Source of the DNA: Lytechinus pictus
Taxonomy: Eukaryota
NCBI RefSeq assembly: GCF_037042905.1
Contig: NC_087245.1
Span: 19,532,001-19,596,000, forward strand
DNA length: 64,000 nt
Direction of reading: 5' to 3'
In this document: one piece after another, positions 1 to 64,000 of the stretch
How the letters are laid out: the number at the start of each line of letters is the position of its first letter
Position numbering within the stretch: the first letter of the stretch is position 1
The notes under the pieces: generated by a model
What the model was told of the DNA's origin: nothing
Databases searched by the model: none
Seen by the model: the letters and a program-made list of their open reading frames with translations, nothing else
Program-made: the position numbers and the translations under genes

Positions 1-2710
1 ACCTCATATTCTGGCTGTTCCTCTTTGGAAATACCGAAGGTCAGTTCAACTGGTGCAAGTGGCTTTTTATCCTTTTCCAGTAACACTTGTGTGGTTTCTT
101 GTGTTTCAGGAATGTCTTGTGTCTCAACAACAGTTGTAACAGTTTTTTCAATGGTTGTGATAGTCTCTTCCTCTGGTTGTTCTTCCTGAGGAATGACAAG
201 AACCTCATATTCTGGTTGTTCTTCTTTGGGAATATCAAAGGTCAATTCAACTGGTGCAAGTGGCTGTTTTCCTTTTTCAACAAACACTTGTGTAGTTTCT
301 CGTGTGTCTGGGACCTCTCGTGTCTCAACAACAGTTGTAACAGTCTCTTCAATAGTTGTGACAGTTTCCTCCTCTGGTTGTGGTTCTTGAGGAATGACAA
401 GAACCTCATATTCTGGCTGTTCCTCTTTGGGAATACCGAAGGTCAGTTCAACTGGTGCAAGTGGCTTTTTATCCTTTTCCAGTAACACTTGTGTGGTTTC
501 TTGTGTTTCAGGAATGTCTTGTGTCTCAACAACAGTTGTAACAGTCTCTTCAATAGTTGTGACAGTTTCCTCCTCTGGTTGGGCTTCCTGAGGAATGACA
601 AGAACCTCATATTCTGGTTGTTCTTTTTTGGGAATATCAAAGGTCAGTTCAACTGGTGCAAGTGGCTGTTTGCCTTTTTCAACAAACACTTGTGTAGTTT
701 CTCGTGTGTCTGGAACCTCTTGTGTCTCAACAACAGTTGTAACAGTCTCTTCAATAGTTGTGACAGTTTCCTCCTCTGGTTGTGGTTCTTGAGGAATGAC
801 AAGAACCTCATATTCTGGCTGTTCCTCTTTAGGAATATCGAAGGTCAGTTCAACTGGTGCAAGTGGCCTTTTATCCTTTTCCAGTAACACTTGTGTAGTT
901 TCTCGTGTGTCTGGGACATCTTGTGTCTCAACAACAGTTGTAATAGTCTCTTCAATAGTTGTGACAGTTTCCTCCTCTGGTTGTGGTTCTTGAGGAATGA
1001 CAAGAACCTCATATTCTGGCTGTTCCTCTTTGGGAATATCGAAGGTCAGTTCAACTGGTGCAAGTGGTTTTTTATCTTTTTCCAGTAACACTTGTGTGGT
1101 TTCTCGTGTTTCAGGAATGTCCCGTGTCTCAACAACAGTTGTAACAGTCTCTTCAATAGTTGTGACAGTTTCCTCCTCTGGTTGTGCTTCCTGAGGAATG
1201 ACAAGAACCTCATATTCTGGTTGTTCTTCTTTGGGAATATCAAAGGTCAATTCAACTGGTGCAAGTGGCTGTTTGCCTTTTTCAACAAACACTTGTGTAG
1301 TTTCTCGTGTGTCTGGAACCTCTTGTGTCTCAACAACAGTTGTAACAGTCTCTTCAATAGTTGTGACAGTTTCCTCCTCTGGTTGTGGTTCTTGAGGAAT
1401 GACAAGAACCTCATATTCTGGCTGTTCCTCTTTGGGAATATCGAAGGTCAGTTCAACTGGTGCAAGTGGCTTTTTATCCTTTTCCAGTAACACTTGTGTA
1501 GTTTCTCGTGTGTCTGGGACCTCTTGTGTCTCAACAACAGTTGTAACAGTCTCTTCAATAGTTGTGACAGTTTCCTCCTCTGGTTGGGCTTCCTGAGGAA
1601 TGACAAGAACCTCATATTCTGGTTGTTCTTTTTTGGGAATATCAAAGGTCAGTTCAACTGGTGCAAGTGGCTGTTTGCCTTTTTCAACAAACACTTGTGT
1701 AGTTTCTCGTGTGTCTGGAACCTCTTGTGTCTCAACAACAGTTGTAACAGTCTCTTCAATAGTTGTGACAGTTTCCTCCTCTGGTTGTGGTTCTTGAGGA
1801 ATGACAAGAACCTCATATTCTGGCTGTTCCTCTTTAGGAATATCGAAGGTCAGTTCAACTGGTGCAAGTGGCCTTTTATCCTTTTCCAGTAACACTTGTG
1901 TAGTTTCTCGTGTGTCTGGGACATCTTGTGTCTCAACAACAGTTGTAATAGTCTCTTCAATAGTTGTGACAGTTTCCTCCTCTGGTTGTGGTTCTTGAGG
2001 AATGACAAGAACCTCATATTCTGGCTGTTCCTCTTTGGGAATATCGAAGGTCAGTTCAACTGGTGCAAGTGGTTTTTTATCTTTTTCCAGTAACACTTGT
2101 GTGGTTTCTCGTGTTTCAGGAATGTCCCGTGTCTCAACAACAGTTGTAACAGTCTCTTCAATAGTTGTGACAGTTTCCTCCTCTGGTTGTGCTTCCTGAG
2201 GAATGACAAGAACCTCATATTCTGGTTGTTCTTCTTTGGGAATATCAAAGGTCAATTCAACTGGTGCAAGTGGCTGTTTGCCTTTTTCAACAAACACTTG
2301 TGTAGTTTCTCGTGTGTCTGGAACCTCTTGTGTCTCAACAACAGTTGTTACAGTCTCTTCAATAGTTGTGACAGTTTCCTCCTCTGGTTGTGGTTCTTGA
2401 GGAATGACAAGAACCTCATATTCTGGCTGTTCCTCTTTGGGAATATCGAAGGTCAGTTCAACTGGTGCAAGTGGCTTTTTATCCTTTTCCAGTAACACTT
2501 GTGTAGTTTCTCGTGTGTCTGGGACCTCTTGTGTCTCAACAACAGTTGTAACAGTCTCTTCAATAGTTGTGACAGTTTCCTCCTCTGGTTGTGGTTCCTG
2601 AGGAATGACAAAAACCTCATATTCTGGCTGTTCCTCTTTAGGAATACCAAAGGTCAACTCAACTGGAGCGAGAGGTTTTTTCTCCTCTTCAAGTATTACC
2701 TGTGTGGTTT
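1..2710 (-). repeat. Coding tandem array, 201-bp unit (67 aa), 13 full units plus partial, degenerate copies to about 3170
   Basis: acctcatattctgg recurs at 1, 202, 403...2614. Unit is approximately VLVIPQEPQPEEETVTTIEETVTTVVETQEVPDTRETTQVLLEKDKKPLAPVELTFDIPKEEQPEYE. Confidence 0.97.
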
Positions 2711-5700
2711 GTCGTGTCTTTGGAATTTTGGGTTCCTGAGGCTGCTTGGCTGGAATTACAACTTCTTCAAATTCAGGTTGCCCATACTTTGGAGCATCAA
2801 AAGTAAGTTCAACAGGTGCTAGTGGCCTCTTTGGAGTTTGCATTTCAACTTGCGTTGTCTCACGTTGACTAGGATATTCTTCAGTTTCAACAACAGTGGT
2901 TATGATTTCAGTAACAGTTGTCACAGACTCATCTTCAGGCACTTCTGGTACAACTAGCACCTCGTATTCTGGCTCTTCCTGCTTGGGCATTTCTAGTGTT
3001 AATTCTACAGGAGCAAGAGGTTTTTGTTTTTGATTAATTAAAACCTGGGACTTCTCCCTTGAAGGTACCTCCTTGGTTTCAACAACTGTTGTTACACTTT
3101 CTGATATAGTTATGGTTTCTTCTTCTTCCTCTCCCTTTGGTATTACCAGAATTTCATATTCTGGTTTTTCAGGTTTGAATTTTTGAATTGGGTGAATTGG
3201 TACATCTGCAGGTCCACGCGACGGTTGTTGAAGATCTTCAGGAGAGATTGGTTTAGGAACATCAACAGTTACCTCAAATGACTTGAGTGGTCGGTCTTCC
3301 TCAATTTCAATTTCAGCAGTTTCTCTTCTCTGAGGTTTCACAGAAACAGACACTTTTTCTGTCCTCTTTGGACGTTTTTCTGTGCGAGGTTTTACTTTTT
3401 CATGAGGTATATCTTGAACATGTACATCAGCATATGTTGAAACAGTTCCTTCTTCGTTAGTAGCAACACACTCAAACTCAGTGTCATCAACTTCTTCAAC
3501 TGGGTTAATTACAAGAACAACACGTCCATCCCTCTCAACAAGTGTTAGGTATCTATTACCTGTCACTGGTGTTCCATCCCTTCTCCATCTGGCAAGAGGT
3601 TGTGGTTCTCCAGTAATCTGACATTCTAACCTAGCTGTATCCCCATATGAAACTTCAACATCATGAGGAGCTGTCAACACTTCTGGGGGTATCCTGGTGA
3701 CAGCTGCTCTTGCAAATGGAAGCTCTTCTGGAGATAGAGGAGTATGTCCAGGAATTGAATCTTCTGGCAAGAGGTCCGATTCTTCAACAGTGATTGGCTC
3801 CGTTTGCTTCTTTTGAGCTTTCTGTGTTGGTTTTCTTGGCCTTTCAGGCTGGCTGGGAATAACAAGTTCTTCATATTCAATTGATGGTTGTTCTTCATGC
3901 TCAGTGATTGTGGTTGTTTCAGTAGTCACAGTTTCTGTGTAAGTTCTTGTTACATCTTCAGGCTGTTGAAGATCAAGGATGAGCTCAATCTCATGTGGTT
4001 GAGGCTGGGTTTCTAATTCAATAAAACTCCTACCTCTCTCTTCAGGAGTTGGCAACTTTTTGCTTGGCTGTGGATGAACTTCTTGCACAACTGTCTGTTT
4101 TACCATTGTTTTCTGTTTGGTAGGCATATCTGGAGCATATTCAGATGGTATTACCAACTCTTCATATTCAGGATGCAGTGGAATTTCAGGCTTTGGTTTT
4201 GGCATCAGGTTTTCCTCTCTGAGCTGGACATCTTGTACAGTTGGGGTTCTGAACTCCATTTGAAAAGATTCAGGCTTCTCTTGTGGCTTGGGCTGAACCC
4301 TTTCAGGACCTAGAGTGATTTCCTCGACTGGAGCATGATCAAATGCCATTTCAATAGGTTTCTGGGGTTTTGTTTTAACTTTTGGTAATACTTCTTCTGG
4401 ACCCAAAGAAATTTCCTCTACATGTGCTCCTTCAAACGTCAATTCAATAGGCTCTGGAACTTCTTTAGGAATCACTTTCTCTGGTCCCATAGGCACCTTC
4501 CGCACCGCCTGTTTGGGAAATTTCACATCAAGAGGTTTGGGTTTCTCCCTTGGTAGTACCTTTTCAGGTCCAACATCAATCTCCTCAACTGGTGTCTGAG
4601 AAAATGTAAGGTCAATTGGCTCATGTCTTGCTGGGAATATTTCCTCAGCCCCGAGAGTTATTTCTTCTACAGGCTGTTGCTCAAATTGCATATCGATTGG
4701 AGATTGGTGCTGAATATTCTCAGCACCAGGACAAATTTCGTATGATTCTGGAATATCTATATCAATCTTAAGAGGTTCTGTATATCGAGGCAAAATTTCT
4801 TCTTCTGAGTAATCAACTGTACTTGGAGTTGGCAGGTCAAATGAGAAATCAACAGGCCTCCTTGGCTCTTGGGGATATTCAATTGAGTACTTTTCTACAG
4901 GTTCTTGATCTTCTTCAACATCCCTTCTTGTAATATGCTCTGTAGTTCTTGTCCTTTTCCTTCTTGTAATAGTTTCATACTCTTCTTGTGGTTTATCTTC
5001 CCTTGTGTCAATTATAAACTCAACAGGTGCAAGAGGAGCTTGTCTATCAATATCAATTGTAGTCCTTTCACGGGTCTCTGGTGCTCTTGGTCTTCCTTGC
5101 ACAGTTGCTGTTTGTCTTTGAGGATAAGGTTGCACACCATCTATAATCAACTCGATTTCCTGTGTAGGTCGTTGGTATTCAGGGTACATATCATATTCTG
5201 ACCTCTGAGTTGTGATATCAGACAAAGTGTCATCTTCATATCTTGTGATGGTTTCTGTAACAGTAGTTGTAGTCATTGTCTCTGTTCTATCCTCTGGTGA
5301 TATCTCAATAGAAGAACTGACTGGTCCTGGCTGCCTCGGTGGGATATACATGCGCCTATCACGACCAGGACCAATTTCTATTTGTGTTCTATGAGGATAG
5401 TACTGTTCTTGTTCACTGTCAGTGGTATAAATCTCTGTTGTGACAGTTTCAGTTACAGTTCTTCTTGTGACAGTTTCTTGCCTAGTAACTGTCAAATTTC
5501 CAAATGAAGAAACTGTTCCCAAAGGATTAGTGGCTCTGCATTCATAAACTGTTTGATCTTCTTCAAGTACAATCTTGATTACAAGTATGCATGTACCATC
5601 TTCTTGGACAATTGTCTCAAAGCGATCCCCATCAATGGGACGTCCATCTCTCAGCCATTGGATCCTGGGTCTTGGTAGACCTATGATAATTGTCTGCAAC

Positions 5701-7762
5701 TGAGCTTCTTCTCCTACAATAGCCTCAGTATCTTGCAATTCCTCTATCACTTGTGGTCTTCCTGGATGTGTTGGTTGCTTAGCTCGAGGCTTAACAGCAA
5801 CTTCAGGCTTGGGCTTCCTCTCAGGAAAAGATACTGGATATTGCTGCTCTGGTTGAACTTCAAATGGTACCTCTTCTTCATACTCTGGATATTCAGGCAT
5901 GGGAAATTTTACTGGTTTTCTTTCTGGCTGCTTTTTTTGAGGTAAGATGCTAGGTTCTTTCACCTTAACTGGAACCTTGGGCTTGGGTAGCTGATCAAAA
6001 GGCTTGTATAATTCAGGTTGTACTTCTTCACAAGGAACCACAGATTCTTTTACTTGAGCTGGAGGATGTGGTTGTGGCATTCTCTCAATTGGTTCAGTCA
6101 GGGATATCTGCTCTTGAACAACTTCCTCTGGATATAAAGGAGCCTCGTGTAATACATGAGGATGCTCTCTTTTTTCCAGTCCCTTAAAGGATACAGGACT
6201 ATCAACTGGTTTCATACTGGATGGCTTAACCTGTGGTTCATGCACATAAGGTATTTGCTCTGGAGCAGGAAGGTCACTTAATGATTTCATAGTGAAATCG
6301 GGTTTCTTAACTTGCTTTGAGACTTGCTCATGAACTGTGGTGGGTGGTTTTTCCTTCTGAAAAGGAAGCTTGATGTGAGTAAATGGTTGAGGATGCAAGT
6401 CCTCAAATAAGACATCTTCTTCAACCTCCTTTGGTGGCTGAAACCTATCTAATTGTGGGTGATACTCTGCGGGCTGTCTTTGGTCAGGTAACACTTCTTT
6501 CTCTGTAACAGTAGGATGTATCTGACGAGTAAGAGTGAACTCCTGCGTTGACCTTTCAGGTGGTTTGCCAATGGGAATGGTGACTTCTTGCTGACCTGGA
6601 CTCATTGGAATATTTACTTCTTGGGTCATCCTTGGTCTAGGACCATATTCTCGGATCACCTCATAATCTTCCACATTGTAATCATCAGGTCCCCTCTGAC
6701 CAATATCAGTCTCAAATATTGTTTGATGTGTAGTTCTTGGTTGAGCTTGAGTTCGATCCCTTGGCCGCACCTCCACAGTCATACTTTCTGTACCACCGGT
6801 CGGCTCTTGTCCATCCCTCAACACAGTCGTCACCTTTTTGGTTGTTGTTGTAGTTGTTATTGTGCGAACACTTTCAGTGTCACTCTCAACAACTTTCTCA
6901 ACTCGTTCAGTCCATGTTTCTTCTTCAGGTTCTTCTTGAATTGTGGTAATTCGCTCTCTAGAAGTGGTTTCAACCAACAAGTCAGCATAGGTAATAGTTT
7001 TTCCAAGCTCATTGACGGCCTTGCACATGTATTCTGCATCATCATCGGAACAAACATTCTTAATGATCAATGTGCAAGTTCCATCTTCTTCATATGTAAT
7101 CACAACACGATCATCAGCAGGAATGGGGCGTCCATTCTTATACCAAGTCACAGAAGGGCGGGGTGTTCCAGAAACCTTAACAACAAATTTAGCAGTGTGC
7201 CCTTCAGTCACCTGTGTTGACTTGAATTCAGAGGTGAATTTTGGCTTCTGACCATGAATAAGCAATGTCTGGTGTTCCCGTCTTCTTCTGGGCCTTTTGC
7301 CTGCCTGTGGAATGGGTTTTACAATGAGGTCAGCAAAGCTAGATGCTTCTTCTCCAGCTGCATTCACAGCCCGACATTCGATTTCTGCAGAATCATCACG
7401 AGTCACATTAATAATTGTCAATGAGCAGTGTCCCTGGTCATCATAATGCAACGTGTAACGTCCTCCAGGATGGATCTCAATACCATCACTAAACCATCTT
7501 ATCTGTGGAGCAGGGCGTCCGGTAACTCTGGAATCAAACTTGGCAGTACTGTTTTCCAGTACCTCAATGTCTAGTAGTTCATTTAGAAACTTAGGTGGCT
7601 TGTTCCTGACAACTCTGTAAGTACGCTCGGAGTACTCTGAGGGGGCCTCAATGTCACTTTCTGCTACCCTGGTAGTAGTTGTTGTAGTGGTTTTCCTTAC
7701 TCGTCGTATCACTTCTGATTCAGAGAAGGCCTCATCACCACTGACTGTCCTCATCTTACCAG
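1..7762 (-). CDS. TTN: Giant exon (at least 7762 nt, at least 2586 codons, open at window edge): Ig17-Ig20, PEVK-like segments and 67-aa repeat array
   Basis: Acceptor ttcttttctttggcag|CT GGT AAG. The frame at 7760 matches the repeat reading frame at positions 5-3. Ig domains lie at about 7320-7605, 6980-7250, 5485-5760 and 3425-3680. It is absent from the ORF track because no stop is reached. Confidence 0.9.
4290..4780 (-). repeat. Degenerate coding repeat of about 27-31 aa, 5-6 copies
   Basis: PIEMAFDHAPVEEITLGPER / PIELTFEGAHVEEISLGPEE / PLDVKFPKQAVRKVPMGPEK / PIDLTFSQTPVEEIDVGPEK / PIDMQFEQQPVEEITLGAEE. Confidence 0.8.
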
Positions 7763-8108
7763 CTGCCAAAGAAAAGAAAAGAACTATCGAATTTTAACTA
7801 CAGTACTTGAGCACATACAGTATAATTCAAAAGTGGTTTACTATCATTTTAATATCATGTTCATTAAAATCTTAATCATTCTACTTTGAATCTTTCTATA
7901 CATTTGACAGGGAAAATGTAAAAATAATAATTGAAAGTAATAATAATCATCACAAATGAAAGAATGTTAGCTATTGCTGCTTTTGTGGAGAATATTTATT
8001 ATACAAGGGGAGAAATATGTTATCTTTTAAGAATTTATTTACACATTATTATTTACAAGAGAGGTAGATTTTAAATTAAATGAATAAAGGGGAACATAAA
8101 AAACTCAC

Positions 8109-8726
8109 GTCGAACAGTCAATCTGCAAGTACAGACAGCTGTACCATAAGGATTAGTAGCTCTGCAAGTGTAGTCTCCGGTATCTTCTGGAAGAGTGACA
8201 TTGATAAGAAGGGATACCCTGTTGCCATTTATGATATATTGAAAATCTGGTGAGTCCTGGATGATCTGGTCATCCTTCAGCCATGTTATCTGGGGGAAAG
8301 GAGATCCTGTGATGATACAGTCCAGCTGGACAGTCTGGCTTTCAGAAACAGTGACATCATTGACCAGCCTCCTGAACTGGGGAGGTTCTGGCATGGCTTC
8401 CTGAAAACCTGAGATGTTTAATGTAATGTTAATGTTGGTAGGCAACTGCCCCGGAATGGTTTGTCCATATATTTGCATTGGGGTTCCAGGTGTTCCAGGG
8501 CCAGGAGGTCCTGGGGGAAGTGCATACTGCTGGCTTGTGAAGGTCATGCCTGGGATTTCCATATCACTTTCTTCTGTTACTGTCTCTGTCACAGTCTTTT
8601 TTGTGGTTGTCTTGGTAGTCGTCCTTCTTGTAGTAGCGGATAATTCCTCAGTGGTTCTCTCAACATCTGAGGGCCCCTCATGGACCTCTACGGTCCTTGT
8701 TGTAGATGTGGTAGGAGTTGACGAAT
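8109..8726 (-). CDS. TTN: Exon, Thr-rich linker and Ig16
   Basis: ctttag|AT TCG...CGA C|gtgagt, phase 1-1, 618 nt. Confidence 0.92.
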
Positions 8727-9023
8727 CTAAAGAAGAATACAATTTATGAATATTAGTGAAAGCTTCTGAAGTACATGTTTGCAAGCATCATGGCATCAGG
8801 ATATTGTTATGCATGTATAAAGATTGACCATGCCTTTGGTTTCAATACTTTCTGTAATCCTAACTTTACCCCCAATTCTAACTGTGATACATAATTTTAG
8901 CATCTAGGAAATACTGTCATGCATTTACAATCCTTTAAATACATAAGATCAAAATTAATATTCACTTCAATGCTCTCTTTTCCTTAAAACTATTTATTAT
9001 TCTTTCAGTAGGCAGAATCTCAC

Positions 9024-9200
9024 CTGGCCTGTACTCCAAACCCTGAGTTGTTCTCTGACCTGTCCTGGTGAGGAACACACCTGGAGACGTCACATTTACA
9101 CTTCCTGGCTGGGAGGTCAGCCCATCCTGCTCAACATTGATATGGATTTTCAGATCTTGCTGGGAGTCAGTGACATCCCTCTGGTATCGGTAAGAAGATG
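9024..9200 (-). CDS. TTN: 177-nt linker exon
   Basis: atacag|CA TCT...CCA G|gtgaga, phase 1-1, open frame SSYRYQRDVTDSQQDLKIHINV. Confidence 0.8.
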
Positions 9201-9937
9201 CTGTATATGGATAAATATAGAAACATCACATGTACTGATATAATACATTGGGAAATTTGAATTAGTCTTAATTCATATCTAGCATAAATTAACTCTTAAT
9301 GTGCCAGATGAATCACAGCTCTACGGGATTTATGTGTACTATCAGGTGCTGATTGGCAACAGCAGCACTCTGAGAGTTGAGCAATATAATGTTTAGATGC
9401 AATAAGCAAATATTAACATGCCAATGTAATGTGACGCTTGAAAACTGGTAGTTTTGTTGACTTCAGCATGGGTCTTGACATTTAATGTCATGCTATTACA
9501 GTGATGGGACTACACATAGATCCCCCCACCTACCTGAAAAATAGGTTCGCTGCTCGAATCTCTGCCAATGCACTTCCATAATGACACTCTATCCCATTCT
9601 AATTAGAATACTTCTAAACTCAGGTCATTATCTGTAATCAATCCTAACAGCAAGTTTGAGTCCTAACACATATCAGAGTTGTGAAGTGTTTCATTTCCTT
9701 CCTCTCCTAGCTTCTACCAATTGTTAAAACTCAGCATCAGTTGATCTGATGTTGAACTAAAAGTATAAGCAATACAGTTGGTATAGCCATGAACACAAAA
9801 ACAGCATATTATATTTTCATGCTTTCCACTTGATTGCTGACATGATATTTTGGCAAGGATTCAAAATATTTCCTCCACTCAATCCTCATTCAATCTAAAT
9901 ACTGCAGAGGACATGAACGGGACATCAATGGACTTAC

Positions 9938-10106
9938 GGTTAACTGTGAGGTGTGCAATAGACGTTGCTTCTCCTGCCTGGTTGGTGGCCTTGACGATAT
10001 ATTCCCCAGAGTCTTCAGGATAAAGGGATGAAATCTCAAGAACACAGGTGCCATCTTCTGTGATCCTGATGGTGATGCGACTGTCTTGCCTCAGCTCCCT
10101 ACCACT
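9938..10106 (-). CDS. TTN: Exon, second half of Ig15
   Basis: atgtag|AGT GGT...AAC C|gtaagt; PEDSGEYIVKATNQAG. Confidence 0.9.
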
Positions 10107-10457
10107 CTACATCACCAATGTCCACACAAGAATGTTACATTAATACATATATAAAAGATTAAAAAATATATCATGAAACTGTAAACATTAACTTCAGTTT
10201 TGCAACGTCAGCCATGTATTTCATCTATGAAATAATGAAGTAAGTAACCATTGCCTTACACTCACCGATGACTCTTGTCTTTCATTCTATTAAACATTGG
10301 ATCTTCAATAACAAAAGACAATAATTACAAAAAACTGAATTCTTAAGAAACCATGATTATCTGTCAATCCCTAATCATGTAAGCAATAATTTTTTTTATA
10401 GTTGAGCTATAAATATGATGAGAAATTTTATCACAAGTAGCCTCAACTGGCTCATAC

Positions 10458-10780
10458 CTTGTACCACCTGACTGTTGGTCTGGGGTTACCACTGACGTGG
10501 CACTCAAAGCGGGCAGTTCCACCTTCGTTAACCTCCTGACTGCTTACAAATGACTGGAAGGATGGAGGTTGAGCAGGTTTTGGACGGAGTTGAGGTTGGA
10601 CTTCGGCAGGTTTGGGCTTAGGTGGAGCAGGAGCTGGAGCGGCTCCTGGCCTGAAGGTTGGAGGTGGTATCGTCTGGATGTCGAGGTCTGAGTAGTAGAT
10701 ATCCTCTCCAGGAGCCACAGACAGTGTGGACTGGATGAAACGAGCCTGCTTGGTCTCACGGACTATGCGTTGCTCCTCAT
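10458..10780 (-). CDS. TTN: Exon, linker and first half of Ig15
   Basis: cattag|AT GAG...TAC AAG|gtatga; FECHVSGNPRPTVRWYK. Confidence 0.9.
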
Positions 10781-11239
10781 CTAATGAACAGTGAGCAATG
10801 ACATTACAGGATATTGACATAAATTGTTTGCTAGGTAATTAGATTCAAATACATGTACATGTTCAGTGTTGACTTGACTTAATTTTTCTTGATGCAATGA
10901 CAAATGTTCTAGTGGCCTCAATTTCATTTCAACAGTACTCTGTTTTAGTTTTGCTTGATACAGATGCTTTTAATCTTATTATATTTGTATACTTTATTGT
11001 CAATGTGATACTGGTTAAGAGTTCAGTCACCTTCCAAGATATCAGAGATGGATGTTTGACCATTAAGATTTCTGCAATAGAAAAGGGATTGTTGTCATCT
11101 AATCAAATTCTACTGAAAAATTCTATACATGGATAATATAGACATTTAGAAAATGCATATAATTTTGAGTCTGAATTCTTGTCATTCCTCACAACTAACT
11201 TAAAAAAATTTCATTCATGACAGCACTGGATTCACATAC

Positions 11240-12445
11240 CTTCAACGATCAGCTTTGCAGTACATGAAGCCAGTCCAGCTGCATTCTCAATCTTACATGT
11301 GATTTTGCTTGAGTCATCTGGCTGCACCTTAGGAAAGGTCAGTGTGGTTGTTCCATCTGGCTTAGTGTCAACCTTGCAAATTATTGAAGGTATTAGCTCT
11401 TGTCCATCTCTGAACCATTTGATAGACGGCATAGGTTTACCAGACACCTGTGCTTCAAAGCGACCTTCCTCCCCAGGTTTCACCCTGCAGTGATTGATGA
11501 ACTTGAGAAAGTTTGGTGGTTTCCGATCCTCAGGTGGTGGTGGCATTATAGTAAACTGTTTAGATTGAACGGGTACTGCCTTAGTTGGTTTGGTTACCTG
11601 AGGTTTGATGTCTGAAGTCACCGGTATCTTCATTGTTGGAGCACCTGGCGATGGTTTCGGTGCTGCACCTGGTTTGGCTGGAGTGCTAGGTGCTGGTGTT
11701 GCTGGTTTGCCTGGTGTAACTGGAGCCTGAGAAGATTTAAATGGCACTGATGGTTTTGGTGTCACAGACGGTTTTGATGTCAGAGATGGTTTAGATGGGC
11801 CTGGTGGTTTAGTGTCCTCTGGTTGCTGGAACTTTGCCAATAGTGAAGGTGTAACATAATGCTTTGGTGGTGGCACTTGTCCTTGGGTGTGAGGTGGCAT
11901 GTACACCACAGGAGGTGTACCAAGATCAGCTACTTCTGGCTGATCTATGTGCAGCATTGGCTGTGGTCGGACACTTCCAACATCACTTGGCGCAGGTGGT
12001 CTTGTAGGGGATAAATCCTTTTGCATTGGACGTCTTGTAGGAGATAAATCCTTTTGCATAGGACGTCTTGTAGGTGAGGGTTCCTTTCGCACAGGGCGGG
12101 TAGGTGACAAGTCCTTATGTGCACGATCTTCAGCTCTCTGAAAAGCTTCAATCTTAGAGGATAGTTTGGTCTTGGCTTGTGCTTTAGTTAAGCTTGGCAC
12201 CTTATCCGCTGCTTTTTCTTGACTGTCGTCTGTGTGCTGAGCAAATGGATGCCCCTCTTCATCTTCACTCTCCTTCCTAGTACGTTTCTTCTTCCGTGGC
12301 AAGACCAGGGTCTCATCATAGGGTAGGATGTCGTCCAGGTCAACGTCGGTATCAGAGTCCATACCTGGGTCGACACTGGCACTGACATCAGCCCCATAGG
12401 ACTCACTGAAGCTAAGAAGATTTCCAGCAGGAGCATCTATATCAA
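11240..12445 (-). CDS. TTN: 1206-nt exon: acidic/basic segment, SPTR repeats, Pro-rich linker, Ig14
   Basis: taacag|TT GAT...GAA G|gtatgt, phase 1-1; overlaps ORF 11232..12488. Confidence 0.92.
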
Positions 12446-13004
12446 CTGTTAAGTCATACAACATGGTTACAAAAAAATAAGAATGCAATATAACAAATTA
12501 GAATTCTTGGACCTGCAATTATTTAAACATTGTCATGTTTTAATTGTAATTTGCATAATATTCTTAAGTGCTTGAGATTTTCATAAGCTATGAAACTTGT
12601 CTTACCTAAAAACTGCATAGTTTGTACACACCTGATATATAGTAAAGCTTACTTTTATTGAAAGAAACACAACCAATTTCAATTAAGATTTTTGCAATCT
12701 CTTTAAACAGATTTCATTATACTACGAATCCACTCTGAATACAAGAGAGAATATAAAAATGTATTTCAAATTTATTTTTTCAATTAATATCTTATCACAT
12801 AAGAAACTTCAAAATTCAAGAGAACTTGATCTCATCATTACCCCAGGCAGACTTTCATTCCTAGCGTATTTGCCAATAATTGTTCAAAAGAAATGTCCTA
12901 TTTTAAATTTACACTTTTTCTATCTAATAGTAATATACATCATACGATCTGATCATCAACTTATATCACACACAGTTTTCATATGTCAACATCATCACTT
13001 TTGT

Positions 13005-13478
13005 TGTTTGAAAGTTTGCATGGTGGCAATCACTGATGTGGTTTACAGTACACCATGTGGAGTGTTATAGAAACAGTGGATAGAAGAAGAAAAGAAATGG
13101 ATAGGCGAGAAAGTGGAAATTTGAGAGTAGAGTAATCTTTCTTGAATGTAGTCCTGAACTTATCTCCTGAAGACGGACAGTTAACCTGTCCGAAACGTCG
13201 AGTCTCTGACAGTCAACCTGCCCGAAACGTCGAGTCTCTCTACTGCTTCTACTCATCATCTCTACTCGCCGACTCAAGCCAGCATCTCCTCATCCATCCT
13301 ACTATTCAAGCTGTTTTCAACTCATCAATCTCTTCTGGTTTACAGTCCTTTTCAGGACTACATTCAAGAAAGATTACTCTACTCTCAAATTTCCACTTTC
13401 TCGCCTATCCATTTCTTTTCTTCTTCTATCCACTGTTTCTATAACACTCCACATGGTGTACCGTAAACCACATCAGCG
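13005..13478 (+). mobile_element. Penelope-like retroelement fragment with inverted terminal segments and 14-bp TSD
   Basis: 130-bp inverted repeat 13029-13158 / 13351-13480 with 2 mismatches seen. Direct repeat atcatcacttttgt at 12991-13004 and 13479-13492. Hammerhead motif inside. Confidence 0.7.
13164..13202 (+). ncRNA. Minimal type I hammerhead ribozyme motif
   Basis: CTC-CTGAAGA-C-GGACAG(ttaac)CTGTCC-GAAAC-GTC-GAG: core boxes, 6-bp stem II, palindromic ACGT, GUC triplet, 3-bp stem I. Confidence 0.6.
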
Positions 13479-14455
13479 ATCATCACTTTTGTCAAGTCAA
13501 TGTAAAGTCTAATAGTATACTGAGGGGGTATCAAACATTAGATTCTTAAACATCCATGCAGAATGCAAAACTAGAATTGACAATTTGGTGCAAATTTTAC
13601 AGTAAAGAGCTATAAAGGCAATTCAAGAAGGAAAATTTAGGGGGTTTGATTTTTTGCATCAAATATTTAAATTATTTCATTGACCCTATCATTCATTTTT
13701 ATTCATACAAGAACCCATCATTATCAACATCATGTAATGGCATTGATTATTTATGATTTTTTTAATTTGTATTCCATTTATTTTCATTTATCAATTTATT
13801 ATCTTCTTATTAGAGGAGGGACATTGTGCCTAACACCTATTTTCCTTGGATCATTCATTAAGGATATACTTTTTTTAGTATTTCATTCCAATAGTAGACG
13901 TTTTAATCAAGAAAAATCTCTATAATACATTTGGTGTATTATAGATGTGTTTTGTGGCCACTGAATTTTCATTATTAAAATGAAGTATTTACTTTAGATC
14001 TAACCAAGACATGAAAGACCTATCAAAATGTTCCTACATAATCATTAGCTCCATCAAAGCAACTATATGCTGTTCGCTCTAAATACTATTTCAAAAGTGT
14101 ATCCTACTTCCACATCATAAAAAATTCTATGAATTTCATTTAAATCTATCCAGTCTGTTTGCATGTGAATCTAAACAACCATAAAAATATGAAGGAAATA
14201 GGGTCAATTTATTTTAAAAAAATGTAAAATTGTAAAATAGAATTTATTTAAATATGAAAATACAGCATTTAAAACTTTGTTTTGTACACTTTTTATTTCT
14301 TTTTTCTTAACTTGATCAAGGGAAATACTTTCTAAGTGACCAAAAAAGCTTATAAGTGTAACCCTAGTTCAATAGGACATTTCTACTGAGATAAACCACA
14401 AACACATAGGATTAACTACAAACATGACACAATATGAAAAAAACTTGGTACTTAC

Positions 14456-14580
14456 ACATGCTAGTAGATTAACGGCACGCTGGGTGATGTTAAGTCCACG
14501 ACAGATGTAAGGGATTGACGAACGGTAGATGCAACGACAGGATCATGCAACGCGGGTAGTGCATACTACGTACATGTACT
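14456..14580 (-). promoter_or_regulatory. Candidate internal alternative first exon (5' UTR plus ATG T|gtaagt); 5' boundary unknown
   Basis: CpG-rich island in an AT-rich intron. agcATGT|GTAAGT is a perfect donor. There is an in-frame upstream TAA. Splicing to 12445 gives in-frame M-F-D-I-D-A-P. Confidence 0.5.
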
Positions 14581-14869
14581 GCATGCTTATTATTTCATGC
14601 AAATGTATACCTGAATCTGTTTATGAATTCACTTATATTACAATTTTATGCATTTGTTTTCCCCATTTTTTAATCATCATTATCTAACTTATTACATACT
14701 TAAGTTTATACTTTGTATTACTTACCAATCAATTGTCCTAACTGTTATATTTTGTTTGTTTTGTTTCAATTTTTTCATTTCTTTTTTTCACTTCATTATT
14801 TGTTTATTTTCTCCAATTATATTAGGTCAGGCCCATCAGTGAGCTAAGAAACTGCAAATTGTTATTTTC

Positions 14870-15020
14870 ACCATCAATATTACTGCTCTGATCATTATTT
14901 TTTTCAACAATAATGTTATCATTACTACTATTTTTATTATCATTATTATTACATCTTTATTCATTATTAACATCATTGTTATCATCAAAATCATCATTAT
15001 GATTATTACTATCATTATCA
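14870..15020. repeat. Degenerate (ATC/ATT)n microsatellite
   Basis: Trinucleotide low-complexity tract; similar tracts at about 19170-19320, 34510-34580, 36305-36380 and 61710-61740. Confidence 0.8.
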
Positions 15021-15988
15021 ATTTCTAACAAATACATTAATCTATTGATATTCCAATTGCTCATTTTCTCTTGGCTTCTTTTATTAAGTTGGTATATTCT
15101 TGGTACGTTATTTCATATCTTTATATGGGTGTTTACTTCACCAATAAGTTCACTTCCAAGTCAACGATTCAAAATTACATAATCTTTTGATGCTCAATTA
15201 TGATGCTTATGAAGTAAGTTATTTCTTATCTTCTTGAAGAATATCTACATGAATATTTAGTATATTTACCAATATTCAAATAATTATGTTCATCTTTGAA
15301 CCATTGACATTTTATGATAAACATATTTATCAAACAACGAACATTTGTTCGAGCTGTATTATGGTAGGTATATTAATGAATTCATGAATGATATTTATGC
15401 TATTCATTAATATTAATCAAATATGTATTTAAATATGTATTCATTTTTATTTATGGTACTTATTTGGTTAAGTTAGAAATGAATAGAAAAAAAGTTCTTA
15501 ATAGCACTGAATAGCAATATATCTTTAGTAGAGGCTTATTGATTTTTGGAAAATCTATGGCCTTTCAATTTGGTGGATATGTGCATTTATCATTAACTAA
15601 TGATTCAATAAGAAATAAGACATGCTCGAAACACACTTATGAACATAATGCAAGTCAAACACCACATAACAGTCGTGGATAACAATATACATCCATTAAA
15701 CAGTGTACAAAACAATATCAATAATGCTATCTTTTAACATGTCAACAAATAATGACTTATTTTGAGAAGTTGGAATGTGCAAGTTCAGCATGCTGTCAAA
15801 TGTGATATAGGTATAGCATTCCCTAATGAAATGGTGCCAACATATCAACACAGTTAAACAACATTTTTCCTTAGTATATTCACATTTTTTATGTTCACTA
15901 AACAAACCAAATACATGCACTAACAGCTTTACACACATTTCATGTTGTTTTCAACACACTTACACATAATGGAAACATAAGCTTTACA

Positions 15989-15994
15989 TTTATT
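15989..15994 (-). terminator. Candidate poly(A) signal for the tail-anchor isoform
   Basis: Minus-strand AATAAA followed about 22 nt later by GU-rich tgtgtaagtgtgtt. Confidence 0.4.
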
Positions 15995-17759
15995 CATTGC
16001 CAAAGATTTGTTGAAATTGTTGAATGGAGTAGATTTGTTAAAAGCTATATAATCATTGAACTGAATCATTAATTACACAATTCAAGATGTATTCTTTAGC
16101 AAAAAGAAAATAGAACCTCCACTGTAATTCAACAGATAAAGTCACCCATCTATATGTAAATGAATCGCAAGATGTCCGTAATATTTTTTAATCTTGCATA
16201 AAAACATGGAGCAGTGTTGTTTATTTTCTTTTATGTGTTGTTTATTATCTGAAATGTGTTGCTTTCCTTCTTCAGAATGTCAGAGAGACAAAACATATGT
16301 GTATTGAACAAAATTTGTGTCACGCAATCTTTCCAATACTTGTAGTAGCCCCACTTTGCAAGTGTATGTATGGAAACTTTGCCACAATGGTAACTACCAT
16401 GGTAACAGGTCAAAGCAGCCAATCAAAATCAAGGTTTTAATGAATGTTAACATAATACCAAGTTACCATATTTGTATATCTTTATGAAATGGAACTCCTA
16501 ATTGTATTCATAGGAAAAATATAATACTGTAATGGTATGCACTAACCATATCCCCCCCCCCCTTTTATGGAATATCTATTTTTTGGGTGATCTCCTTTGC
16601 TTTGTAAGCATACATGTCTGTGAATGCTTTTCTTTCATCATATCCTGTCATTATCTCTTCATTTGTAACACCTACTGAGTTTTACAAATCATGTTTTATC
16701 TTTTCTTTATACTGTATTTATCAAAATACATGTATGAGAAAAGGGATATTTTTTAATGAAATGGAAGTTGTCTAAACATTAAATCTATACAATCTAGACA
16801 TTAAAATTGTTCATTCTATATATAATGCACAATTTCTGTATTTAAAAAAAAATCACTTTTAAAACTTGTGGCAGAATATCTATGTTCCTTGCAGATTAAT
16901 AGCCCTTCTGATATTTTTTTTCTCCAAAAAAGATAAAATAGCAGTTTATCAACATCAAAATCCCTGCATTTGGATGAAAAGTTTTTAATTAAACTTTATT
17001 TTCAGGTTCCTATAACTCTATGAACTTTAGAGATTCCAACAAAGTTTAAATGTCTCTCAAATTTGATCAGTATCCTTACCCCAACAAGTAATTTAAATTA
17101 TCGAATTCTTAACATTACCAACAAAGATTAAGTCATTCTTTTTCACATTTAGCATACTGACGGGTACAGGTTTATTACAGTAATACGCAACTGAAAAAAA
17201 AACTCATTACATCTTTCTTTTTTTTTTCTTTAATCTGCAATCGATTTAGCATTTTTCATGAATCAATAAATAATATAAGATCGGAGTCTGGAAAAGTATA
17301 ATTGGATTGCAGATTTTAAAGGTAAATTTGAAATTCATTTAGATGATATTTTAAGGTTCATACATGTATCTCACCATGTGAAGTTTGGTTTTATTTGATT
17401 GATTCTTTCCTTCAAATGCCCTCAGAAAAGGACATGATATACCTGCTAGTATAACATGGGACAATGACATTGGACACCTCACCCATTAAATTTCTTTGAT
17501 TTGATTTTTTGACATTAGATCAATTAATATTTTCAAACTATGCTAAACAACCTTCAAAGATTTTATTCTCTGTAAAATGGGCAACCCAATTCCAAACACT
17601 TCAAAATTATGTGAGTTCGGTTTAGTCTCACTCTCTTCAAAATTAAAGATCTACATCAAAACCAGGGTTACAAATCTATGATCAGTTCCTATGGCAACGG
17701 GGGGGGGGGGCACCTAGGCTAATCTTTCATTCAATCTGATACAAATGATCTTGGTTGGT

Positions 17760-17893
17760 TCATTGTTTAAAAAATGTGAGGGCAATGAAGGACACAAACC
17801 AAGCCAAAACCAAAACCAAACTACACATGACACCCCAAGCTGGTATCAGCTGGGCAGCTTTGAAGTCCAATGGCTTCACTGATTCTTCTGAAT
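17760..17893 (-). CDS. TTN: Candidate alternative terminal exon encoding a C-terminal transmembrane tail anchor
   Basis: Pyrimidine-rich acceptor cttctacccgtttcactttcaatcacag|AT, phase 1, matches the Ig13 exon donor. It encodes (D)SEESVKPLDFKAAQLIPAWGVMCSLVLVLAWFVSFIALTFFKQ*. Confidence 0.6.
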
Positions 17894-19758
17894 CTGTGAT
17901 TGAAAGTGAAACGGGTAGAAGCGATGAGCTCCACGAGGTATCCACATTTTTTAGAAAGTATGTATTTGTGATATGGCATTTAAAAGCTCAGCGAATTTTG
18001 TGTGTACCAATTCAATGAGGCATGAGGCCTTTTAAACATGTTTCTGAGGCAAGAGTCCCTAAATTAAATTTATTGAAATCAAACAAAACAATGGACCAAT
18101 CAAATTCTTTTTTCAAAATCTGTTCAGAGTTTTACTGATAGACTCAAGACATTATAATGACATCGTATAATAGGAGTCACAAAATCATATGAAATATCAG
18201 GAGTTTGCCAAGACAAGCAACTTTTTTGGCATGAAAATGATGTAATTGTCTCATCATGTCTGAACAGCGATTTTTTTTTGCTTAGCTTTGTAACACCATA
18301 TCTAAAAGAGGATTCTAGATCAAAGGGATTGTAGCAATGATAAAGTGACAATAAGATGAAAATGAGATGGTGAGAGTTATTGAAATTTATAGCTTTGGCA
18401 TATTTCTGTCTGTCTGGTGACACTCTTTAATAATGATAAAAGCTCCCTCAGCTTTGTTGCTTTATGCTCCTTAACAAGTTTGAGACACTTTTCTGAGCAG
18501 TAACCCATCTCTATCTTTTCCTTGCTAATGCTCCCATTCCAGCAGAGTAATGGCGATGCAAGGAGTTCCACTGTAAAAGATACCACATTGGCTTTTTGCC
18601 AAAAGATGTGGAACAGACTTTTGTTGCAGAGCCTAGTTCCTAGTTTCCTGTGTGACCTTTACAAGCAAAATATCCAGTGCATTTTTTTATTTCATTAAGG
18701 ATGCTTTTATGGGAAACATGGTATTGGTTTTAATATTCCCATCATAAAAATGAAGAAACTATTTCTGAGTCACCTGGGAAAGTTTGATTGGATTTTAATT
18801 TGCTTAGAATATTCCAAATTATCATACTGTTCTTGTTTGTATAGTATTTAAAGGTGATTTGTGTGTCTTCTTCATATCTTTTATATATTCATGTTTTAAT
18901 TTTTAACCAAGTTATCCTTTTTCTCCCCTCCCATTTCTTCTCTTCTCTCTCTCTCTCTTTTTGTGTATACTTGTAGGAAAATATTAACTTTACCTGATAA
19001 CTACTGAATTCCTTGATTCCCATAGGTATTTTATAGATATCACCAGGTTTCAGTAGGCATCAAATCCCCTGTAGGCATCATCAATACTAGCATGGATGTA
19101 AACACCATCACATTACAATTGCTTCCACTCTCCAACATTACAGCTGCAGTCAACAGTTCCTTGTCACCATCATCATATCATCATCAGCAGAAGCAGCAAC
19201 ATCATCATCAACTTCATCAGAACTACCAATACCATCATATCATCTTCGTCATCAACATAATCAGCAGCATTACCATCAATTCCACCTTTGTCATTCTCAA
19301 CAACATTATAACTATCATCGTCTTTTTAACCACACTAATTTCTCAGATTGGAAACACATAAACAAAGCATCTACATCGTCACTACTCATGTTCTATCATG
19401 ACTTATGGCATCACAAGTTCTTTCCTCTTTCTCAACAAATATCACACAAAAACAGCACTAAACCCACTCATTAGATACATTTGGAACTCAGTATAAAAAG
19501 ATCCTTGAGACAATTATTTAACAAAATAACAAAGTTATTTTACACTGTAGGAATCGTGTTATGTAAGCTTTAACAACAATGAATGAAAAAGCTGGGAATA
19601 TGAAGAAAACTTTTTCATCCGTAGGAAAATATTAAATTCAGATCTTTTTATATTGAGTTTCAACTGTTTAACTATATCCATCATCAGCATAAAAAGCATA
19701 GATTTCGTCATCCTCATCATCATCGTCATCATTGTAATCCACATCACTGGCATCATAC

Positions 19759-20073
19759 CTTCAACAAGCAGCTGAGAACTGCATGTGACCTGTCCTGCCG
19801 GGTTGGAAGCCGTTACGGAAATACGACCGGAGTCGTCGGCAAGCACCTGAGGGATGTAGAGCGTGCTGGTCCCGTCCGAACCGGTGGAGACCCGCTTATG
19901 GGGCATGCTCTGAATCAGCTTTCCCTCATGAAACCACTGGACCTCAGGGCGTGGACTCCCAACCACTTTGCATTCAAAGCGGGCGGGGCTACCCTCGGCC
20001 ACCTCTAGATTCACTATCTTCTTTAAAAACTTAGGGGGAACAGCAAACTCCGCTGCAGACTCAATTTCTTCAA
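19759..20073 (-). CDS. TTN: Exon, Ig13
   Basis: ttccag|TT GAA...GAA G|gtatga, phase 1-1, 315 nt. Confidence 0.92.
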
Positions 20074-23000
20074 CTGGAAAAGGAGGCCAAAGTGAGAAGG
20101 AGATAAAAAAAAAGAAAGAAGATTTTTTTTAAAAAGCACATCAGAATTTTGTTTCCAGACAAACCCAAAAAGATTAAAACTGTTTCATCTAGTTCATTTT
20201 CAGAACAATGAATAATTTCAATATGGTTTGCAATGTGTAAGCTGCAAACTGAATTTCAGTATAAATATAGATAACATATAAATATTGAGATGTGCATGGT
20301 TAATTTTGTGTGCAAAGCATCAGCCTCTTTACAGGGTGCAGGTGCAATTACGTATCACCCCCTTTCTGGGGAAATTTGGTTTCACTTTGAATGTGAGTGT
20401 CTAGTGAATGAGACTACTGAAATCAAATTATGTGATTCTAATTCATGAATAATGAATGAATTGGGGTAAGCAATTAAGGATATTGAAAGCAGGGTGGGAG
20501 CCAATATGATAAATCATAAGGCCATGGTTTTTTTTCTAGTGGGATATATAATATAGATAGAAGCTGGGGATATATATATATATATGTAGATATATAGAAT
20601 TGGTGAAGAAATTGAATGCGAAAGTGAGAGCAGCAAAAAGATTATATATGTGGCAAAAAACAGCCTGCGTTTCCCCCTAAGCTGATCATTCACACAAAAC
20701 TAGCCATCCAAGACAACAAATAAACATCCATATGGTCCAAATATTGCCAAGTAGTCTTACCTCGAAGAGGTGAAGTGAATTTCTGTTTGGTTTGGTGAAT
20801 AATTTAGCATGTCATAAATTGAAACAAGGCAGAAATAAATGCTCTCGTCTAACATGAGATGTTGTTTCTGCCTCATTTCAATTTATGTCATCTCACACAA
20901 AAGTCCCGGTAGAATCCAAGGTTACTTCAGTGAAAAGTAGGCCATAAAATGATTCTGAATGCCCAAACCAGGTTAGTTTTTCATAAAATGGTGAGTTAGT
21001 TTACCATGGTGAGAGAAATATCATGACAACCATTATTAATTGAAAAGTATAAATAAACAGGAGCTAGTAACAAAAAAAGGAAGAATCTTTCAAAATTCCA
21101 CAAACTTGGCCCATACTGGATGTGTATTTGGCAATGATGGTGCTGAAAACAAGTCGCACACAACATCTCTGAATGCAAAGATTGGAAACAAAGTTGTCTT
21201 GAAGCCAAATATATAGCTCTTTCACACTTCATGCTACTGTAGCCTTTAATGCATAAATCAATATTCTTTAATAAAAGGGACATTAAATGAACACAAATAC
21301 AAATTCTTATTGCATACTAAATGATTAATAGACATTATCTGAGAATCAACAGATCTTGCTAGAAAAAATTGGGAACGAAAATAAATAAATAAATAATAAG
21401 ATTGAGTTTGGTTCACAATGTCCAAATAAAAGGTACGGCCTGATTGGCAGTGTGGGATATGTCAATTTTTATCCAAAAAAAATGATTTTATGAAAGAAAG
21501 ATGTAAGTAAATAAACAATTTGTATTATTATTGCCATGTTATAAAATTGCACTACCTACTCACACAATAAAAAAAGTTATTCTAGATATCAAACTACATT
21601 TTACATGTAAAACCACTACCCCTTTCCCCAAAGATTATCACAGCATGTATCAAATGTATTATCATATTAAAAGTACTGCATTTTCAAGCACTGATTTTTA
21701 TCTTAGAGGAAGACATAAGGTGTTGTTGCTCGTTCAAATTACGAAGAAAAAAATCTGGACAATTTCAGCTATATTAACATAGCTTTCACAGACAAAAACT
21801 TGATCCAATCACAATAATGTAAAAAACATGAATTAAATAAATGACAATTTATACATAGATATAGGAAATGAATACATGTTTTCAATTACATATATAAGTT
21901 TATAGTCATAGATAACTGAAATCACTCAAATACTGCATACTTTTGCCTGCAACATCTTTTCATCTGGAGCTTTCTAACGTACTTCCCTTTAAAATTCCAC
22001 TTCTATCAAGAGAACAAACTTCTTCATGTTCTGTTCTGTTTTCTCAACTGAAATTCTCTTTTAATGAAATTGCACCAAATTAAGTGAAAATCACTTATTT
22101 AAAGATAAACATGCAAGTGTCACATCATGGACTGTTCAAACATCTATCTAGTCTATTGCACACAACTACAATATTTCTTCCTCTGGCAAGGTTTATATCT
22201 AATGCACTTGTAAAGTTTTTAGGGTTTACCTACCTTACGTGATTGACTGAAAGTCATGAAATTATAATTTACAACATACACATATATATATTTATGAAAA
22301 TCTTTTTTTGTTTCATTTTATGATTTTTATAGTTTTCTCATATCATTTGAACTGCAAAGTATCATAAGGCACAAATGGTGATACCAATTTTTTGTCAGAA
22401 AAAATCATTTGTTACAAATGGAGAATTTTCATATAAAGACAAAAAAATAACATGCATATTTTTTTTCCAATAAACCACTTCTAGGTATGATATCAAATCA
22501 AACAGTGCAACAAAGCAACTAATTTTGTAAACATTCCTCAAAGTTTATAAATTTTTATACATTTTGGTGCATATCCGTCAATGGTACAGACCAAATTATG
22601 CTCACAAAAAAAAATGTTCACGTACTCCGATTTTTGGCAGTCAGAATAATTTAAGAGTACTATGATATTTTTGGCAGTGCAGTACAAACATTTGGAAGAT
22701 TTTGGTACATTTTTGCCCAAAAAAATTGAGTTATAACAGAACATTTATGAAGAATGAGTGTGTCCAAAAAGAAGCAGTATACTTGAAAAATCTGGAAAAA
22801 AACCTGGGAATGACCATGTGATATACACATTTGTGATATCAATGAAATTGTCGGTGTAATGCACCAAGTGTTTGTTGATGATTCTCATACAGTTACTTCC
22901 AGACCTGATTTCTCCCATTTTGGTTTCTTTCCACAGCCACTTATTACCTATGTTATCTTTCTATGTAGCAAAAAAAAACACGCTTGAAATTAAATGTGCA

Positions 23001-24750
23001 TATAACCCAATATAATCAAAAGATCTAGAAAATGGTGTGTGTGCATTAAGAAAGCTATTACTCCTATGGCATTGCAGATGGGGAAAAAATCTGAAGCTAC
23101 TGTTACTGTTTTTATGTCTGATCTGTTTTCACTTGCTTCCTTTAGAAAATAATGGTTTCTTGAATCAACTAGTAAGAAAATCATAATGTTCTTGATACAA
23201 TTCACTGCTAAATCCTAATTTCAATTTTCCTCTTCAATTGTTGAATAACATGACATATCTCAGAAATGTCAGCTCCCATGTGCTAAAAAAATCTACATGC
23301 ATACTAGTATGTGCAGCTTCATATAAAAACGGAACGTAAATTGGTACTTTTCTATAAACTTAAGTATTGAAAAAAAAACAATGTAAATCTAATCTTTCTG
23401 ATAATCTCTGAATTCTGAGAGCTGATATTTCTTCCTTGATATATAGAGGAAAATCATTGATGGTTTTGACAGTGAGTAAATAAATATTACACTGTAATTT
23501 CTAACAACATATTCACAAGCCATTAATTGATGGTACTTCACATTTATGTACCAATATGTAATTTTTCTAAGCACAGATGAGATCTATCTGGACAGTTTTC
23601 AGCCATTAATTGTCCACAATGTGCATATCTGGCCACATTACAACTGAATGTGTTCCACCAAATTTAATCAAAAATGACAAAAAAGACTTTCTTTGCATTG
23701 CTTGCTGACATGCATGACATCATGGTCTTTTTCCTGTCAAAGAAAATGATAATCAATTGATAGATTTCAAAAATTTAGTTTTAGTTTAGTTAATCAAAAT
23801 CAGCAAACAACAGGAGACAGAAACAGTTTGTTTTAGTATGGCTTCCAAAAATTGTTAGGGGTACTTTTAAGGGTTACTGAAAAACATGACTTTGCTTTAG
23901 AAATTTGGTATCGATCAAAACTTGTCTTATGTTAACATCTTTTGAAAGATCTTGTGGCTTTGAATATGTTGTTAGTTACAAAAAAAATGGTCATGAGCAA
24001 GAGAAATTTCGAACAGAAATACGTGTATGTACACTATTGTTAATATTATCTTTTAACGAATTTACAGACATAAAGTAGACATATGTCAGCTTTTAATTAC
24101 ACAATAATGAAGAAGTGATAATTATGCAACAATAAACTGTGGCAAACATCAGTAACACCAGTAACAATATTTCAGTACTAAATTTCTCTTGCAACATGTG
24201 AATCACAAATATTACACACATCACCCCATAGATAAATAAATGAGATAAATTACAGTTTACATCATCTTGACATATGCTAAATTCACGCTTGACATATGCT
24301 AAATTCACGAGATCAACTATAGGTAAGTTTAAAAGATAATGTGGCTTCCTGAATATTGAGTTTAATGAAAGATGTTGGTAGCAACTATGAATGATTGCTA
24401 AGAATATGCTACAAAACCTAGATGTAAAGGACCCAAATACAGGAATGGGATCAGTATACATGATCACAAGTTATTGTGCTAGATTCTAGGATATATATAA
24501 TTAATGATGTCATGATTTACGGATATGATAATTCCTTAAATATTCCTCTATCATATTGGAGATAGTTACAGAAACTAAGTCCCTTGTTGATTATTGAATA
24601 AATAGGTTATACACGATTAATGGGAGTACACAAGTATAAAAAGAATGAATGGATAAGTTGAATCCAAAAAGGTGTTATTACAGCAGTGTTTGAATTCAAG
24701 GTGATAGAATTAGAAAGAGCGCCCTCAAAGGTCATCAGACTCCCACTCAC

Positions 24751-24939
24751 CTTGTACGTTCAAGATTCCACTGCAGGATATACGTCCAGCGTTGTTAAAC
24801 GCCTCGCAGACGTATTCCCCACCATCTTCCTGGAAGACCTCATTGATCTGGAGTCGGGCGATCCCGTCATCGTAGCTCATGCGGAAGTAGCGTGATGGCT
24901 TGATGATGCCTCCGTTGTGGTACCAGTTAATAACAGGTG
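24751..24939 (-). CDS. TTN: Exon, second half of Ig12
   Basis: ataaag|CA CCT...CAA G|gtgagt; INWYHNG...FQEDGGEYVCEAFNNAG. Confidence 0.9.
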
Positions 24940-25110
24940 CTTTATATGGGAAAAGAGAAATGATTTTTTAAAAAAGAGATGAAGATAAAAATTTATTTTT
25001 TCATTGGTGCAGTTATATCATAGAATAAAGGACGTTAATCATACTGATTTCTAGCCTCCAGTCTCCTTTAATAGGGCACGTGATATGAGAGCAGTTGCTA
25101 CTGACTAAAC

Positions 25111-25325
25111 GGGTGTTGCAGGAAAATATTTTCAATCAATTGCAAATATTCTGTTGTAATTTTACAATTGATAGATCAATTTTATCTTGAGCAAATCAGA
25201 TTACACACCTTGTTTCAAGAAACAGATTAGCAATCAATCACAAATTTTTAATCAATTGCCAAACATATGATTATTTAGGGACCAATAATAGACATGCAAT
25301 TGATCGCAAGTTTCTTGCAACGCCC
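25111..25325. mobile_element. MITE-like element
   Basis: Imperfect TIRs gggtgttgcaggaaa / tttcttgcaacgccc; no coding capacity. Confidence 0.5.
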
Positions 25326-25747
25326 AATAAGTGTACAAAATATCAGAATATGGTTTCAAATATATATGAATATCACTTATTTGTCTGGAAGGTATAATAT
25401 CACAACTAAATCAAGAGGACTAATATTTATTCTTCAGCTGCTTAATGGATGAGTCACATTCCATAAACAATATAAAGGGCATATGTATTTAATGACTTTA
25501 TCACATGCTTAAAATTAGAAAAATAGAAAGGGATACAAATATTTTATTTTGTAATTGTACAAGGATCTAACATATCAATCAAGATATAACAAATAAAAAT
25601 CTCCAACACGAAGAGCAGTGACTGATCAAACAAAACCCTCTAGAATCTAGCTGTGTTTTACCAGACCATGTTCATTTCCTACCCCTCAAAACAGGGCTGC
25701 TATGATAGAAATAATCTCAAACTCTATGTTTTATTTGCACTACTCAC

Positions 25748-25918
25748 GAGGGGTTCCGACGACTTCACAGGCGAGTTCCACAGGGCTGCCATCTGGTACT
25801 ATGCAGTCTGTGAGCACACTCCTGAACTCAGGCAGAGTGGCAAATCCAATTGGCTGTACCTCAGGGTGGTGATGGGGTACCTCTGGGTAGTGAGGCTCAA
25901 AGTCATCTGGTTTGTCCC
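25748..25918 (-). CDS. TTN: Exon, linker and first half of Ig12
   Basis: gattag|GG GAC...CCT C|gtgagt; PEFRSVLTDCIVPDGSPVELACEVVGTP. Confidence 0.88.
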
Positions 25919-26356
25919 CTAATCAAGGCAGCAAAGAAAGTAAATGGATTTAGGAATTGGAAAGTTCTAAATAAGAGTTGGCAACTCTGTACTTCTGAAA
26001 GATCAGGGTGTTGTTTCATTTTAAATACTTGTTATAATAAATACACAAGTTTTTTATCAGCCAATCACATTAAATGATTTCAATAGCTCTACACTGTTAT
26101 TGCAAATTTGTTATATAGCAAGTTTTATGAAACAGGCCCAAGGACACCATTTCATGCAACTTGTTAACACTGACAAGTTTTTCAGTTTCAGACAGATACC
26201 ATAGTGACAGTTAACAGATCAGTGCATCACAGCTTAAACAAATCAAAGGAGATCGTCAATATTGTCAGAGCTGACAAGACTGTCCATGCTGATTCCTTTG
26301 ATGAAATAGTGCCCCAAAGGCCAGATGGATCATGATGGAAGTGAGGAGAAAACTAC

Positions 26357-26522
26357 CTTTGATCTGGATCCTGAAGCAGTTTGTCTTCTTGCCGCTGGGG
26401 CCGACAATCTCAATGGTGTAGTTTCCTGCATCCTCTGGTAGACATTCCAAGATGAGCAGGGTGTGGATATCCTCATCCTGAAGGATCTTCATCCTGGGAA
26501 CACTCGTCAGGAGACGACCATC
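26357..26522 (-). CDS. TTN: Exon, second half of Ig11
   Basis: tgatag|GAT GGT...AAA G|gtagtt; PEDAGNYTIE. Confidence 0.88.
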
Positions 26523-26990
26523 CTATCATCAAAGATATGTTTGTTTGTATTTTTTATATTACCACATTGCTACGAAAACACAAATGGTTCTTGAAGAGAG
26601 GACCAAGGATGTCACTTAGCAACAATGTTCATATAAGTATAAGTAGATCATATAAAAAGGCCCCTTATGTCATAAAACGTGTGTTTCATTATAACAAAAA
26701 ATTATGTAAAGCAAGAATACCATTTAGGTACCTCAACAAAAGTCATGTTCATGACTTTCCGTACTCCCCATCCCACTGTTTTGTCTACTTCAAAATCGAA
26801 AAATTTGAAGTGGAAGATTTTTTAGAAGTATTCCTGCTAAAAAGTGCATCTTAACATGGCTCATAGTTTTGTTAAGGTGCATGTACCTGACCTGAAAAAA
26901 AATTCAGAGAAACATCTATTACAGAACCACACTACAGGTGGTATGCTGTAAGCATCTTGAGCAATTTTCTTATCCTTTCTTCCAACTGAC

Positions 26991-27190
26991 CTTTGACCAG
27001 ATGACCTTTGGAACAGGGTTCCCTCCAACACGACAGGACAGTCTGACCGGCTCTCCTGGTGCTCCAACCGTCATGGGAGGTGGAGCAGAGAGGAAGCATG
27101 GTGCAAGCTGCATCTGTTCCATTGGTTGTGCTGCTGCTGCTGCCTGTGCTGGCTGCATAGTCTGCGTTGGCTGCATTGGTTGTTGATATT
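26991..27190 (-). CDS. TTN: Exon, Gln/Ala linker and first half of Ig11
   Basis: ttgcag|AA TAT...TCA AAG|gtcagt; LSCRVGGNPVPKVIWSK. Confidence 0.88.
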
Positions 27191-29361
27191 CTGCAAGTGA
27201 AAATAGGGTAGCCACAAAAGTGTTAAATGCGAAACTATGGGAGGGACTAATAATAAAAAAAAAACAAGCGTGACTGTCATAGCTAACCAAAACATGAGAG
27301 GAGTTATCACTCATATGTGAGAAATAGCGCATCCTTTTTAGCACAGTGTAATGCAATTCATTTTAATGTGAACATAAAGATAATTCATGTAATATTCATG
27401 TACATTGATACTACTTGAAAGTTTTATATTGACAGTTGAGATAGTTCATTCGATTCTAAAACCTAAAGTTCCCACAGCTTATTCATAAAAGTATCAAGTA
27501 CAATCATCAGAATTAGTAGTTCAATAGCATTTTTCTACATTAACTTGCAACTAACTTATAAAGAAGAATGGCAAAAGTATTATTTAGTGTTATAATCATC
27601 CAGTTATATTTCCATGGCATTAGGTTTTAAGAACAAATGCTATCGAGTTCATCAACATTCTCTGTTGAAATATTAATATCAACCATTATTCCAAGGCTTT
27701 ATTATTCATAGAGAGAAAAAGGCTCAAAGAGAAATCAAGAAAGTTTGTGAAAGAAGTTTTTGAAATAAACAGCTGTAAGATGGTTTCATGTGTGATAAGG
27801 ACGACACCTTCTTTTTCGTTAGGCACTGTGAAGTGGATTTCATCATGAATGAATAGATATTGAATGCTTTCTGCATGACTACTGATGTAAATGTAAGGAC
27901 CCATGTCAGATGCAGTGAATTGATGAAAAATAATGTAAACATAGTTTTGCATTCATATTACTATGAATTTCTTATGCTTGATAACATATTAATACTCAAA
28001 CGAAAGGATTTTTGAAATGTATGGTTGATATTTGATGACACATGGCACAACTATGAGATGATAGTCATTTGATCATGTATATTAAAATTCAAAACTACTT
28101 GCCACTTAAAAGGAAGATTTACTTAACAAGAATTTCTGTTTCTTAAATTTCTCAAAGAAAAAGTAAAATCCGACAGTATAAAGTTTAAATAAAAAATAGG
28201 TTAATATAAAAATATACAGTTACATAGACACTTTATCCCAAATAAAAGTAGACAAAGAAGAACCCTTAAAATATACCACCAATGATGTGAGCATTACATG
28301 AAATTCAAATAAATTCCATAAAATAACTTTATCAGAAATGTTTAATTTAATTTCTGATTACAATGTAATATTTAAAAAAAAATCGGTTTGAGAAAATCAC
28401 TTTGAAATTGACATATATTTTGTTTAATTCTTTATTTTTCTGTAATTTTAATAATCAACTTTTTCCTTTCAAAGAAGCCAAATAATTTCTTTCCAATTAG
28501 TTTGCAAGGTCATATTTTGAAATCAAGAAAAAAATTATTTATAAATTGGCAAAAAATGAAAATATATGAAATGAAATCATGAACATGATTCGTAAAACAG
28601 TTATCGTAAAACAGTAAACAGAAATAATGACACGCTGATGGTATGACTGTACAATAATATGACAGACCAAAAGACTCAATTTCTGTCTCTCAAAAAAAAT
28701 AAAAACAATGGAAACTCCTTTCTGTCTGCTCTGACTTCTTTAGAAGATACAAATTAACAAAACATGCAAGCACAATTTGACAACACCCAATATTTTCAGC
28801 AAAAATGACAGCAAAATCAGCATTAAAATGCAAACATGTCTGAACACTGCCATATCAAATGCACAACAGCAAAAGTATGCCATAGCATCTCAATTCATCT
28901 TAGTAGGGTGTACTTTTTTTCTTTTTGAAGCCTACGCTATGAAGCATAGATAGTCTGTTGCATCTTTGAAACAGATTTTCTACTGCAAAGGTGTCCCTTT
29001 CTAGTATTTTATTTGAAAAAGAGCAGAATTATTAAATAAGACAAATTAATTTAGAATTTTCAAAAAGAAACACATCAGAGAGTATAGATAGCAAGACACA
29101 CACAGAACACAGAACTAAACATCAAAAAGAGAATCACAAATTTAAGAATACAATGTGTGGTTATTCTACATCATGGAGGAAAAAGACATGGTTATGGAAT
29201 GCAATATGTAAGCTAGATGTGAGTGTTCTGCAATATAGTTATGATCCAGCATTGTTGTCAAATGGCAGAGTTTGAGCTAAAGAGACTTGGAGAGAAGATG
29301 AAGCAAGTGCGAATAGTTTTCAGAGGTTTTTAATGGTAGAGAAATGCATGTAGATTTGTAC

Positions 29362-32300
29362 CTTCCACTGTCAACATTGCTGTAGAAGCAGCAACACCAA
29401 GATCATTCTTGACTTGGACTTCAATCATACTGTTGTCATCAGGAGTAGTGTTCGGCACCATCAAGGAACTGCAATCATCGCTCACCAGGATCCCATATTC
29501 ATCAGAATCCTCCAGTTCGTACCCATCTTGGTACCATGTCACTTCGAATGGTGCGATACCTGTGAAGTCTATGTGGAAGGTGATGGTCTCGCCTTGCTTA
29601 CACTTGATGTCTTGGAGACGCTGCTTGATGATTGGAGACCCGGTTGGATTCAAAGCCCTCATCTGCGTCATGGATATCCTTTTCGCTAACACCCTATTCT
29701 CGTTTACTCCCTCTACCTCCTCTTCTCCACCATCCTCAGTTGAACTCTCAGTCAGTTCTTTCCTTTGAGCCATGGTTTCAGTTTCAATCGCTGGCTTTAT
29801 GGGATCATATTGTGAGGACCGTGCCTTGGCAAAAATAACTGAATTCTTTCCAAAGGGTGACCCGACAAGTCTTGGAAAAGTCTCTTCTTCATCATCATCA
29901 AAGAAGCTTTTCCACTGAGGTTTCTGTTCTTCTTCATTGGGTTTGAAGTCTACGGTGATATCAAAACCAACTGCATCATCATCCTCAACAGAATGATCTA
30001 GCTGTGGCTGAGGCAATGTTTCGACTGGCAGAATACTTTCTTCCTTGACTTCTTCTTCAATACCTTCTCTTGGTGCAATTTTTAGAACAACTTCAAAACT
30101 GGGATCCTCTGAAGGACTTGCAACTGTTCTTTGTGGTATTTTTTCCTGATTGTCTTGATCCTGATGCAGCATCATCCTCGCCTTGGATACCTGTGTTTCC
30201 TCATCACTACTAGTTGATGAGGAGGATGAAAGAGATGATGAAGATGAAGATGTCCTCTGTAATTTCCGTTCCTCCTTGGTACCTTGGAGATTTGATTTCA
30301 ACTTCCTGGACATTAATTTGGTGTCTAGAGCCTCATGCTCATATTCCGATGATGAACTTGAGGGAGTCCTTTCTTTCTGATTTCCAGCTGAGAGCTGTGT
30401 GTTTATACTAATATCCAGTGGGGTATAGTGTTGGTTGTCTCTCCTTAATGGTGAAACTTTTGTAACATCTCCATCAGACGAGTGAGGAGATGAAGAACTC
30501 CTTGATGATGACAGATGATCAGCTGATGAATTGTCTTCTCTCACGTATGACGGTTCTTCTTTTGATTGCCGACTTTGAAACACAATGGCTGAAGAGTACG
30601 AATGTCGATCAGATTCTGGCTCTGATTCTCCTGAATCAGATGATGAGGAATGAGATGATGATGATGATGAAGTGGGAGAAGAGCGTTTGTCAGATGGATT
30701 CCGATGAAAGGGGTCTCTTGATATTGGCAATGACCTGTCAAATTTATCATCTTGAATGGGAGGTTTCTCAAGCATGACTTCTGCAATGTATGGCTCAACC
30801 TTATTTCCCTCTGCTCCTTTAGTAACAGGTTCTTCATTTGATTCTTCAGATTCTGATGAAAAACTAGATGATGAGTTAGAAGATTTCCTTTTTTCATGTT
30901 GTTGTATTTGTGTCAAGGTTCCGGGTTGTACTGGTAAAGCCCTGTCAAATTTATCATCTTGAATGGGAGGTTTCTCAAGCATGACTTCTGCAATGTATGG
31001 CTCAACCTTATCTCCCTCTGCTCCTTTAGTAACGGGTTCTTTATATGATTCTTCAGAATCTGATGAAAAACTAGATGATGAGTTAGAAGATTTCCTTTGT
31101 TTATGCTGTATTTGTGTCAAGGTTCCGGGTTGTACTGGTAAAGCCCTGTCAAATTTATCATCTTGAATGGGAGGTTTCTCAAGCATGACTTCTGCAATGT
31201 ATGGCTCAAACTTATCTCCCTCTGCTCCTTTAGTAACGGGTTCTTTATATGATTCTTCAGAATCTGATGAAAAACTAGATGATGAGTTAGAAGATTTCCT
31301 TTGTTTATGTTGTATTTGTGTCAAGGTTCCGGGTTGTACTGGTAAAGCCCTGTCAAATTGATCATCCTGAATTGGAGGTTTCTCCAGCATCACTTCAACG
31401 ATAAATGGCTCACTCTTGTTCCAATTCGGAACTTTGGTAGTTAGATCCTCTAGTTCTTCAGAATCTGATGAAGACCTAGAAGAGGATGAGGAAGAACATG
31501 AAGGTTCATCTCCACCGTGTTGCCCTTGTGCAAGGGAGCTACTTCCAAAAGGAAGTACTTTGTCAACTTTATCATCCTTGATTGGTGACTTCTCAAGCAT
31601 ATCTTCCACAGCAAATGGTTGCTCATTCTTTTTTCTGCCAGGTGCATAGTCTTTATGGATGGGCTGTACATTATCTTCTGAATCTGAGGAAGATGAAGAT
31701 GAAGTATGACTGGAGAGGTCTTTGAATGTGTCTGAGTCTTCTGATTTGCAAGACCTGCCTGATACCGGTAATGCTCTATCAAATGTATCAATTTCAATTG
31801 GCGGTTTCTCTAGCATGAGTTGAACGATGTATGGTTTACTACTCCCTACTTTGTCAGTTCCATCATCCAGAGTGATGGGCACTGAAAATGAAGATGCAAA
31901 GCGGTCACTGGTTTGAGAGTCATCAGCCTCTTGAGGAGGAATCCCTTTTAAGTTAGTAGAAAGATCTGAATTGACTGGTGTACTTCTTCCGTCTCCTTCT
32001 GAACCATCTTCATCATCGGAAGATGAAGCAGTTTTGATGTCACTGTCATTTTCAAAGATATCTCTTTGTTTCGGACGTGAAAATACAGCCTGCTCTCTGA
32101 ATGGTATGACCTCCTCACGTGAAATGGGGATCAGATAATCCCCATCATGTTGGCTGTAAAGATCTGGCTGATTCTGTTGTCTTGGTTGGATTTCCTCTTC
32201 AAGTGCTTCAATCTCAAGAGCTGGAAGGTAGTCCTCTGAGGACACCGGTGTTGATGTCTCAGAGTCACTATATATTCCTCCATTCTTTGTTTGTCTGTAA

Positions 32301-33042
32301 ACTGGTTGAAAGTACATAGCGCTCCTTGAGGATTTCTGTGGTTCTTCCTGAGCCTGCGTGATATCTGAAATGCTTGACGTGGGCATGGTGTAGTCATCAG
32401 TGGTACCATCTGAAGGCATGAGTTCCAGGCTGTCTGGGAAGGACAGTTCTTCGTAATCACCATCTGAGAGAACTTCTGCAGTGATATTTTCCTCAACAGA
32501 AAGCTTACTCTCTCGCCCACCGAGCTTCTGGTAGAGATAAGTAACACTGCTCTCCTCACTGTGGACAGATTCTGATGTGACACTTTCATCAACAGGAACC
32601 TTGTTGTCGGCGTCTGTGAGCATATCAAGATTCATAGGGGCACTTCTTTCAGGCGAAAGAACTTCAGCTTCTACTTGTTCATCTTCTGGAAGTTTTATGC
32701 CATCCAATCCCTTTCTCTCAACAACTACAGGTGTAATATCTTCATCGTTGGCAAGTGTTCTTTCTGCAAAAGAGGGATATCTCTTGGCACTATCATCCAA
32801 GTTCATGTCAGTTTTCTTAGATGGAGTGCTTCTAAGACTGTCCCTGAAGGGCAGTCTGTTTGTATTAGTCTCTTTTGCCATATCAAAAGAAGATGACTTT
32901 GGGACAGGTTTAAGCTTCACTGCAAGTGCAGGGCCAGCACTGACCCTCCTTGGGGTGCCTACTTGATTTCTGGAAAGGAGGAATGGGGCTGCATGCTGGG
33001 AACGTCGCCTGAATACTTCCTCTAATTCATTAGGTTTCTCAT
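29362..33042 (-). CDS. TTN: 3681-nt exon: Ser/acidic disordered region with 68-aa repeats, ending in Ig10
   Basis: aaacag|AT GAG...GAA G|gtacaa, phase 1-1, 1227 codons; overlaps ORF 29330..32920. Confidence 0.9.
30731..31400 (-). repeat. Coding tandem repeat, 204/207-bp unit (68-69 aa), about 3 near-identical copies with degenerate copies to about 31830
   Basis: EVMLEKPPIQDDKFDRALPVQPGTLTQIQHKQRKSSNSSSSFSSDSEE recurs with spacings of 207, 204 and 204 bp. Confidence 0.92.
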
Positions 33043-33423
33043 CTGTTTAAATCAATGGCATGCAATTCAATAATTTATTGATTAGTGTAATGAAATTATT
33101 CATTATTTTTTAAAATAGATTTTTAAATATTAATCAAATATGTTTCAGTAAAATTCAATGGAAAAACAAAATTAATCATGTTCTCTTATTTGGGGTACTG
33201 ACTATTAAATTCATGCAAAGTTATAGGTACATGTACATAATATGTGTTCAGTGCCTTGCACTGTAGATTGAAACATGCTGTTGCATTCATTGATTTAATC
33301 ACACATTGTTCATCAAAATCTTTAATATTTCTTCAATAAAAAATAAATGATTTTAGTGACCACTTTTGGGAGTATGTGAAGAGTATGAGGTCTTCAGAAA
33401 ATAAAAAGACAAGACAATCTTAC

Positions 33424-33489
33424 GTAGCTTTGCAGCTTGAGTCTTCTGCAATCCAGGAATCTTCGGCTTGGGCTGTGGAACTTTCTCTT
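33424..33489 (-). CDS. TTN: 66-nt linker exon
   Basis: gatcag|AA GAG...CTA C|gtaaga, phase 1-1; EKVPQPKPKIPGLQKTQAAKL. Confidence 0.75.
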
Positions 33490-33972
33490 CTGATCGATAC
33501 AAATATACAATACAAAACTTACTAGTTGGAACATACATGTACATAAATTTTTTTACCCCTACTGTCTGTATTCTTCTCCAAATATCAAATCTCCTCTCTC
33601 TGTCTCTCTCTCTTTCCAAATTATTAGTACCACCAGAAAATCCTAGCATTAAAAAATATAACTATGTAAGTGGAAACAAATCACACTTCACAGCAAAAAT
33701 ACATTGTACTTTGTTCCTTACAATACATACACAGTGCATGTCTCTAAAAACTCAAACCAAATTGTTAACTTCACTTTATGAATTCCACATAATTATTATG
33801 AAGTGAAATTTGTTTGTTAAACTCAAAAAAAGTTTTAAGCAATCCCCTAACAGTCAAACAAAATGAATTGACAGAAAGTATTAAATATCCATTCTCACTT
33901 TTTAAATTTTCCAGAAAAACAATCACTAAAGTCTCTAAATTGGTAACAGGCAAAAGATGTTTAACTAACTAC

Positions 33973-34159
33973 CTTTCGGTGTTGGTTTCAGTAATGGGGG
34001 TGGGACATCCTTCGGTTTGACTTCTAGTTTTGTCTTGAACTCCACCATACCCAATTTGTTGCGAGCGACTAATCGGACGACTCCGGAGTCGCCAACACGG
34101 GCTTTGGTGATCTCCATGTAGTGTATGCCGTCAAACCAAGATCTCATACGAGCCCCTTG
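33973..34159 (-). CDS. TTN: Exon, second half of Ig9
   Basis: ttacag|CAA GGG...AAA G|gtagtt; SWFDGIHYMEITKARVGDSG. Confidence 0.88.
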
Positions 34160-34695
34160 CTGTAAGTGTAAAACAAAATATTTGTTAAGGTTAGATTAAA
34201 CTCAGTCCAAATCAACTGGTTTGTATTGTTCCACAAAGCACATAGAGATGCTATTATCATTATGTTTTATTCTGTTATGAACACTTTTTTTTTAATCCAC
34301 TTCCATTGTTTAACTGTTTATTTTATTGTGATATCATTCTTCTGTTTCATATTGCATTTTACCTTATTCATGCAGGGTTCTTTTTAGAAAGTAATAATAT
34401 ACCATGGGGACTTTCATGATAAAGGTAGCAGAATAAATGAACATATTAAAATGAATGAGTGAATAAATGAACAAAGAAATAAATAATGAATTAAATAAAT
34501 ATTAATCATATCATCAACGTCGCCATCGTCGTCATCATCGTCATGACAGTCAACATCATCGTTGTGTCTTCATCATGATGAATAACATTATCAGGCTCCT
34601 TCTTCAACATCAAAATCAGCATCCTTATCAATTACACCTTCTTCTACATAGACATGTCCTCATAACCAGTTCTGATCTCAATGTCAAAAACCTAC

Positions 34696-34873
34696 CCCTA
34701 TGATCTGCAGATCCTCTCTAAACCATGATACTCTTGGTGCTGGTACTCCTGAGATACGGCATGAGAAACGTGCATTCTCGCCTTCCAGAATGCTCACTGG
34801 CTCCGGAACCGTCACTAATTCTGGGCGACAGAACTCTTCTGATGGGAATTTACTATCATCTGGAAAGTCTCCC
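34696..34873 (-). CDS. TTN: Exon, first half of Ig9
   Basis: gtgtag|G GGA...GGG|gtaggt; PEPVSILEGENARFSCRISGVPAPRVSW. Confidence 0.88.
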
Positions 34874-35404
34874 CTACACGATAAATTATAATGTAAGATG
34901 AAATGTAATTAGTAAGTTGTACTCTTTGATATCAGTTGTACATACTGTATAGTTAACCAATACACCTAGCATCAAGTAAACCAAAGAAGTCCATACCATG
35001 CATTGGTACATGGAGGCTGGGAAATATTTTAAAAAAGAATGACATTTAATCTATGAAAATGTGCATAGAGTTCTTAACATAGAAATACATGACGTAGAAC
35101 AGCACATGAACAAATGCTGTTTTCAGATGGTGTTAATTGAGGAATTAATTTGAAACTTTCTATAAAGCAATTCATTTTGTACACAAGAACAGGCAAACCA
35201 TATCTTTATCGTATCATGAAAGGCTTAAAATGTCAAGCTGAACTTTAAAAAACTTATCATTGACCACCAAAATATTTTGAGAGCTCTCCATAATATAGGA
35301 CACCATCGACTGGCTCTAAGATATCCAGTAACTGCATAGACTTTGTACTGGGAACACCCGATTTCAGTAACCTAAAATGTACATGAAAATTGTGAGGAAC
35401 TTAC

Positions 35405-35492
35405 GCTGAGAGGTATTCATCAAACTTGATAGTTTTCTCAATCCCTCTCATTTCTTCAGGTAGTTGAGTGTCCAGAATAAGTGACTGCTCAG
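35405..35492 (-). CDS. TTN: Exon, kettin/titin-type inter-Ig linker
   Basis: ttacag|CT GAG...TCA GC|gtaagt; EQSLILDTQLPEEMRGIEK. Confidence 0.88.
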
Positions 35493-35628
35493 CTGTAAAT
35501 GTAATAAACAGAAAGTGAGATAATGAAGAGATTTTAGATAGTAAGACAGCCTAACAAAACTAATGCAGTTAACAAAAAGATTTGCTCTTTGCACCCTCTA
35601 TATTTGAAATAATCCTGAATCACACCTG

Positions 35629-35906
35629 GGGCCCGTCTCACAAAGTGTTGCGATTGATCCGATCAATCGCAACTATGGAAAGCCAGCAAAGTCAACATAT
35701 ACAGTGCACATTTGCTCAAAAAAATGTCTAGATATGAATGTACAGTGTATATCCATAAATTCATTGATTTCTTGACAGTTTGGTGTGTTCTCCTTTATTT
35801 ACAAAGGACATTTTGCACATTTCCTGCATAAAAAATTATGACACTGATGAATTTCCATAGAGTTATGATTGATTGGATCAATTGTAACTCTTTGTAAGAC
35901 GGGGCC
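35629..35906. mobile_element. MITE with CTG TSD (PIF/Harbinger-like)
   Basis: About 54-bp imperfect TIRs gggcccgtctcacaaagtgttgcgattgatcc... / ...ggatcaattgtaactctttgtaagacggggcc, flanked by CTG at 35626-28 and 35907-09. Confidence 0.75.
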
Positions 35907-36099
35907 CTGGTCTCTCTAAACAAGAGGGAACAAGACAGAATGTTGCTTCATGGGGAAACCACAACGATGCACTGTGCATCCTTGGGTACTGTAACATTAC
36001 ACACATTTGCATGAGCTTGCATATACACTTCTTCTTTCAAGCCCATGTTCTTGGAGTCTGTCTAGAAAGGAGAGTTCTCCATTTGCTTCCTGAACTTAC

Positions 36100-36243
36100 C
36101 CTCGCAAGTCAGCTTTCCGGTTGTCTCAGTCTGACCATACTTGTTGGTTGCTCTGCACGTTATTGTACCAGCATCCTCAGGGTAGACTCCTTTGATGTCT
36201 AAGCTGCAGATTCCAAACTCGTATTTGGTTTGCACTCTTGATC
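36100..36243 (-). CDS. TTN: Exon, second half of Ig8
   Basis: acccag|GA TCA...GAG G|gtaagt; YEFGICSLDIKGVYPEDAGTITCRATNKYG. Confidence 0.92.
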
Positions 36244-36799
36244 CTGGGTTAATCATAACACAAGATCAAATTAACAACATAGGTTGGAGTAATGTTTCAT
36301 TCTATTATCATTATTATCAGTATCAATTACTATTATCATCATAATCATTATCATCATTATCATTATTATTATTATGATTATTGTATGATTTATGGCATAA
36401 CATATTGGATGGGGAAGAAAATAAAAACTCATGAAGAATAGACAATCCAAGAATGAATTGTATCTGAGTTATAAATAAGGTGCATAAACTATTCATGTAT
36501 TTCAGACACCAATGGTTTGTTCATACAATATTAAAACTACATGTAACAATTTGACCCATTTTTAATTTATTACAAAGGGTATCATCTTATTAATATAATG
36601 AATAAATGAGTATGAAAAACATAAGCTAAAAGATGAACACAACTCTGACTGTACATTTCAAGGAGTTTTATCATAAAATGTAATTCTATATCTTAGATCT
36701 GTAACATAACCTAAAAGTAAAAAAAAAAAAAGGAAGACATGAACACAAATTTAGAAAAAAAAAAAGGTTAAAACAATCATAATTTTTTATTGAACTCAC

Positions 36800-37035
36800 C
36801 GATGAAGAGTGGGGTATTGTTCTTGAACCACTCTATCCTCATGGTAGGATCTCCGGCAGGCTGGAGGCGGCAGGCAAAGTGTGCACTGGAACCCTCCTTC
36901 TTCTTCATGTTGTCATTGAGTGGGACGACAAACTCCGGCTTGATGCTTGATTTCTTGTCAGTTTCTGGTGTGCCATCGTACTGTGTTACATAGCTTGGGA
37001 TTTCTTCCTGTTCTGGGGCTGGGGGAGGTTTTTTG
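36800..37035 (-). CDS. TTN: Exon, linker and first half of Ig8
   Basis: ttacag|C AAA...ATC G|gtgagt; AHFACRLQPAGDPTMRIEWFKN (kettin/titin-type Ig). Confidence 0.9.
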
Positions 37036-39788
37036 CTGTAAAAGTGGAGAAAATTTTAGTTGTACGTCAAATGAAAATCATTCTCTTTTGTATTTCATGC
37101 ACGAATGGTATAATGTATAAAATATTCAAATGTGTCAACATGGTAATTGTGCAAATCTTGAAAGAAGGGCACTTGAGTAGATTTTCTGACTTCCTCCAAA
37201 TTCATATAAATTTATGGACAAAGTTATAGACACAGCCTATGTTATCTGAAAAAGAAATCCCAAATACGTTTTTTTTTTCCAGCACTTTAGAAATTAATGA
37301 ATGCCATAGTTCTCATGAAACATTTTTTTACTTCTTTATCCAAAAATAAAAATTGGGAAATCATTTCTTCATAACCCCCAAATTATTTTGCACTTTAAAA
37401 TTAGAACATTAATATTTGCATTACAATAATACCAAAATTAATAGGTGTGGGATTGAAAGAGAAACATATTGTTAAGTAGTAGATATGGCTTCTTTATACA
37501 AAGAAGTTAACTATTGTTGAGAAGGTGCTGGATCCCTTACCATAAAGACCTGTTATCACTAACATGGTTGTTACCATTGGATAACAAATTTACTTCTATA
37601 ATAATGTTTATGCAATTGGACAGGGAAGCAAAAGATTTACCATCAATTGAGAACATGTAGTTTTTGTGCATCACTTCAAAATGTTTGTATAACCGTTCAT
37701 TAATATGTGATAAAGTGGGGTGCTTCAAAGAGGAAAGGGAACATTGCATTTATATATGCCTGAATTCTTTATAAATTGTAAGTACTTAGATTGTAATGAA
37801 GAAAACCGATAACAAAAGTCATCTTTGTATGATCATCAATAAAGCATAAAACAATGCAAGATTTAATAAAGATTCTTGGGAACATGAGCTCCAGGAGTCA
37901 AGCAGTAATAAAATGATTACTATTTTTTTTTTTTCATAATTAATTCTTTTGCTTTGATTAGGCTGAATAAATTTCTTCCTTTAAACAAAAATTCAAATCC
38001 TGAATTCCTGATCATTAGTATTCTGTTTATCAATCGGAAGGAAGTATACCCATTGATAATCATACACAGAATCTCTTGTAGACTCAAATACATTTTCTCC
38101 ACATAGACAGAGGGTGGACTGCAATCTTAAGTGGCTAATGACATGGCATAAGACACCAAACACATTGGTCAATATTAGAACATAAACCCACAGCATAGTA
38201 CTTTGGACAATTTTAACATTTACTTTACTTATCTTGAAATTACCGGTACTACAATATATGTGTCATTTCAAGTTAAATCCAAAGTATCACATGAGTGACT
38301 CCTGTATAAAAAACAGTCACTATTTTCAATTTGCAATATATATCATTTAAACACAATTTAAGAGGTTAAAGATATTTCAAAAATGCTTTCTATTCAAAAG
38401 TATGGTCTAAAAGAAATTTACCATACTGAGCACCCAACTTGAAATGATTGCTATGAAAAAGAAGTGGGAATCTGTGCTTGTGTATTGGGTACTGTGCGAT
38501 CAAATACGACAGAGTTTATACGTTGAATTATCTACAGAGAAATTTTAAAGGGTTGGAACACAACATTCGAATAGATCAACTGCTATAAATATACATTAAA
38601 AGTTTAGAATGGAGGGGGCATTGGTGCTTGTGTTTAATACACTCTTTACAAGCTTTACCCTTGATTGAGCATATATTCCAGCCTGCTGTTTGTTAATGAA
38701 TAATAAATATAAAGCTGTCAATTAAGATTTAATTCAAAGATAACATGAAGTAACTACAGTTACTGTTAAACTAAATTTGCCATTCAATGGTCAATCTCTG
38801 AAATCACTGATTTTTGTATTAGCTGACCAGAACTATTATGCAACGTGCCCTGTAAACACAGAGCAAGGATCACTCTAACAACAAATAGTATATATATGGC
38901 AAATAAAAGTCTTAGCCATTTTTTTCACTTCAAATCAACCTGCAATTACATGATTATAAAGGACACTACTGATTATTACACACAATATTTTGTTTCATAC
39001 TTCAAAATCGCCTTTAAAAAAAATATATATATACATCAAATTGATTATACATGTATCTATCTCCTTCGAAATTCTTCCAAAAGCCAAGAAAATATTCTGC
39101 CGATTGTATCAAACATTACAGCGGCATTGATTTTCAAACCATTATCTCTATCTACCACACACATATCTGCAAACAGGTTTATATTGACCTGCAAATCAAA
39201 ATATTCAAATCTAATTAATTCTACAATCTATGCGACACTGTTTACCTGTAATAGATAGCATATTCCTCCCTGTATTCACACAAACATGCACAACATTCAA
39301 AAGAGAATTGTTTTATTTAATGGACAGAAAAATGCACTACTGCTTGCATCTAAATCCAATCCTGTCATAAGCCATCTAATTTAATTCTCTAAAAGTCAGA
39401 AGCAACCAATTATAGATTTAACTGGAAATGATAGCTTACATACCAATCTGTCACTTCTTGCAATTCCAACACAATTCCCAAAACATGACTTAATGAAATG
39501 TAGTACATAAATATAGCTCACAAAATAATTGTCTATGCCCCTGCAGTTTGAACTAAAAAAAATTGCGCCTCCCATTCTTACCATTACAATGGATTACATC
39601 AAAAGAAAAACACTAACTTTCCAAATTAAACTTTCAATGTTATGTAGTCCGGCTGGATTGGTCAGCCATTGATATTAATCAAATCAACAAGATTAAATCC
39701 TCCCCTCCAACAAATTCAACAAATTCATCTATTCCTAGATGGGATAGTAAATTTACTTTATTATTCAAAATAAATTCCATATTCTTAC

Positions 39789-39849
39789 CTCTGTGTTGGG
39801 CGCCTTTGAAAGATGGGAGCTGGCTCATTATCCTTAATAAATTTGTCAT
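39789..39849 (-). CDS. TTN: 61-nt linker exon (DKFIKDNEPAPIFQRRPTQ)
   Basis: tttctgtctcag|AT GAC...CAG AG|gtaaga; needed to convert phase 1 to phase 2 between the flanking exons. Confidence 0.85.
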
Positions 39850-40213
39850 CTGAGACAGAAAGAGAAAATACAACAAAAGGGAATTAATTTTACCTATACA
39901 CGTCACCTTAATGTGAATATCACTTCATATAATAAACATGAATGTAAACTATTGCAGCATACACTGTATAATGTATACACTCAGACCTTTACTATGATTC
40001 TATTAAAACTGAAGATTTAAATCCTAGGTTTATGCGATTGATTGATTCTTGTTCCCTTTCATTTTACAACTACAAAATGTAAAATCTAAAAGTAATGTTA
40101 ATGGACAATTTCAATCAGTGTGAATAAAACATTTATCAAAAACAAAACCAGTAAAGATCACATCAGTACTACATTTTCATTTCATATTCAAGATGAAAGT
40201 GTGTATCACTTAC

Positions 40214-40347
40214 ATATCACTTGGACTCTACTTCTACACGAGACGCGTCCAGCCGAGTTGTGTGCTGTGCAGGTGTACCAGGCGCTGTCATGACGAGTGA
40301 CTCTCTCAATAAACAGCTGGCACACTCCATCCTCACTCATTTGCATT
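40214..40347 (-). CDS. TTN: Exon, second half of Ig7
   Basis: tcctag|A ATG...ATA T|gtaagt; DGVCQLFIERVTRHDSAWYTCTAHNSAG. Confidence 0.9.
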
Positions 40348-40818
40348 CTAGGAAAGCAGAAAAGATAAAATTGCAATCAACAATAAAAAAAAAATCAAAG
40401 GAAAAAAATATAAGAAATAAAATAAAAAGGGGGAGATCAAGTTAAGCCATGGATAATTATGAGAAGCAGAATGAGAAATATTTCCAAGCTGTTGTTTGAT
40501 CTACCAGTTCTCCAAAGGCCCCTCCCTCTTTATTTGAAGCCTTGATGGGGATCTTACCACAGTTTGTCAAAAATTTCTTAAGGGATTTTTTTGGGGGGTG
40601 ACTTGTCAGATTTTTTGAGGATCTTTAAGTCCATTTTCTAGATACAAGAAGTCAAGTAAACATAAGAACATTTTTACATTCTTATGCTAGCTTTCATCAG
40701 AATGCTACTTTTAAGAACATTACAAGCACTACCAGATTATCCTGTTCAGTTTATGGGAAAAACGGTTTCTTTTTTTATGGCCCTTGGGAGAATTATTGTA
40801 AAAAGAATCAATTCATAC

Positions 40819-40984
40819 CTGTACCCGCCGACATTGGGCATGATGTGCTTCTGATCCCGTTGCCATGAGACATGAGGGGTGGGGCAACCGGTGACCTTAC
40901 AGGTCAAGGTCACTGCTTCATTTTCTCGCACCGTTGCATTTTCAATACGATCAATGAAGGAGGGTGCCACTAATTGCCTCTTGG
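40819..40984 (-). CDS. TTN: Exon, first half of Ig7
   Basis: atgcag|CC AAG...TAC AG|gtatga; APSFIDRIEN...CKVTGCPTPHVSW. Confidence 0.9.
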
Positions 40985-41761
40985 CTGCATTTAAGAAATT
41001 GAAAACAAATGGCATGTTAAATCACAAGAAATACGTACATATGTAGTAAACTAACATGCAAACGATAATTTTTCTCCTCAAAATAGAAAAAAATGAGCAT
41101 TACAAATTTGTTTATCAAATTATCAGATAATTCAATAACAAAACTATAATTCATATTTTTCAATTTGATACTGTTTCCCCAAAGAATAATCAAAAGCTAC
41201 ATGCATTCTGAAACTGTTAATTGTCAGATCTTTTGATAGTGCAACTTAAGTTCATGTTTCAGTGATGCATCATCTCAGCGTGGAACATATATTTAAACCT
41301 TACAAAATGGTTTGCATTTTAAAATGAACATTTATGACCTAATCATTCAGGAACCATACAAAGTTTACATCATATAGATCTGTTAATTAAAATAGAGAAT
41401 TTAAGACTTTGTTATGCAAATCAATGAAAATAAAGACTTCAAAGTAAAAAGTCAGTGAGTGGCGTGGTAAAAAACTTTCGTGCAGCGGAATAGTCACTGA
41501 AAATATTGTGGGGGGGGGGTTGAATCAACCTCCCTCCCCCCGGAGGTTTTAGAGTTAAGAATTAAAATTAGACGATTCAGGGGTCACCACAGTGGAATAA
41601 TAATCACAAGTGCAATGTATATATGCAGTATCTTCCAATGAGCCTTTCTTGCATTGATGTACATAACCCTTCTAATTTTCAACCCACTGTTCAAAATAAA
41701 CTTTCACAAGCACATGTTAACCTATAACTATTTTTCAGAGAGAACAGAAGATCATACTTAC

Positions 41762-41894
41762 GATCTACATTGAGTTTGACATGGAATTTGGCCTCTCCAG
41801 CCCTGTTGCTGGCAATACAGGTGTACATACCGCTATCCTGAGGGCGGGCGTGGCTGATCATTAGGGCATGCTCACCACCCTCGTTAACAATTAC
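41762..41894 (-). CDS. TTN: Exon, second half of Ig6
   Basis: ttccag|GTA ATT...GAT C|gtaagt; VIVNEGGEHALMI...DSGMYTCIASNRAGE. Confidence 0.9.
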
Positions 41895-42246
41895 CTGGAA
41901 CAATTTAAGGAATAAGCATAGAGTGAACATAATAAGAATAAATCAATTCCAAATACTGGGGTGACTTTGAATATATTTTAAAATGATTTACCTTTCCTTT
42001 GTTATTGCTTTTCTAAAATATTTTATATGTTATGAACGTAATACGATCCCCCCGTAAAACATACCGAAATATTTTCTAAAAATCCAACAGCAAAATGAAT
42101 GTTATTTTCAAAACTGTCCAAAGTCATGCCAGTTTACAGTAGGAAAATTCAACCAATCAACAACCAAGTTCTTGAACTTCCATAGATTTAAACAGAGACC
42201 AAAATGTTCCAACATGCAATGGGTTAAAATGACAACAGCCACTCAC

Positions 42247-42460
42247 CCTATGGTTGGCATCTGGGTAGACAGGCATCTCATTCCTGTACCAGACAAGATC
42301 TGGAGGTGGTCGACCTCTGACCCTGCAGTTGAACCTGGCTAGTTTGCCTTCTTTCACTTCCAGGTCACTGGGAATGACCTTGAATGTAGGTTTGTAGTGC
42401 TTCTCTCGGACCTCACCGGGTTGCCTTTCACGATCAGGAAGGTGGTACTCTTCAGTCTCC
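42247..42460 (-). CDS. TTN: Exon, first half of Ig6
   Basis: tttcag|G GAG...AGG|gtgagt; HYKPTFKVIPSDLEVKEGKLARFNCRVRGRPPPDLVWY. Confidence 0.9.
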
Positions 42461-43203
42461 CTGAAATGGAAAAATGATAATGATAAATAAATATGTAACA
42501 AAAATCTTTGAGATATTTGTGAGGTTACCCAAGACTTTATTGAAGAATAAAATTTGTTAAACTTCCAAAGTTTTCTTGCTATGTTGACAGTGAATTTTCA
42601 TAAATGTTAGTTAGATTAAGCAAAAATAGTAATATGAACTAAAATGTGTCATCAGTAAATATAGTAATCAACATTTCCATATTTTAATTTCATCTAATCA
42701 TGAATTATTTAGAAACAAGTTCACTTTTCCCCAACTCCAGATAAGCATTAAGTCATGTGCAACTTCAGCTTTACGAATCATCTATATCATATTTTCCAAT
42801 ACAGTTTTAAATACAATGCTGAAGTAACTTTCTATTGACAGTTAAAAGTCAGTCAAATATTGTCTTAAGAATACTTTATTTTTCATTCCATGTTTCAAAG
42901 AGGGTCTTTCCCTGAATGACTAGATAACAATTGTGATACCACCATAACTAAAATTGTAATATATGGATCAATTGGATATTTGAATATGGTACATGCACAG
43001 TTTAAAATATTTCTTAGATATGGTAGAACACTTTTTGGCTCAATTTGATATTCATTATCTCTTTGGTGTAAAAATGCCTGATTACTATAAACTTTGTAGA
43101 GGGACCTGTAGAAAATAAGTGAACAGATTTTCATTAACAGGTATACATGTGTTGTTTATCCCAGACTTCAGCCATGGACAAATCTTAAGTGGCATATACT
43201 CAC

Positions 43204-43442
43204 ATGCTGACACGAGCACCAAGAGCACCTTTCATATGGCTGACCTCATCCGATAAATGCCTATCGACCTTGATGCGACCGGTGTTGACTGCCTTGCCAA
43301 ACTGGTTCCAGGCGAAGACAGTGTAAGCACCCTTGTCTTCAGGAAGGATAGGGTCGATACGGAATTGGGAGAAGCCTTCCATGTAGGAGACGTCGTAGCG
43401 GATTGACTTTGGAACAGGATAGCCATCCTTGAACCACTGGAT
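43204..43442 (-). CDS. TTN: Exon, second half of Ig5
   Basis: atacag|ATC CAG TGG...AGC AT|gtgagt; ILPEDKGAYTVFAWN. Confidence 0.9.
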
Positions 43443-43812
43443 CTGTATTTTTGAGGAGAGATCAGGATTTGATACATAATGTGTGCATGATGTCATAAAC
43501 CAAGATATATAAAGCTGGAAATTGATGGAGGCACCCTTTTCCTTCAGGAAAAATAAATGAATTTTATTTAAGGAACATAACTATGCACTACATTCAAGAA
43601 ATCATATAATAATGCAACTTCAATAACTTGACATGAAAAATATTATTGCTTTATGGACAACTGATTAGATTTTATTTCAAACAGTTTTAATCTTCATTTG
43701 TTCAGTATTTTTTAAGTAGGGTAAAATGCATCTCAGAAACAGCCAACTCATGATCTTTTTCTCAAAAATATTCATTGTTTATCAAAAAAATGAATGAGGG
43801 ATAATGTCTTAC

Positions 43813-44043
43813 AGATGGTTTTGGTCTGCCTTCTACACGACAGCTAAGAGCAATCTTGCCTCCCTCAGAGACTCGGAAGTTCTTGAGCTCCTTGAGGAAG
43901 CGGGGAGCCCTCTGTTGACTGGCTTCGGAGGTCTCAAGTTCGGACTCAAGCTCAGTCTCCGTCTCGGCTTCCATTGATTCGCTCTCTTGGGGCTGTTTCT
44001 GGTTCAGTAGGCTGGCTTCAAACGCGGCCACATCAAAGGGACC
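43813..44043 (-). CDS. TTN: Exon, acidic linker and first half of Ig5
   Basis: ccccag|GGT CCC...TCT|gtaaga, phase 0-0; APRFLKELKNFRVSEGGKIALSCRVEGRPKPS. Confidence 0.9.
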
Positions 44044-46664
44044 CTGGGGGTTAATGATGATAATATTAAGTTCAGCTTTCATTCATTATCACTTTAAAAT
44101 ATCTTTCGGATATGAGAGATGATAATACAACATGATATGAAATTAGAGCTGTTGGACAAAAATTACCTTTGTTTCATTTGCTACCGTTTCAATGAAAGAG
44201 TTTTGAAAAACTTGCATTTGGCTCAAATATCAAGAAAAATTCCATCATGAAATTCTTCCAAAAGTGTAAATTTCCATCATAGGCAAAACTTATTATCTTC
44301 GAGAAAACAAAACCATTACTTATACACACAAAATGGAGAACCTATTTCTAGTACAGTAAATGAGCTCCACAAAAAGAATGCAGTGATACTGATCTACTAA
44401 AGAAATGTGTACAACTCACTTTGAAATATATAAACATACAATCAACACACAGGGTACTACACAAAATACAATACACAATAAAACATGGTAAAAAATAATA
44501 AAATATACATCTGAGATATGAAAAAATATACTCTAGTAAACAACAAAATGTGATATCATACAGGCCCACAGTTGGTCAAAGTTTTTGGTTATAAATGGTT
44601 TGGTGCACATGGAATTTGGATGTGAATGGGGAAGATATTACACTAGCCCTTATAAATTTGCCAGCTGATTTCTTGAATGACTTCAGGCAAACCTCATTTA
44701 CGGACTCTAAAAAAAAAACAGATGACCTGAACTCCATTTCAGAAAAAGCTTTAATCAAATGCAACTTTAATTTCAACAAATCAAAAACTTGTATTACAGG
44801 TTTGATTGTTTTTGTTGCTTTTAATCACAACTCTTTCTGTAACAAACCAACTGGAAACAGAAATGCACCCATTGTTAAATACTTATAAAAATAATAATCC
44901 ATTTTAGTAACAATGATACCGGGTTACATTTAAGCTTAAATATGTTTACTCAGTAGGACATTTAGAGATATTTCCCAGTATTCTTTCAAATAAATTAAAT
45001 AATATGTAATATATCAAATCCAGATAATTTATATTTCTAAAAAAATACGGTGGGTTTTTATTTCAAATTAGTTCTTATTCTTGATGTTTAAGCGCATCCT
45101 CTGGAAAAGGCTTTCACATTTCATAGCTCAGCTATGAATACTTGTATTCCATGTACATGAAGCCTAACTTGCTAAAGAACATAAACCCAATCAAACATTT
45201 TTTTTCCTTTTAATTCATGGCTAGAAGAATGAAAACATCACAACCTACAAAAGAACAGATTTTCCTATGCTAACATCACACAGAAAACATGCATAAAATT
45301 ATCTCACATGCAATACAATAAGAAATTCAACTAATGCAGATGTACGATAAACCTTTAATTTTTATCTGCCATTTTCTGTAGAATTATTGAAAATATCAAA
45401 GGCAAATTCATAAAACTGACAAAAAGCATTTAACCTGCAGGTCTAAAAGGGTATAACAGGCAAACATTAAAAGAACACAAACTATAGAAATGATACAGAT
45501 TTAATCAAATGGCCATAGAAGTTGCTCATCTTATATACAACAATATACATGCAGCCAAAGAGAAACCTTCCTATTCTACATGAAACATACATACATTTGT
45601 TTTATGAAAAGTGAGATTTGCACCTTTACAACAACAGTAATATTTCATAACATAAAACATGCCTTTTACACAGAATACTTTCAAAACAGAAATTTAAGTA
45701 TACATAAGATTCTAATTCTATCTAACAAATAAGTCAACATATACAATACAAACAAAAAAGTATACACTGCTTTTCAGGCGAGGACATCCAAATCTAAAAG
45801 CATATAAAACCATGCAACGTACATTCAACACAAGAAGATTTCTACATGCAAAGACCTCACTGCATAGCTGGTAGCACTGATTTCAAAATGGCATTTGAGT
45901 TTTGTCTTGCTCAATACCAGTGTCCACATAATGTGAAATAATTGTTGTAATTCTCATTCAAGAGAGTTGGCAAAAATGAACCAATATTTTTCCCTCTGTT
46001 AAAAGAACATCTTTACTGCTATAGAGATAATCTCTTCATTAAAAACCTACTTGTCATTGTAAAGATAAATTCATGTGGATAAAGAGTGTGTCAAAATTTC
46101 ATTTGATGAATAGAAACATCTTTTAAGATTGTGAATGTCGGGTGTATACCGTAATTGCAATGGAGAGACTTGTATGGAAGATTGATACATATTATCAATA
46201 CATCTTATCAGCCAAGTACTTTTATTAAATTCAAATATTGAAATTAATGAACTGAACCAAAACAGAATCATCATCTTTTCTCTAACATTTTAAAGAGACT
46301 TAAATATGATTGCTAGGCGTAACTGTTAAACTGAGTAAATGGTCAGAAAATGTCACTGTAGGTGACGGACATAAAGGGGTGATCAGTATATCTCAAATCC
46401 ATATCTGAATTCCTATCAACAGGTCTGAATCTACTAGTTGCAAATTGAGATATGTACCCATGTCACAGGGAGGCATAAAAAGGTAAATATTTTTGTTTCC
46501 ATCAGTTCTGTGTAGTGTGGTCACATAAAAGACAAATGTTAAATAGTATTATCCACATAAGTTGAAATACAGACTGGACAAATAAACAAGCAAGAACGAC
46601 TTTGACAGAAATGCCACTTAAACATCAGCTCTACCCCTTTATGCAGCTCGAATCCTCTACACAC

Positions 46665-46757
46665 CGCATCTGTAGCATCGTAGTCTTGGGATGACTTCCT
46701 CTCCCTGAACTTTATTTCTTTCTCCAGACGAGATTCGAAGGAAGATGCCTTGGAGTC
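46665..46757 (-). CDS. TTN: Candidate cassette exon C (DSKASSFESRLEKEIKFRERKSSQDYDATDA)
   Basis: aacag|GAC...GCG|gtgtgt, 93 nt, phase 0-0; same motif; weaker acceptor and uncertain donor. Confidence 0.6.
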
Positions 46758-47255
46758 CTGTTTTGTGTTCAATTTTAGCCATTTGGAGAATACAGCAATT
46801 ATACGTAATATCTTTCAGTCATACAAATTACTCGTGCTGTTGGAATTCTTGACAAATTCATACTACTACAGTGTAGTTCAAAATCTACAATTGCTTTTAC
46901 CAGACAGTATGCAATGAATAATGAAATAATACTTTTCACTAGTGAAATGGTCACAATTAGTCATAATAATACTAGATAGTCAAACACTATTTTTAAAACC
47001 TTGCTATAATATAATGTATCTGGTTTCTCCTTCTGTTTGCCAAAGAGGTATTAACAAAATCAGTTAATGATCGATGTCTATTAATTATCTCCAACAAAAA
47101 CTATAATCAATACTTCCTATAGTTGGCATCCAATCAGATGATAATAGTCAATTACTTCAAACAATAACAAACTGAGCTTCAAATATTAACCCTATATAAT
47201 TCAAAATACTACATCAACGAAACATTCCATTCATGAACTGAAACAAGAATTGTAC

Positions 47256-47351
47256 CTGGTCGGAAAATGGTCCGCCACGCGGGCCCGACTCCATTTCGCG
47301 GATCTCCACTTCTCTCAATAGACGTCTCTCAAAAGGTGACAACTTGCTTGT
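47256..47351 (-). CDS. TTN: Candidate cassette exon B (TSKLSPFERRLLREVEIREMESGPRGGPFSDQ)
   Basis: cttttcag|ACA...CAG|gtacaa, 96 nt, phase 0-0; same motif. Confidence 0.75.
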
Positions 47352-49007
47352 CTGAAAAGATGGAGCAGCCCATTTTGGTATACTCAAATCGGTTCCATTA
47401 AACATGCAGCTCACTCAGTTTGTTTATTTAAGTATTCAACACACAGCATGCTCTTTAGTGTTTTAAAAGAAATCTATAGCAATTTGACAAATGAAAATGC
47501 TTGACATGACAGCTAATGTTTACCAATCTCTCTATACATGTACGTCTGGCATCAGCTTTCATGAGAAATTTCATACGTAGGGTGTTTACCCATTAACGGA
47601 TTGATTACTGAAACCAGATGCTACATAATACTACATAATGCAGTATTTGATCGATTAATGTGTTATATTAACTAAATAGAGTAGAACTGCATTCTACAAC
47701 CAACCTATTTACGCAATTTTTTTGAGAAGTTTTTTTCTTGCCTCATATAGTAAAGTTCATAACTCGATTCAGGCAAAAATGTTGCTTGTGAGTCAATTTG
47801 ATGGTATGGCATAATTGGCTGAGCCCCAAATATGCAAGTATGTGACAGGAATTTCCTTTGCTTTTTACACAGTCTGGTGTCAGCAAATTGTAATCTATTT
47901 CCCATGAAAGCTCAAGAAAAACCGACAAAGATGTGAATTAAGAAAAAAGCTAATGCAGATTTATTGACAAACATGTTGATGAAGAAAACATATCAAATGA
48001 AGCATGACTGCATCTCAAAATACTCATGAAATCACAATGCATATGAACATCTTATCCCTCTTTTTTCTACCAGCATTTGTGAATTTTGTCACATAAGTCA
48101 AATACAATTTGATTTTCAAGTAATGTCATTATAACTTATGACCATCTGGAGCTTATAAATAAACTGTAAATATGCAGATATGTTCATATTTGAGTGGAAT
48201 GGCGAAATTACTCATCTTTGATCATAACATATGAGCAGAGAGTGATAACCTTAGTGACGAACAGCATGCAAAGATGCAAAATCACTCATACTTGAAAAAA
48301 AAGTCCCATTAATTTTAATGAAACATTTTATACTTCATATATGAATCTGCATCAATGCAAAAACATTTATTCATACCAAATATCATAACAAAGTCACTTG
48401 GGAGTACAATATATATATTTATGAGATCTTCCTGTATCTGGAAAATAGATATATTTATGAATAATATGATGGATATCTATAGAAGTACAAATGAATGAAA
48501 CATGGAAAACATTCAACCAGTGTTATAAAAGCTATGAAAAACAAACTTAGAATTTTTACAAAAATATAATTGTGCAAGTTAAGAACACACAGATCCACAA
48601 CACTTAACCTAGTTGAAAGAATGAAATTCTATTTTCAAATTTACAGCTTTCGCTGGTAAACTATTAAGCATCTACTTTTTACGAAATACATTTGATCAAG
48701 TCACTCTGAAATCAAGGTCAAATGACAAAAATTCACAATTCACAAAATGTGTGAAAAGGAAAATACCATCAAATAATCACGGTTAATTATCCCGATGTCA
48801 AATAAGCTATTATATAGTGTATCATTTTTAGGTGCATAGGAAATAATATAATATCGTGTGAATAAAATAGCAGAATACAAAAATTAGATTTGAAATGACA
48901 TGGTCACACAAGGTTATACACTGCATGTGGAATAAAACACTATTCTACTCATGAACATGAAAAGGGGGTAACACAGTGATGAAGGATGAGGGACGTGAGG
49001 GGGGTAC

Positions 49008-49124
49008 CTTCCACTCCATGGGGGCATGGTAGATGCTGGTACGACCGATGCGTTCTCGATACTCAACCTCCTGCTGAAGACGCTGTTGAAACGGCGAGAG
49101 GCTTGGTCTTCTCTGAGGAGCATC
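49008..49124 (-). CDS. TTN: Candidate cassette exon A (DAPQRRPSLSPFQQRLQQEVEYRERIGRTSIYHAPMEWK)
   Basis: catag|GAT...AAG|gtaccc, 117 nt, phase 0-0; GC/CpG-rich island in AT-rich intron; SxFxxRLxxEVEYR motif. Confidence 0.75.
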
Positions 49125-50063
49125 CTATGATTTACATTGCAACCATGCCAAGGTGTACATGCCAATGAGCACAAGCAAGCATGAATTTTGAAATTTAGAG
49201 GGGAACAGAGGTCAAAGGTCAGCTATGAGGTGACGGGGTCCACTCAACAAGCCATGATTTCGTTTGGATTTAGACTGACAGAATATCATGCTCTGGATAC
49301 TATTTCAAGGCAGCATTTTATAACAATTATTGCACTGTTTATTTTTTTTTTGGTCTATAAATACCTGAGAAATTTATGAAGAACTAAAGTAAGCCATATG
49401 TTTATATAACTTCATCAATCATGAAAATGCGACAATCAATACTTTATTTCTCATTCTCAGAAAATTTATTTTGAATCACAAGAAAGCATCTACTTTTATT
49501 TCCTTCTAAAACATTATCAGATTGACACTTTTCTAAAACACAATGAAAAATTAACTAGAGAAAAGGATGCAGCATATTCCACAAATTTCATGATGCATGC
49601 AGGCGACATTTTTTTCTATAATCATTACTGTCGTAAATAACAAAATATATAAATACAGTCCTTTCTATTGTTCTGTAAACATTTCATTTCTAAAAAAAAA
49701 TCACTTGTACTCAAACAAATTACTCATTAAAAAAAAATTCAAATAAGAAAAATAAGCAATTCTTAAGGTATGGGCATGACCCTTACAATTGGAAAAAAAA
49801 AGAAAATTCAATTCACTCTTTCATCTCCCAGAGCTAACCAGAAAATAAACATGGACTATAGAGTTTTGAAGTCATTTCTAACAAGGAACAGTTGATTAAT
49901 AGAAATATTTCCAGCACTTATACATGGATATGCGCTTTTGAACAATTGGCATAGAACTTGTTATAATCCAATTTCAATAATGTAAATTTCAAATTCATGA
50001 TCTCTCAGGAATTTTATTTTTGAGCTCCTAATCTTCCAGGAATGCCCAAAGGACAGTACTCAC

Positions 50064-50221
50064 CTGATCAGCATCTTGGTAGGTAGCTTGGCTTGGTGTG
50101 ATCTTGCCACCTTTCTCATGGACCTTCGTCTCAAGTTCTTTGTTCACCACATCCTTCTTCTTCTTAGCTTTCTCAATGGCCTTCTGTTCCTCATACTCCT
50201 GGGCCCAGTGGTCATATTGAG
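50064..50221 (-). CDS. TTN: Exon, charged helical linker
   Basis: ttgtag|CT CAA TAT...GAT CAG|gtgagt, phase 1-0; QYDHWAQEYEEQKAIEKAKKKK. Confidence 0.85.
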
Positions 50222-50743
50222 CTACAAAGAAAATGAAATCATTATTCCCATATTACAGGGATTCACAGAAAACAGATTAATCAAATTGCCTTATAAAAGT
50301 TGAAAAAATGTGGAGAATTATACTTTTTTTCTAAAATGTTGATAGAGTGGCAATGTATTATACTGGTCCCAATAAAACTTACTACGGACTTACATTGTAA
50401 CTTTCATGAAAACCTTAATTTAAATTGGTAATTGATTGTTGTTATGCATGGTAGTTGGTAGTCGCAATTGATGGCAGAGTTGCCGTTATTATTAAGTATT
50501 GAGCAAAAGGGACTTGACCATGTATTGATTGCTTCTAATTCTATATGTGGAGTTTCCAGTTTTGATTTGTGGTTCAATCACATTGACGTGATACATGATA
50601 CAATCAAAGCAGCTACCCGAGAATTAAATGAATCAATACGCATGTATTAGGAAAGTAATGTGAACGGGGCCAGATTTTCACCCTCTACAGAAGGCCACAT
50701 CTAGTATTACTTTTACAACTGAAACTTAATCCCTGGGTCTTAC

Positions 50744-50886
50744 CTGGGAGAAGAAGAGGAGCAGTGAGGTAGACCTGACCAGCTTTGCTCTTGGCTATAC
50801 AGGTGTACTCTCCTTTGTCTTCAGGTAACATCATGGTAATGTCAAGAGTGGCTGATCCTGTCTTTTCATCATATTTTATCACAAAC
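50744..50886 (-). CDS. TTN: Exon, second half of Ig4
   Basis: gcctag|G TTT...CCA G|gtaaga; RFVIKYDEKTGSATLDITMMLPEDKGEYTC. Confidence 0.9.
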
Positions 50887-51450
50887 CTAGGCAAAAAGAA
50901 TAAAATTAAGAAATATTAAGACCTGGCATTAGGAGACTACCAAAATTCTGCGCTGCATGTTTTTTTAAATTCTTTTTGCAGGAGTCCCACTATAAAGGTG
51001 CAATATGAATATACCATGACGTTCGAGGATCTGGCTAAAACTATTCACATAAAAGAAACATAAAAAATACCCTTCTCCCGAGTGCCAATGACTGTGAATG
51101 GTTTTAGCTTGTTCCAAGAATGAGTCATTGTATTTCTGTATATCCTGTATCATTCCCCCATCACATCAAATAAAAAGTAATAAAGAAAAAAAGTTCACAA
51201 CTTATGAAAATGTATTTCCAATTTTTCGGATATGCTGATAGCTAGCTTGGCAGGCAGCCCGGCTATAGGAGCACCAGTGGGATGCCACAGGCAGTCTTGG
51301 GTGCAGTAAATTGACTATGCGTGACATCAGCAAGGAAAATGACCTATTTCATTGCAAACATTTTTCCTAGTAAAAATATTGTTTTCTCCTTGTGTACACT
51401 CTCAAAACCACAACCTTAAGCAAGGTATATATAAATGAGCAAATGTATAC

Positions 51451-51688
51451 CTGTAGCCAGAATCGACTGGTTGCCCCTGTCTCAACCAGGTGATCTTTGG
51501 GGCTGGGTTGCCCTTGACAGTGCAGGCAAAGCGACATCTCCCTCCCTCAGAGTAGCGAGCAGGAAGGAGGGGTTTGGAGAACTCTGGTGGTCCAATGGGG
51601 ACTTTCTCTGCAGGTGCGGTGTCATTGACTGCATTAACCTGTGCTGGTGGTTGTTGAGCTTGTTGAGCAGATGGAGGTGGGGTTCCGG
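51451..51688 (-). CDS. TTN: Exon, linker and first half of Ig4
   Basis: ttgtag|CC GGA...TAC AG|gtatac, phase 1-2; FACTVKGNPAPKITW. Confidence 0.88.
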
Positions 51689-52208
51689 CTACAAAGACAT
51701 GCAGAATATCTTATGTGAGATATATAAACCAACATGCATGACAAGATTTAACACAGAGAAGAGAATAAGATTGCAATAATATTGTAAATATTTGTAAACA
51801 AAAAAAACAAAACAATAAGATTTCTCTCGCCAAGGTGTATATTACATATCAGTAATTAGACTCAATATCAAATTCCTAGGTTGGAAGAGACCAATTAGAA
51901 ACTTTTGTGCAAGGATTAAGTCTTGATTAAGTCACAAAGCAACGGGTACAATCTATGAGTAAGGCTGGTATCTTATTTTGTGATCTTTGAAGAGAGGAAA
52001 GTAACCTTGCTGTGAGTAAAATGATTGAAAATGTATTTTTTCTTAGTGATATGGAATCTTGTGCCTCAGTAAGTATGTAATAATGTCTTGAATTTATAAA
52101 TGGATGGGGAAAAACAACAATTAGGTGACTAATAGATGACCAATTAGATGAAATTCTCTATCATTTTCAGAATCAAGTGAACAGATAAACACTAAAATAA
52201 AGACTTAC

Positions 52209-52467
52209 GTAAAACTCTGACATTACAGGAGGTAGATTTGGTACCCTTGCTGTTTGTTGCAGCACATGCGTACTGTCCGGCATCGTCGTAGAAGATTTCC
52301 AGGATTGTGAGCGTGCTCACGCCATTCTGGTATTTGACCTCAAAGTCCGGGGAAGGGGTCAGAAGGGCGCCCTCTCTGTACCACTTGACGTCTGGTTGAG
52401 GTTGGCCCTTCACAGCACACTCCAGTTTGACGGGTTTACCCTCTTTGACAGTGACATCTGAGAGAGT
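52209..52467 (-). CDS. TTN: Exon, Ig3
   Basis: ctacag|ACT CTC...TTA C|gtaagt; VKWYREGALLTPSPDF...DDAGQYACAATN. Confidence 0.92.
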
Positions 52468-53143
52468 CTGTAGAATAAGGTGATCACGATTGAAATCAAA
52501 TGAGCCGTATGTTTCAAAACAGACTTGGGGCTTGTTACAGAAAGAGTTGCCATCAATGGCAATTTGACTTTCAACCAATCAAAAGCATTTGGAACTTAGC
52601 TTCATATTTTAGTTGCATTCACATGCAACTCGTTCTGCATTACCCTGCAGGACACTGTTCTGTTAACCTTACCATCAATGAAAGGTAAGATGTTACGATC
52701 ATTAGCTCCTGAAACAGTGCCATTTGCTAGATCAGATTTATCATGTTATCAGAATTTGTAATTGACAACTGGATTTGGGACTAACACTTCTTAACAAATA
52801 TGTGTAGTTTTATTCAGAGTGTATTTGCTTTGTCCATTTGTGATGAATTATTATTAAAAAATGTCCTTTGACAGAAGGCATTATTCGTAAAATGGTGTAG
52901 ATCAAATAAGATAATAAATATTTGCAAGAATTTGTATTTGCATTTTGGGCAATCGTAATGTGGACTATTGAATTCAAAGATCAAACAAAGATATTTTTTG
53001 TTCAATTATTCATCTCGGAACACTGCTTAATTATGAATCAGACCCAGTCACATATTCATAGACATATGACACAAGTCATAGTTCCCGATTTCACAGGACA
53101 CCTTCTTTGCTAGCCATACATTATTTGGTAAACAATGTCTTAC

Positions 53144-53239
53144 CTTGGTGAAGACAGGTCCTGAGGTAACAGCAGGTGGTGGTGGTGCCGATGGTTTGGG
53201 CGCTGCTGCTTCCGTTGGAGCTGCCATCTTGATTTCGAT
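53144..53239 (-). CDS. TTN: Exon, linker and start of Ig3
   Basis: ttgtag|ATC GAA ATC...ACC AAG|gtaaga, 96 nt; ends GPVFTK. Confidence 0.85.
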
Positions 53240-53608
53240 CTACAATAAAAGAACAAGAGGAAAACATTATAAGACGCTTAAATACTTGCTCGATCCATCA
53301 TCCCACCGCTGCCACAATATCATTAAGGCTTGTTCAGAAATAGAAAAGTGGCATGAGAAATTACTTTGCTGCCAAAAGGCCATGAACCTGTCAAATTTCA
53401 AATAGTTATCAACATAATGTCATGCATTTGTAGGTAAAGCTTTTGACATGTAACTCTTTTATCCGAGAGTTGCAATGCACATTTATTAAAACAAAATGTT
53501 GACTAACTTTTTTTTCCTTGTAATCAATGCAAGTATGATGAGGAAGAACATCATAATATATTCTCCATGAAAATTTAGATTAAATGGGTATTTCATTTCA
53601 AAACTCAC

Positions 53609-53866
53609 CGTCTGCTGGACTTGTGCTGCTGGTGGTTTTGGTTGTTCCACTTTTTGTGTTGCTGGTGGTGGCTGTTGCTTTGGTGGTTCTGCTTTATGTG
53701 CTGCTGGTGGTGGTTGCTTTTGTTGCACTTGTGGTTTTGGTTGTGCTGGTTCTTGTTGCACCTGTTGTTTGGGTTGTTGCTGAACCTGAGGTTGAGGTTG
53801 AGGTGGTGGGATCTTAACCTCTGCCTCAGGTTTCTTAACCTCTGCTTGAGGTGCTGGTGGTTTCAC
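53609..53866 (-). CDS. TTN: Exon, Gln/Pro/Lys-rich linker
   Basis: ttttag|GTG AAA...ACG|gtgagt, phase 0-0, 258 nt. Confidence 0.88.
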
Positions 53867-54390
53867 CTAAAATAAAAATATGAAACAATGACCACAATAA
53901 AAGTGATGACATACAAAATTGGAAAGAACAGTAAGAACAGTTAAATGGATTAAAGAGAGGTCTATATTCATATACTCTACTACTTTTCATAGCAATATTG
54001 GATGTCTGAAGAGTGCACATATCCACCATCCATGGAGTTTAGGGAGCTTGTACATTGCCCTGGCTTTGCTAGACTACCCACTACAGAGTTCATAGCATCC
54101 TCAGCATTTTTCCAAACAATTCACGGTACACCAAGGTTTCAAGTGGTAACTTCAGACTTAGGTTTTGCCAAAGGATATTAGTGAAGCAGTGGTTTCAAAC
54201 CCCGCCTCTGTCGATAAGTAAATGGACTTATCCATGGATCCATAATACATATTTAATTTTTTTCAATAGAATATTTTACATGATAGTATAATAATAGAAA
54301 TAATAATAATCATATAGAGGAGTACCAAATCAGTACAATTACAGTAGATCATAATGTGGAGGAGCTAGCTGGCAACTTAGAAGATCTTAC

Positions 54391-54542
54391 CTCTGGTTGT
54401 GGCTGTGGTGGTGGTTGTTGGGCTTGGTCTGCTTTCTTCTCTTCTTGTGGTGGTGCTGACTCCTCCTTCTGCTGAGGTTGTTGCTGCAATTGTTGTTCTT
54501 GTGGTGGTGGTTGCGGCTTAACCTCTTCAGTAGGAGCAGTTC
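54391..54542 (-). CDS. TTN: Exon, Gln/Pro-rich linker
   Basis: acag|GA ACT GCT...CCA GAG|gtaaga, phase 1-0; TAPTEEVKPQPPPQEQQLQQQ; not in ORF track. Confidence 0.85.
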
Positions 54543-57410
54543 CTGTTTGTCAAATACAAAGGAAGGGCTTCGTCAAATCAACAAATCGACAACAATGCAT
54601 GCAACATCAACCATGGAATCGTGAATACATGCCTGCGATAGAATATGATCAATTTCCTTCAGTATTTAAAACTCATCCTCATAAAATATGACCCACTGTC
54701 TACTGAATTGTGTGATTCCAAAAGACCTTGCAGCGGGACCAACTAATTACAGTACCGAAACAGGTAAATTCTTAGTCCTTGTGCTTTTCTTTTTTAACTA
54801 AGCCAAACATCTTTGTTCTTCAAAGAATCAACAAAGCTAAGAAAGATAAACATGTTGATGTAAATGCAACATTTATCCAAATATATTTTATGCCTCACAA
54901 GTCAAATTATCAATTAATGAGTTGTTAAAGACAGAAGGAAATTGGTCCATTCTCCATTTATGAGTCTCTGAAAATGTTTTGTTCAATGCAATGGCATGTT
55001 CATGAAGTAAGAATATCTCAAATTCACATATGGCTATGTGTGTTCATGGAAAATCCAGCATGTTCAATGACTCTGAAATGTAAATTAATGAGCATTCATT
55101 AATGTATACATGATATTGAAAGGGAAGGAAAGGGAAAAAAATCATGTATTAGCATGTATGGTTCAAGACCATGTGGAAAACTGAAATGATGGCCTTATAA
55201 ATCGACATTAACCTTCAATTTCTTATATACACTTTAAAAATGTCCTGTATAAATGCACTTATGAACGTCAATACAACTGTTTATACATATTATGACAGAT
55301 GTGTGCAGTAATAGAATATATTACTAATTAACACAATTACTTAATATAAAGAATTAACTACACAGTACACATTATTATTTTCATATGAACTATATGCAGA
55401 AATAAAAGACATGAACCACTTTTTTGCAAAAGGATGAATTGTGGATAACATTTAAAAGCTCATTTGATACTTCAATGGTTATCTATTTAATGATGTACTA
55501 CTCCATATTCTATAAACCTGCTCACACACAAAGAATTTACTTCTAATTTACACTGTGAAATGATTAAATCAACTTAACACAGCCTAATTTAATAATAATA
55601 AATCCATTCTATTTTTTATAGTAAGGTTGGAAGTTTCTCTCATTAAAAAAAAAATTACAGTGGGATCTTTTTACATGCTCTTTTCTGTTCAAATATGCAA
55701 ATAAAACTACATTATCTATTGAGTATTAGACTAAAGTTGTAAATATTAAACAGTCAAAATACGTTTTGTTAGACTAATTCTAAATAATACACTGTATTTA
55801 CATAACCACTCTACCTTTTCATAAAGCATAACCATGCACTATCCTTTAACATACTTTGGAAACATCCACTATCATCAAACACATTGTCAAGCACCTTATC
55901 TTCATATTATAACCAATTAAAAAAAATCATCATCGACAGATATTTAAAACCTATTTGTTGTTTTATTTCTAGATTTGTGGTAAATTGCATTTTTTAATTT
56001 TAGTAGATTTGTATCCTTCCAAATTTGGAAAACATTATCCATCAATCCCTCTACTCTTCATTTTGGGCTGTTTTGGTTTGGAGAAATAGGAATTACACAT
56101 CTTGATTACAAAACATAAAAGTGGAATAAAAAGAATAGAAGTGAGACCAAGGATAACTTTTTTTTCTCCAAAACATGGATAAAATATGTGATAAAAATGA
56201 CAGAAGACATTGTAAAGATAGGAATTTATAGTAAGATACTCTAACTAGTGCAACAAATAAATTAAGTCTGATATTTTCTTTACACCAATAAAATGTCCAT
56301 CAGCATTTTAAAAAAATACCACTTTACACAAGCATAAATAGAATTTTATAACGATATGATTCAACCATTTCACAGATTCATATTTACAGGATCTAATGCA
56401 GTCTGCATCAATGTCTTTTTTTTGCATCTTCAAATAAAAGGGAGTCATAATATTGGTGCTAAATTTGTCAGAAAAAGTTTCAATCATTTTTAATTGATTA
56501 TACATTATAATAACAATTGTTTCATTCTCTCTGGAGCAAATTCTTAATCACAAAAGTAATGACTCATTTTCATGAAGCTTAAAAGCACTGTGATGCTGGC
56601 ATGTTCTGACAGATATGAAACCTGTGAGAAATTGATAAAGAAGAAAATATTGTCAATGCTGAAAACTTTCATGAAAAGGCGCCTATGTTACATTCATCGA
56701 AACCTTAATTCCAAGTGTTTCCGATCCTGATTTTATATTTCTTTGGCAATTTCAACTAAGAGCGTTATTTATAGCAATAACATATCTGTAAAACAAGTGA
56801 ATGCTGGTTTAGTGACTTTGCAAATAACTTTCAAAATTTTTTTTTTTTCCTTGAAAAAATGCACAGAGAATGCTGAAGCCAACAGTCAATGTCTGTATGA
56901 ATGATATACTCACATAGATATACATATCATCAGCATATATATATCTGAGATTCTAATGTTTACTCTACTTTTTACATACAAGTTTTGCTTTATGCATCAT
57001 GGGCAGAAAATTTGTTCAAAGGTGTCAGTCAGTCTTACCATTAATTTGAAAATGTAATTTGTGAATTCAAATATACTTTGGAATCATCTAAAAATATTTT
57101 TTCAAAGTACAGGCCTACAATCAAAATAGAACATAACATCAAGTTAGATTTTGAAAATATAGTACAGCATATCACCCTGACACCTACAGTCTTCTGTCTT
57201 TAACAGAGTCAATTCGCACAATTCATGGCTAATTGACTGACACCTATGATGGTGGTTGTTTAACATGGAGCGACGTGCACATGGACTAAACATGACAAAC
57301 TATGTACATATTGAACTCGTAAGGGAGGGAAGAGATGCAGTCAGGTTGAAATGGTGGTGGTGCAGGCTGCGACGGCGTATGAGTACCGACGGGGTGCGTA
57401 CCAGACTTAC

Positions 57411-57698
57411 TCCTGATCTTCAAAATGGTCTGTGACGTGGAGATTCCGGCCGCGTTCTCGGCTCGGACGGTGTACTCGCCAGCGTCCTCGTCAAAAACCT
57501 CCGGAATCACAAGGATGTACCTGTCACCCTCGTCCGAGATCTGGATATCGATGGAGTTCTCCAGTTTGTCACCGTTCTGGAACCATTTCACGTCCGGTTT
57601 GGGGGTGCCGGTGATCTTGACCTCAAACCGAACGGAATCACCTTCGGTCTTTTCTTGACCTTGGAGACCCTGGATAATTTCTGGTGGCTTAGAATCAC
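57411..57698 (-). CDS. TTN: Exon, Ig2
   Basis: tttacag|...AGG A|gtaagt, 288 nt; KPPEIIQGL...DEDAGEYTVRAENAAG. Confidence 0.92.
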
Positions 57699-58473
57699 CT
57701 GTAAATGCAATCCCCACACCTGGTTATATATCACTCTTACAAAATGTAGAAGCTTAAAAAGAGGTCATCAGCCCCAGTACACACATATATACCACAACAT
57801 GACTTGACATGTATTCATGAAAGATTACAAACATAAGAACCAACAAAACTCATAAACGGAGGTAAAGGAAGAATGATAGACTTAAGTTCTCATATTCTGA
57901 ACATTTCTAAGATATGTCATTCTTCTCTCAAATGCCGTCCTCTTACAAAAAGAGTGAAAAATGTGCAAATCATCACTTAACATTTGACAATTAAAATGTA
58001 AATAAGTTTTAAGTTAGGACAAATATCGAGCGTCTTATAAAAGGGGAGAAAGATAGATAAGATAGAGGAATACTCACGCCTTCTAAAACTATCATCTCAG
58101 CAAAATGGGGAGAAAACACATTCCATAAATACATATACACAAAATACAAGGTGTTTCAAAGGGAAGGAAGAAGGCCAAACTATCTACAAATTTCTTTCTT
58201 TGATCAATTTAAATATGATTCCCTTATTTCCTTTCTTAAGGTATTGTCTGCAACTAATAATCTATACCCAATATAATATGAAATTCTATGTCAGTGCTTG
58301 CTCTAAATGTCTCTTGGTAGAATTGCATTAAGTTCATAGAAATTTGGGTGATTTCATTTAAATGAAATACTGACTTTGTTGAATTGCAAACACCATTTCC
58401 AAATCACTAGAAGATAGATTCTTTCACGATTGAAACTAATGGTCTGAAGTAAACTTCATCATCATGAACGTAC

Positions 58474-58671
58474 CTTGGATCTGCAATGTGGCGGAACACA
58501 TTGCATTTCCGCACTTATTTTCTGCAGTGCACTTGTACTGTCCATCGTCCTTTGCGGAGGCCTTGCTGACCTTCAGCATACACTTGCCCTTCGCAAAAGA
58601 GATGTTGTACTTTGGCGAACTCTTCAATTCCTTGTCATCTTTGAACCATTTGACGGTGGGCTCAGGTTGAC
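58474..58671 (-). CDS. TTN: Exon, second half of Ig1
   Basis: cag|GT CAA CCT...CAA G|gtacgt, phase 1-1; QPEPTVKWFKDDKE...DDGQYKCTAENKCG. Confidence 0.9.
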
Positions 58672-60047
58672 CTGAGGGAGTTGATTAGGATTAGGATGGG
58701 GACAAGGAGGGTTAGGATTAAGATTAAGGTGTTGGGTCTACTCTAATCGTTAACAGTAGAAGCATAATATTGAAGGAAATTGCTGAATATCTGTAGCAAT
58801 ACAGCATTCTACAATAGATATCATGCGCATTGATTATTATATTACAATAAAGACTATGATTCCTTTGTGAATGAAAAATAAAAGAATTCAAATTTATAAT
58901 TCCCAATTTGTGATACGTTCACTTTCTGGAGAGTTGATCAAAGATATATAAAGTTGAGTGTAATTCACATTAAATGTTTCAAAATTGCCCCTATAAAGCA
59001 AAAGTACCTACCAAATTTGCAATTGGTTTAAAGTAAAAAGTACTTTGACTGAACAAAAAGGGGAAAATAGTGCCCCAGTACATGAAAGTTTACTTCTTAC
59101 CAAGTATAGGATATGATTTCCTAGATATTTTAATTTCCACATCAAATTTTGACATATTCTCCTAGTATCAATAGTACTGCAAAGTTCCTTCTATATTTTG
59201 CTTATACCAAGGTCACTGTCTACAAAATATAAACAATATTAGCTTACAGGAACAGGAGGATTGTACACATAAAATGTTTTCTTTATGAAAAAATAAGGGT
59301 GGAATATTTCTTTCACATAATCCATTAGACACTATCAAACAAACTTAAATTGAGCTACCAAAGAAATATTGGATGAAACAGCTTCTATGATTATATCGTT
59401 GCAATATAGAAGCACACTACTGAAGCCAAGGTCAAAATTGAATAATATATCTAGCGTTGGCGGGTCTAAAACTGCAAATCTCAATAGATATTATTGCTTC
59501 ACTCATTAATATAAAATGTACAGGCTCACTAAATTCAAAAGACAGGAATAGTGTATTTTTTCAGATTACACTAATGGAAACATACTTATTAAACATTAAA
59601 TACAAATATGAACAAATTAGCATTTCACAAAGGAAAGGGTAAGGATTATATGGGTTTATTTCATATTTTCGAGGATCATGAGGAGTTGTACAGCAAAGGG
59701 TTGAAGTTTAACAATTTATTGTTGGACAAGAGGATAACCTTCTAATAAGAATTACACATAAATTATCAAGGAAGACAAAACAAGTATCGTGCCAATTTGC
59801 CAAAGAGATCTTGGCAAATTTACACAAAGATTTGTAATCTATTGCAAAATGATCATGATCTGTTAAATATTTATATTCTTGATCAACAAATCAAATTATT
59901 ATTTGAAGTTATAATTGATTACAAAGTAAAGGACCCTTTCATTAAAGGATCATATTTTTCATAATTATTTATCTTATCTTGTTTTAAATGTTCTTCAGGA
60001 TTTCTCCTTAACTTAAATCATAATTATACTCATATTTTTTAACTCAC

Positions 60048-60208
60048 CCTTAAGCTCCGCCTGTAGAGTAGCAGCCTGGCCCTCCTTGACAGAGACGCTT
60101 TTGAGCGGTTGAGTAAACTTTGGCGCCTCCTCTTGCCCAATGCGCCCCCGGCTCATGGCCGTGGAGCTATAAACTACACGAGTGGTGGTGGTGGTAGTTG
60201 TTTCAATG
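60048..60208 (-). CDS. TTN: Exon with probable start codon (ATG 60156-60154) and first half of Ig1
   Basis: Acceptor tttttccatgttcag, donor G|gtgagt. gccATG context. MSRGRIGQEEAPKFTQPLKSVSVKEGQAATLQAELKG resembles the titin N-terminus (MTTQAPTFTQPLQSVVVLEG). The frame is also open upstream of the ATG, so a more 5' start cannot be excluded. Confidence 0.8.
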
Positions 60209-61779
60209 CTGAACATGGAAAAAGAAAAAAGAAAATACTTTGTTCATTCATAAATTTGAAGATTTTTCTTTCATGACAATTGGTATCAAAATATAATTTA
60301 CACCCATAGTTGCCCCAATATGAGCAAAGAATTAAAAAAAATTATGTTAACACTAATGAGCAAATTTTCTACAAGATATTGATTAAATTCATGACACATG
60401 ATATTAATTCAGGTGTAAAAAAAGATATGTTTTTGCTGAATATTACAGTGCCAACAAGGGTTTACATTCTTCATGCAGTTTATCTTGTTCTTCTTACATA
60501 TATACATGTATGCTTGTTAATATTTTGTGACAAGTATTCAGGGTTTGTATAGAATATAATGTATACATAAGTATATGTGACTTTGTTTATACCTACCATC
60601 TAAAATCAATATCAAAGGTCCCAAACAAAATTTGAACATAATAATATTGTTCATTTGTAAGCTTTCAAAATGGCTAAGAATGATTCATTCCAACAAAAAT
60701 GAAAGATGATCAAATGAATCTTTCGTACTCTGTGTTTTATCAACAAAGTTATTATATTATACATATTTTTGTCTACAGTAAAATTAGTATATACCACAAT
60801 ATATCATCCAAACATATAAATATCTAATAGGAATTTATTCCAAAATAATACTTTGCAGAAACTGAAGAGAATTTCCAGTAACAAATAAATTTTAGACAAT
60901 GACTACAAAGAAAAGTAGAGAACATTTGAGTCTAGCCATAATTGGCAACTACACACTGTAAGTTCTGGCTTGTAAACTCCTCAAGAATTTTGTTTGTCAG
61001 AGACCACAGGAATTCCTGTGAATTACGCACTCACAGAACATCTGAATGAGAGCTTTTGGTTTGTGAGTGTATACTGCAAGATGCCAACAAGCCTTGAGAG
61101 ACGGGTGCACAGCAGAGGGCCAATTATGGCCATGTTTATGGTATAAAAGGTGGATTGCTTGAAGGGTCAATGGCCATCTATAATGTGATTTTTTACATGG
61201 TTAAAAATAGACTGCCATGTCAGACAAGCAGAATTACATCTATGGTACATTAGGGATATTACGATTTATAGACATAGATGTACGTAGGCGAATCACAGAA
61301 TACTGCGCATTTTTAGGGGAAGACCTGCATTCTCCTTGCACTGCAATTCAAATTAGTAGCATAAATGCCTAACAAAGAATGTACCATAACTAATTCCAAA
61401 AAAAGTGATAGACAGTTGAGCTCTTTACAGTATGACAACTTACAATAAAAGCAACAGTCTACTATTGTAGTAAATGCTAAAACATAAGAAAGGATATATA
61501 TCAAAGAATTTTAAACTAACATACAGTATATTAAAATATATTAAAACTCTCATTTATGCACATGCAATCATTGATTCCAATTAGTATGCAAAATGAGGAA
61601 CAAGAGAAGTACAATAATATGTTGTTTGAGCACTCTGGATATGAGCACTTAATAACAGCATTATTCATATAATAATCATTATCATTAAATACATGTAATA
61701 TCATTACTATAATTTATCATCATCATCATTATTATTATTACCACTAATACTGCATACACAAAAATGGGACAAAAACCCG

Positions 61780-61949
61780 GTGGATGTTTCATAAAGCTGT
61801 TCGTAAAGTTACGAATGACTTTACGTACAACTGGAATATATTCTTAGGTCATAAATCAATTACATACGGATAACACATAGCACAAGAAAGGATCACCAGT
61901 CGTGCATAAAGTCATTCGTATCTTAAGAACAGCTTTATGAAACACCCAC
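61780..61949. mobile_element. MITE / foldback element
   Basis: About 55-bp TIRs gtggatgtttcataaagctgttc... / ...gaacagctttatgaaacacccac, flanked by ccg/ctg. Confidence 0.75.
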
Positions 61950-64000
61950 CTGGTCCATATTTCAAGTGAGAGATTGACATGCACCAATAATTTGGTAGTC
62001 AATCACATTATCTTACTTTAAAAGCATTAGCCTAAGATTGTACAGTTCAATTTTTAAAATGCTTGTTTACTATCTACTCTAGATTTTGACATAAATTCAT
62101 GCATACATTGCTTTTTGCTTCATTTTGGAAGAAAATGGAGTAGATATATTAACGTTGATTTTTTTCTAAGGTTAATGAATTAAGTGTCATTCTAATTTCA
62201 TTATTGCCTATAACTCTGTTTATCTCTTTTTTCATTTGATTTATTGCACATGTTGCGTGTGTATCTATTTTGTAAATACAATGTATCATCATTATTTCAT
62301 ACATGAATTCAGAGAAAATGTAAATAAAAAGAATCAAATGATCAAAGGAAAAATGTAGTACATATGGTTCAGTTTGGGGTGTAGGGACAGCGATTCATAT
62401 TGCATAAAATTCAGGCAATACTGCAAACAAAATAAATACAAATGAAAAACTTTTTTATCCTTTATTGTGGTAAATAAAGTTTGGAGAAAATAGAGTGATG
62501 ATTTAGCTGCAGTAATAAAGGCGTAGCCTGTGTGGAGGGGTAGACTGATTAATAGATATGTAGACTGAGACAACAACTCAAATTGAATAATTGGTTTAAA
62601 AAACAGCTTCATATTTCATTGCGCAAAAACATTTTTATTTATGACATCACTAGAGCCTCCACACATCATCGCTGGGTGTGTGATGACGTTAACGGCTTGA
62701 TAGACCCACTCCTGACGTTCATCACCACAGCAGAGCTCATACTTGGCATTTGCTTTGTCACAGAGAAAGTATGTCCGACAGCAGAGTTATGCAGACGTCC
62801 GCAGAGATAACAGAGATTAATTATTGTGACACAAGATGAAGCGATATCGAAGGTTGTGAAAGGGCTTACCTCACAAACAGTAATTTCAAGAAAAGTAATG
62901 CTATGCAATTTCCTGCAAGGCTTATTGTTCTACTCAGAATTCAATTGAGGCTCTCTGGTAGCAAATAAAGTTTTCCTTTTTGAGATGTGACAATGTTTTA
63001 TTTTGCTTGAAAGGCAATAGGTTGTGCTTTCAGAATCTGCAGGATTTTGGTGATAATGGATTTGATTTGATATTCCAAAATTAGAGAAATCATAAAATAA
63101 TAGCGTTACATGTATACTACTAATATCTCGAAAGAGCCAAAAAAGATAGATTATGTCCTTGAGTACTTCAACCCAATAAGGCCAGAATGCAAAATATTAT
63201 TCAATGAATTCCACATTCTAGAATTATTCATGCAGACATTAAGCTGATAACTTGGAGACGAACACTGGTGTCATTTTTTTTTACAGTACGATGCTATTTG
63301 GGAATATCTTTTCTTCAGTAATTATATATTTTAAACGATTCAGATAAAAGACAAGAGCTGAATAAAACTTTAAGAGATAAGATGATATAGATCTTAAATC
63401 AATAGAGATTGAATATACAGGGTTAACAATTCAATCAGTTAATTCACAAGGAAAACTGTACATTCCATGGAAAATCAATATAGAACTAAGGGTAAATTAA
63501 ATGTAAGTAAGTTGCAATATCTCAGGAATTTTGCTCCCATCCCCTTTTGCAGATTTCAACAGATAATTGCTGAATCATATACTGAGTATTATAGTAACAG
63601 CCTCAATAAACTTTTTTTTCAAATATGTCATACAATATTCAAAATGTGAGTAGTGACTTTTCATTGTCTCAACAATTTGGGCCACAAGATAAACATACCT
63701 ACATCAAACTCTGATAATTTTACCCAGTATGCCTGCAAGAGCCTTTTATCTTGAATGCCAAAAATACTTGAATGCTATATCACTATAATGAAATCACATA
63801 TTTTGATTACAAATAGGCCTATACTTTCAACAGGAGCATTCCATATCTACATTTGTTTTTAAAAAAATCTTGTGACCTTAAAAGTTATGGTTTCCTACAC
63901 AGTTTATGTGTACTAAACAGTGCTTCTTCATCACTTGTCTTCTCAATGAAAGGTGAAGAAACTTTCATCCCCCTTTTGTGAGCTGAGAGAGAGAGAAGGG

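What the first reader, a model, noticed from the sequence alone, without database searches (positions are those of the whole stretch)
12446..19758. One intron may act as a switch that splits titin into two independent proteins
Seen: in transcription order this intron holds the Ig13 donor, the tail-anchor terminal exon, a poly(A) signal, the candidate first exon and the Ig14-exon acceptor. All of these junctions are phase 1. Inference: three outputs are possible. These are full-length titin (19759->12445), a membrane-anchored N-terminal half, and an N-terminally truncated giant protein lacking the Z-disc Ig1-13. Alternatively these could be two tandem genes that are only sometimes joined.
Basis: inference. 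Interest (0 to 1): 0.8.

Follow-up and report, generated by a model that had tools for sequence, protein, structure and literature searches.

The report
Urchin titin's possible membrane-anchored short form
In a sea urchin titin gene this intron is spliced out to make the long muscle protein, while RNA and an annotated protein point to shorter forms that stop near here; one of them would end in a predicted membrane anchor, which would be new for titin if its splice is confirmed, but the proposed second start site has no support.

Summary
The window holds the 5' part of a Lytechinus titin gene (96% identical to L. pictus XP_054753173.1; Ig1-9 colinear with mammalian Z1-Z9). RNA contigs show the full-length splice 19759->12445, and an acorn-worm protein joins the same domains, so this is one gene. 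Short N-terminal forms are likely: the RefSeq protein ends in a terminal exon at 23733, one intron upstream, and two raw RNA runs carry Ig12-Ig13 reads but none downstream. The tail-anchor exon has a very strong acceptor (11.2 bits), a clean transmembrane tail that chance rarely gives, and local RNA cover. But its splice was not among the 15 of 39 joints shown, and contigs of two runs cross its acceptor unspliced: about even odds. A crinoid orthologue model also ends in a transmembrane tail. The internal first exon is unsupported: ordinary donor, no junction seen; only a CpG cluster favours it. Verdict: a Novex-3-like zone of alternative 3' ends, with a possible new membrane-anchored variant, not a shown three-way switch. 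The scan had not noted this on other DNA.

The parts
24751..24939 (-). Second exon of Ig12; its donor is used both to Ig13 and (RefSeq model) to the short terminal exon at 23733
   Evidence: joint 20073|24751 in X9 (2 reads), X10 (8 reads) and X6
21219..23733 (-). Alternative terminal exon in the upstream intron: 4 codons (GKRP, stop), then a likely 2.5-kb 3' UTR ending about 30 nt after ATTAAA at 21250.
   Evidence: C-terminus of XP_054753173.1 maps here. X1 contigs cover 24175-21219 at 11-40x and end at 21219. The intron has 0 AATAAA where 8.9 are expected
19759..20073 (-). Ig13 exon (I-set domain), phase 1 at both ends; donor scores 9.8 bits
18906..19758 (-). Unspliced RNA running on from the Ig13 donor; the frame reads 66 residues of Met-rich microsatellite translation to a stop at about 19560
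   Evidence: X6 record 11, 18906-19788, depth 59.7, possibly inflated by repeats
17760..17893 (-). Candidate tail-anchor terminal exon: hydrophilic spacer, one predicted transmembrane helix (Kyte-Doolittle 19-mer 2.48), KQ, stop
   Evidence: RNA cover in X6 and X1, none in X9/X10; splice not listed
17155..17759 (-). Likely proximal 3' UTR with AATAAA at 17567, 17395 and 17176 (the last with a U-run upstream and a GU-rich stretch downstream); an A10 run at 17227 could also prime oligo-dT
   Evidence: summed X6 depth about 34-42x over 17202-17805 against 11-12x on both sides
14456..14608 (-). CpG cluster ending in ATG, T and a GTAAGT donor (the proposed first exon); more likely part of a long 3' UTR or a regulatory element
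   Evidence: X6 record 9 crosses it unspliced and ends near 14332
14213..14297 (-). Cluster of AATAAA (14297, 14248, 14213) where intronic RNA cover stops; likely distal poly(A) site or internal priming site
   Evidence: the X1 contig end near 14249 is inferred from bin depths
13029..13480 (.). MITE-like repeat: 130-nt arms, 98% complementary; unrelated to the switch
   Evidence: repeat-derived reads in all four runs
11240..12445 (-). Exon with Pro-rich linker and Ig14; acceptor scores 6.1 bits; contains a Met (12362-12360) in a motif conserved in crinoid and acorn worm
   Evidence: joints 12445|19759 and 10780|11240

Best explanation
This is one sea urchin titin gene whose 7.3-kb intron is spliced out in the long transcript, and the two introns flanking Ig13 likely serve as alternative 3' ends that give short N-terminal titins, one of which would carry a predicted membrane tail. 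Mechanism: after Ig12 the transcript can take a 4-codon terminal exon (annotated in RefSeq, with matching RNA cover). After Ig13 the donor has a strong acceptor 1.9 kb away (17893) and a weaker one 7.3 kb away (12445). Use of the near one, with cleavage at a downstream poly(A) site, would give Ig1-13 plus a C-terminal helix, at least about 2,700 residues (inferred; about even odds). Such a protein would be inserted after translation into the ER or sarcoplasmic reticulum as a tail-anchored protein. Its Z1-Z9-like end would hold on to the Z-disc or dense body, making a one-chain tether between membrane and contractile apparatus (inferred from vertebrate titin and the obscurin-ank1.5 link; untested). 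No internal promoter is needed to explain the data.
For: Titin identity: Ig1-6, 8 and 9 have colinear best hits on bat titin (Z1-Z9 region); Ig7 is colinear only as its second-best hit. The top PDB hits of Ig2 are titin chains, including Z1Z2. One gene: joint 12445|19759 in X6; Ig12-Ig16 colinear in Saccoglossus XP_006823021.1, with the linker motifs conserved. Short forms: XP_054753173.1 ends at the 23733 exon; X1 cover ends 31 nt after ATTAAA; no AATAAA in that intron against 8.9 expected. In X6 three small downstream intron stretches have under 1x residual depth, whereas both introns flanking Ig13 are covered at 11-60x for kilobases and then stop. X9 and X10 have 2 and 8 reads on the Ig12-Ig13 joint but zero depth in all six bins over 9800-12865, where about 12 and 26 fragments would be expected under even cover (upper-bound estimate). 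Tail exon: acceptor strength and null model; X1 depth 5.06 in its bin, the highest of the 8 intron bins that had no X9/X10 reads; a depth step in X6. Crinoid model XP_033111500.1 ends in Ig-FN3 plus a hydrophobic tail (KD 2.67); only 3 of 259 fetched proteins of 300 aa or more have such a tail.
Against: The 19759->17893 joint is not among the 15 joints shown (24 were hidden). X6 record 10 (18484-17806) and X1 record 3 (17942-17540) both cross the acceptor unspliced, where a used splice should break a contig at about 17864. X9 and X10 have no reads on the tail exon although they read Ig13. No protein with Ig13 plus a tail came up in the length ranges searched (183-2000 aa; 2152-5000 aa; 1412-4496 aa). 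The tail has no Pfam family, no Atlas hit at 0.9 or above, and no significant similarity to the crinoid tail (E 0.056), which sits about 7,500 residues further along and is only a gene model. Contig depth is a poor measure: haplotype bubbles and internal priming at A-runs could produce the steps. X9 and X10 come from one study and about 6% of each was read; the tool warns that a filter drops some reads, so a dip in depth is not by itself a finding. The 23733 joint was not listed either, and X6 record 12 crosses it unspliced.
Confidence: 0.55

Rival explanations
1. The tail exon is a chance cryptic exon. RNA in this intron is unspliced read-through, a long 3' UTR of a read-through isoform, or internally primed pre-mRNA, and the only real short form is the soluble one ending after Ig12.
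For: Contigs of X6 and X1 cross the 17893 acceptor unspliced; read-through from the Ig13 donor has depth 59.7; A-rich tracts lie at 17227-17237 and 14310, near where cover steps down. Other hydrophobic phase-1 tails occur by chance at 44510 and 24298 and at 2 antisense places. No annotated protein carries the tail in the ranges searched. A very large scan will pick out rare coincidences.
Against: A near-top acceptor and an in-phase tail together occurred in 0 of 300 simulated introns at strict thresholds and 2.7-4% at relaxed ones. The exon is 43% GC against about 31% for introns. The X1 island lies on it. Assemblers prune minor short junction paths (recalled), so contigs cannot show absence.
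Confidence: 0.27
2. One reading: besides the terminal exon, an internal promoter near 14600 makes a giant titin lacking Ig1-13, like Cronos but much further upstream. It could start at the 14459 ATG or at the conserved Met at 12362.
For: CpG cluster tied for the highest in 32.9 kb of intron; open phase-1 frame. The crinoid RefSeq model XP_033111500.1 begins at the equivalent Met, apart from the N-terminal model XP_033111498.1. An X1 contig begins at about 14628, at the cluster's edge. X6 depth is 143.8 downstream against 91.6 on Ig13.
Against: Ordinary donor; no TATA, CArG, MEF2 or E-box match in 15300-14400 on the patterns tried. X6 depth at 14513 is only 11.3, from one unspliced contig. X6 record 8 passes 12445 into Ig13 unbroken, and there is no residual cover just upstream of 12445. 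X1 has no cover at 12402. Residues upstream of the Met are conserved in Saccoglossus, as expected of a linker in the joined protein. The crinoid split may be an annotation break; its neighbour is flagged partial.
Confidence: 0.15
3. Two tandem genes that are only sometimes joined.
For: RefSeq models stop (L. pictus) or start (crinoid) in this region; two raw RNA runs show only the upstream half.
Against: The joined form is the path of a deeply covered contig (X6) and is colinear in a hemichordate model with conserved residues at the join; no independent start for the second gene is shown.
Confidence: 0.03

Closest known systems
Vertebrate titin Novex-3 (PMC11178842: abstract and Introduction read; PMC4720518: passages)
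   Same: Short isoform sharing the N-terminal Z-disc region with full-length titin and ended by an alternative terminal exon; reported to have non-sarcomeric roles.
   Different: Novex-3 ends in one large unique exon. Here the terminal exons code 4 or 44 residues, there are at least two candidate ends in adjacent introns, Ig10-13 do not map colinearly on the bat short isoform, and that isoform has no hydrophobic tail (maximum KD 1.17).
Vertebrate titin Cronos (PMC4720518: passages)
   Different: The Cronos start lies 110-257 bp upstream of an exon far into the gene (human exon 240) and was shown by 5' RACE and chromatin marks. Here the candidate is a spliced exon 2 kb upstream, after Ig13, and no junction or start was seen.
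Drosophila sallimus isoforms Kettin, Zormin and Sls(700) (PMC7039190: passages; PMC12198301: parts 2-3 of 7 and passages)
   Same: One invertebrate titin-family locus giving several partial proteins of different length.
   Different: The passages read mention no membrane anchor; domain-level orthology to kettin was not tested.
Obscurin with small ankyrin 1.5 (PMC2172649: passages)
   Same: Links the sarcoplasmic reticulum membrane to myofibrils through a giant Ig protein; the functional analogy for a tail-anchored titin.
   Different: Two proteins; the membrane anchor is N-terminal and on the ankyrin, and the colocalisation shown is at the M line. No homology claimed.
Anneissia japonica titin-like XP_033111500.1 (gene model)
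   Same: Orthologous to the region from Ig14 on, and ends in a short hydrophobic tail.
   Different: The tail follows an FN3 domain at residue about 7,750, not Ig13; no significant sequence similarity between the tails; RNA support for the model could not be checked.

Membership tests
Titin/connectin | N-terminal I-set Ig array colinear with Z1-Z9 | tested here: met
   8 of 9 domains have colinear best hits on bat titin P0157, Ig7 only as second best; titin chains head the PDB list for Ig2
Titin/connectin | Orthology to ambulacrarian titin-like proteins across the intron | tested here: met
   Saccoglossus P0005: Ig3-10 and Ig12-16 colinear best hits, Ig11 second best; crinoid P0099 and P0009 match the two sides
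Titin/connectin | C-terminal Ig/FN3 super-repeats and kinase domain | not testable with these tools
   Outside the window; no genome is held
Titin/connectin | Z-repeats, PEVK segment, sarcomeric localisation | not tested
   Long P/E/V/K-rich frames are visible but were not scored; localisation needs the bench
Novex-3-type short isoform | Shared N-terminus ended by an alternative terminal exon | tested here: met
   Met for the 23733 exon (RefSeq protein plus RNA cover), though its joint was not listed; not established for the 17893 exon
Novex-3-type short isoform | Large unique terminal exon homologous to the Novex-3 exon | tested here: not met
   Terminal exons code 4 and 44 residues; Ig10-13 show no colinear mapping. 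Works like Novex-3, is not Novex-3
Cronos-type internal-promoter isoform | Intronic transcription start joined in frame to the downstream exon | tested here: inconclusive
   The frame is open, but no joint is listed and contigs cross the donor unspliced; contigs cannot show starts or absence
Cronos-type internal-promoter isoform | Promoter chromatin marks or 5' RACE | not testable with these tools
   Only a CpG count and a motif scan were possible
Tail-anchored membrane protein | Single hydrophobic helix within the last 30 or so residues, none earlier | tested here: met
   KD 2.48 in P0002; maxima 0.93 in P0158 and 0.54 in Ig13; the Ig1-2 region upstream of P0158 was not scanned
Tail-anchored membrane protein | The tail exon is spliced to Ig13 in mRNA | tested here: inconclusive
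   Region transcribed in 2 of 4 runs, joint not among the 15 of 39 shown, acceptor crossed unspliced
Tail-anchored membrane protein | Post-translational membrane insertion with the N-terminus in the cytosol | not testable with these tools
   Needs expression and fractionation

The most novel reading that the evidence does not exclude
Echinoderms turn titin into a membrane protein by alternative terminal exons: an urchin Z1-Ig13 titin with a C-terminal membrane anchor (and a longer anchored form in a crinoid) tethers the ER or sarcoplasmic reticulum, or the nuclear envelope, directly to dense bodies, doing in one chain what obscurin and small ankyrin do in vertebrates.
Probability: 0.45. Interest if true: 0.75.

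Novelty: new variant of a known kind. Interest (0 to 1): 0.45.

Why it matters
Splitting a titin locus into partial proteins is known (Novex-3, Cronos, kettin), so the switch idea by itself is not new. An integral-membrane titin isoform would be. None appeared in the listings of my searches for titin with tail-anchored/transmembrane, titin with echinoderm/membrane anchor, sea urchin connectin or Lytechinus titin; these cover open-licence papers only. If real, it gives a direct molecular candidate for how non-chordate deuterostome muscle ties internal membranes to its contractile apparatus, and suggests that short titins with non-sarcomeric roles predate vertebrates. It is cheap to test: one junction count and one RT-PCR.

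Tried and rejected
No genome of the window is held, so the downstream gene end and the copy number of the CpG cluster could not be checked. The run search listed no holder on record as RNA; the raw RNA runs came in by species label. Protein searches found no other echinoid orthologue with a readable C-terminus. One search gave 1 protein among 381 candidates: P0004, 83% identical, apparently an unspliced genomic frame. One search gave 2 among 3105, and one search gave 107 among 346, all at or below 35% identity except the query. Long proteins crowd these searches, so the blanks are weak. Metagenome scans: 141 pattern matches for Ig13, none confirmed; 42 loci for a tail-exon pattern, none similar to the window by blastn, one chance tblastn hit. 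The Atlas gave only hits under 0.8. Earlier-findings look-ups by relatives, sequence and nearby place were empty; the word look-up gave only an unrelated mesh-gene note. Rejected as evidence: shared phase 1, the presence of an AATAAA, and the donor at 14456 taken alone. Considered for the X9/X10 pattern: circular RNA or decay intermediates from the Ig12-Ig13 region in rRNA-depleted libraries (titin circular RNAs recalled, not looked up), or splicing to a strong acceptor at 19591, which would stay inside the same depth bin; neither could be tested. Considered and set aside: a stand-alone micropeptide from the Met inside the tail exon (no evidence of a start). No structure or complex prediction was run. 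Stretchin-MLCK as a further precedent is recalled; one search gave only a listing. Supplementary files of PMC12198301, which may describe the sea urchin connectin model, were not read.


Full report
What the locus is. The window carries a large minus-strand gene of I-set Ig domains and long low-complexity linkers. Its 1,229-residue frame is 96% identical to Lytechinus pictus XP_054753173.1, so the species is L. pictus or a very close relative. Mapping that protein gave 24 exact junctions, and RNA added four. Ig1-9 fall in order on mammalian titin's Z1-Z9 region (8 of 9 as best hits), and Ig3-16 fall in order on Saccoglossus titin-like XP_006823021.1 (Ig11 only as second-best hit). It is a titin/connectin orthologue by its N-terminal region; the kinase end lies outside the window, and no genome is held.

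The observation. They are not equally informative. Half of the window's junctions are phase 1 (14 of 28), and the intron holds 22 AATAAA. The proposed first-exon donor scores 6.2 bits on a matrix built from the gene's own sites; 48 cryptic donors do as well in 32.9 kb of intron, 3 of them right after an ATG. Its CpG cluster is unusual (9 per 150 nt, mean 1.06). The tail exon stands out. Its acceptor (11.2 bits) beats 27 of 28 real ones, and only 4 intronic AGs match it. The phase-1 frame gives a spacer, an uncharged helix (KD 2.48) and two final residues. Among 356 sense and 343 antisense acceptors of at least lower-quartile strength, only 2 other places on each strand gave such a tail. Simulated introns matched it 0 times in 300 at strict thresholds and 2.7-4% of the time at relaxed ones.

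RNA (one lay allowed, 9800-25100, four runs). X6 is a contig set with spliced joints, so it is RNA. It shows 24751->20073, 19759->12445, 11240->10780 and 10458->10106: the full-length splice is real. At the Ig13 donor two contigs meet, the spliced one and an unspliced one (18906-19788, depth 59.7). Intronic cover then continues at 11-40x to about 14330 and stops, while three small downstream intron stretches have under 1x. Summed depth over about 17200-17800 is 34-42x against 11-12x on either side, which matches the tail exon and its near UTR. X1 (another organism label, 3-6% different, guessed RNA) has an island at 17540-17942 as deep as its downstream exons, with nothing over 17976-18997. 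The raw rRNA-depleted runs X9 and X10 have 2 and 8 reads across Ig12-Ig13 and none on the 1.7 kb of downstream exons, which suggests transcripts that do not go on.

Against the tail exon. 19759->17893 is not among the 15 joints shown (24 hidden), both contig sets cross its acceptor unspliced, and X9/X10 have no reads on it. Contigs drop minor paths, contig depth is flat and sensitive to haplotypes, A-runs at 17227 and 14310 could prime, and the tool warns that dips can come from its filter. So the RNA shows that the region is transcribed, not that it is spliced.

The internal first exon. X6 depth at 14513 is 11.3, from one contig that crosses the donor unspliced and ends near 14332, beside three AATAAA. 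X1 bin depths fit a single 6.8x contig from 14628 to about 14249 (inferred). The X6 contig through 12445 is unbroken, with no cover just upstream. The simplest reading is the far end of a long 3' UTR. For an internal start there remain the CpG cluster, higher X6 depth downstream (143.8 against 91.6, unexplained), and a crinoid model, XP_033111500.1, that begins at a Met conserved inside the Ig14 exon. That Met lies in a linker whose upstream residues are also conserved in the joined Saccoglossus protein, so it need not be a start.

XP_054753173.1 ends after Ig12 with four residues that map to a phase-1 acceptor at 23733. X1 contigs cover that intron to 21219, 31 nt past an ATTAAA; one of them ends at 23708, close to the 23704 expected if the splice is used; and the intron has no AATAAA where 8.9 are expected. 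The joint itself was not listed, and X6 crosses that acceptor unspliced. So alternative 3' ends are a property of both introns around Ig13, and the best-supported short form is soluble.

Relatives. The crinoid orthologue model ends in Ig-FN3 followed by a hydrophobic tail (KD 2.67). Only 3 of 259 fetched proteins of 300 residues or more have such a tail. It lies far further along the protein, is not significantly similar to the urchin tail, and is unverified. No echinoid orthologue of the tail could be fetched.

Mechanism and odds. Shown: one gene, and the full-length splice. Likely (about 85%): short N-terminal titins by alternative 3' ends. About even (45-55%): the Ig13 donor sometimes takes the strong near acceptor, giving a tail-anchored titin of at least about 2,700 residues. 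Inferred from general knowledge: post-translational insertion into the ER or sarcoplasmic reticulum, and tethering to dense bodies through the Z1-Z9-like domains. Unlikely (15-20%): the internal first exon.

Known systems. It works like Novex-3 (shared N-terminus, alternative terminal exon; PMC11178842, Introduction) but is not Novex-3: the terminal exons are tiny and not homologous. The third output would be Cronos-like (PMC4720518, passages) but fails for lack of a start or junction. Drosophila sallimus already gives several partial proteins (PMC7039190, passages). The anchored form would be analogous to the obscurin-ank1.5 link (PMC2172649, passages). My searches (listings only, open-licence library) showed no membrane-anchored titin and no account of urchin titin isoforms. 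Verdict: new variant of a known kind, interest 0.45; 0.75 if the tail splice is confirmed.

Noticed in passing
window 23733-21219 (-): RefSeq-annotated 4-codon terminal exon after Ig12 with a likely 2.5-kb 3' UTR, in an intron that lacks AATAAA altogether; strongly covered in run X1.
   Followed up: yes
window 19591 (-): A second very strong acceptor (11.8 bits) 168 nt after the Ig13 donor; the phase-1 frame gives 24 residues and a stop. It could be another short terminal exon.
   Followed up: partly
window 19758-19560 (-) and P0004: A GAT/ATG microsatellite right after the Ig13 donor reads as a Met-rich peptide on read-through; a relative at 83% identity has a similar Met-rich read-through.
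   Followed up: no
window 33042-29362 (-): A 3.7-kb exon coding a Ser/acidic-rich unique sequence with internal repeats and one Ig, placed after the Z9-like domain; the repeat number appears to differ between the window and XP_054753173.1.
   Followed up: no
window 7793-3 (-): Open frame of at least 2,597 codons with Ig domains and a period of about 402 nt visible in the ORF list near the window start.
   Followed up: no
window 13029-13480 and 16350-16440: A MITE-like inverted repeat and a short palindromic repeat, both present in many other transcripts.
   Followed up: partly
P0009 (XP_033111500.1), last 25 residues: Crinoid titin-like model ending in FN3 plus a hydrophobic tail; worth checking as an independent membrane-anchored titin.
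   Followed up: partly
P0005 (XP_006823021.1), residues 1-2300: The acorn-worm model has about 2,200 residues ahead of the Z1-like domain, as the connectitin idea (PMC12198301) would predict; domains not scanned.
   Followed up: no

Follow-up and report, generated by a model that had tools for sequence, protein, structure and literature searches.

Among the closest described systems is the Cronos isoform of vertebrate titin. As presented in the accessible portion of PMC4720518, it starts in the distal I-band region, where an internal exon is extended on its 5' side without splicing and the Met stands 7-12 codons ahead of that exon; 5'RACE, chromatin marks and the protein itself have proven it. 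In the Drosophila sallimus locus (zormin/kettin/Sls) and in the 'connectitin' locus, whose logic the locus considered here resembles, separate and joined products arise from one locus (PMC12198301; PMC12657953); the accessible portions of these accounts mention neither a promoter at the kettin/post-kettin boundary nor an echinoderm isoform. The parts of PMC9886281 and of the supplement of PMC12198301 at hand contained nothing on the candidate site, and no report of titin isoforms in echinoderms, or of a promoter inside an echinoderm titin, was encountered among the literature matches listed. Promoters located inside giant muscle genes are already a known kind, of which the present element is a candidate.

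This candidate was found in a window of 64,000 nucleotides from Lytechinus pictus (NC_087245.1); positions are those of the window and the gene is read on its minus strand. Like Cronos, it would start within an intron of a titin gene and yield a product shortened at its N terminus, and, just as Cronos is paired with the short N-terminal isoform Novex-3, a short isoform exists here (both comparisons based on the accessible portion of PMC4720518). In contrast to Cronos, the candidate would form an exon of its own, Met-only and 2 kb upstream, for which splicing is needed, and it lies between the kettin-like Igs and the PEVK-like repeats, whereas Cronos is an A-band/M-line isoform. An unspliced Met extension of the Cronos type was not displayed by the candidate; only a rival ATG at 12464 has that build. 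The analogy drawn in the preliminary description would hold in outline (Cronos plus Novex-3) and is loose in architecture and position. The candidate is not Cronos itself.

The gene is an echinoderm titin of the kettin/sallimus type, a giant muscle gene rich in Ig domains and with 201-bp PEVK-like repeats along its 3' edge. Its nearest named relative by identity was a titin-like protein of Amphiura filiformis (53 % in the best segment). Exons 51710-41021 best matched the N-terminal Igs of arthropod kettins, in order and with modest scores, which would place the intron of interest (19758-12446) after a kettin-like unit; this intron would separate a compact kettin-like unit upstream from an elastic part downstream. 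It is preceded by an Ig exon (20073-19759) whose phase-1 donor GTATGA is either spliced to 12445 or read through according to RNA, and followed by an acceptor exon (12445-11240, RNA and alignment) encoding the motif LSFSESYG..DTD..DILP, a Pro-rich linker and one I-set Ig. Further downstream, a 177-nt exon (9200-9024) displayed joints in three RNA runs (X6, X7 and X1). The motif itself (12416-12320 on the minus strand, 1410-1510 in the brittle-star locus L001 treated below) is non-Ig, reads LSFSESYGxDxS..DTDxDxxxILP, is kept in echinoderm relatives and had no Pfam match; Ser-Asp-Thr/Ile-Asp-like words are repeated downstream of it. Homologue searches among database proteins of up to 5000 aa returned just generic Ig proteins and arthropod kettins, and the ESM Atlas returned Ig-family look-alikes and nothing else. 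One protein (P0052) was judged a chance match and excluded from the motif and kettin comparisons. A metagenome scan confirmed none of 77 stretches with the window protein as query, and one among the 595 stretches listed with alignment A2 as query.

The letters reported earlier for the candidate were present as claimed. The minus-strand string TAA TCT ACT AGC ATG T|GTAAGT comprises an in-frame stop (14471-14469), a candidate initiator ATG (14459-14457) with A at -3 and T at +4, a single T after the Met (14456) and a canonical phase-1 candidate donor (GTAAGT, 14455-14450). The phase fit was also confirmed: with the acceptor AG at 12447-12446 and an exon opening TT GAT ATA at 12445, the product would begin M-F-D-I-D-A. 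All three frames across the element were either stopped or out of phase at the donor, and it therefore cannot serve 12445 as a normal internal coding exon, in agreement with the preliminary description. The candidate 5'UTR exon, ending with Met plus one nucleotide, was placed at 14600-14456, with a tentative 5' limit, from composition and unspliced RNA cover; this patch also falls in the distal part of the short isoform's 3'UTR. Instead of the single short upstream ORF previously announced, five upstream ATGs (14598, 14584, 14575, 14564 and 14546) open uORFs of 2-24 aa between 14598 and 14490, all closed before 14459. The TATAAG does exist (14637-14632); it is a weak TATA-like hexamer that occurs 16 times on this strand. 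At the 5' edge, the pyrimidine fraction was 0.47 at 14565 and three candidate AGs scored 0.47-0.59, with five real acceptors spanning 0.41-0.82. Predicted folding was unremarkable (z -1.25, no special structure), and the two Rfam matches were both far under the gathering score.

The claimed CpG density was borne out: 14570-14456 holds nine CpG in 115 bp (o/e 1.34, GC 0.496), in a host intron with a GC of 0.31 and a CpG o/e of 0.32, and nine CpG per 120 bp were reached in none of 1000 order-2 Markov resamples of this intron. CpG islands are usually defined by 200 bp, GC over 0.5 and o/e over 0.6. The patch fell short of this rule, measuring 115 bp at GC 0.496, or 245 bp at GC 0.367, with o/e above 1. 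GC was 0.50 in the 100 nt preceding the candidate donor and 0.31 after it, a step that stops at the donor and thereby gives the patch the look of an exon end: four comparison donors with RNA support displayed 0.45-0.56 before and 0.28-0.39 after, and the two other GTAAGT of the same intron were preceded by only 0.21-0.27. A scan of both strands covered 87 GTRAG sites outside exons, using a hand-drawn exon mask and a test picked after the site had been seen; at least five CpG upstream were encountered at one site, the candidate donor, and an upstream GC of at least 0.45 at two. The same scan gave no GTRAG donor at a non-coding CpG cluster at 48982-49145 (seven in 100 bp). At 61200-61029 (minus strand), a GC-raised stretch (0.48) up to GTGAGT 61034 lies outside the mask and may be an unannotated exon. 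Checked as a possible transposon fragment, the patch is single copy inside the window, and the raw reads of run X9 displayed repeat-type piles near 13.0-13.5 kb and 16.4 kb and no reads in the bin of the patch. High-copy repeats were recognised at 13028-13480, with inverted ends and a CpG cluster, and at 16375-16437; each of the four runs gave both of them extremely deep cover and numerous loose ends.

RNA evidence came from four of 14 listed runs, as contigs of three (X1, X6 and X7) and raw reads of a fourth (X9, about 6 % read); X1 derived from organism A, about 96-97 % alike. Contigs omit rare forms and carry no strand. A 7669-nt contig of X6 joined 19759 to 12445 without a break, so that both halves belong to one gene. 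The joint 14456->12445 is missing from the 15 joints listed, out of 35 in the four runs, and contigs omit rare forms. X1 had zero cover at 12243-12686 and neither X7 nor X1 had cover at 12402; X6 alone therefore tests this junction. Neither 8900-12686 nor the patch received any X9 read, and this run says nothing about the start site. Depth in X7 was 2.5 on the patch versus 41 downstream. Downstream contig depth (144 in X6, 41 in X7) exceeded upstream depth minus read-through (~103-60 and 18-8), which is a weak hint of an internal start, contig depths being poor measures of expression.

The donor at 19759 was read through in X6 (depth 59.7) and X7 (8.4), and cover ran on to ~14300. The short isoform detected is this read-through form, consisting of kettin-like Igs, a 66-aa tail and a long 3'UTR that overlaps the patch (19758-14300, RNA contigs). 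A 2845-nt contig of X6 passed the patch and its donor unspliced and ended at 14332-14336; the patch was crossed unspliced in X7 and X1 too, by bin arithmetic only. In X7 the main tail ended at 14799 and a contig of depth 2.5 ran downward from 14672, while in X1 a contig of depth 6.8 ran from 14628 over ~312 nt by bin arithmetic. Contigs ended near 17540, 14799 and ~14300-14335, and AATAAA occurs at 17567, 14808 and 14297, suggesting polyadenylation at these places. The preliminary description had the restart follow a tail-anchor isoform, which found no support in the RNA runs used. Its terminal exon (17893-17760, acceptor TCACAG, 19-aa hydropathy 2.48) is a prediction; the joint 19759->17893 was found in none of the 15 of 35 joints listed, and the X1 contig 17942-17540 passed its acceptor unspliced, with no depth step in X6 or X7. 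A second read-through terminal region (24750 to ~21220, minus strand), with depths of 20-115 in X1, X6 and X7 below the 24750 donor and an 8-aa tail GEWESDDL, suggests another short kettin-like isoform.

Three relatives conserve the early motif of the 12445 exon (P0051, P0053 and P0060). The last of these, Amphiura filiformis model XP_072046919.1, begins at the orthologous exon, 76 aa ahead of the motif, and contains SH3, Ig and Fn3 further downstream. Models of giant genes are often split. A further locus (L001) was close to Amphiura, with 190 of 230 residues identical outside the extension, and displayed in order an in-frame TAA (1149), an ATCATGG (1164) and, at 1227, another conserved Met; its Met-led extension of 74 aa was identical to P0060 at 54 of 72 positions. 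L001 and P0060 resemble the window in the orthologous exon and its motif, and L001 has a phase-1 AG (TTGCAG) where the window has the 12445 acceptor. They differ by their Met-led extension of 74-76 aa, contiguous with the exon and missing from the window. We consider that this extension hints moderately at an internal start here, differently built; in L001, entry at a phase-1 AAG (1173) could instead turn it into an internal exon of greater length. A search for the extension in six frames of the window scored 33-49 versus 30-44 for shuffled sequences, the best matches being stop-broken or unrelated. Compared with 1.2 kb of DNA upstream in L001, the patch scored 26, a value reached by 62 of 636 control slices, and no likeness above controls was recognised. 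The sequence GACTTAAC, spotted by eye as shared between the patch and the L001 upstream DNA, was discarded.

The patch may alternatively be no more than the last ~300 nt of the short isoform's longest 3'UTR, or else a regulatory element of the intron; its ATG and donor would then have arisen by chance, or would represent a U1 site at which splicing never occurs. Cover in X1, X6 and X7 fell to 0.6-2.1 just below 14310, at the AATAAA (14297) of an A-rich tract, and the X1 pile of ~310 nt at the patch resembles the 403-nt pile of the same run at 17942-17540, which ends past AATAAA 17567. Four GCATG, two of them TGCATG, lie in 14601-14457 and would suit such a 3'UTR end; we take TGCATG to be an Rbfox-type motif. 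Over the window, TGCATG is found 42 times on the sense (minus) strand versus 21 on the other, as would fit splicing control of the Rbfox type. The motif around the Met is, by itself, at chance frequency across the window: ATGnGTRAGT was counted twice in 128 kb (both strands) versus ~2 expected by rate scaling, and the intron holds another A..ATGT|GTAAGT (15967-15958, minus strand), taken as chance, which displayed no GC or CpG rise. However, a 3'UTR end leaves unexplained why the CpG and GC step stops at a phase-compatible canonical donor (one of 87 sites), and the contigs omit rare forms. We regard this reading as the main rival, if a somewhat unlikely one.

Two other readings appear less probable. 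A start of true Cronos build could lie just ahead of 12445, at an in-frame ACCATG (12464-12462), the patch being at most an enhancer. Its Met stands six codons before the acceptor, close to the 7-12 codons given for Cronos in the accessible portion of PMC4720518, and the same architecture is present in L001 and P0060. Neither GC nor CpG rises before 12445, though, with zero CpG between 12500 and 12724; the unexplained depth in that bin amounted to just 356 depth-bases in X6 and none in X1, and matches of the brittle-star extension to the window did not outscore shuffled sequences. We consider such a start improbable. Highly improbable, in turn, is a 24-nt poison microexon (14479-14456, phase 1-1) that would lower the long isoform through its in-frame stop. 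It would have a length divisible by three, a strong donor and a CCCAG following an 86-nt AG-free zone, but its pyrimidine tract is weak (0.53), five AG-free gaps of equal or greater length exist in the same intron, and none of the 15 of 35 joints listed supports it.

The patch is probably a real exon-like element, and we tentatively consider it most likely to be a minor alternative first exon (probability roughly 0.45). Counted in favour of a first exon were the GC step ending at a canonical donor, the CpG content (one of 87 sites, none of 1000 resamples), the phase-1 Met, the apparent lack of a strong acceptor at the 5' edge, the single copy in the window, the Amphiura model starting at the orthologous exon and the Met-led extension of L001 with its phase-1 TTGCAG. 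Counted against it were the lack of a listed 14456->12445 joint, the unbroken X6 contig from 12445 into the 19759 exon, the unspliced cover of the patch, its low depth in X7, the five upstream ATGs, the weak TATA, the motif copy at 15967 without CpG and the absence of likeness in L001. The internal start proposed in the preliminary description retained its exon-end anatomy and the hint from relatives at this exon; against it, X6 crosses the patch unspliced and joins 12445 to the upstream Ig exon.

With the patch as a first exon, a weak or tissue-restricted promoter in the intron after the kettin-like 5' part would start transcription in the patch. The resulting non-coding first exon, ending ATG-T, would use the 14455 donor to be spliced to 12445, and translation from its Met would yield a titin without the kettin-like Igs, beginning at the LSFSESYG motif ahead of the PEVK-like region. 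Since this stretch also forms the distal end of the short isoform's 3'UTR, read-through RNA would mask the start. A broader version, which we find distinctly unlikely, would make the kettin/post-kettin boundary an echinoderm-wide restart, in effect two tandem genes that are also spliced into one giant, with a Met-only exon here and a Met-led extension in brittle stars; 3'UTR read-through over the promoter could then render the products mutually exclusive.

If real, the element would mean that internal restarts of the titin class are not restricted to vertebrates, and that an invertebrate deuterostome could make a Z-disc-type Ig part and an elastic part separately or joined. It would then bear on how kettin/sallimus and chordate titin split or fused.

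Follow-up and report, generated by a model that had tools for sequence, protein, structure and literature searches.

Can a gene for a giant muscle protein supply, from within one of its own introns, the anchor that would fasten a piece of that protein to a membrane? The question is raised by a short segment on the minus strand of a 64,000-nucleotide stretch of DNA from the sea urchin Lytechinus pictus (hereafter the window), where an initial annotation saw a hidden alternative last exon, lying in the intron after the thirteenth immunoglobulin (Ig) domain of a titin-like gene and closing a tail-anchored "mini-titin" of up to 13 Ig domains. In vertebrates, separate small membrane proteins connect the giant proteins of the sarcomere to the sarcoplasmic reticulum (SR); if the segment is what it appears to be, a titin gene encoding a membrane-anchored copy of one of its own Ig domains would provide such a link more simply and by itself.

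Here we compare the segment with the splice sites of its host gene, with predicted proteins of L. pictus, with RNA runs, and with protein sequence and structure collections. The reading that we prefer, at a probability of roughly 45%, is that the locus makes a real tail-anchored product, most likely a single-Ig form of 156 residues. We take the segment itself (17893-17760) to be, most likely, a real alternative 3'-terminal exon, of minor use or confined to certain tissues, that is spliced to the Ig13 donor. As judged from the annotated models, the product would be one Ig domain on a tail anchor and not a mini-titin of 13.

The host gene and the Ig13 exon

Proteins encoded in the window are 96-100% identical to L. 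pictus proteins. By sequence alignment, the minus strand is the N-terminal (Z-disc side) part of the sea-urchin titin orthologue: the second Ig domain in the window matches Z2 in the structure of titin Z1Z2 (1ya5 residues 99-194, E=5e-35; 6fwx, 3.7e-70), and the Ig13 domain has titin chains as its closest PDB matches (6fwx, 8e-61; 3b43, 1.3e-55), with telokin (1fhg) at 4e-20. Because titin chains outrank telokin in the PDB, the host is taken to be a titin orthologue and not a gene for myosin light-chain kinase (MLCK). The names given by NCBI to the L. pictus pieces are "unc-89-like" and "telokin-like", and the gene name is not settled. "Ig13", the numbering of the initial annotation, is a fair label, since twelve I-set domains precede it, ten in the L. 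pictus model P0002 (described below) and two further upstream in the window. Coordinates of the features discussed are collected in Table 1.

Table 1. Features of the locus, in window coordinates.
Feature	Position	Strand	Description
Separate truncating exon after Ig12	23720..23733	-	acceptor ttatcattttctttgacag/GA AAA AGA CCA TGA, giving ...NVQ-G-KRP-stop
Start exon of the 156-residue model, coding part	22897..22918	-	ATG GGA GAA ATC AGG TCT GGA A/gtaact = MGEIRSG + one base
Ig13 exon, one complete I-set domain	19759..20073	-	315 nt, phase 1 at both ends
Acceptor and polypyrimidine tract (cttctacccgtttcactttcaatcacag)	17894..17925	-	12.4 bits
Candidate alternative 3'-terminal coding exon	17760..17893	-	from sequence and translation; TGA ends at 17760
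Short 3'UTR	17540..17759	-	probable; AATAAA 17567-17562, then G/U-rich stretch; X1 contig end 17540
Next exon downstream if the 7.3-kb intron is used	11240..12445	-	linker and one I-set domain (Pfam); optional

A candidate terminal exon in the intron after Ig13

The first base of the candidate exon is 17893, where the border on the minus strand reads cttctacccgtttcactttcaatcacag/ATTCAGAAGAA and the letters directly 3' of the acceptor cttctacccgtttcactttcaatcacag are ATTCAGAAGAATCAG. The exon supplies the second and third bases of an Asp codon, followed by SEESVKPLDFKAAQ, a hydrophobic segment of 27 residues and KQ-stop. When it is joined by coordinates to the Ig13 exon, which ends GTT GAA G/gtatga at 19759, the frame closes and the product ends ...LLVE-D-SEESVKPLDFKAAQ-LIPAWGVMCSLVLVLAWFVSFIALTFF-KQ-stop, so that both the phase 1 fit to the Ig13 donor and the 27-residue uncharged run, followed by two residues and a stop, are as first described.

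Acceptors were scored with a position matrix from 16 introns of the host gene, placed by alignment to P0002. On this scale the acceptor at 17893 does better than "good", the word used of it initially: at 12.4 bits it stands above all 16 confirmed acceptors, which range from 0.6 to 10.0 bits in leave-one-out scoring, and among the 405 AG sites of the interval 12461-19758 only two reach its score, itself and one at 19591. The G+C content of the exon (0.425) lies in the top 4.8% of windows of the intron, whose mean is 0.307.

The exon region is present as a single copy in its own genome (an 812-Mb assembly), both as DNA and as protein, and no tandem repeats overlap 17893-17760. Origin from a repeat family, the finding that the initial annotation had named as one that would overturn it, is thereby ruled out; the tail peptide and the start exon discussed below likewise occur once each.

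A predicted protein that uses the proposed junction

A search with the open frame of the tail retrieved a RefSeq predicted protein of Lytechinus pictus, XP_054758196.1 (our P0001; "telokin-like", 156 residues), which consists of MGEIRSG from a 7-residue start exon, the whole Ig13 exon and the proposed tail, and whose junction, ...LLVE-D-SEES..., is the very one proposed between Ig13 and the tail. Its I-set domain occupies residues 21-111 (Pfam, E=1.1e-21). The window preserves all three of its coding exons, with GT/AG borders (22918-22897, 20073-19759 and 17893-17760), and the 156 residues obtained by joining them match the model at 155 of 156 positions, the difference being V141F; the terminal exon corresponds to residues 113-156 apart from this substitution. 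The RefSeq models were not counted as RNA proof.

In the literature searched, neither a tail-anchored titin product nor a description of the 156-residue protein was found; the splice itself is already present in the databases, in XP_054758196.1. A term search of a paper on connectin/titin evolution (PMC12198301) gives neither "transmembrane" nor "novex", and finds the sea urchin twice, both times where abbreviated species names are spelled out (section 14).

The model's start exon, likewise present once in the genome, ends in a weak donor (0.9 bits, where real sites range from -0.1 to 11.0), and a strong acceptor, tgtttttttttgctacatag/AAAGAT at 22960 (7.9 bits), lies 43 nt upstream of its ATG. 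The exon may therefore reach 22960 and be an internal exon of 64 nt. Such an exon (22897-22960, minus strand) shifts the frame and, entered in phase 1 from Ig12, reads E-R-stop, so that in long transcripts it could act as a poison exon. The L. pictus annotation splits the locus into at least two models (XP_054758196.1 and P0002), each ending in a very short exon of its own, as would be expected where a gene predictor fills out partial evidence ab initio; the first and last exons of the 156-residue model may therefore be such completions and not RNA-supported.

RNA from the exon region

Four RNA runs (X1, X9, X10 and X11; tissues not given) were compared over window positions 11000-20400. X9, X10 and X11 comprise raw stranded RNA reads under the species label of the window, of which about 6% of each run was read; X1 comprises Logan contigs from organism A, whose sequence differs from the window by about 3%.

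The Ig13 exon is covered in X9-X11 at a depth of about 2-4, and first mates map to the plus strand alone, which fits a gene on the minus strand. Zero reads fall in the bin 17594-17907 or on the exon at 11240-12445, and none of the joints listed leads into 17893; reads joining 19759 to 17893, which the initial annotation had suggested looking for, were thus not found in these runs. By a rough Poisson estimate, the tail exon would be present in fewer than about 15% of the Ig13-containing transcripts of the X9-X11 samples. Eleven X10 reads at donor 19759 run into 30 letters absent from the window, and these have a single site in the genome, C1:19511194 (G000:C1, locus L002), where a further Ig exon begins 40.5 kb downstream. 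X10 thus joins Ig13 to an exon beyond the window, and everything from 19758 to past the window start is skipped there. The "7.3-kb intron" initially drawn from 19758 to 12446 is accordingly one splice option and not the sole one. The same joint bypasses every exon in window positions 1-19758, including the repeat-rich exon of 2597 residues described at the end of this report.

X1 contains spliced mRNA of the titin gene: its contigs cover 11240-12242, and the aligned part of one of them (record 1) stops at the exon border, the donor at 11240, with 33 further letters that are not colinear. Since X1 contains 11240-12242 and X10 skips it, part of the gene is differentially used. The candidate exon is covered in X1 by a 403-nt contig on 17540-17942 (depth 6.48), with a depth of zero on either side in bins 16338-17279 and 18222-19477. 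Beyond the acceptor, the contig follows the genomic sequence for another 49 nt upstream, so that the splice is not visible in the X1 assembly. No weight was given to the low depth of X1 on Ig13 (0.3-0.45), because filters and holes in contig data prove nothing. Of the X1 differences listed, four fall in the coding part, of which two are synonymous and two are replacements, V>F (the residue also found in XP_054758196.1) and I>F; the frame is kept. Codon positions were worked out by hand, and four changes are too few for a test of selection.

The same contig bears on the 3' end. It ends 22 nt after the first AATAAA past the stop, although contigs cannot prove an RNA end. The UTR of about 1.8 kb envisaged initially is made doubtful by this end, at 17540 in the relative. 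Its proposed poly(A) signal does exist (AATAAA at 15994-15989), but is not special, there being 12 AATAAA/ATTAAA hexamers between the stop and 15900 and 20 AATAAA in 5.3 kb here (3.8 per kb).

Searches for known structured RNA in the transcribed block returned no Rfam family at gathering score across 12500-20400. A match to the fluoride riboswitch at 19065-19121 (minus strand), in the intron, scores 22 bits against a gathering score of 34 and is taken as chance.

Other readings of the segment

In one alternative, transcription of 17540-17942 would not yield a coding exon spliced to Ig13: the block would come from unspliced titin pre-mRNA by intronic polyadenylation, or would be a short transcript with its own start within the intron. 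The transmembrane (TM) frame would then have no upstream partner and could yield at most a hydrophobic micropeptide of 22 residues (MCS…FFKQ) from an internal ATG. Such a block would account for a contig that reaches, unspliced, 49 nt past the acceptor and has a plausible poly(A) site at its other end, for a frame that has no ATG upstream of the acceptor (ORF 17760..17987) and for the zero junction reads of X9-X11. It leaves to coincidence a very strong acceptor exactly where the frame requires one, in a phase that fits the Ig13 donor and that the RefSeq model uses; a short intronic stub can, moreover, persist in a contig when spliced reads are few. Read-through from Ig13 would also need X1 coverage across 17943-19758, where there is none, although contig holes prove little. 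We regard this as a serious contender, if a rather unlikely one.

Chance aided by software is a further reading: an AT-rich intron with a good acceptor and a hydrophobic frame would have been picked out by the initial annotation and the gene predictor alike, to give an end to an Ig13 fragment that otherwise lacked one, with no protein made. The hydrophobic tail alone is indeed not unusual, because the 64-kb window holds 33 stop-to-stop ORFs with an uncharged run of at least 20 residues ending no more than five residues from the stop, among which the tail ORF ranks seventh by its 19-residue Kyte-Doolittle mean (2.48). The other high-scoring AG, at 19591 on the minus strand (13.9 bits, 168 nt past the Ig13 donor), gives in phase 1 an end of 24 residues that is also hydrophobic (AFSFIVVKAYITRFLQCKITLLFC-stop), which indicates that such ends arise easily in this region. 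The fragmentation of the locus over several RefSeq models with short private start and end exons, the 0.9-bit donor of the start exon, a tail for which no homologue was found and the zero X9-X11 reads on the exon all sit well with this reading. It does not explain why X1 should show a discrete block that ends just past an AATAAA, why the G+C content of the exon should be raised, or why its acceptor should outscore all 16 confirmed ones, and we consider it unlikely.

Set beside these alternatives, a real exon is favoured by the acceptor score, the phase match, the G+C content, the conserved three-exon frame, the X1 block and the RefSeq junction; it is disfavoured by the lack of an RNA junction in the four runs, the unspliced contig, the weak start donor, the split annotation, a tail so far seen in one genus and the background of hydrophobic ends.

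The mini-titin of up to 13 Ig domains would require that the terminal exon also close long transcripts from the titin promoter, as a tail-anchored Z-disc fragment made alone or beside the 156-residue form. The reading frame would permit it, the Ig exons running from phase 1 to phase 1 so that Ig12 (donor CAA G/gtgagt at 24751), Ig13 and the tail can be joined in frame, and the weak donor of the short-form start exon leaves room for another upstream partner. The long form is, however, shown by no model or read. The 156-residue protein is the sole bearer of the tail among proteins of 133-2000 residues, and this one model comprises one Ig domain and starts from a separate ATG exon (22918-22897). 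The upstream L. pictus model P0002 ("unc-89-like", 2569 residues, 10 I-set domains), which spans a large exon of 1238 residues and ends ...SGILNVQGKRP, closes after Ig12 without reaching Ig13, in a GKRP-stop exon whose acceptor scores 8.3 bits and whose encoded end equals the P0002 C-terminus. Because P0002 ends there, a form with 13 Ig domains and an anchor is without annotation support, and we think it improbable. Equally improbable in our estimate is a locus that makes membrane-bound titin pieces of both kinds, a single-Ig "membrane telokin" and, in some muscle or embryonic cells, a long anchored form running from Z1Z2 to Ig13; if it did so, the Z-disc end of titin would be fixed directly to the ER/SR membrane by the long form, with no need of an adaptor such as sAnk1 or obscurin.

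Predicted topology of the 156-residue product

We return to the preferred reading, the single-Ig product. An AlphaFold2 model (made without an alignment) shows a beta sandwich of low confidence, disorder at residues 109-123 and a single helix at 129-155 of 156 with pLDDT 84-95. The 19-residue Kyte-Doolittle mean of the tail compares with a maximum of 0.54 across residues 1-110, and the 11-residue mean reaches at most 0.94 within the first 50 residues, for which reason the N-terminus is, by hydropathy, without signal-peptide-like character. The predicted protein would thus have the layout of a tail-anchored protein, as the initial annotation had proposed from the tail: a C-terminal TM segment with KQ after it, and no other membrane segment.

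The product would comprise a 7-residue N-terminus from the internal ATG exon, an I-set domain identical to titin Ig13, a flexible linker of about 15 residues and a TM helix, with two residues left on the far side of the membrane. Having no predicted signal peptide, it would be finished in the cytosol and inserted post-translationally by a tail-anchor route (GET/TRC40 type), probably into the ER or SR membrane, and the Ig domain would face the cytosol. Since titin carries the same domain, the small product would be expected to share the binding partner of Ig13, and might either link the membrane to the filaments or compete with titin for that partner.

Homologues of the tail were sought among 1.84 billion representatives, among proteins of 85-273 residues and among those of 133-2000 residues, with none found but XP_054758196.1; the ESM Atlas gave generic I-set clusters only and nothing on the tail. 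The tail is so far known from one genus, in which a divergence of about 3% between the two species cannot test constraint.

Relation to known systems

Telokin, or kinase-related protein, is an independent Ig product of the smooth-muscle MLCK gene. Both it and the predicted protein have about 155 residues and consist of one I-set Ig domain that a large muscle protein contains as well. The conserved ATG exon would be the candidate here for an own first exon of the telokin type, but its donor is weak and a strong acceptor lies 43 nt upstream of the ATG. The two differ in host, which here would be a titin orthologue and not MLCK, titin chains outscoring both telokin and MLCK in the PDB. They differ also in their ends, since telokin lacks a membrane segment and uses the last exons of its host, whereas here a private exon carries a predicted TM helix.

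Vertebrate titin novex-3 is a large alternative terminal exon without a membrane segment. Like it, the candidate exon would be an alternative 3'-terminal exon that lies in an intron of Z-disc/I-band titin and shortens the protein; unlike it, the candidate encodes a predicted membrane segment, in a tail for which no sequence similarity to anything was found. As with novex-3 the host is a titin orthologue. An RNA junction from the Ig13 donor into the candidate exon was not found in X1 or X9-X11. The GKRP-stop exon at 23733 may be a closer positional analogue of novex-3 than the tail exon is.

Small ankyrin 1 (sAnk1.5) sits in the SR membrane by an N-terminal anchor and links the SR to giant sarcomeric proteins. 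It too is a small membrane-anchored product from inside a large cytoskeletal gene, and a linking function is what we propose here; its anchor is N-terminal, however, it has no Ig domain, and there is no sequence relation. VAP-A/B, SLMAP and the junctophilins, which act as membrane tethers, share with the predicted protein a layout in which a binding domain in the cytosol, an Ig-like beta sandwich in the case of VAP, is joined by a linker to a C-terminal TM helix with few residues beyond it; their domains are MSP, FHA/coiled coil or MORN where this one is I-set, and the analogy is architectural only. In its working the 156-residue protein would be a hybrid of telokin, novex-3 and sAnk1; judged by its sequence, it belongs to none of the telokin, novex-3, sAnk1 or VAP families. 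If real, it would represent a third route to small products of giant muscle genes, beside internal promoters (telokin) and truncating end-exons (novex-3), a proposal whose weight is limited by a tail seen in one genus and a junction not seen in runs X1 and X9-X11.

Other features of the region

Two further features of the window were observed downstream of the candidate exon. A dispersed repeat at about 12990-13490 has inverted ends of about 130-157 nt (MITE-like), with 113 scored matches and 1171 first-look candidates over many contigs of the genome; it is abundant in all four runs (raw RNA depth up to 64), with many internal rearranged joints. At 3-7793 on the minus strand lies an open exon of at least 2597 residues that is rich in P, E, V, K and T and has embedded I-set domains; it contains near-identical tandem super-repeats of about 1 kb, opposite-strand ORFs starting at 84, 1089 and 2094, and looks like the PEVK-like spring region of sea-urchin titin.

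What the first reader, a model, noticed from the sequence alone, without database searches (positions are those of the whole stretch)
46665..49124. Three paralogous cassette exons, each encoding the titin/palladin SxFExRLxxE(I/V)xxR motif
Seen: three small phase 0-0 exons sit in the 6-kb intron between Ig4 and Ig5. They encode SPFQQRLQQEVEYRER (49008-49124), SPFERRLLREVEIREM (47256-47351) and SSFESRLEKEIKFRER (46665-46757). A degenerate echo (AAFEASLL) starts the next exon. Copy A is not in the frame shown by the ORF track. Established (from recall): a single SSFEERLIKEIEYR-like motif precedes the equivalent Ig in vertebrate titin, and similar motifs occur in palladin/myopalladin. Inference: exon triplication gives a splice-tunable number or choice of a helical binding motif, comparable to the alternatively spliced Z-repeats that this gene lacks.
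Basis: partly seen in the sequence, partly recalled or inferred. Interest (0 to 1): 0.75.

Follow-up and report, generated by a model that had tools for sequence, protein, structure and literature searches.

The report
Optional tripled helix in titin-like gene
A giant muscle-protein gene of an invertebrate carries three small optional exons that each encode a short conserved helix found once in vertebrate myopalladin, so splicing can change how many copies of this helix, whose partner is unknown, the protein carries.

Summary
Exons A, B and C (117, 96, 93 nt; AG/GT; phase 0-0) lie between Ig4 and Ig5 of a titin/connectin-like gene. Spliced reads or contigs show U→A in 3 runs of the species that matches the window, and U→B plus B→C (no A) in 1 run of a species about 3% diverged. 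Skipping of all three is inferred, not displayed. A crinoid protein model has three copies at the same place; unnamed relatives have two or none. All 9 vertebrate myopalladins retrieved have exactly one copy before Ig3, and by position it aligns with the degenerate constitutive 'echo' in exon D. So there are four copies, and the full motif is optional here. The motif (S-x-F-E/Q-x-R-L-x-x-E-Φ-x-x-R) is predicted to be a lone helix in a disordered linker. It lacks the 1-4-5-8 α-actinin pattern (0 of 19 copies), so it resembles Z-repeats in splicing logic only. Titin and palladin copies are recalled, not retrieved. The partner is unknown; the best lead is the palladin-type Ig triplet. Ten literature searches found no description of the motif, and three look-ups in the scan's notes found no earlier report.

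The parts
50064..50221 (-). Exon U, upstream exon after Ig4; common donor for A and B
   Evidence: AG/GT; joints to A and to B
49008..49124 (-). Cassette exon A, 39 aa, motif copy 1; an RRPS (PKA-like consensus, recalled) precedes the motif
   Evidence: U→A joint: 2 reads in X20, 4 reads in X21, contig depth 6.54 in X1; best match to crinoid copy 1
47256..47351 (-). Cassette exon B, 32 aa, motif copy 2
   Evidence: U→B and B→C joints in X5 at contig depth 16.8; orthologous pieces P0003, P0006; AlphaFold2 helix 6-22, pLDDT about 90
46665..46757 (-). Cassette exon C, 31 aa, motif copy 3; the copy that scores best against myopalladin
   Evidence: B→C joint in X5; ortholog P0005; tblastn of lizard myopalladin hits it unguided, 48% over 27 aa, E 0.28; scores 46-49 against myopalladin versus 40-43 for A and B
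43813..44043 (-). Constitutive exon D: degenerate half-motif ('echo'), acidic linker, first half of Ig5
   Evidence: covered in all 4 runs; the echo aligns with the myopalladin motif, F/E/L invariant in 12 of 12 rows
47352..47387 (-). Conserved intron flank upstream of B
   Evidence: read-through translation 9 of 12 identical to P0003, 0 of 20,000 shuffles reach it; not conserved in P0006 (2 of 21)
46758..46814 (-). Conserved intron flank upstream of C
   Evidence: 8 of 19 identical to P0005, 0 of 20,000 shuffles
46545..46664 (-). Conserved ~120-nt intron flank downstream of C: a probable splicing-regulatory element, or less likely an extended or terminal form of C
   Evidence: 18 of 40 identical without indels to P0005, 0 of 20,000 shuffles; the flanks of constitutive exon Ig6a are not conserved in P0001 or P0008
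50744..51688 (-). Ig4 (exons 51451-51688 and 50744-50886)
   Evidence: joints, splice ends, tree
40214..43442 (-). Rest of Ig5, Ig6 and Ig7 (exons 43204-43442, 42247-42460, 41762-41894, 40819-40984, 40214-40347): the module matching myopalladin Ig3-Ig4-Ig5
   Evidence: joints; Ig6 groups with MYPN Ig4 and myotilin Ig1 (98/96), Ig7 with MYPN Ig5 (91/78, unstarred), Ig5 scores best against MYPN Ig3

Best explanation
The motif S-x-F-(E/Q)-x-R-L-x-x-E-(I/V)-x-x-R is an N-capped, three-to-four-turn helical binding motif in the disordered linker before the palladin-type Ig triplet. An ancestral single copy at the start of exon D was duplicated long ago into three in-frame cassette exons, and the constitutive copy kept only its N-terminal half. 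Splicing now sets how many full helices the protein carries, and so its avidity for one conserved cytoskeletal partner at the anchoring end of the molecule. SHOWN: the exons, three splice joints, B+C co-inclusion, homology to the myopalladin motif, three copies in a crinoid model. PREDICTED: the helix. INFERRED: the skip-all form, the order of evolutionary events, a binding function and the partner. My odds for the partner: the palladin-type Ig triplet of a neighbouring molecule about 0.3; F-actin about 0.2; α-actinin outside the EF3-4 groove about 0.2; another partner (filamin, LIM or PDZ protein) about 0.3.
For: Joints U→A (X20, X21, X1), U→B and B→C (X5). In X1 the flanking contigs stop at the U donor and the D acceptor at depth 14.6 and 14.5, while A has 6.5, which fits a second path that skips A, B and C (arithmetic only). 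Related proteins carry 3 copies (P0004, crinoid), 2 (P0009, P0106) or 0 (P0010, echo kept). 9 of 9 myopalladins carry exactly one copy, at 18.6-25.9 bits against at most 0.3 for the best non-motif hit among 146 stored proteins, using a profile built without vertebrate rows. R12, which was not part of the search pattern, is kept in 19 of 19 copies, although third codon positions among A, B and C match at only 4-7 of 16 and their flanks are unrelated. AlphaFold2 gives a helix for B and isolated helices for crinoid copies 2, 3 and the echo in a low-confidence linker. Intron flanks of B and C are conserved across species, unlike those of a constitutive exon. Lead for the partner: titin Z4-Z5 (residues 942-1173) binds the Ig3-5 region of MYPN and the matching region of PALLD, Kd 2.8-7.2 µM (PMC8547954, passages); that this titin fragment includes the motif is recalled.
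Against: No isoform series was seen within one sample or species beyond A-only against an inferred skip. A versus B+C is confounded with species, and tissues are unknown. Read counts are very low (2 and 4). The three-copy crinoid protein is a gene model that may never be spliced that way. Crinoid copy 1 is not helical in the full-length model. The titin-MYPN binding in PMC8547954 could be purely Ig-Ig. No function for the motif was found in the papers searched.
Confidence: 0.55

Rival explanations
1. Specificity switch rather than a counter: A and the pair B+C are alternative, tissue- or stage-specific modules with different partners or regulation (for example phosphorylation of the RRPS/SP N-cap in A).
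For: A without B or C in 3 runs of organism A; B+C without A in 1 run of organism B; no A→B joint displayed. Crinoid copy 1 scores best with A (53 vs 42, 42) and copy 3 best with C (46 vs 41, 39). Only A has RRPS.
Against: The pattern is confounded with species. Crinoid copy 2 ties between A and B (59/59). The core residues are the same in all copies, which argues for one partner surface. No clear pairing element for mutually exclusive splicing was found.
Confidence: 0.25
2. A true functional replacement for titin Z-repeats: each helix binds α-actinin EF3-4, and copy number tunes α-actinin cross-linking.
For: Same gene region and same logic as the differentially spliced Z-repeats (PMC2799012, PMC12241362, passages). 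No Z-repeat family hit in P0004, P0009, P0010 or the window's Ig2-Ig3 frames. [quoted passage not shown]
Against: 0 of 19 copies has the 1-4-5-8 hydrophobic pattern that defines EF3-4 ligands (PMC8062120, PMC5479843, passages). The myopalladins checked and shark myotilin-like carry a separate P-x-AFLS-x-VLP stretch, about 80 residues upstream in MYPN, which I take to be the described α-actinin site. Z-repeats lie between Z2 and Z3; these exons lie after Ig4.
Confidence: 0.1
3. The exons only tune linker length or elasticity, and the motif is a relic.
For: The linker is predicted disordered; titin routinely tunes elasticity by splicing (PMC12198301, passages).
Against: F, R, L, E and R are kept from these exons to myopalladin while the rest of each exon diverges.
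Confidence: 0.05

Closest known systems
Vertebrate myopalladin (MYPN) pre-Ig3 segment; palladin/myopalladin/myotilin family
   Same: Same motif in the same position before the acidic linker and Ig3 (9 of 9 retrieved); Ig5-Ig7 here match Ig3-Ig5; the Ig2 of relatives groups with MYPN Ig1 (99/95).
   Different: MYPN has one copy in every record retrieved and ends after Ig5. Here there are three optional copies plus a half copy, and the transcript continues past Ig7 into further Ig domains.
Titin Z-repeats (Zr1-Zr7)
   Same: Short, tandem, differentially spliced helical motifs near the N-terminus of a titin-like protein.
   Different: Different sequence (no 1-4-5-8 pattern), different place (after Ig4, not between Z2 and Z3), 31-39 aa exons rather than 45-residue modules, partner unknown.
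Vertebrate titin Z4-Z5 linker
   Different: Not retrieved or aligned here; recalled as a single constitutive copy.
Anneissia japonica 'myopalladin-like, partial' XP_033111498.1 (P0004)
   Same: Three tandem copies plus the echo between the same Ig domains, in the same order.
   Different: An automatic gene model; its splicing was not examined and the motif is not annotated in Pfam.

Membership tests
Alternatively spliced cassette exons | Canonical splice sites with the frame preserved | tested here: met
   AG/GT, phase 0-0, 8 of 8 combinations open
Alternatively spliced cassette exons | Inclusion junctions in RNA | tested here: met
   U→A, U→B and B→C joints
Alternatively spliced cassette exons | Inclusion and skipping within one species | tested here: inconclusive
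   U→A skips nothing; B and C are uncovered where D is covered in organism A; U→B skips A only in organism B; U→D is inferred from contig breaks and depths
Mutually exclusive exon cluster | Never two exons in one transcript | tested here: not met
   B→C joint; A against B/C stays open
Myopalladin pre-Ig3 motif | Sequence match to the vertebrate motif | tested here: met
   a profile without vertebrate rows finds it in 9 of 9 myopalladins
Myopalladin pre-Ig3 motif | Position before the Ig3-equivalent domain | tested here: met
   the exact positional match is the echo in exon D
Titin and palladin copies of the motif | Alignment to TTN and PALLD | not tested
   no TTN or PALLD sequence covering the motif came back; recalled only
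Titin Z-repeat / α-actinin EF3-4 ligand | 1-4-5-8 hydrophobic pattern | tested here: not met
   0 of 19 copies
Titin Z-repeat / α-actinin EF3-4 ligand | Located between Ig Z2 and Z3 | tested here: not met
   lies between Ig4 and Ig5
Titin Z-repeat / α-actinin EF3-4 ligand | Binding to α-actinin EF hands | not testable with these tools
   no α-actinin sequence was in hand
Titin/connectin gene | Long multi-Ig protein with kettin-like Ig and long E/K/P-rich repeats | tested here: met
   Ig exons along the whole window, 7.8-kb and 3.7-kb open frames, collinear with P0009; the label 'kettin-like' is recalled
Titin/connectin gene | FN3 super-repeats and kinase domain | not testable with these tools
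Palladin/myopalladin/myotilin family (separate short gene) | Protein ends shortly after the Ig triplet | tested here: not met
   an X1 contig runs 961 nt beyond the Ig7 exon into exon 39849-39789, which ends in a donor site; P0009 continues collinearly. A short isoform is not excluded: the crinoid model ends 20 aa after Ig7

The most novel reading that the evidence does not exclude
The helix is an undescribed docking motif shared by titin, palladin and myopalladin that binds the palladin-type Ig triplet, and it explains the published titin Z4-Z5 / MYPN / PALLD interaction. In this invertebrate, where motif and triplet lie in one titin-like gene, it would link neighbouring molecules, and splicing 0-3 copies would dial lateral cross-linking. 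The vertebrate palladin family would be a fixed short offshoot of this N-terminal titin module.
Probability: 0.2. Interest if true: 0.75.

Novelty: new variant of a known kind. Interest (0 to 1): 0.48.

Why it matters
An 18-residue helix conserved between this invertebrate gene and myopalladin, a human cardiomyopathy gene (and, from recall, titin and palladin), has no Pfam family, no solved structure and no description in the papers searched. A lineage that tripled it and made it optional marks it as an autonomous, dosage-sensitive unit, and supplies natural one- and two-copy forms (and probably a zero-copy form). That makes 'what binds this segment' directly testable with short peptides and could help interpret missense variants just upstream of MYPN Ig3. 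The splicing logic itself (tandem motif exons in titin) is a known kind.

Tried and rejected
Complex prediction of exon B with crinoid Ig5-Ig7: no answer (score 0.00 in two runs, alignments not used, controls not folded); it is no evidence either way. The run search listed no holder on record as RNA; the RNA nature of X1 and X5 rests on their intron-skipping joints. Pfam gave no family for A, B or C and nothing over the MYPN motif. PDB sequence searches: 0 hits with A1, only Borealin at E 1.7-1.8 with A4 (taken as chance), and none of the 29 hits to lizard MYPN has its best stretch over the motif. The ESM Atlas gave no usable hit. TGCATG (RBFOX-type element, recalled) is enriched in the cassette introns (8 vs 3.0 expected) but equally in the other introns (9 vs 2.9), so it is not specific. 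No stable fold around C (z +1.25); inverted repeats are many and AT-rich (124 pairs), so no docking/selector element is claimed. A 1-4-5-8-like stretch in the intronic frame 53983-54120 has no good splice sites and no Pfam hit; rejected as a Z-repeat. Shark myotilin-like YEEKMARRLLG as a diverged paralog scored only 2-12 against A-C; not supported. The first Ig extraction caught too few domains and was redone. No fold search was run on a single helix. Three papers were not held. The scan's notes gave nothing relevant.

Full report
OBSERVATION. The window holds a multi-Ig titin/connectin-like gene on the minus strand. Between exon U (50064-50221) and exon D (43813-44043) lie three small exons at exactly the stated coordinates: A 49008-49124, B 47256-47351, C 46665-46757. 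Each has AG/GT ends and a length divisible by three. All 8 include/skip combinations give one stop-free frame from Ig3 to beyond Ig7. The motif S.F[EQ].RL..E[IV]..R occurs three times in the six frames, only here, and never in 200 shuffled windows.

SPLICING. I laid 4 of the 22 listed runs on 39800-52700; only about 6% of each raw-read run was read. An X1 contig (organism A) has 0 differences over six exon pieces (1,119 nt), so organism A matches the window. X5 (organism B) differs at 28 of 885 nt in one contig. U→A is seen in X20 (2 reads), X21 (4 reads) and X1 (contig depth 6.54); bins over B and C are empty or nearly so in these runs. In X5, U→B and B→C are seen at depth 16.8 and the A bin is empty. 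The B→C joint alone shows that B and C can sit in one RNA. The side lengths (93 + 97 nt) fit the 190 letters that precede exon U in X5 record 4. In X1 the contigs flanking the cassette region end at the U donor and D acceptor (depths 14.6, 14.5) while A has 6.5; leftover depth at both ends fits a U→D skip of about 8-10. This is arithmetic, not a displayed joint: 15 joints were shown and 4 hidden, and no joint into D from U, A or C was displayed. Species and tissue are confounded, and counts are small.

RELATIVES. A profile of A, B and C over 1.84 billion representative proteins gave 4 hits. One is the crinoid Anneissia japonica 'myopalladin-like, partial' model, with three tandem copies (577, 611, 647) followed by the same echo. 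The other three are unnamed read-through pieces that match B (P0003, P0006) and C (P0005). P0003 and P0005 each list one ENA contig of 9,529 bases, probably the same one. Their read-through flanks match the window's intron flanks (upstream of B 9 of 12; upstream of C 8 of 19; downstream of C 18 of 40; 0 of 20,000 shuffles each). The flank downstream of B is weak (3 of 13), P0006's upstream flank is not conserved (2 of 21), and the flanks of constitutive exon Ig6a are not conserved in P0001 or P0008. Two unnamed proteins on 5-kb contigs, which look transcript-derived, carry two copies (P0009; likewise P0106) or none (P0010) and keep the echo. Crinoid copy 1 scores best with A, copy 3 with C, and copy 2 ties A and B. 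Third codon positions among A, B and C are near saturation and their flanks are unrelated. The triplication is therefore old and probably shared with crinoids. The window's organism was not identified: 'echinoderm-like' rests on this one named relative (41-62% identity in the correctly mapped Ig exons).

VERTEBRATE MOTIF. A search with the Ig5-Ig6 region of P0010 returned 9 myopalladins (8 fish, 1 lizard) and 3 shark myotilin-like proteins among 29 hits. An 18-column profile from 11 non-vertebrate copies found exactly one copy in 9 of 9 myopalladins (18.6-25.9 bits), none in the 3 myotilin-like proteins, and nothing else above 0.3 bits in 146 stored proteins. Over 19 copies, F1, R4, L5 and E8 (fixed by the pattern) and R12 (not fixed) are invariant. 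In a whole-protein alignment the myopalladin motif falls on the constitutive echo at the start of exon D, with F, E and L invariant in 12 of 12 rows. An Ig tree and score matrix pair Ig6 with MYPN Ig4 (98/96) and Ig7 with MYPN Ig5 (91/78, unstarred). Ig5 scores best against MYPN Ig3, but the tree leaves it unresolved, and the crinoid and window Ig7 score slightly higher against Ig3 than Ig5. I infer four copies in all: one ancestral copy that kept its N-terminal half and three optional full duplicates. No titin or palladin sequence covering the motif was retrieved, so their copies are recalled only.

STRUCTURE. AlphaFold2 gives exon B one helix (residues 6-22, pLDDT about 90; 6-row alignment). 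In the full crinoid model, copies 2 and 3 and the echo are isolated helices in a linker mostly below pLDDT 50; copy 1 is not helical. F1-L5-(I/V)9 form one face and R4-E8-R12 an adjacent stripe, with an S-x N-cap (inference from spacing). This is the anatomy of a helical motif that folds on a partner. No Pfam family or solved structure covers it.

MECHANISM. Most likely (0.55), splicing sets the number of copies of a helical binding motif, and so avidity for one partner. The main rival (0.25) is a switch between A and B+C. The literal Z-repeat reading is unlikely (0.1). EF3-4 ligands use a 1-4-5-8 pattern (PMC8062120, PMC5479843, passages), which 0 of 19 copies has, and the two myopalladins checked carry a separate candidate stretch about 80 residues upstream. 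The best partner lead is that titin Z4-Z5 (942-1173) binds MYPN 935-1320 and the matching PALLD region at low micromolar Kd (PMC8547954, passages). That fragment spans the linker in which I recall the titin copy, but Ig-Ig binding would explain the data equally well. F-actin is a second candidate, since Ig3 of MYPN and PALLD binds actin and flanking regions strengthen actin binding by myotilin (10.1101/2025.09.18.677238 and PMC8062120, passages).

LITERATURE AND NOVELTY. Ten full-text searches found no paper that describes the motif or these exons; the letter search returned 3 unrelated papers. The library lacks most subscription journals and sequences shown in figures. I read search-term passages only, not whole texts or supplements, of PMC5479843, PMC8062120 (also its abstract), PMC8547954, PMC10069870, PMC12198301, PMC12241362, PMC2169455, PMC2799012 and 10.1101/2025.09.18.677238. 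Alignments in their figures or supplements could show the motif. Three papers were not held. The scan's earlier notes held nothing on this.

VERDICT. A real, expressed and conserved feature. It is a new variant of a known kind (tandem motif exons tuned by splicing in titin), built on a motif that seems not to have been characterised. Interest 0.48. It would be about 0.75 if the helix proves to be the titin-myopalladin-palladin docking element (probability about 0.2).

Noticed in passing
window 60147-40214; P0004, P0009, P0122, P0126, P0128: The N-terminal Ig array maps onto myopalladin: the Ig2 of relatives groups with MYPN Ig1 (99/95), Ig3 scores best against MYPN Ig2, and Ig5-7 match Ig3-5. 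This suggests the palladin family is a shortened copy of the titin N-terminus.
   Followed up: partly
window 43204-43250 and 42460; P0004 826-841: A conserved predicted helix (HMKG..A.RV.ME-like) in the Ig5-Ig6 linker is shared by the window, P0004, P0009 and P0010: a second short motif with no known role.
   Followed up: no
window 39789-39849 and 37031-36095; P0010: A 61-nt exon carries the transcript past Ig7 into a kettin-like Ig (label recalled). P0010 has four such repeats in a row, P0009 has one, and the window has one clear copy plus a weak piece at 35383-35493. The crinoid model instead ends 20 aa after Ig7.
   Followed up: partly
P0121, P0124, P0127, P0129 versus P0122, P0123, P0126, P0128: Some fish myopalladins have a 26-aa insertion directly before the motif, which suggests an alternative exon and an exon boundary at the same place in vertebrates.
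   Followed up: no
window 46594-46635 with 45082-45115 and 45870-45896: The conserved flank downstream of C is partly complementary (71-78%) to two sites in the C-D intron; this may be chance among 124 inverted pairs.
   Followed up: no
window 41433-41490, 44753-44840, 47874-47906, 51308-51430, 52534-52580: Short intronic stretches that draw many partly matching RNA reads with loose ends: fragments of dispersed, transcribed repeats.
   Followed up: no
window 3-7793 and 29330-33046: Two very long open frames (2,597 and 1,238 aa) with internal tandem repeats (about 201-nt units near 1-2,800; serine-rich repeats near 30,500-31,800), typical of elastic titin segments.
   Followed up: no
window 49106-49095 (exon A); P0009 552-555: An R-R/K-x-S (PKA-like consensus, recalled) stretch sits just before the motif in exon A and in P0009 copy 2; phosphorylation could switch the helix N-cap.
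   Followed up: no
window 13065-13289: A minus-strand frame near 13,065-13,290 and repeated flanking text on the plus strand look like a local duplication or an extra small exon.
   Followed up: no
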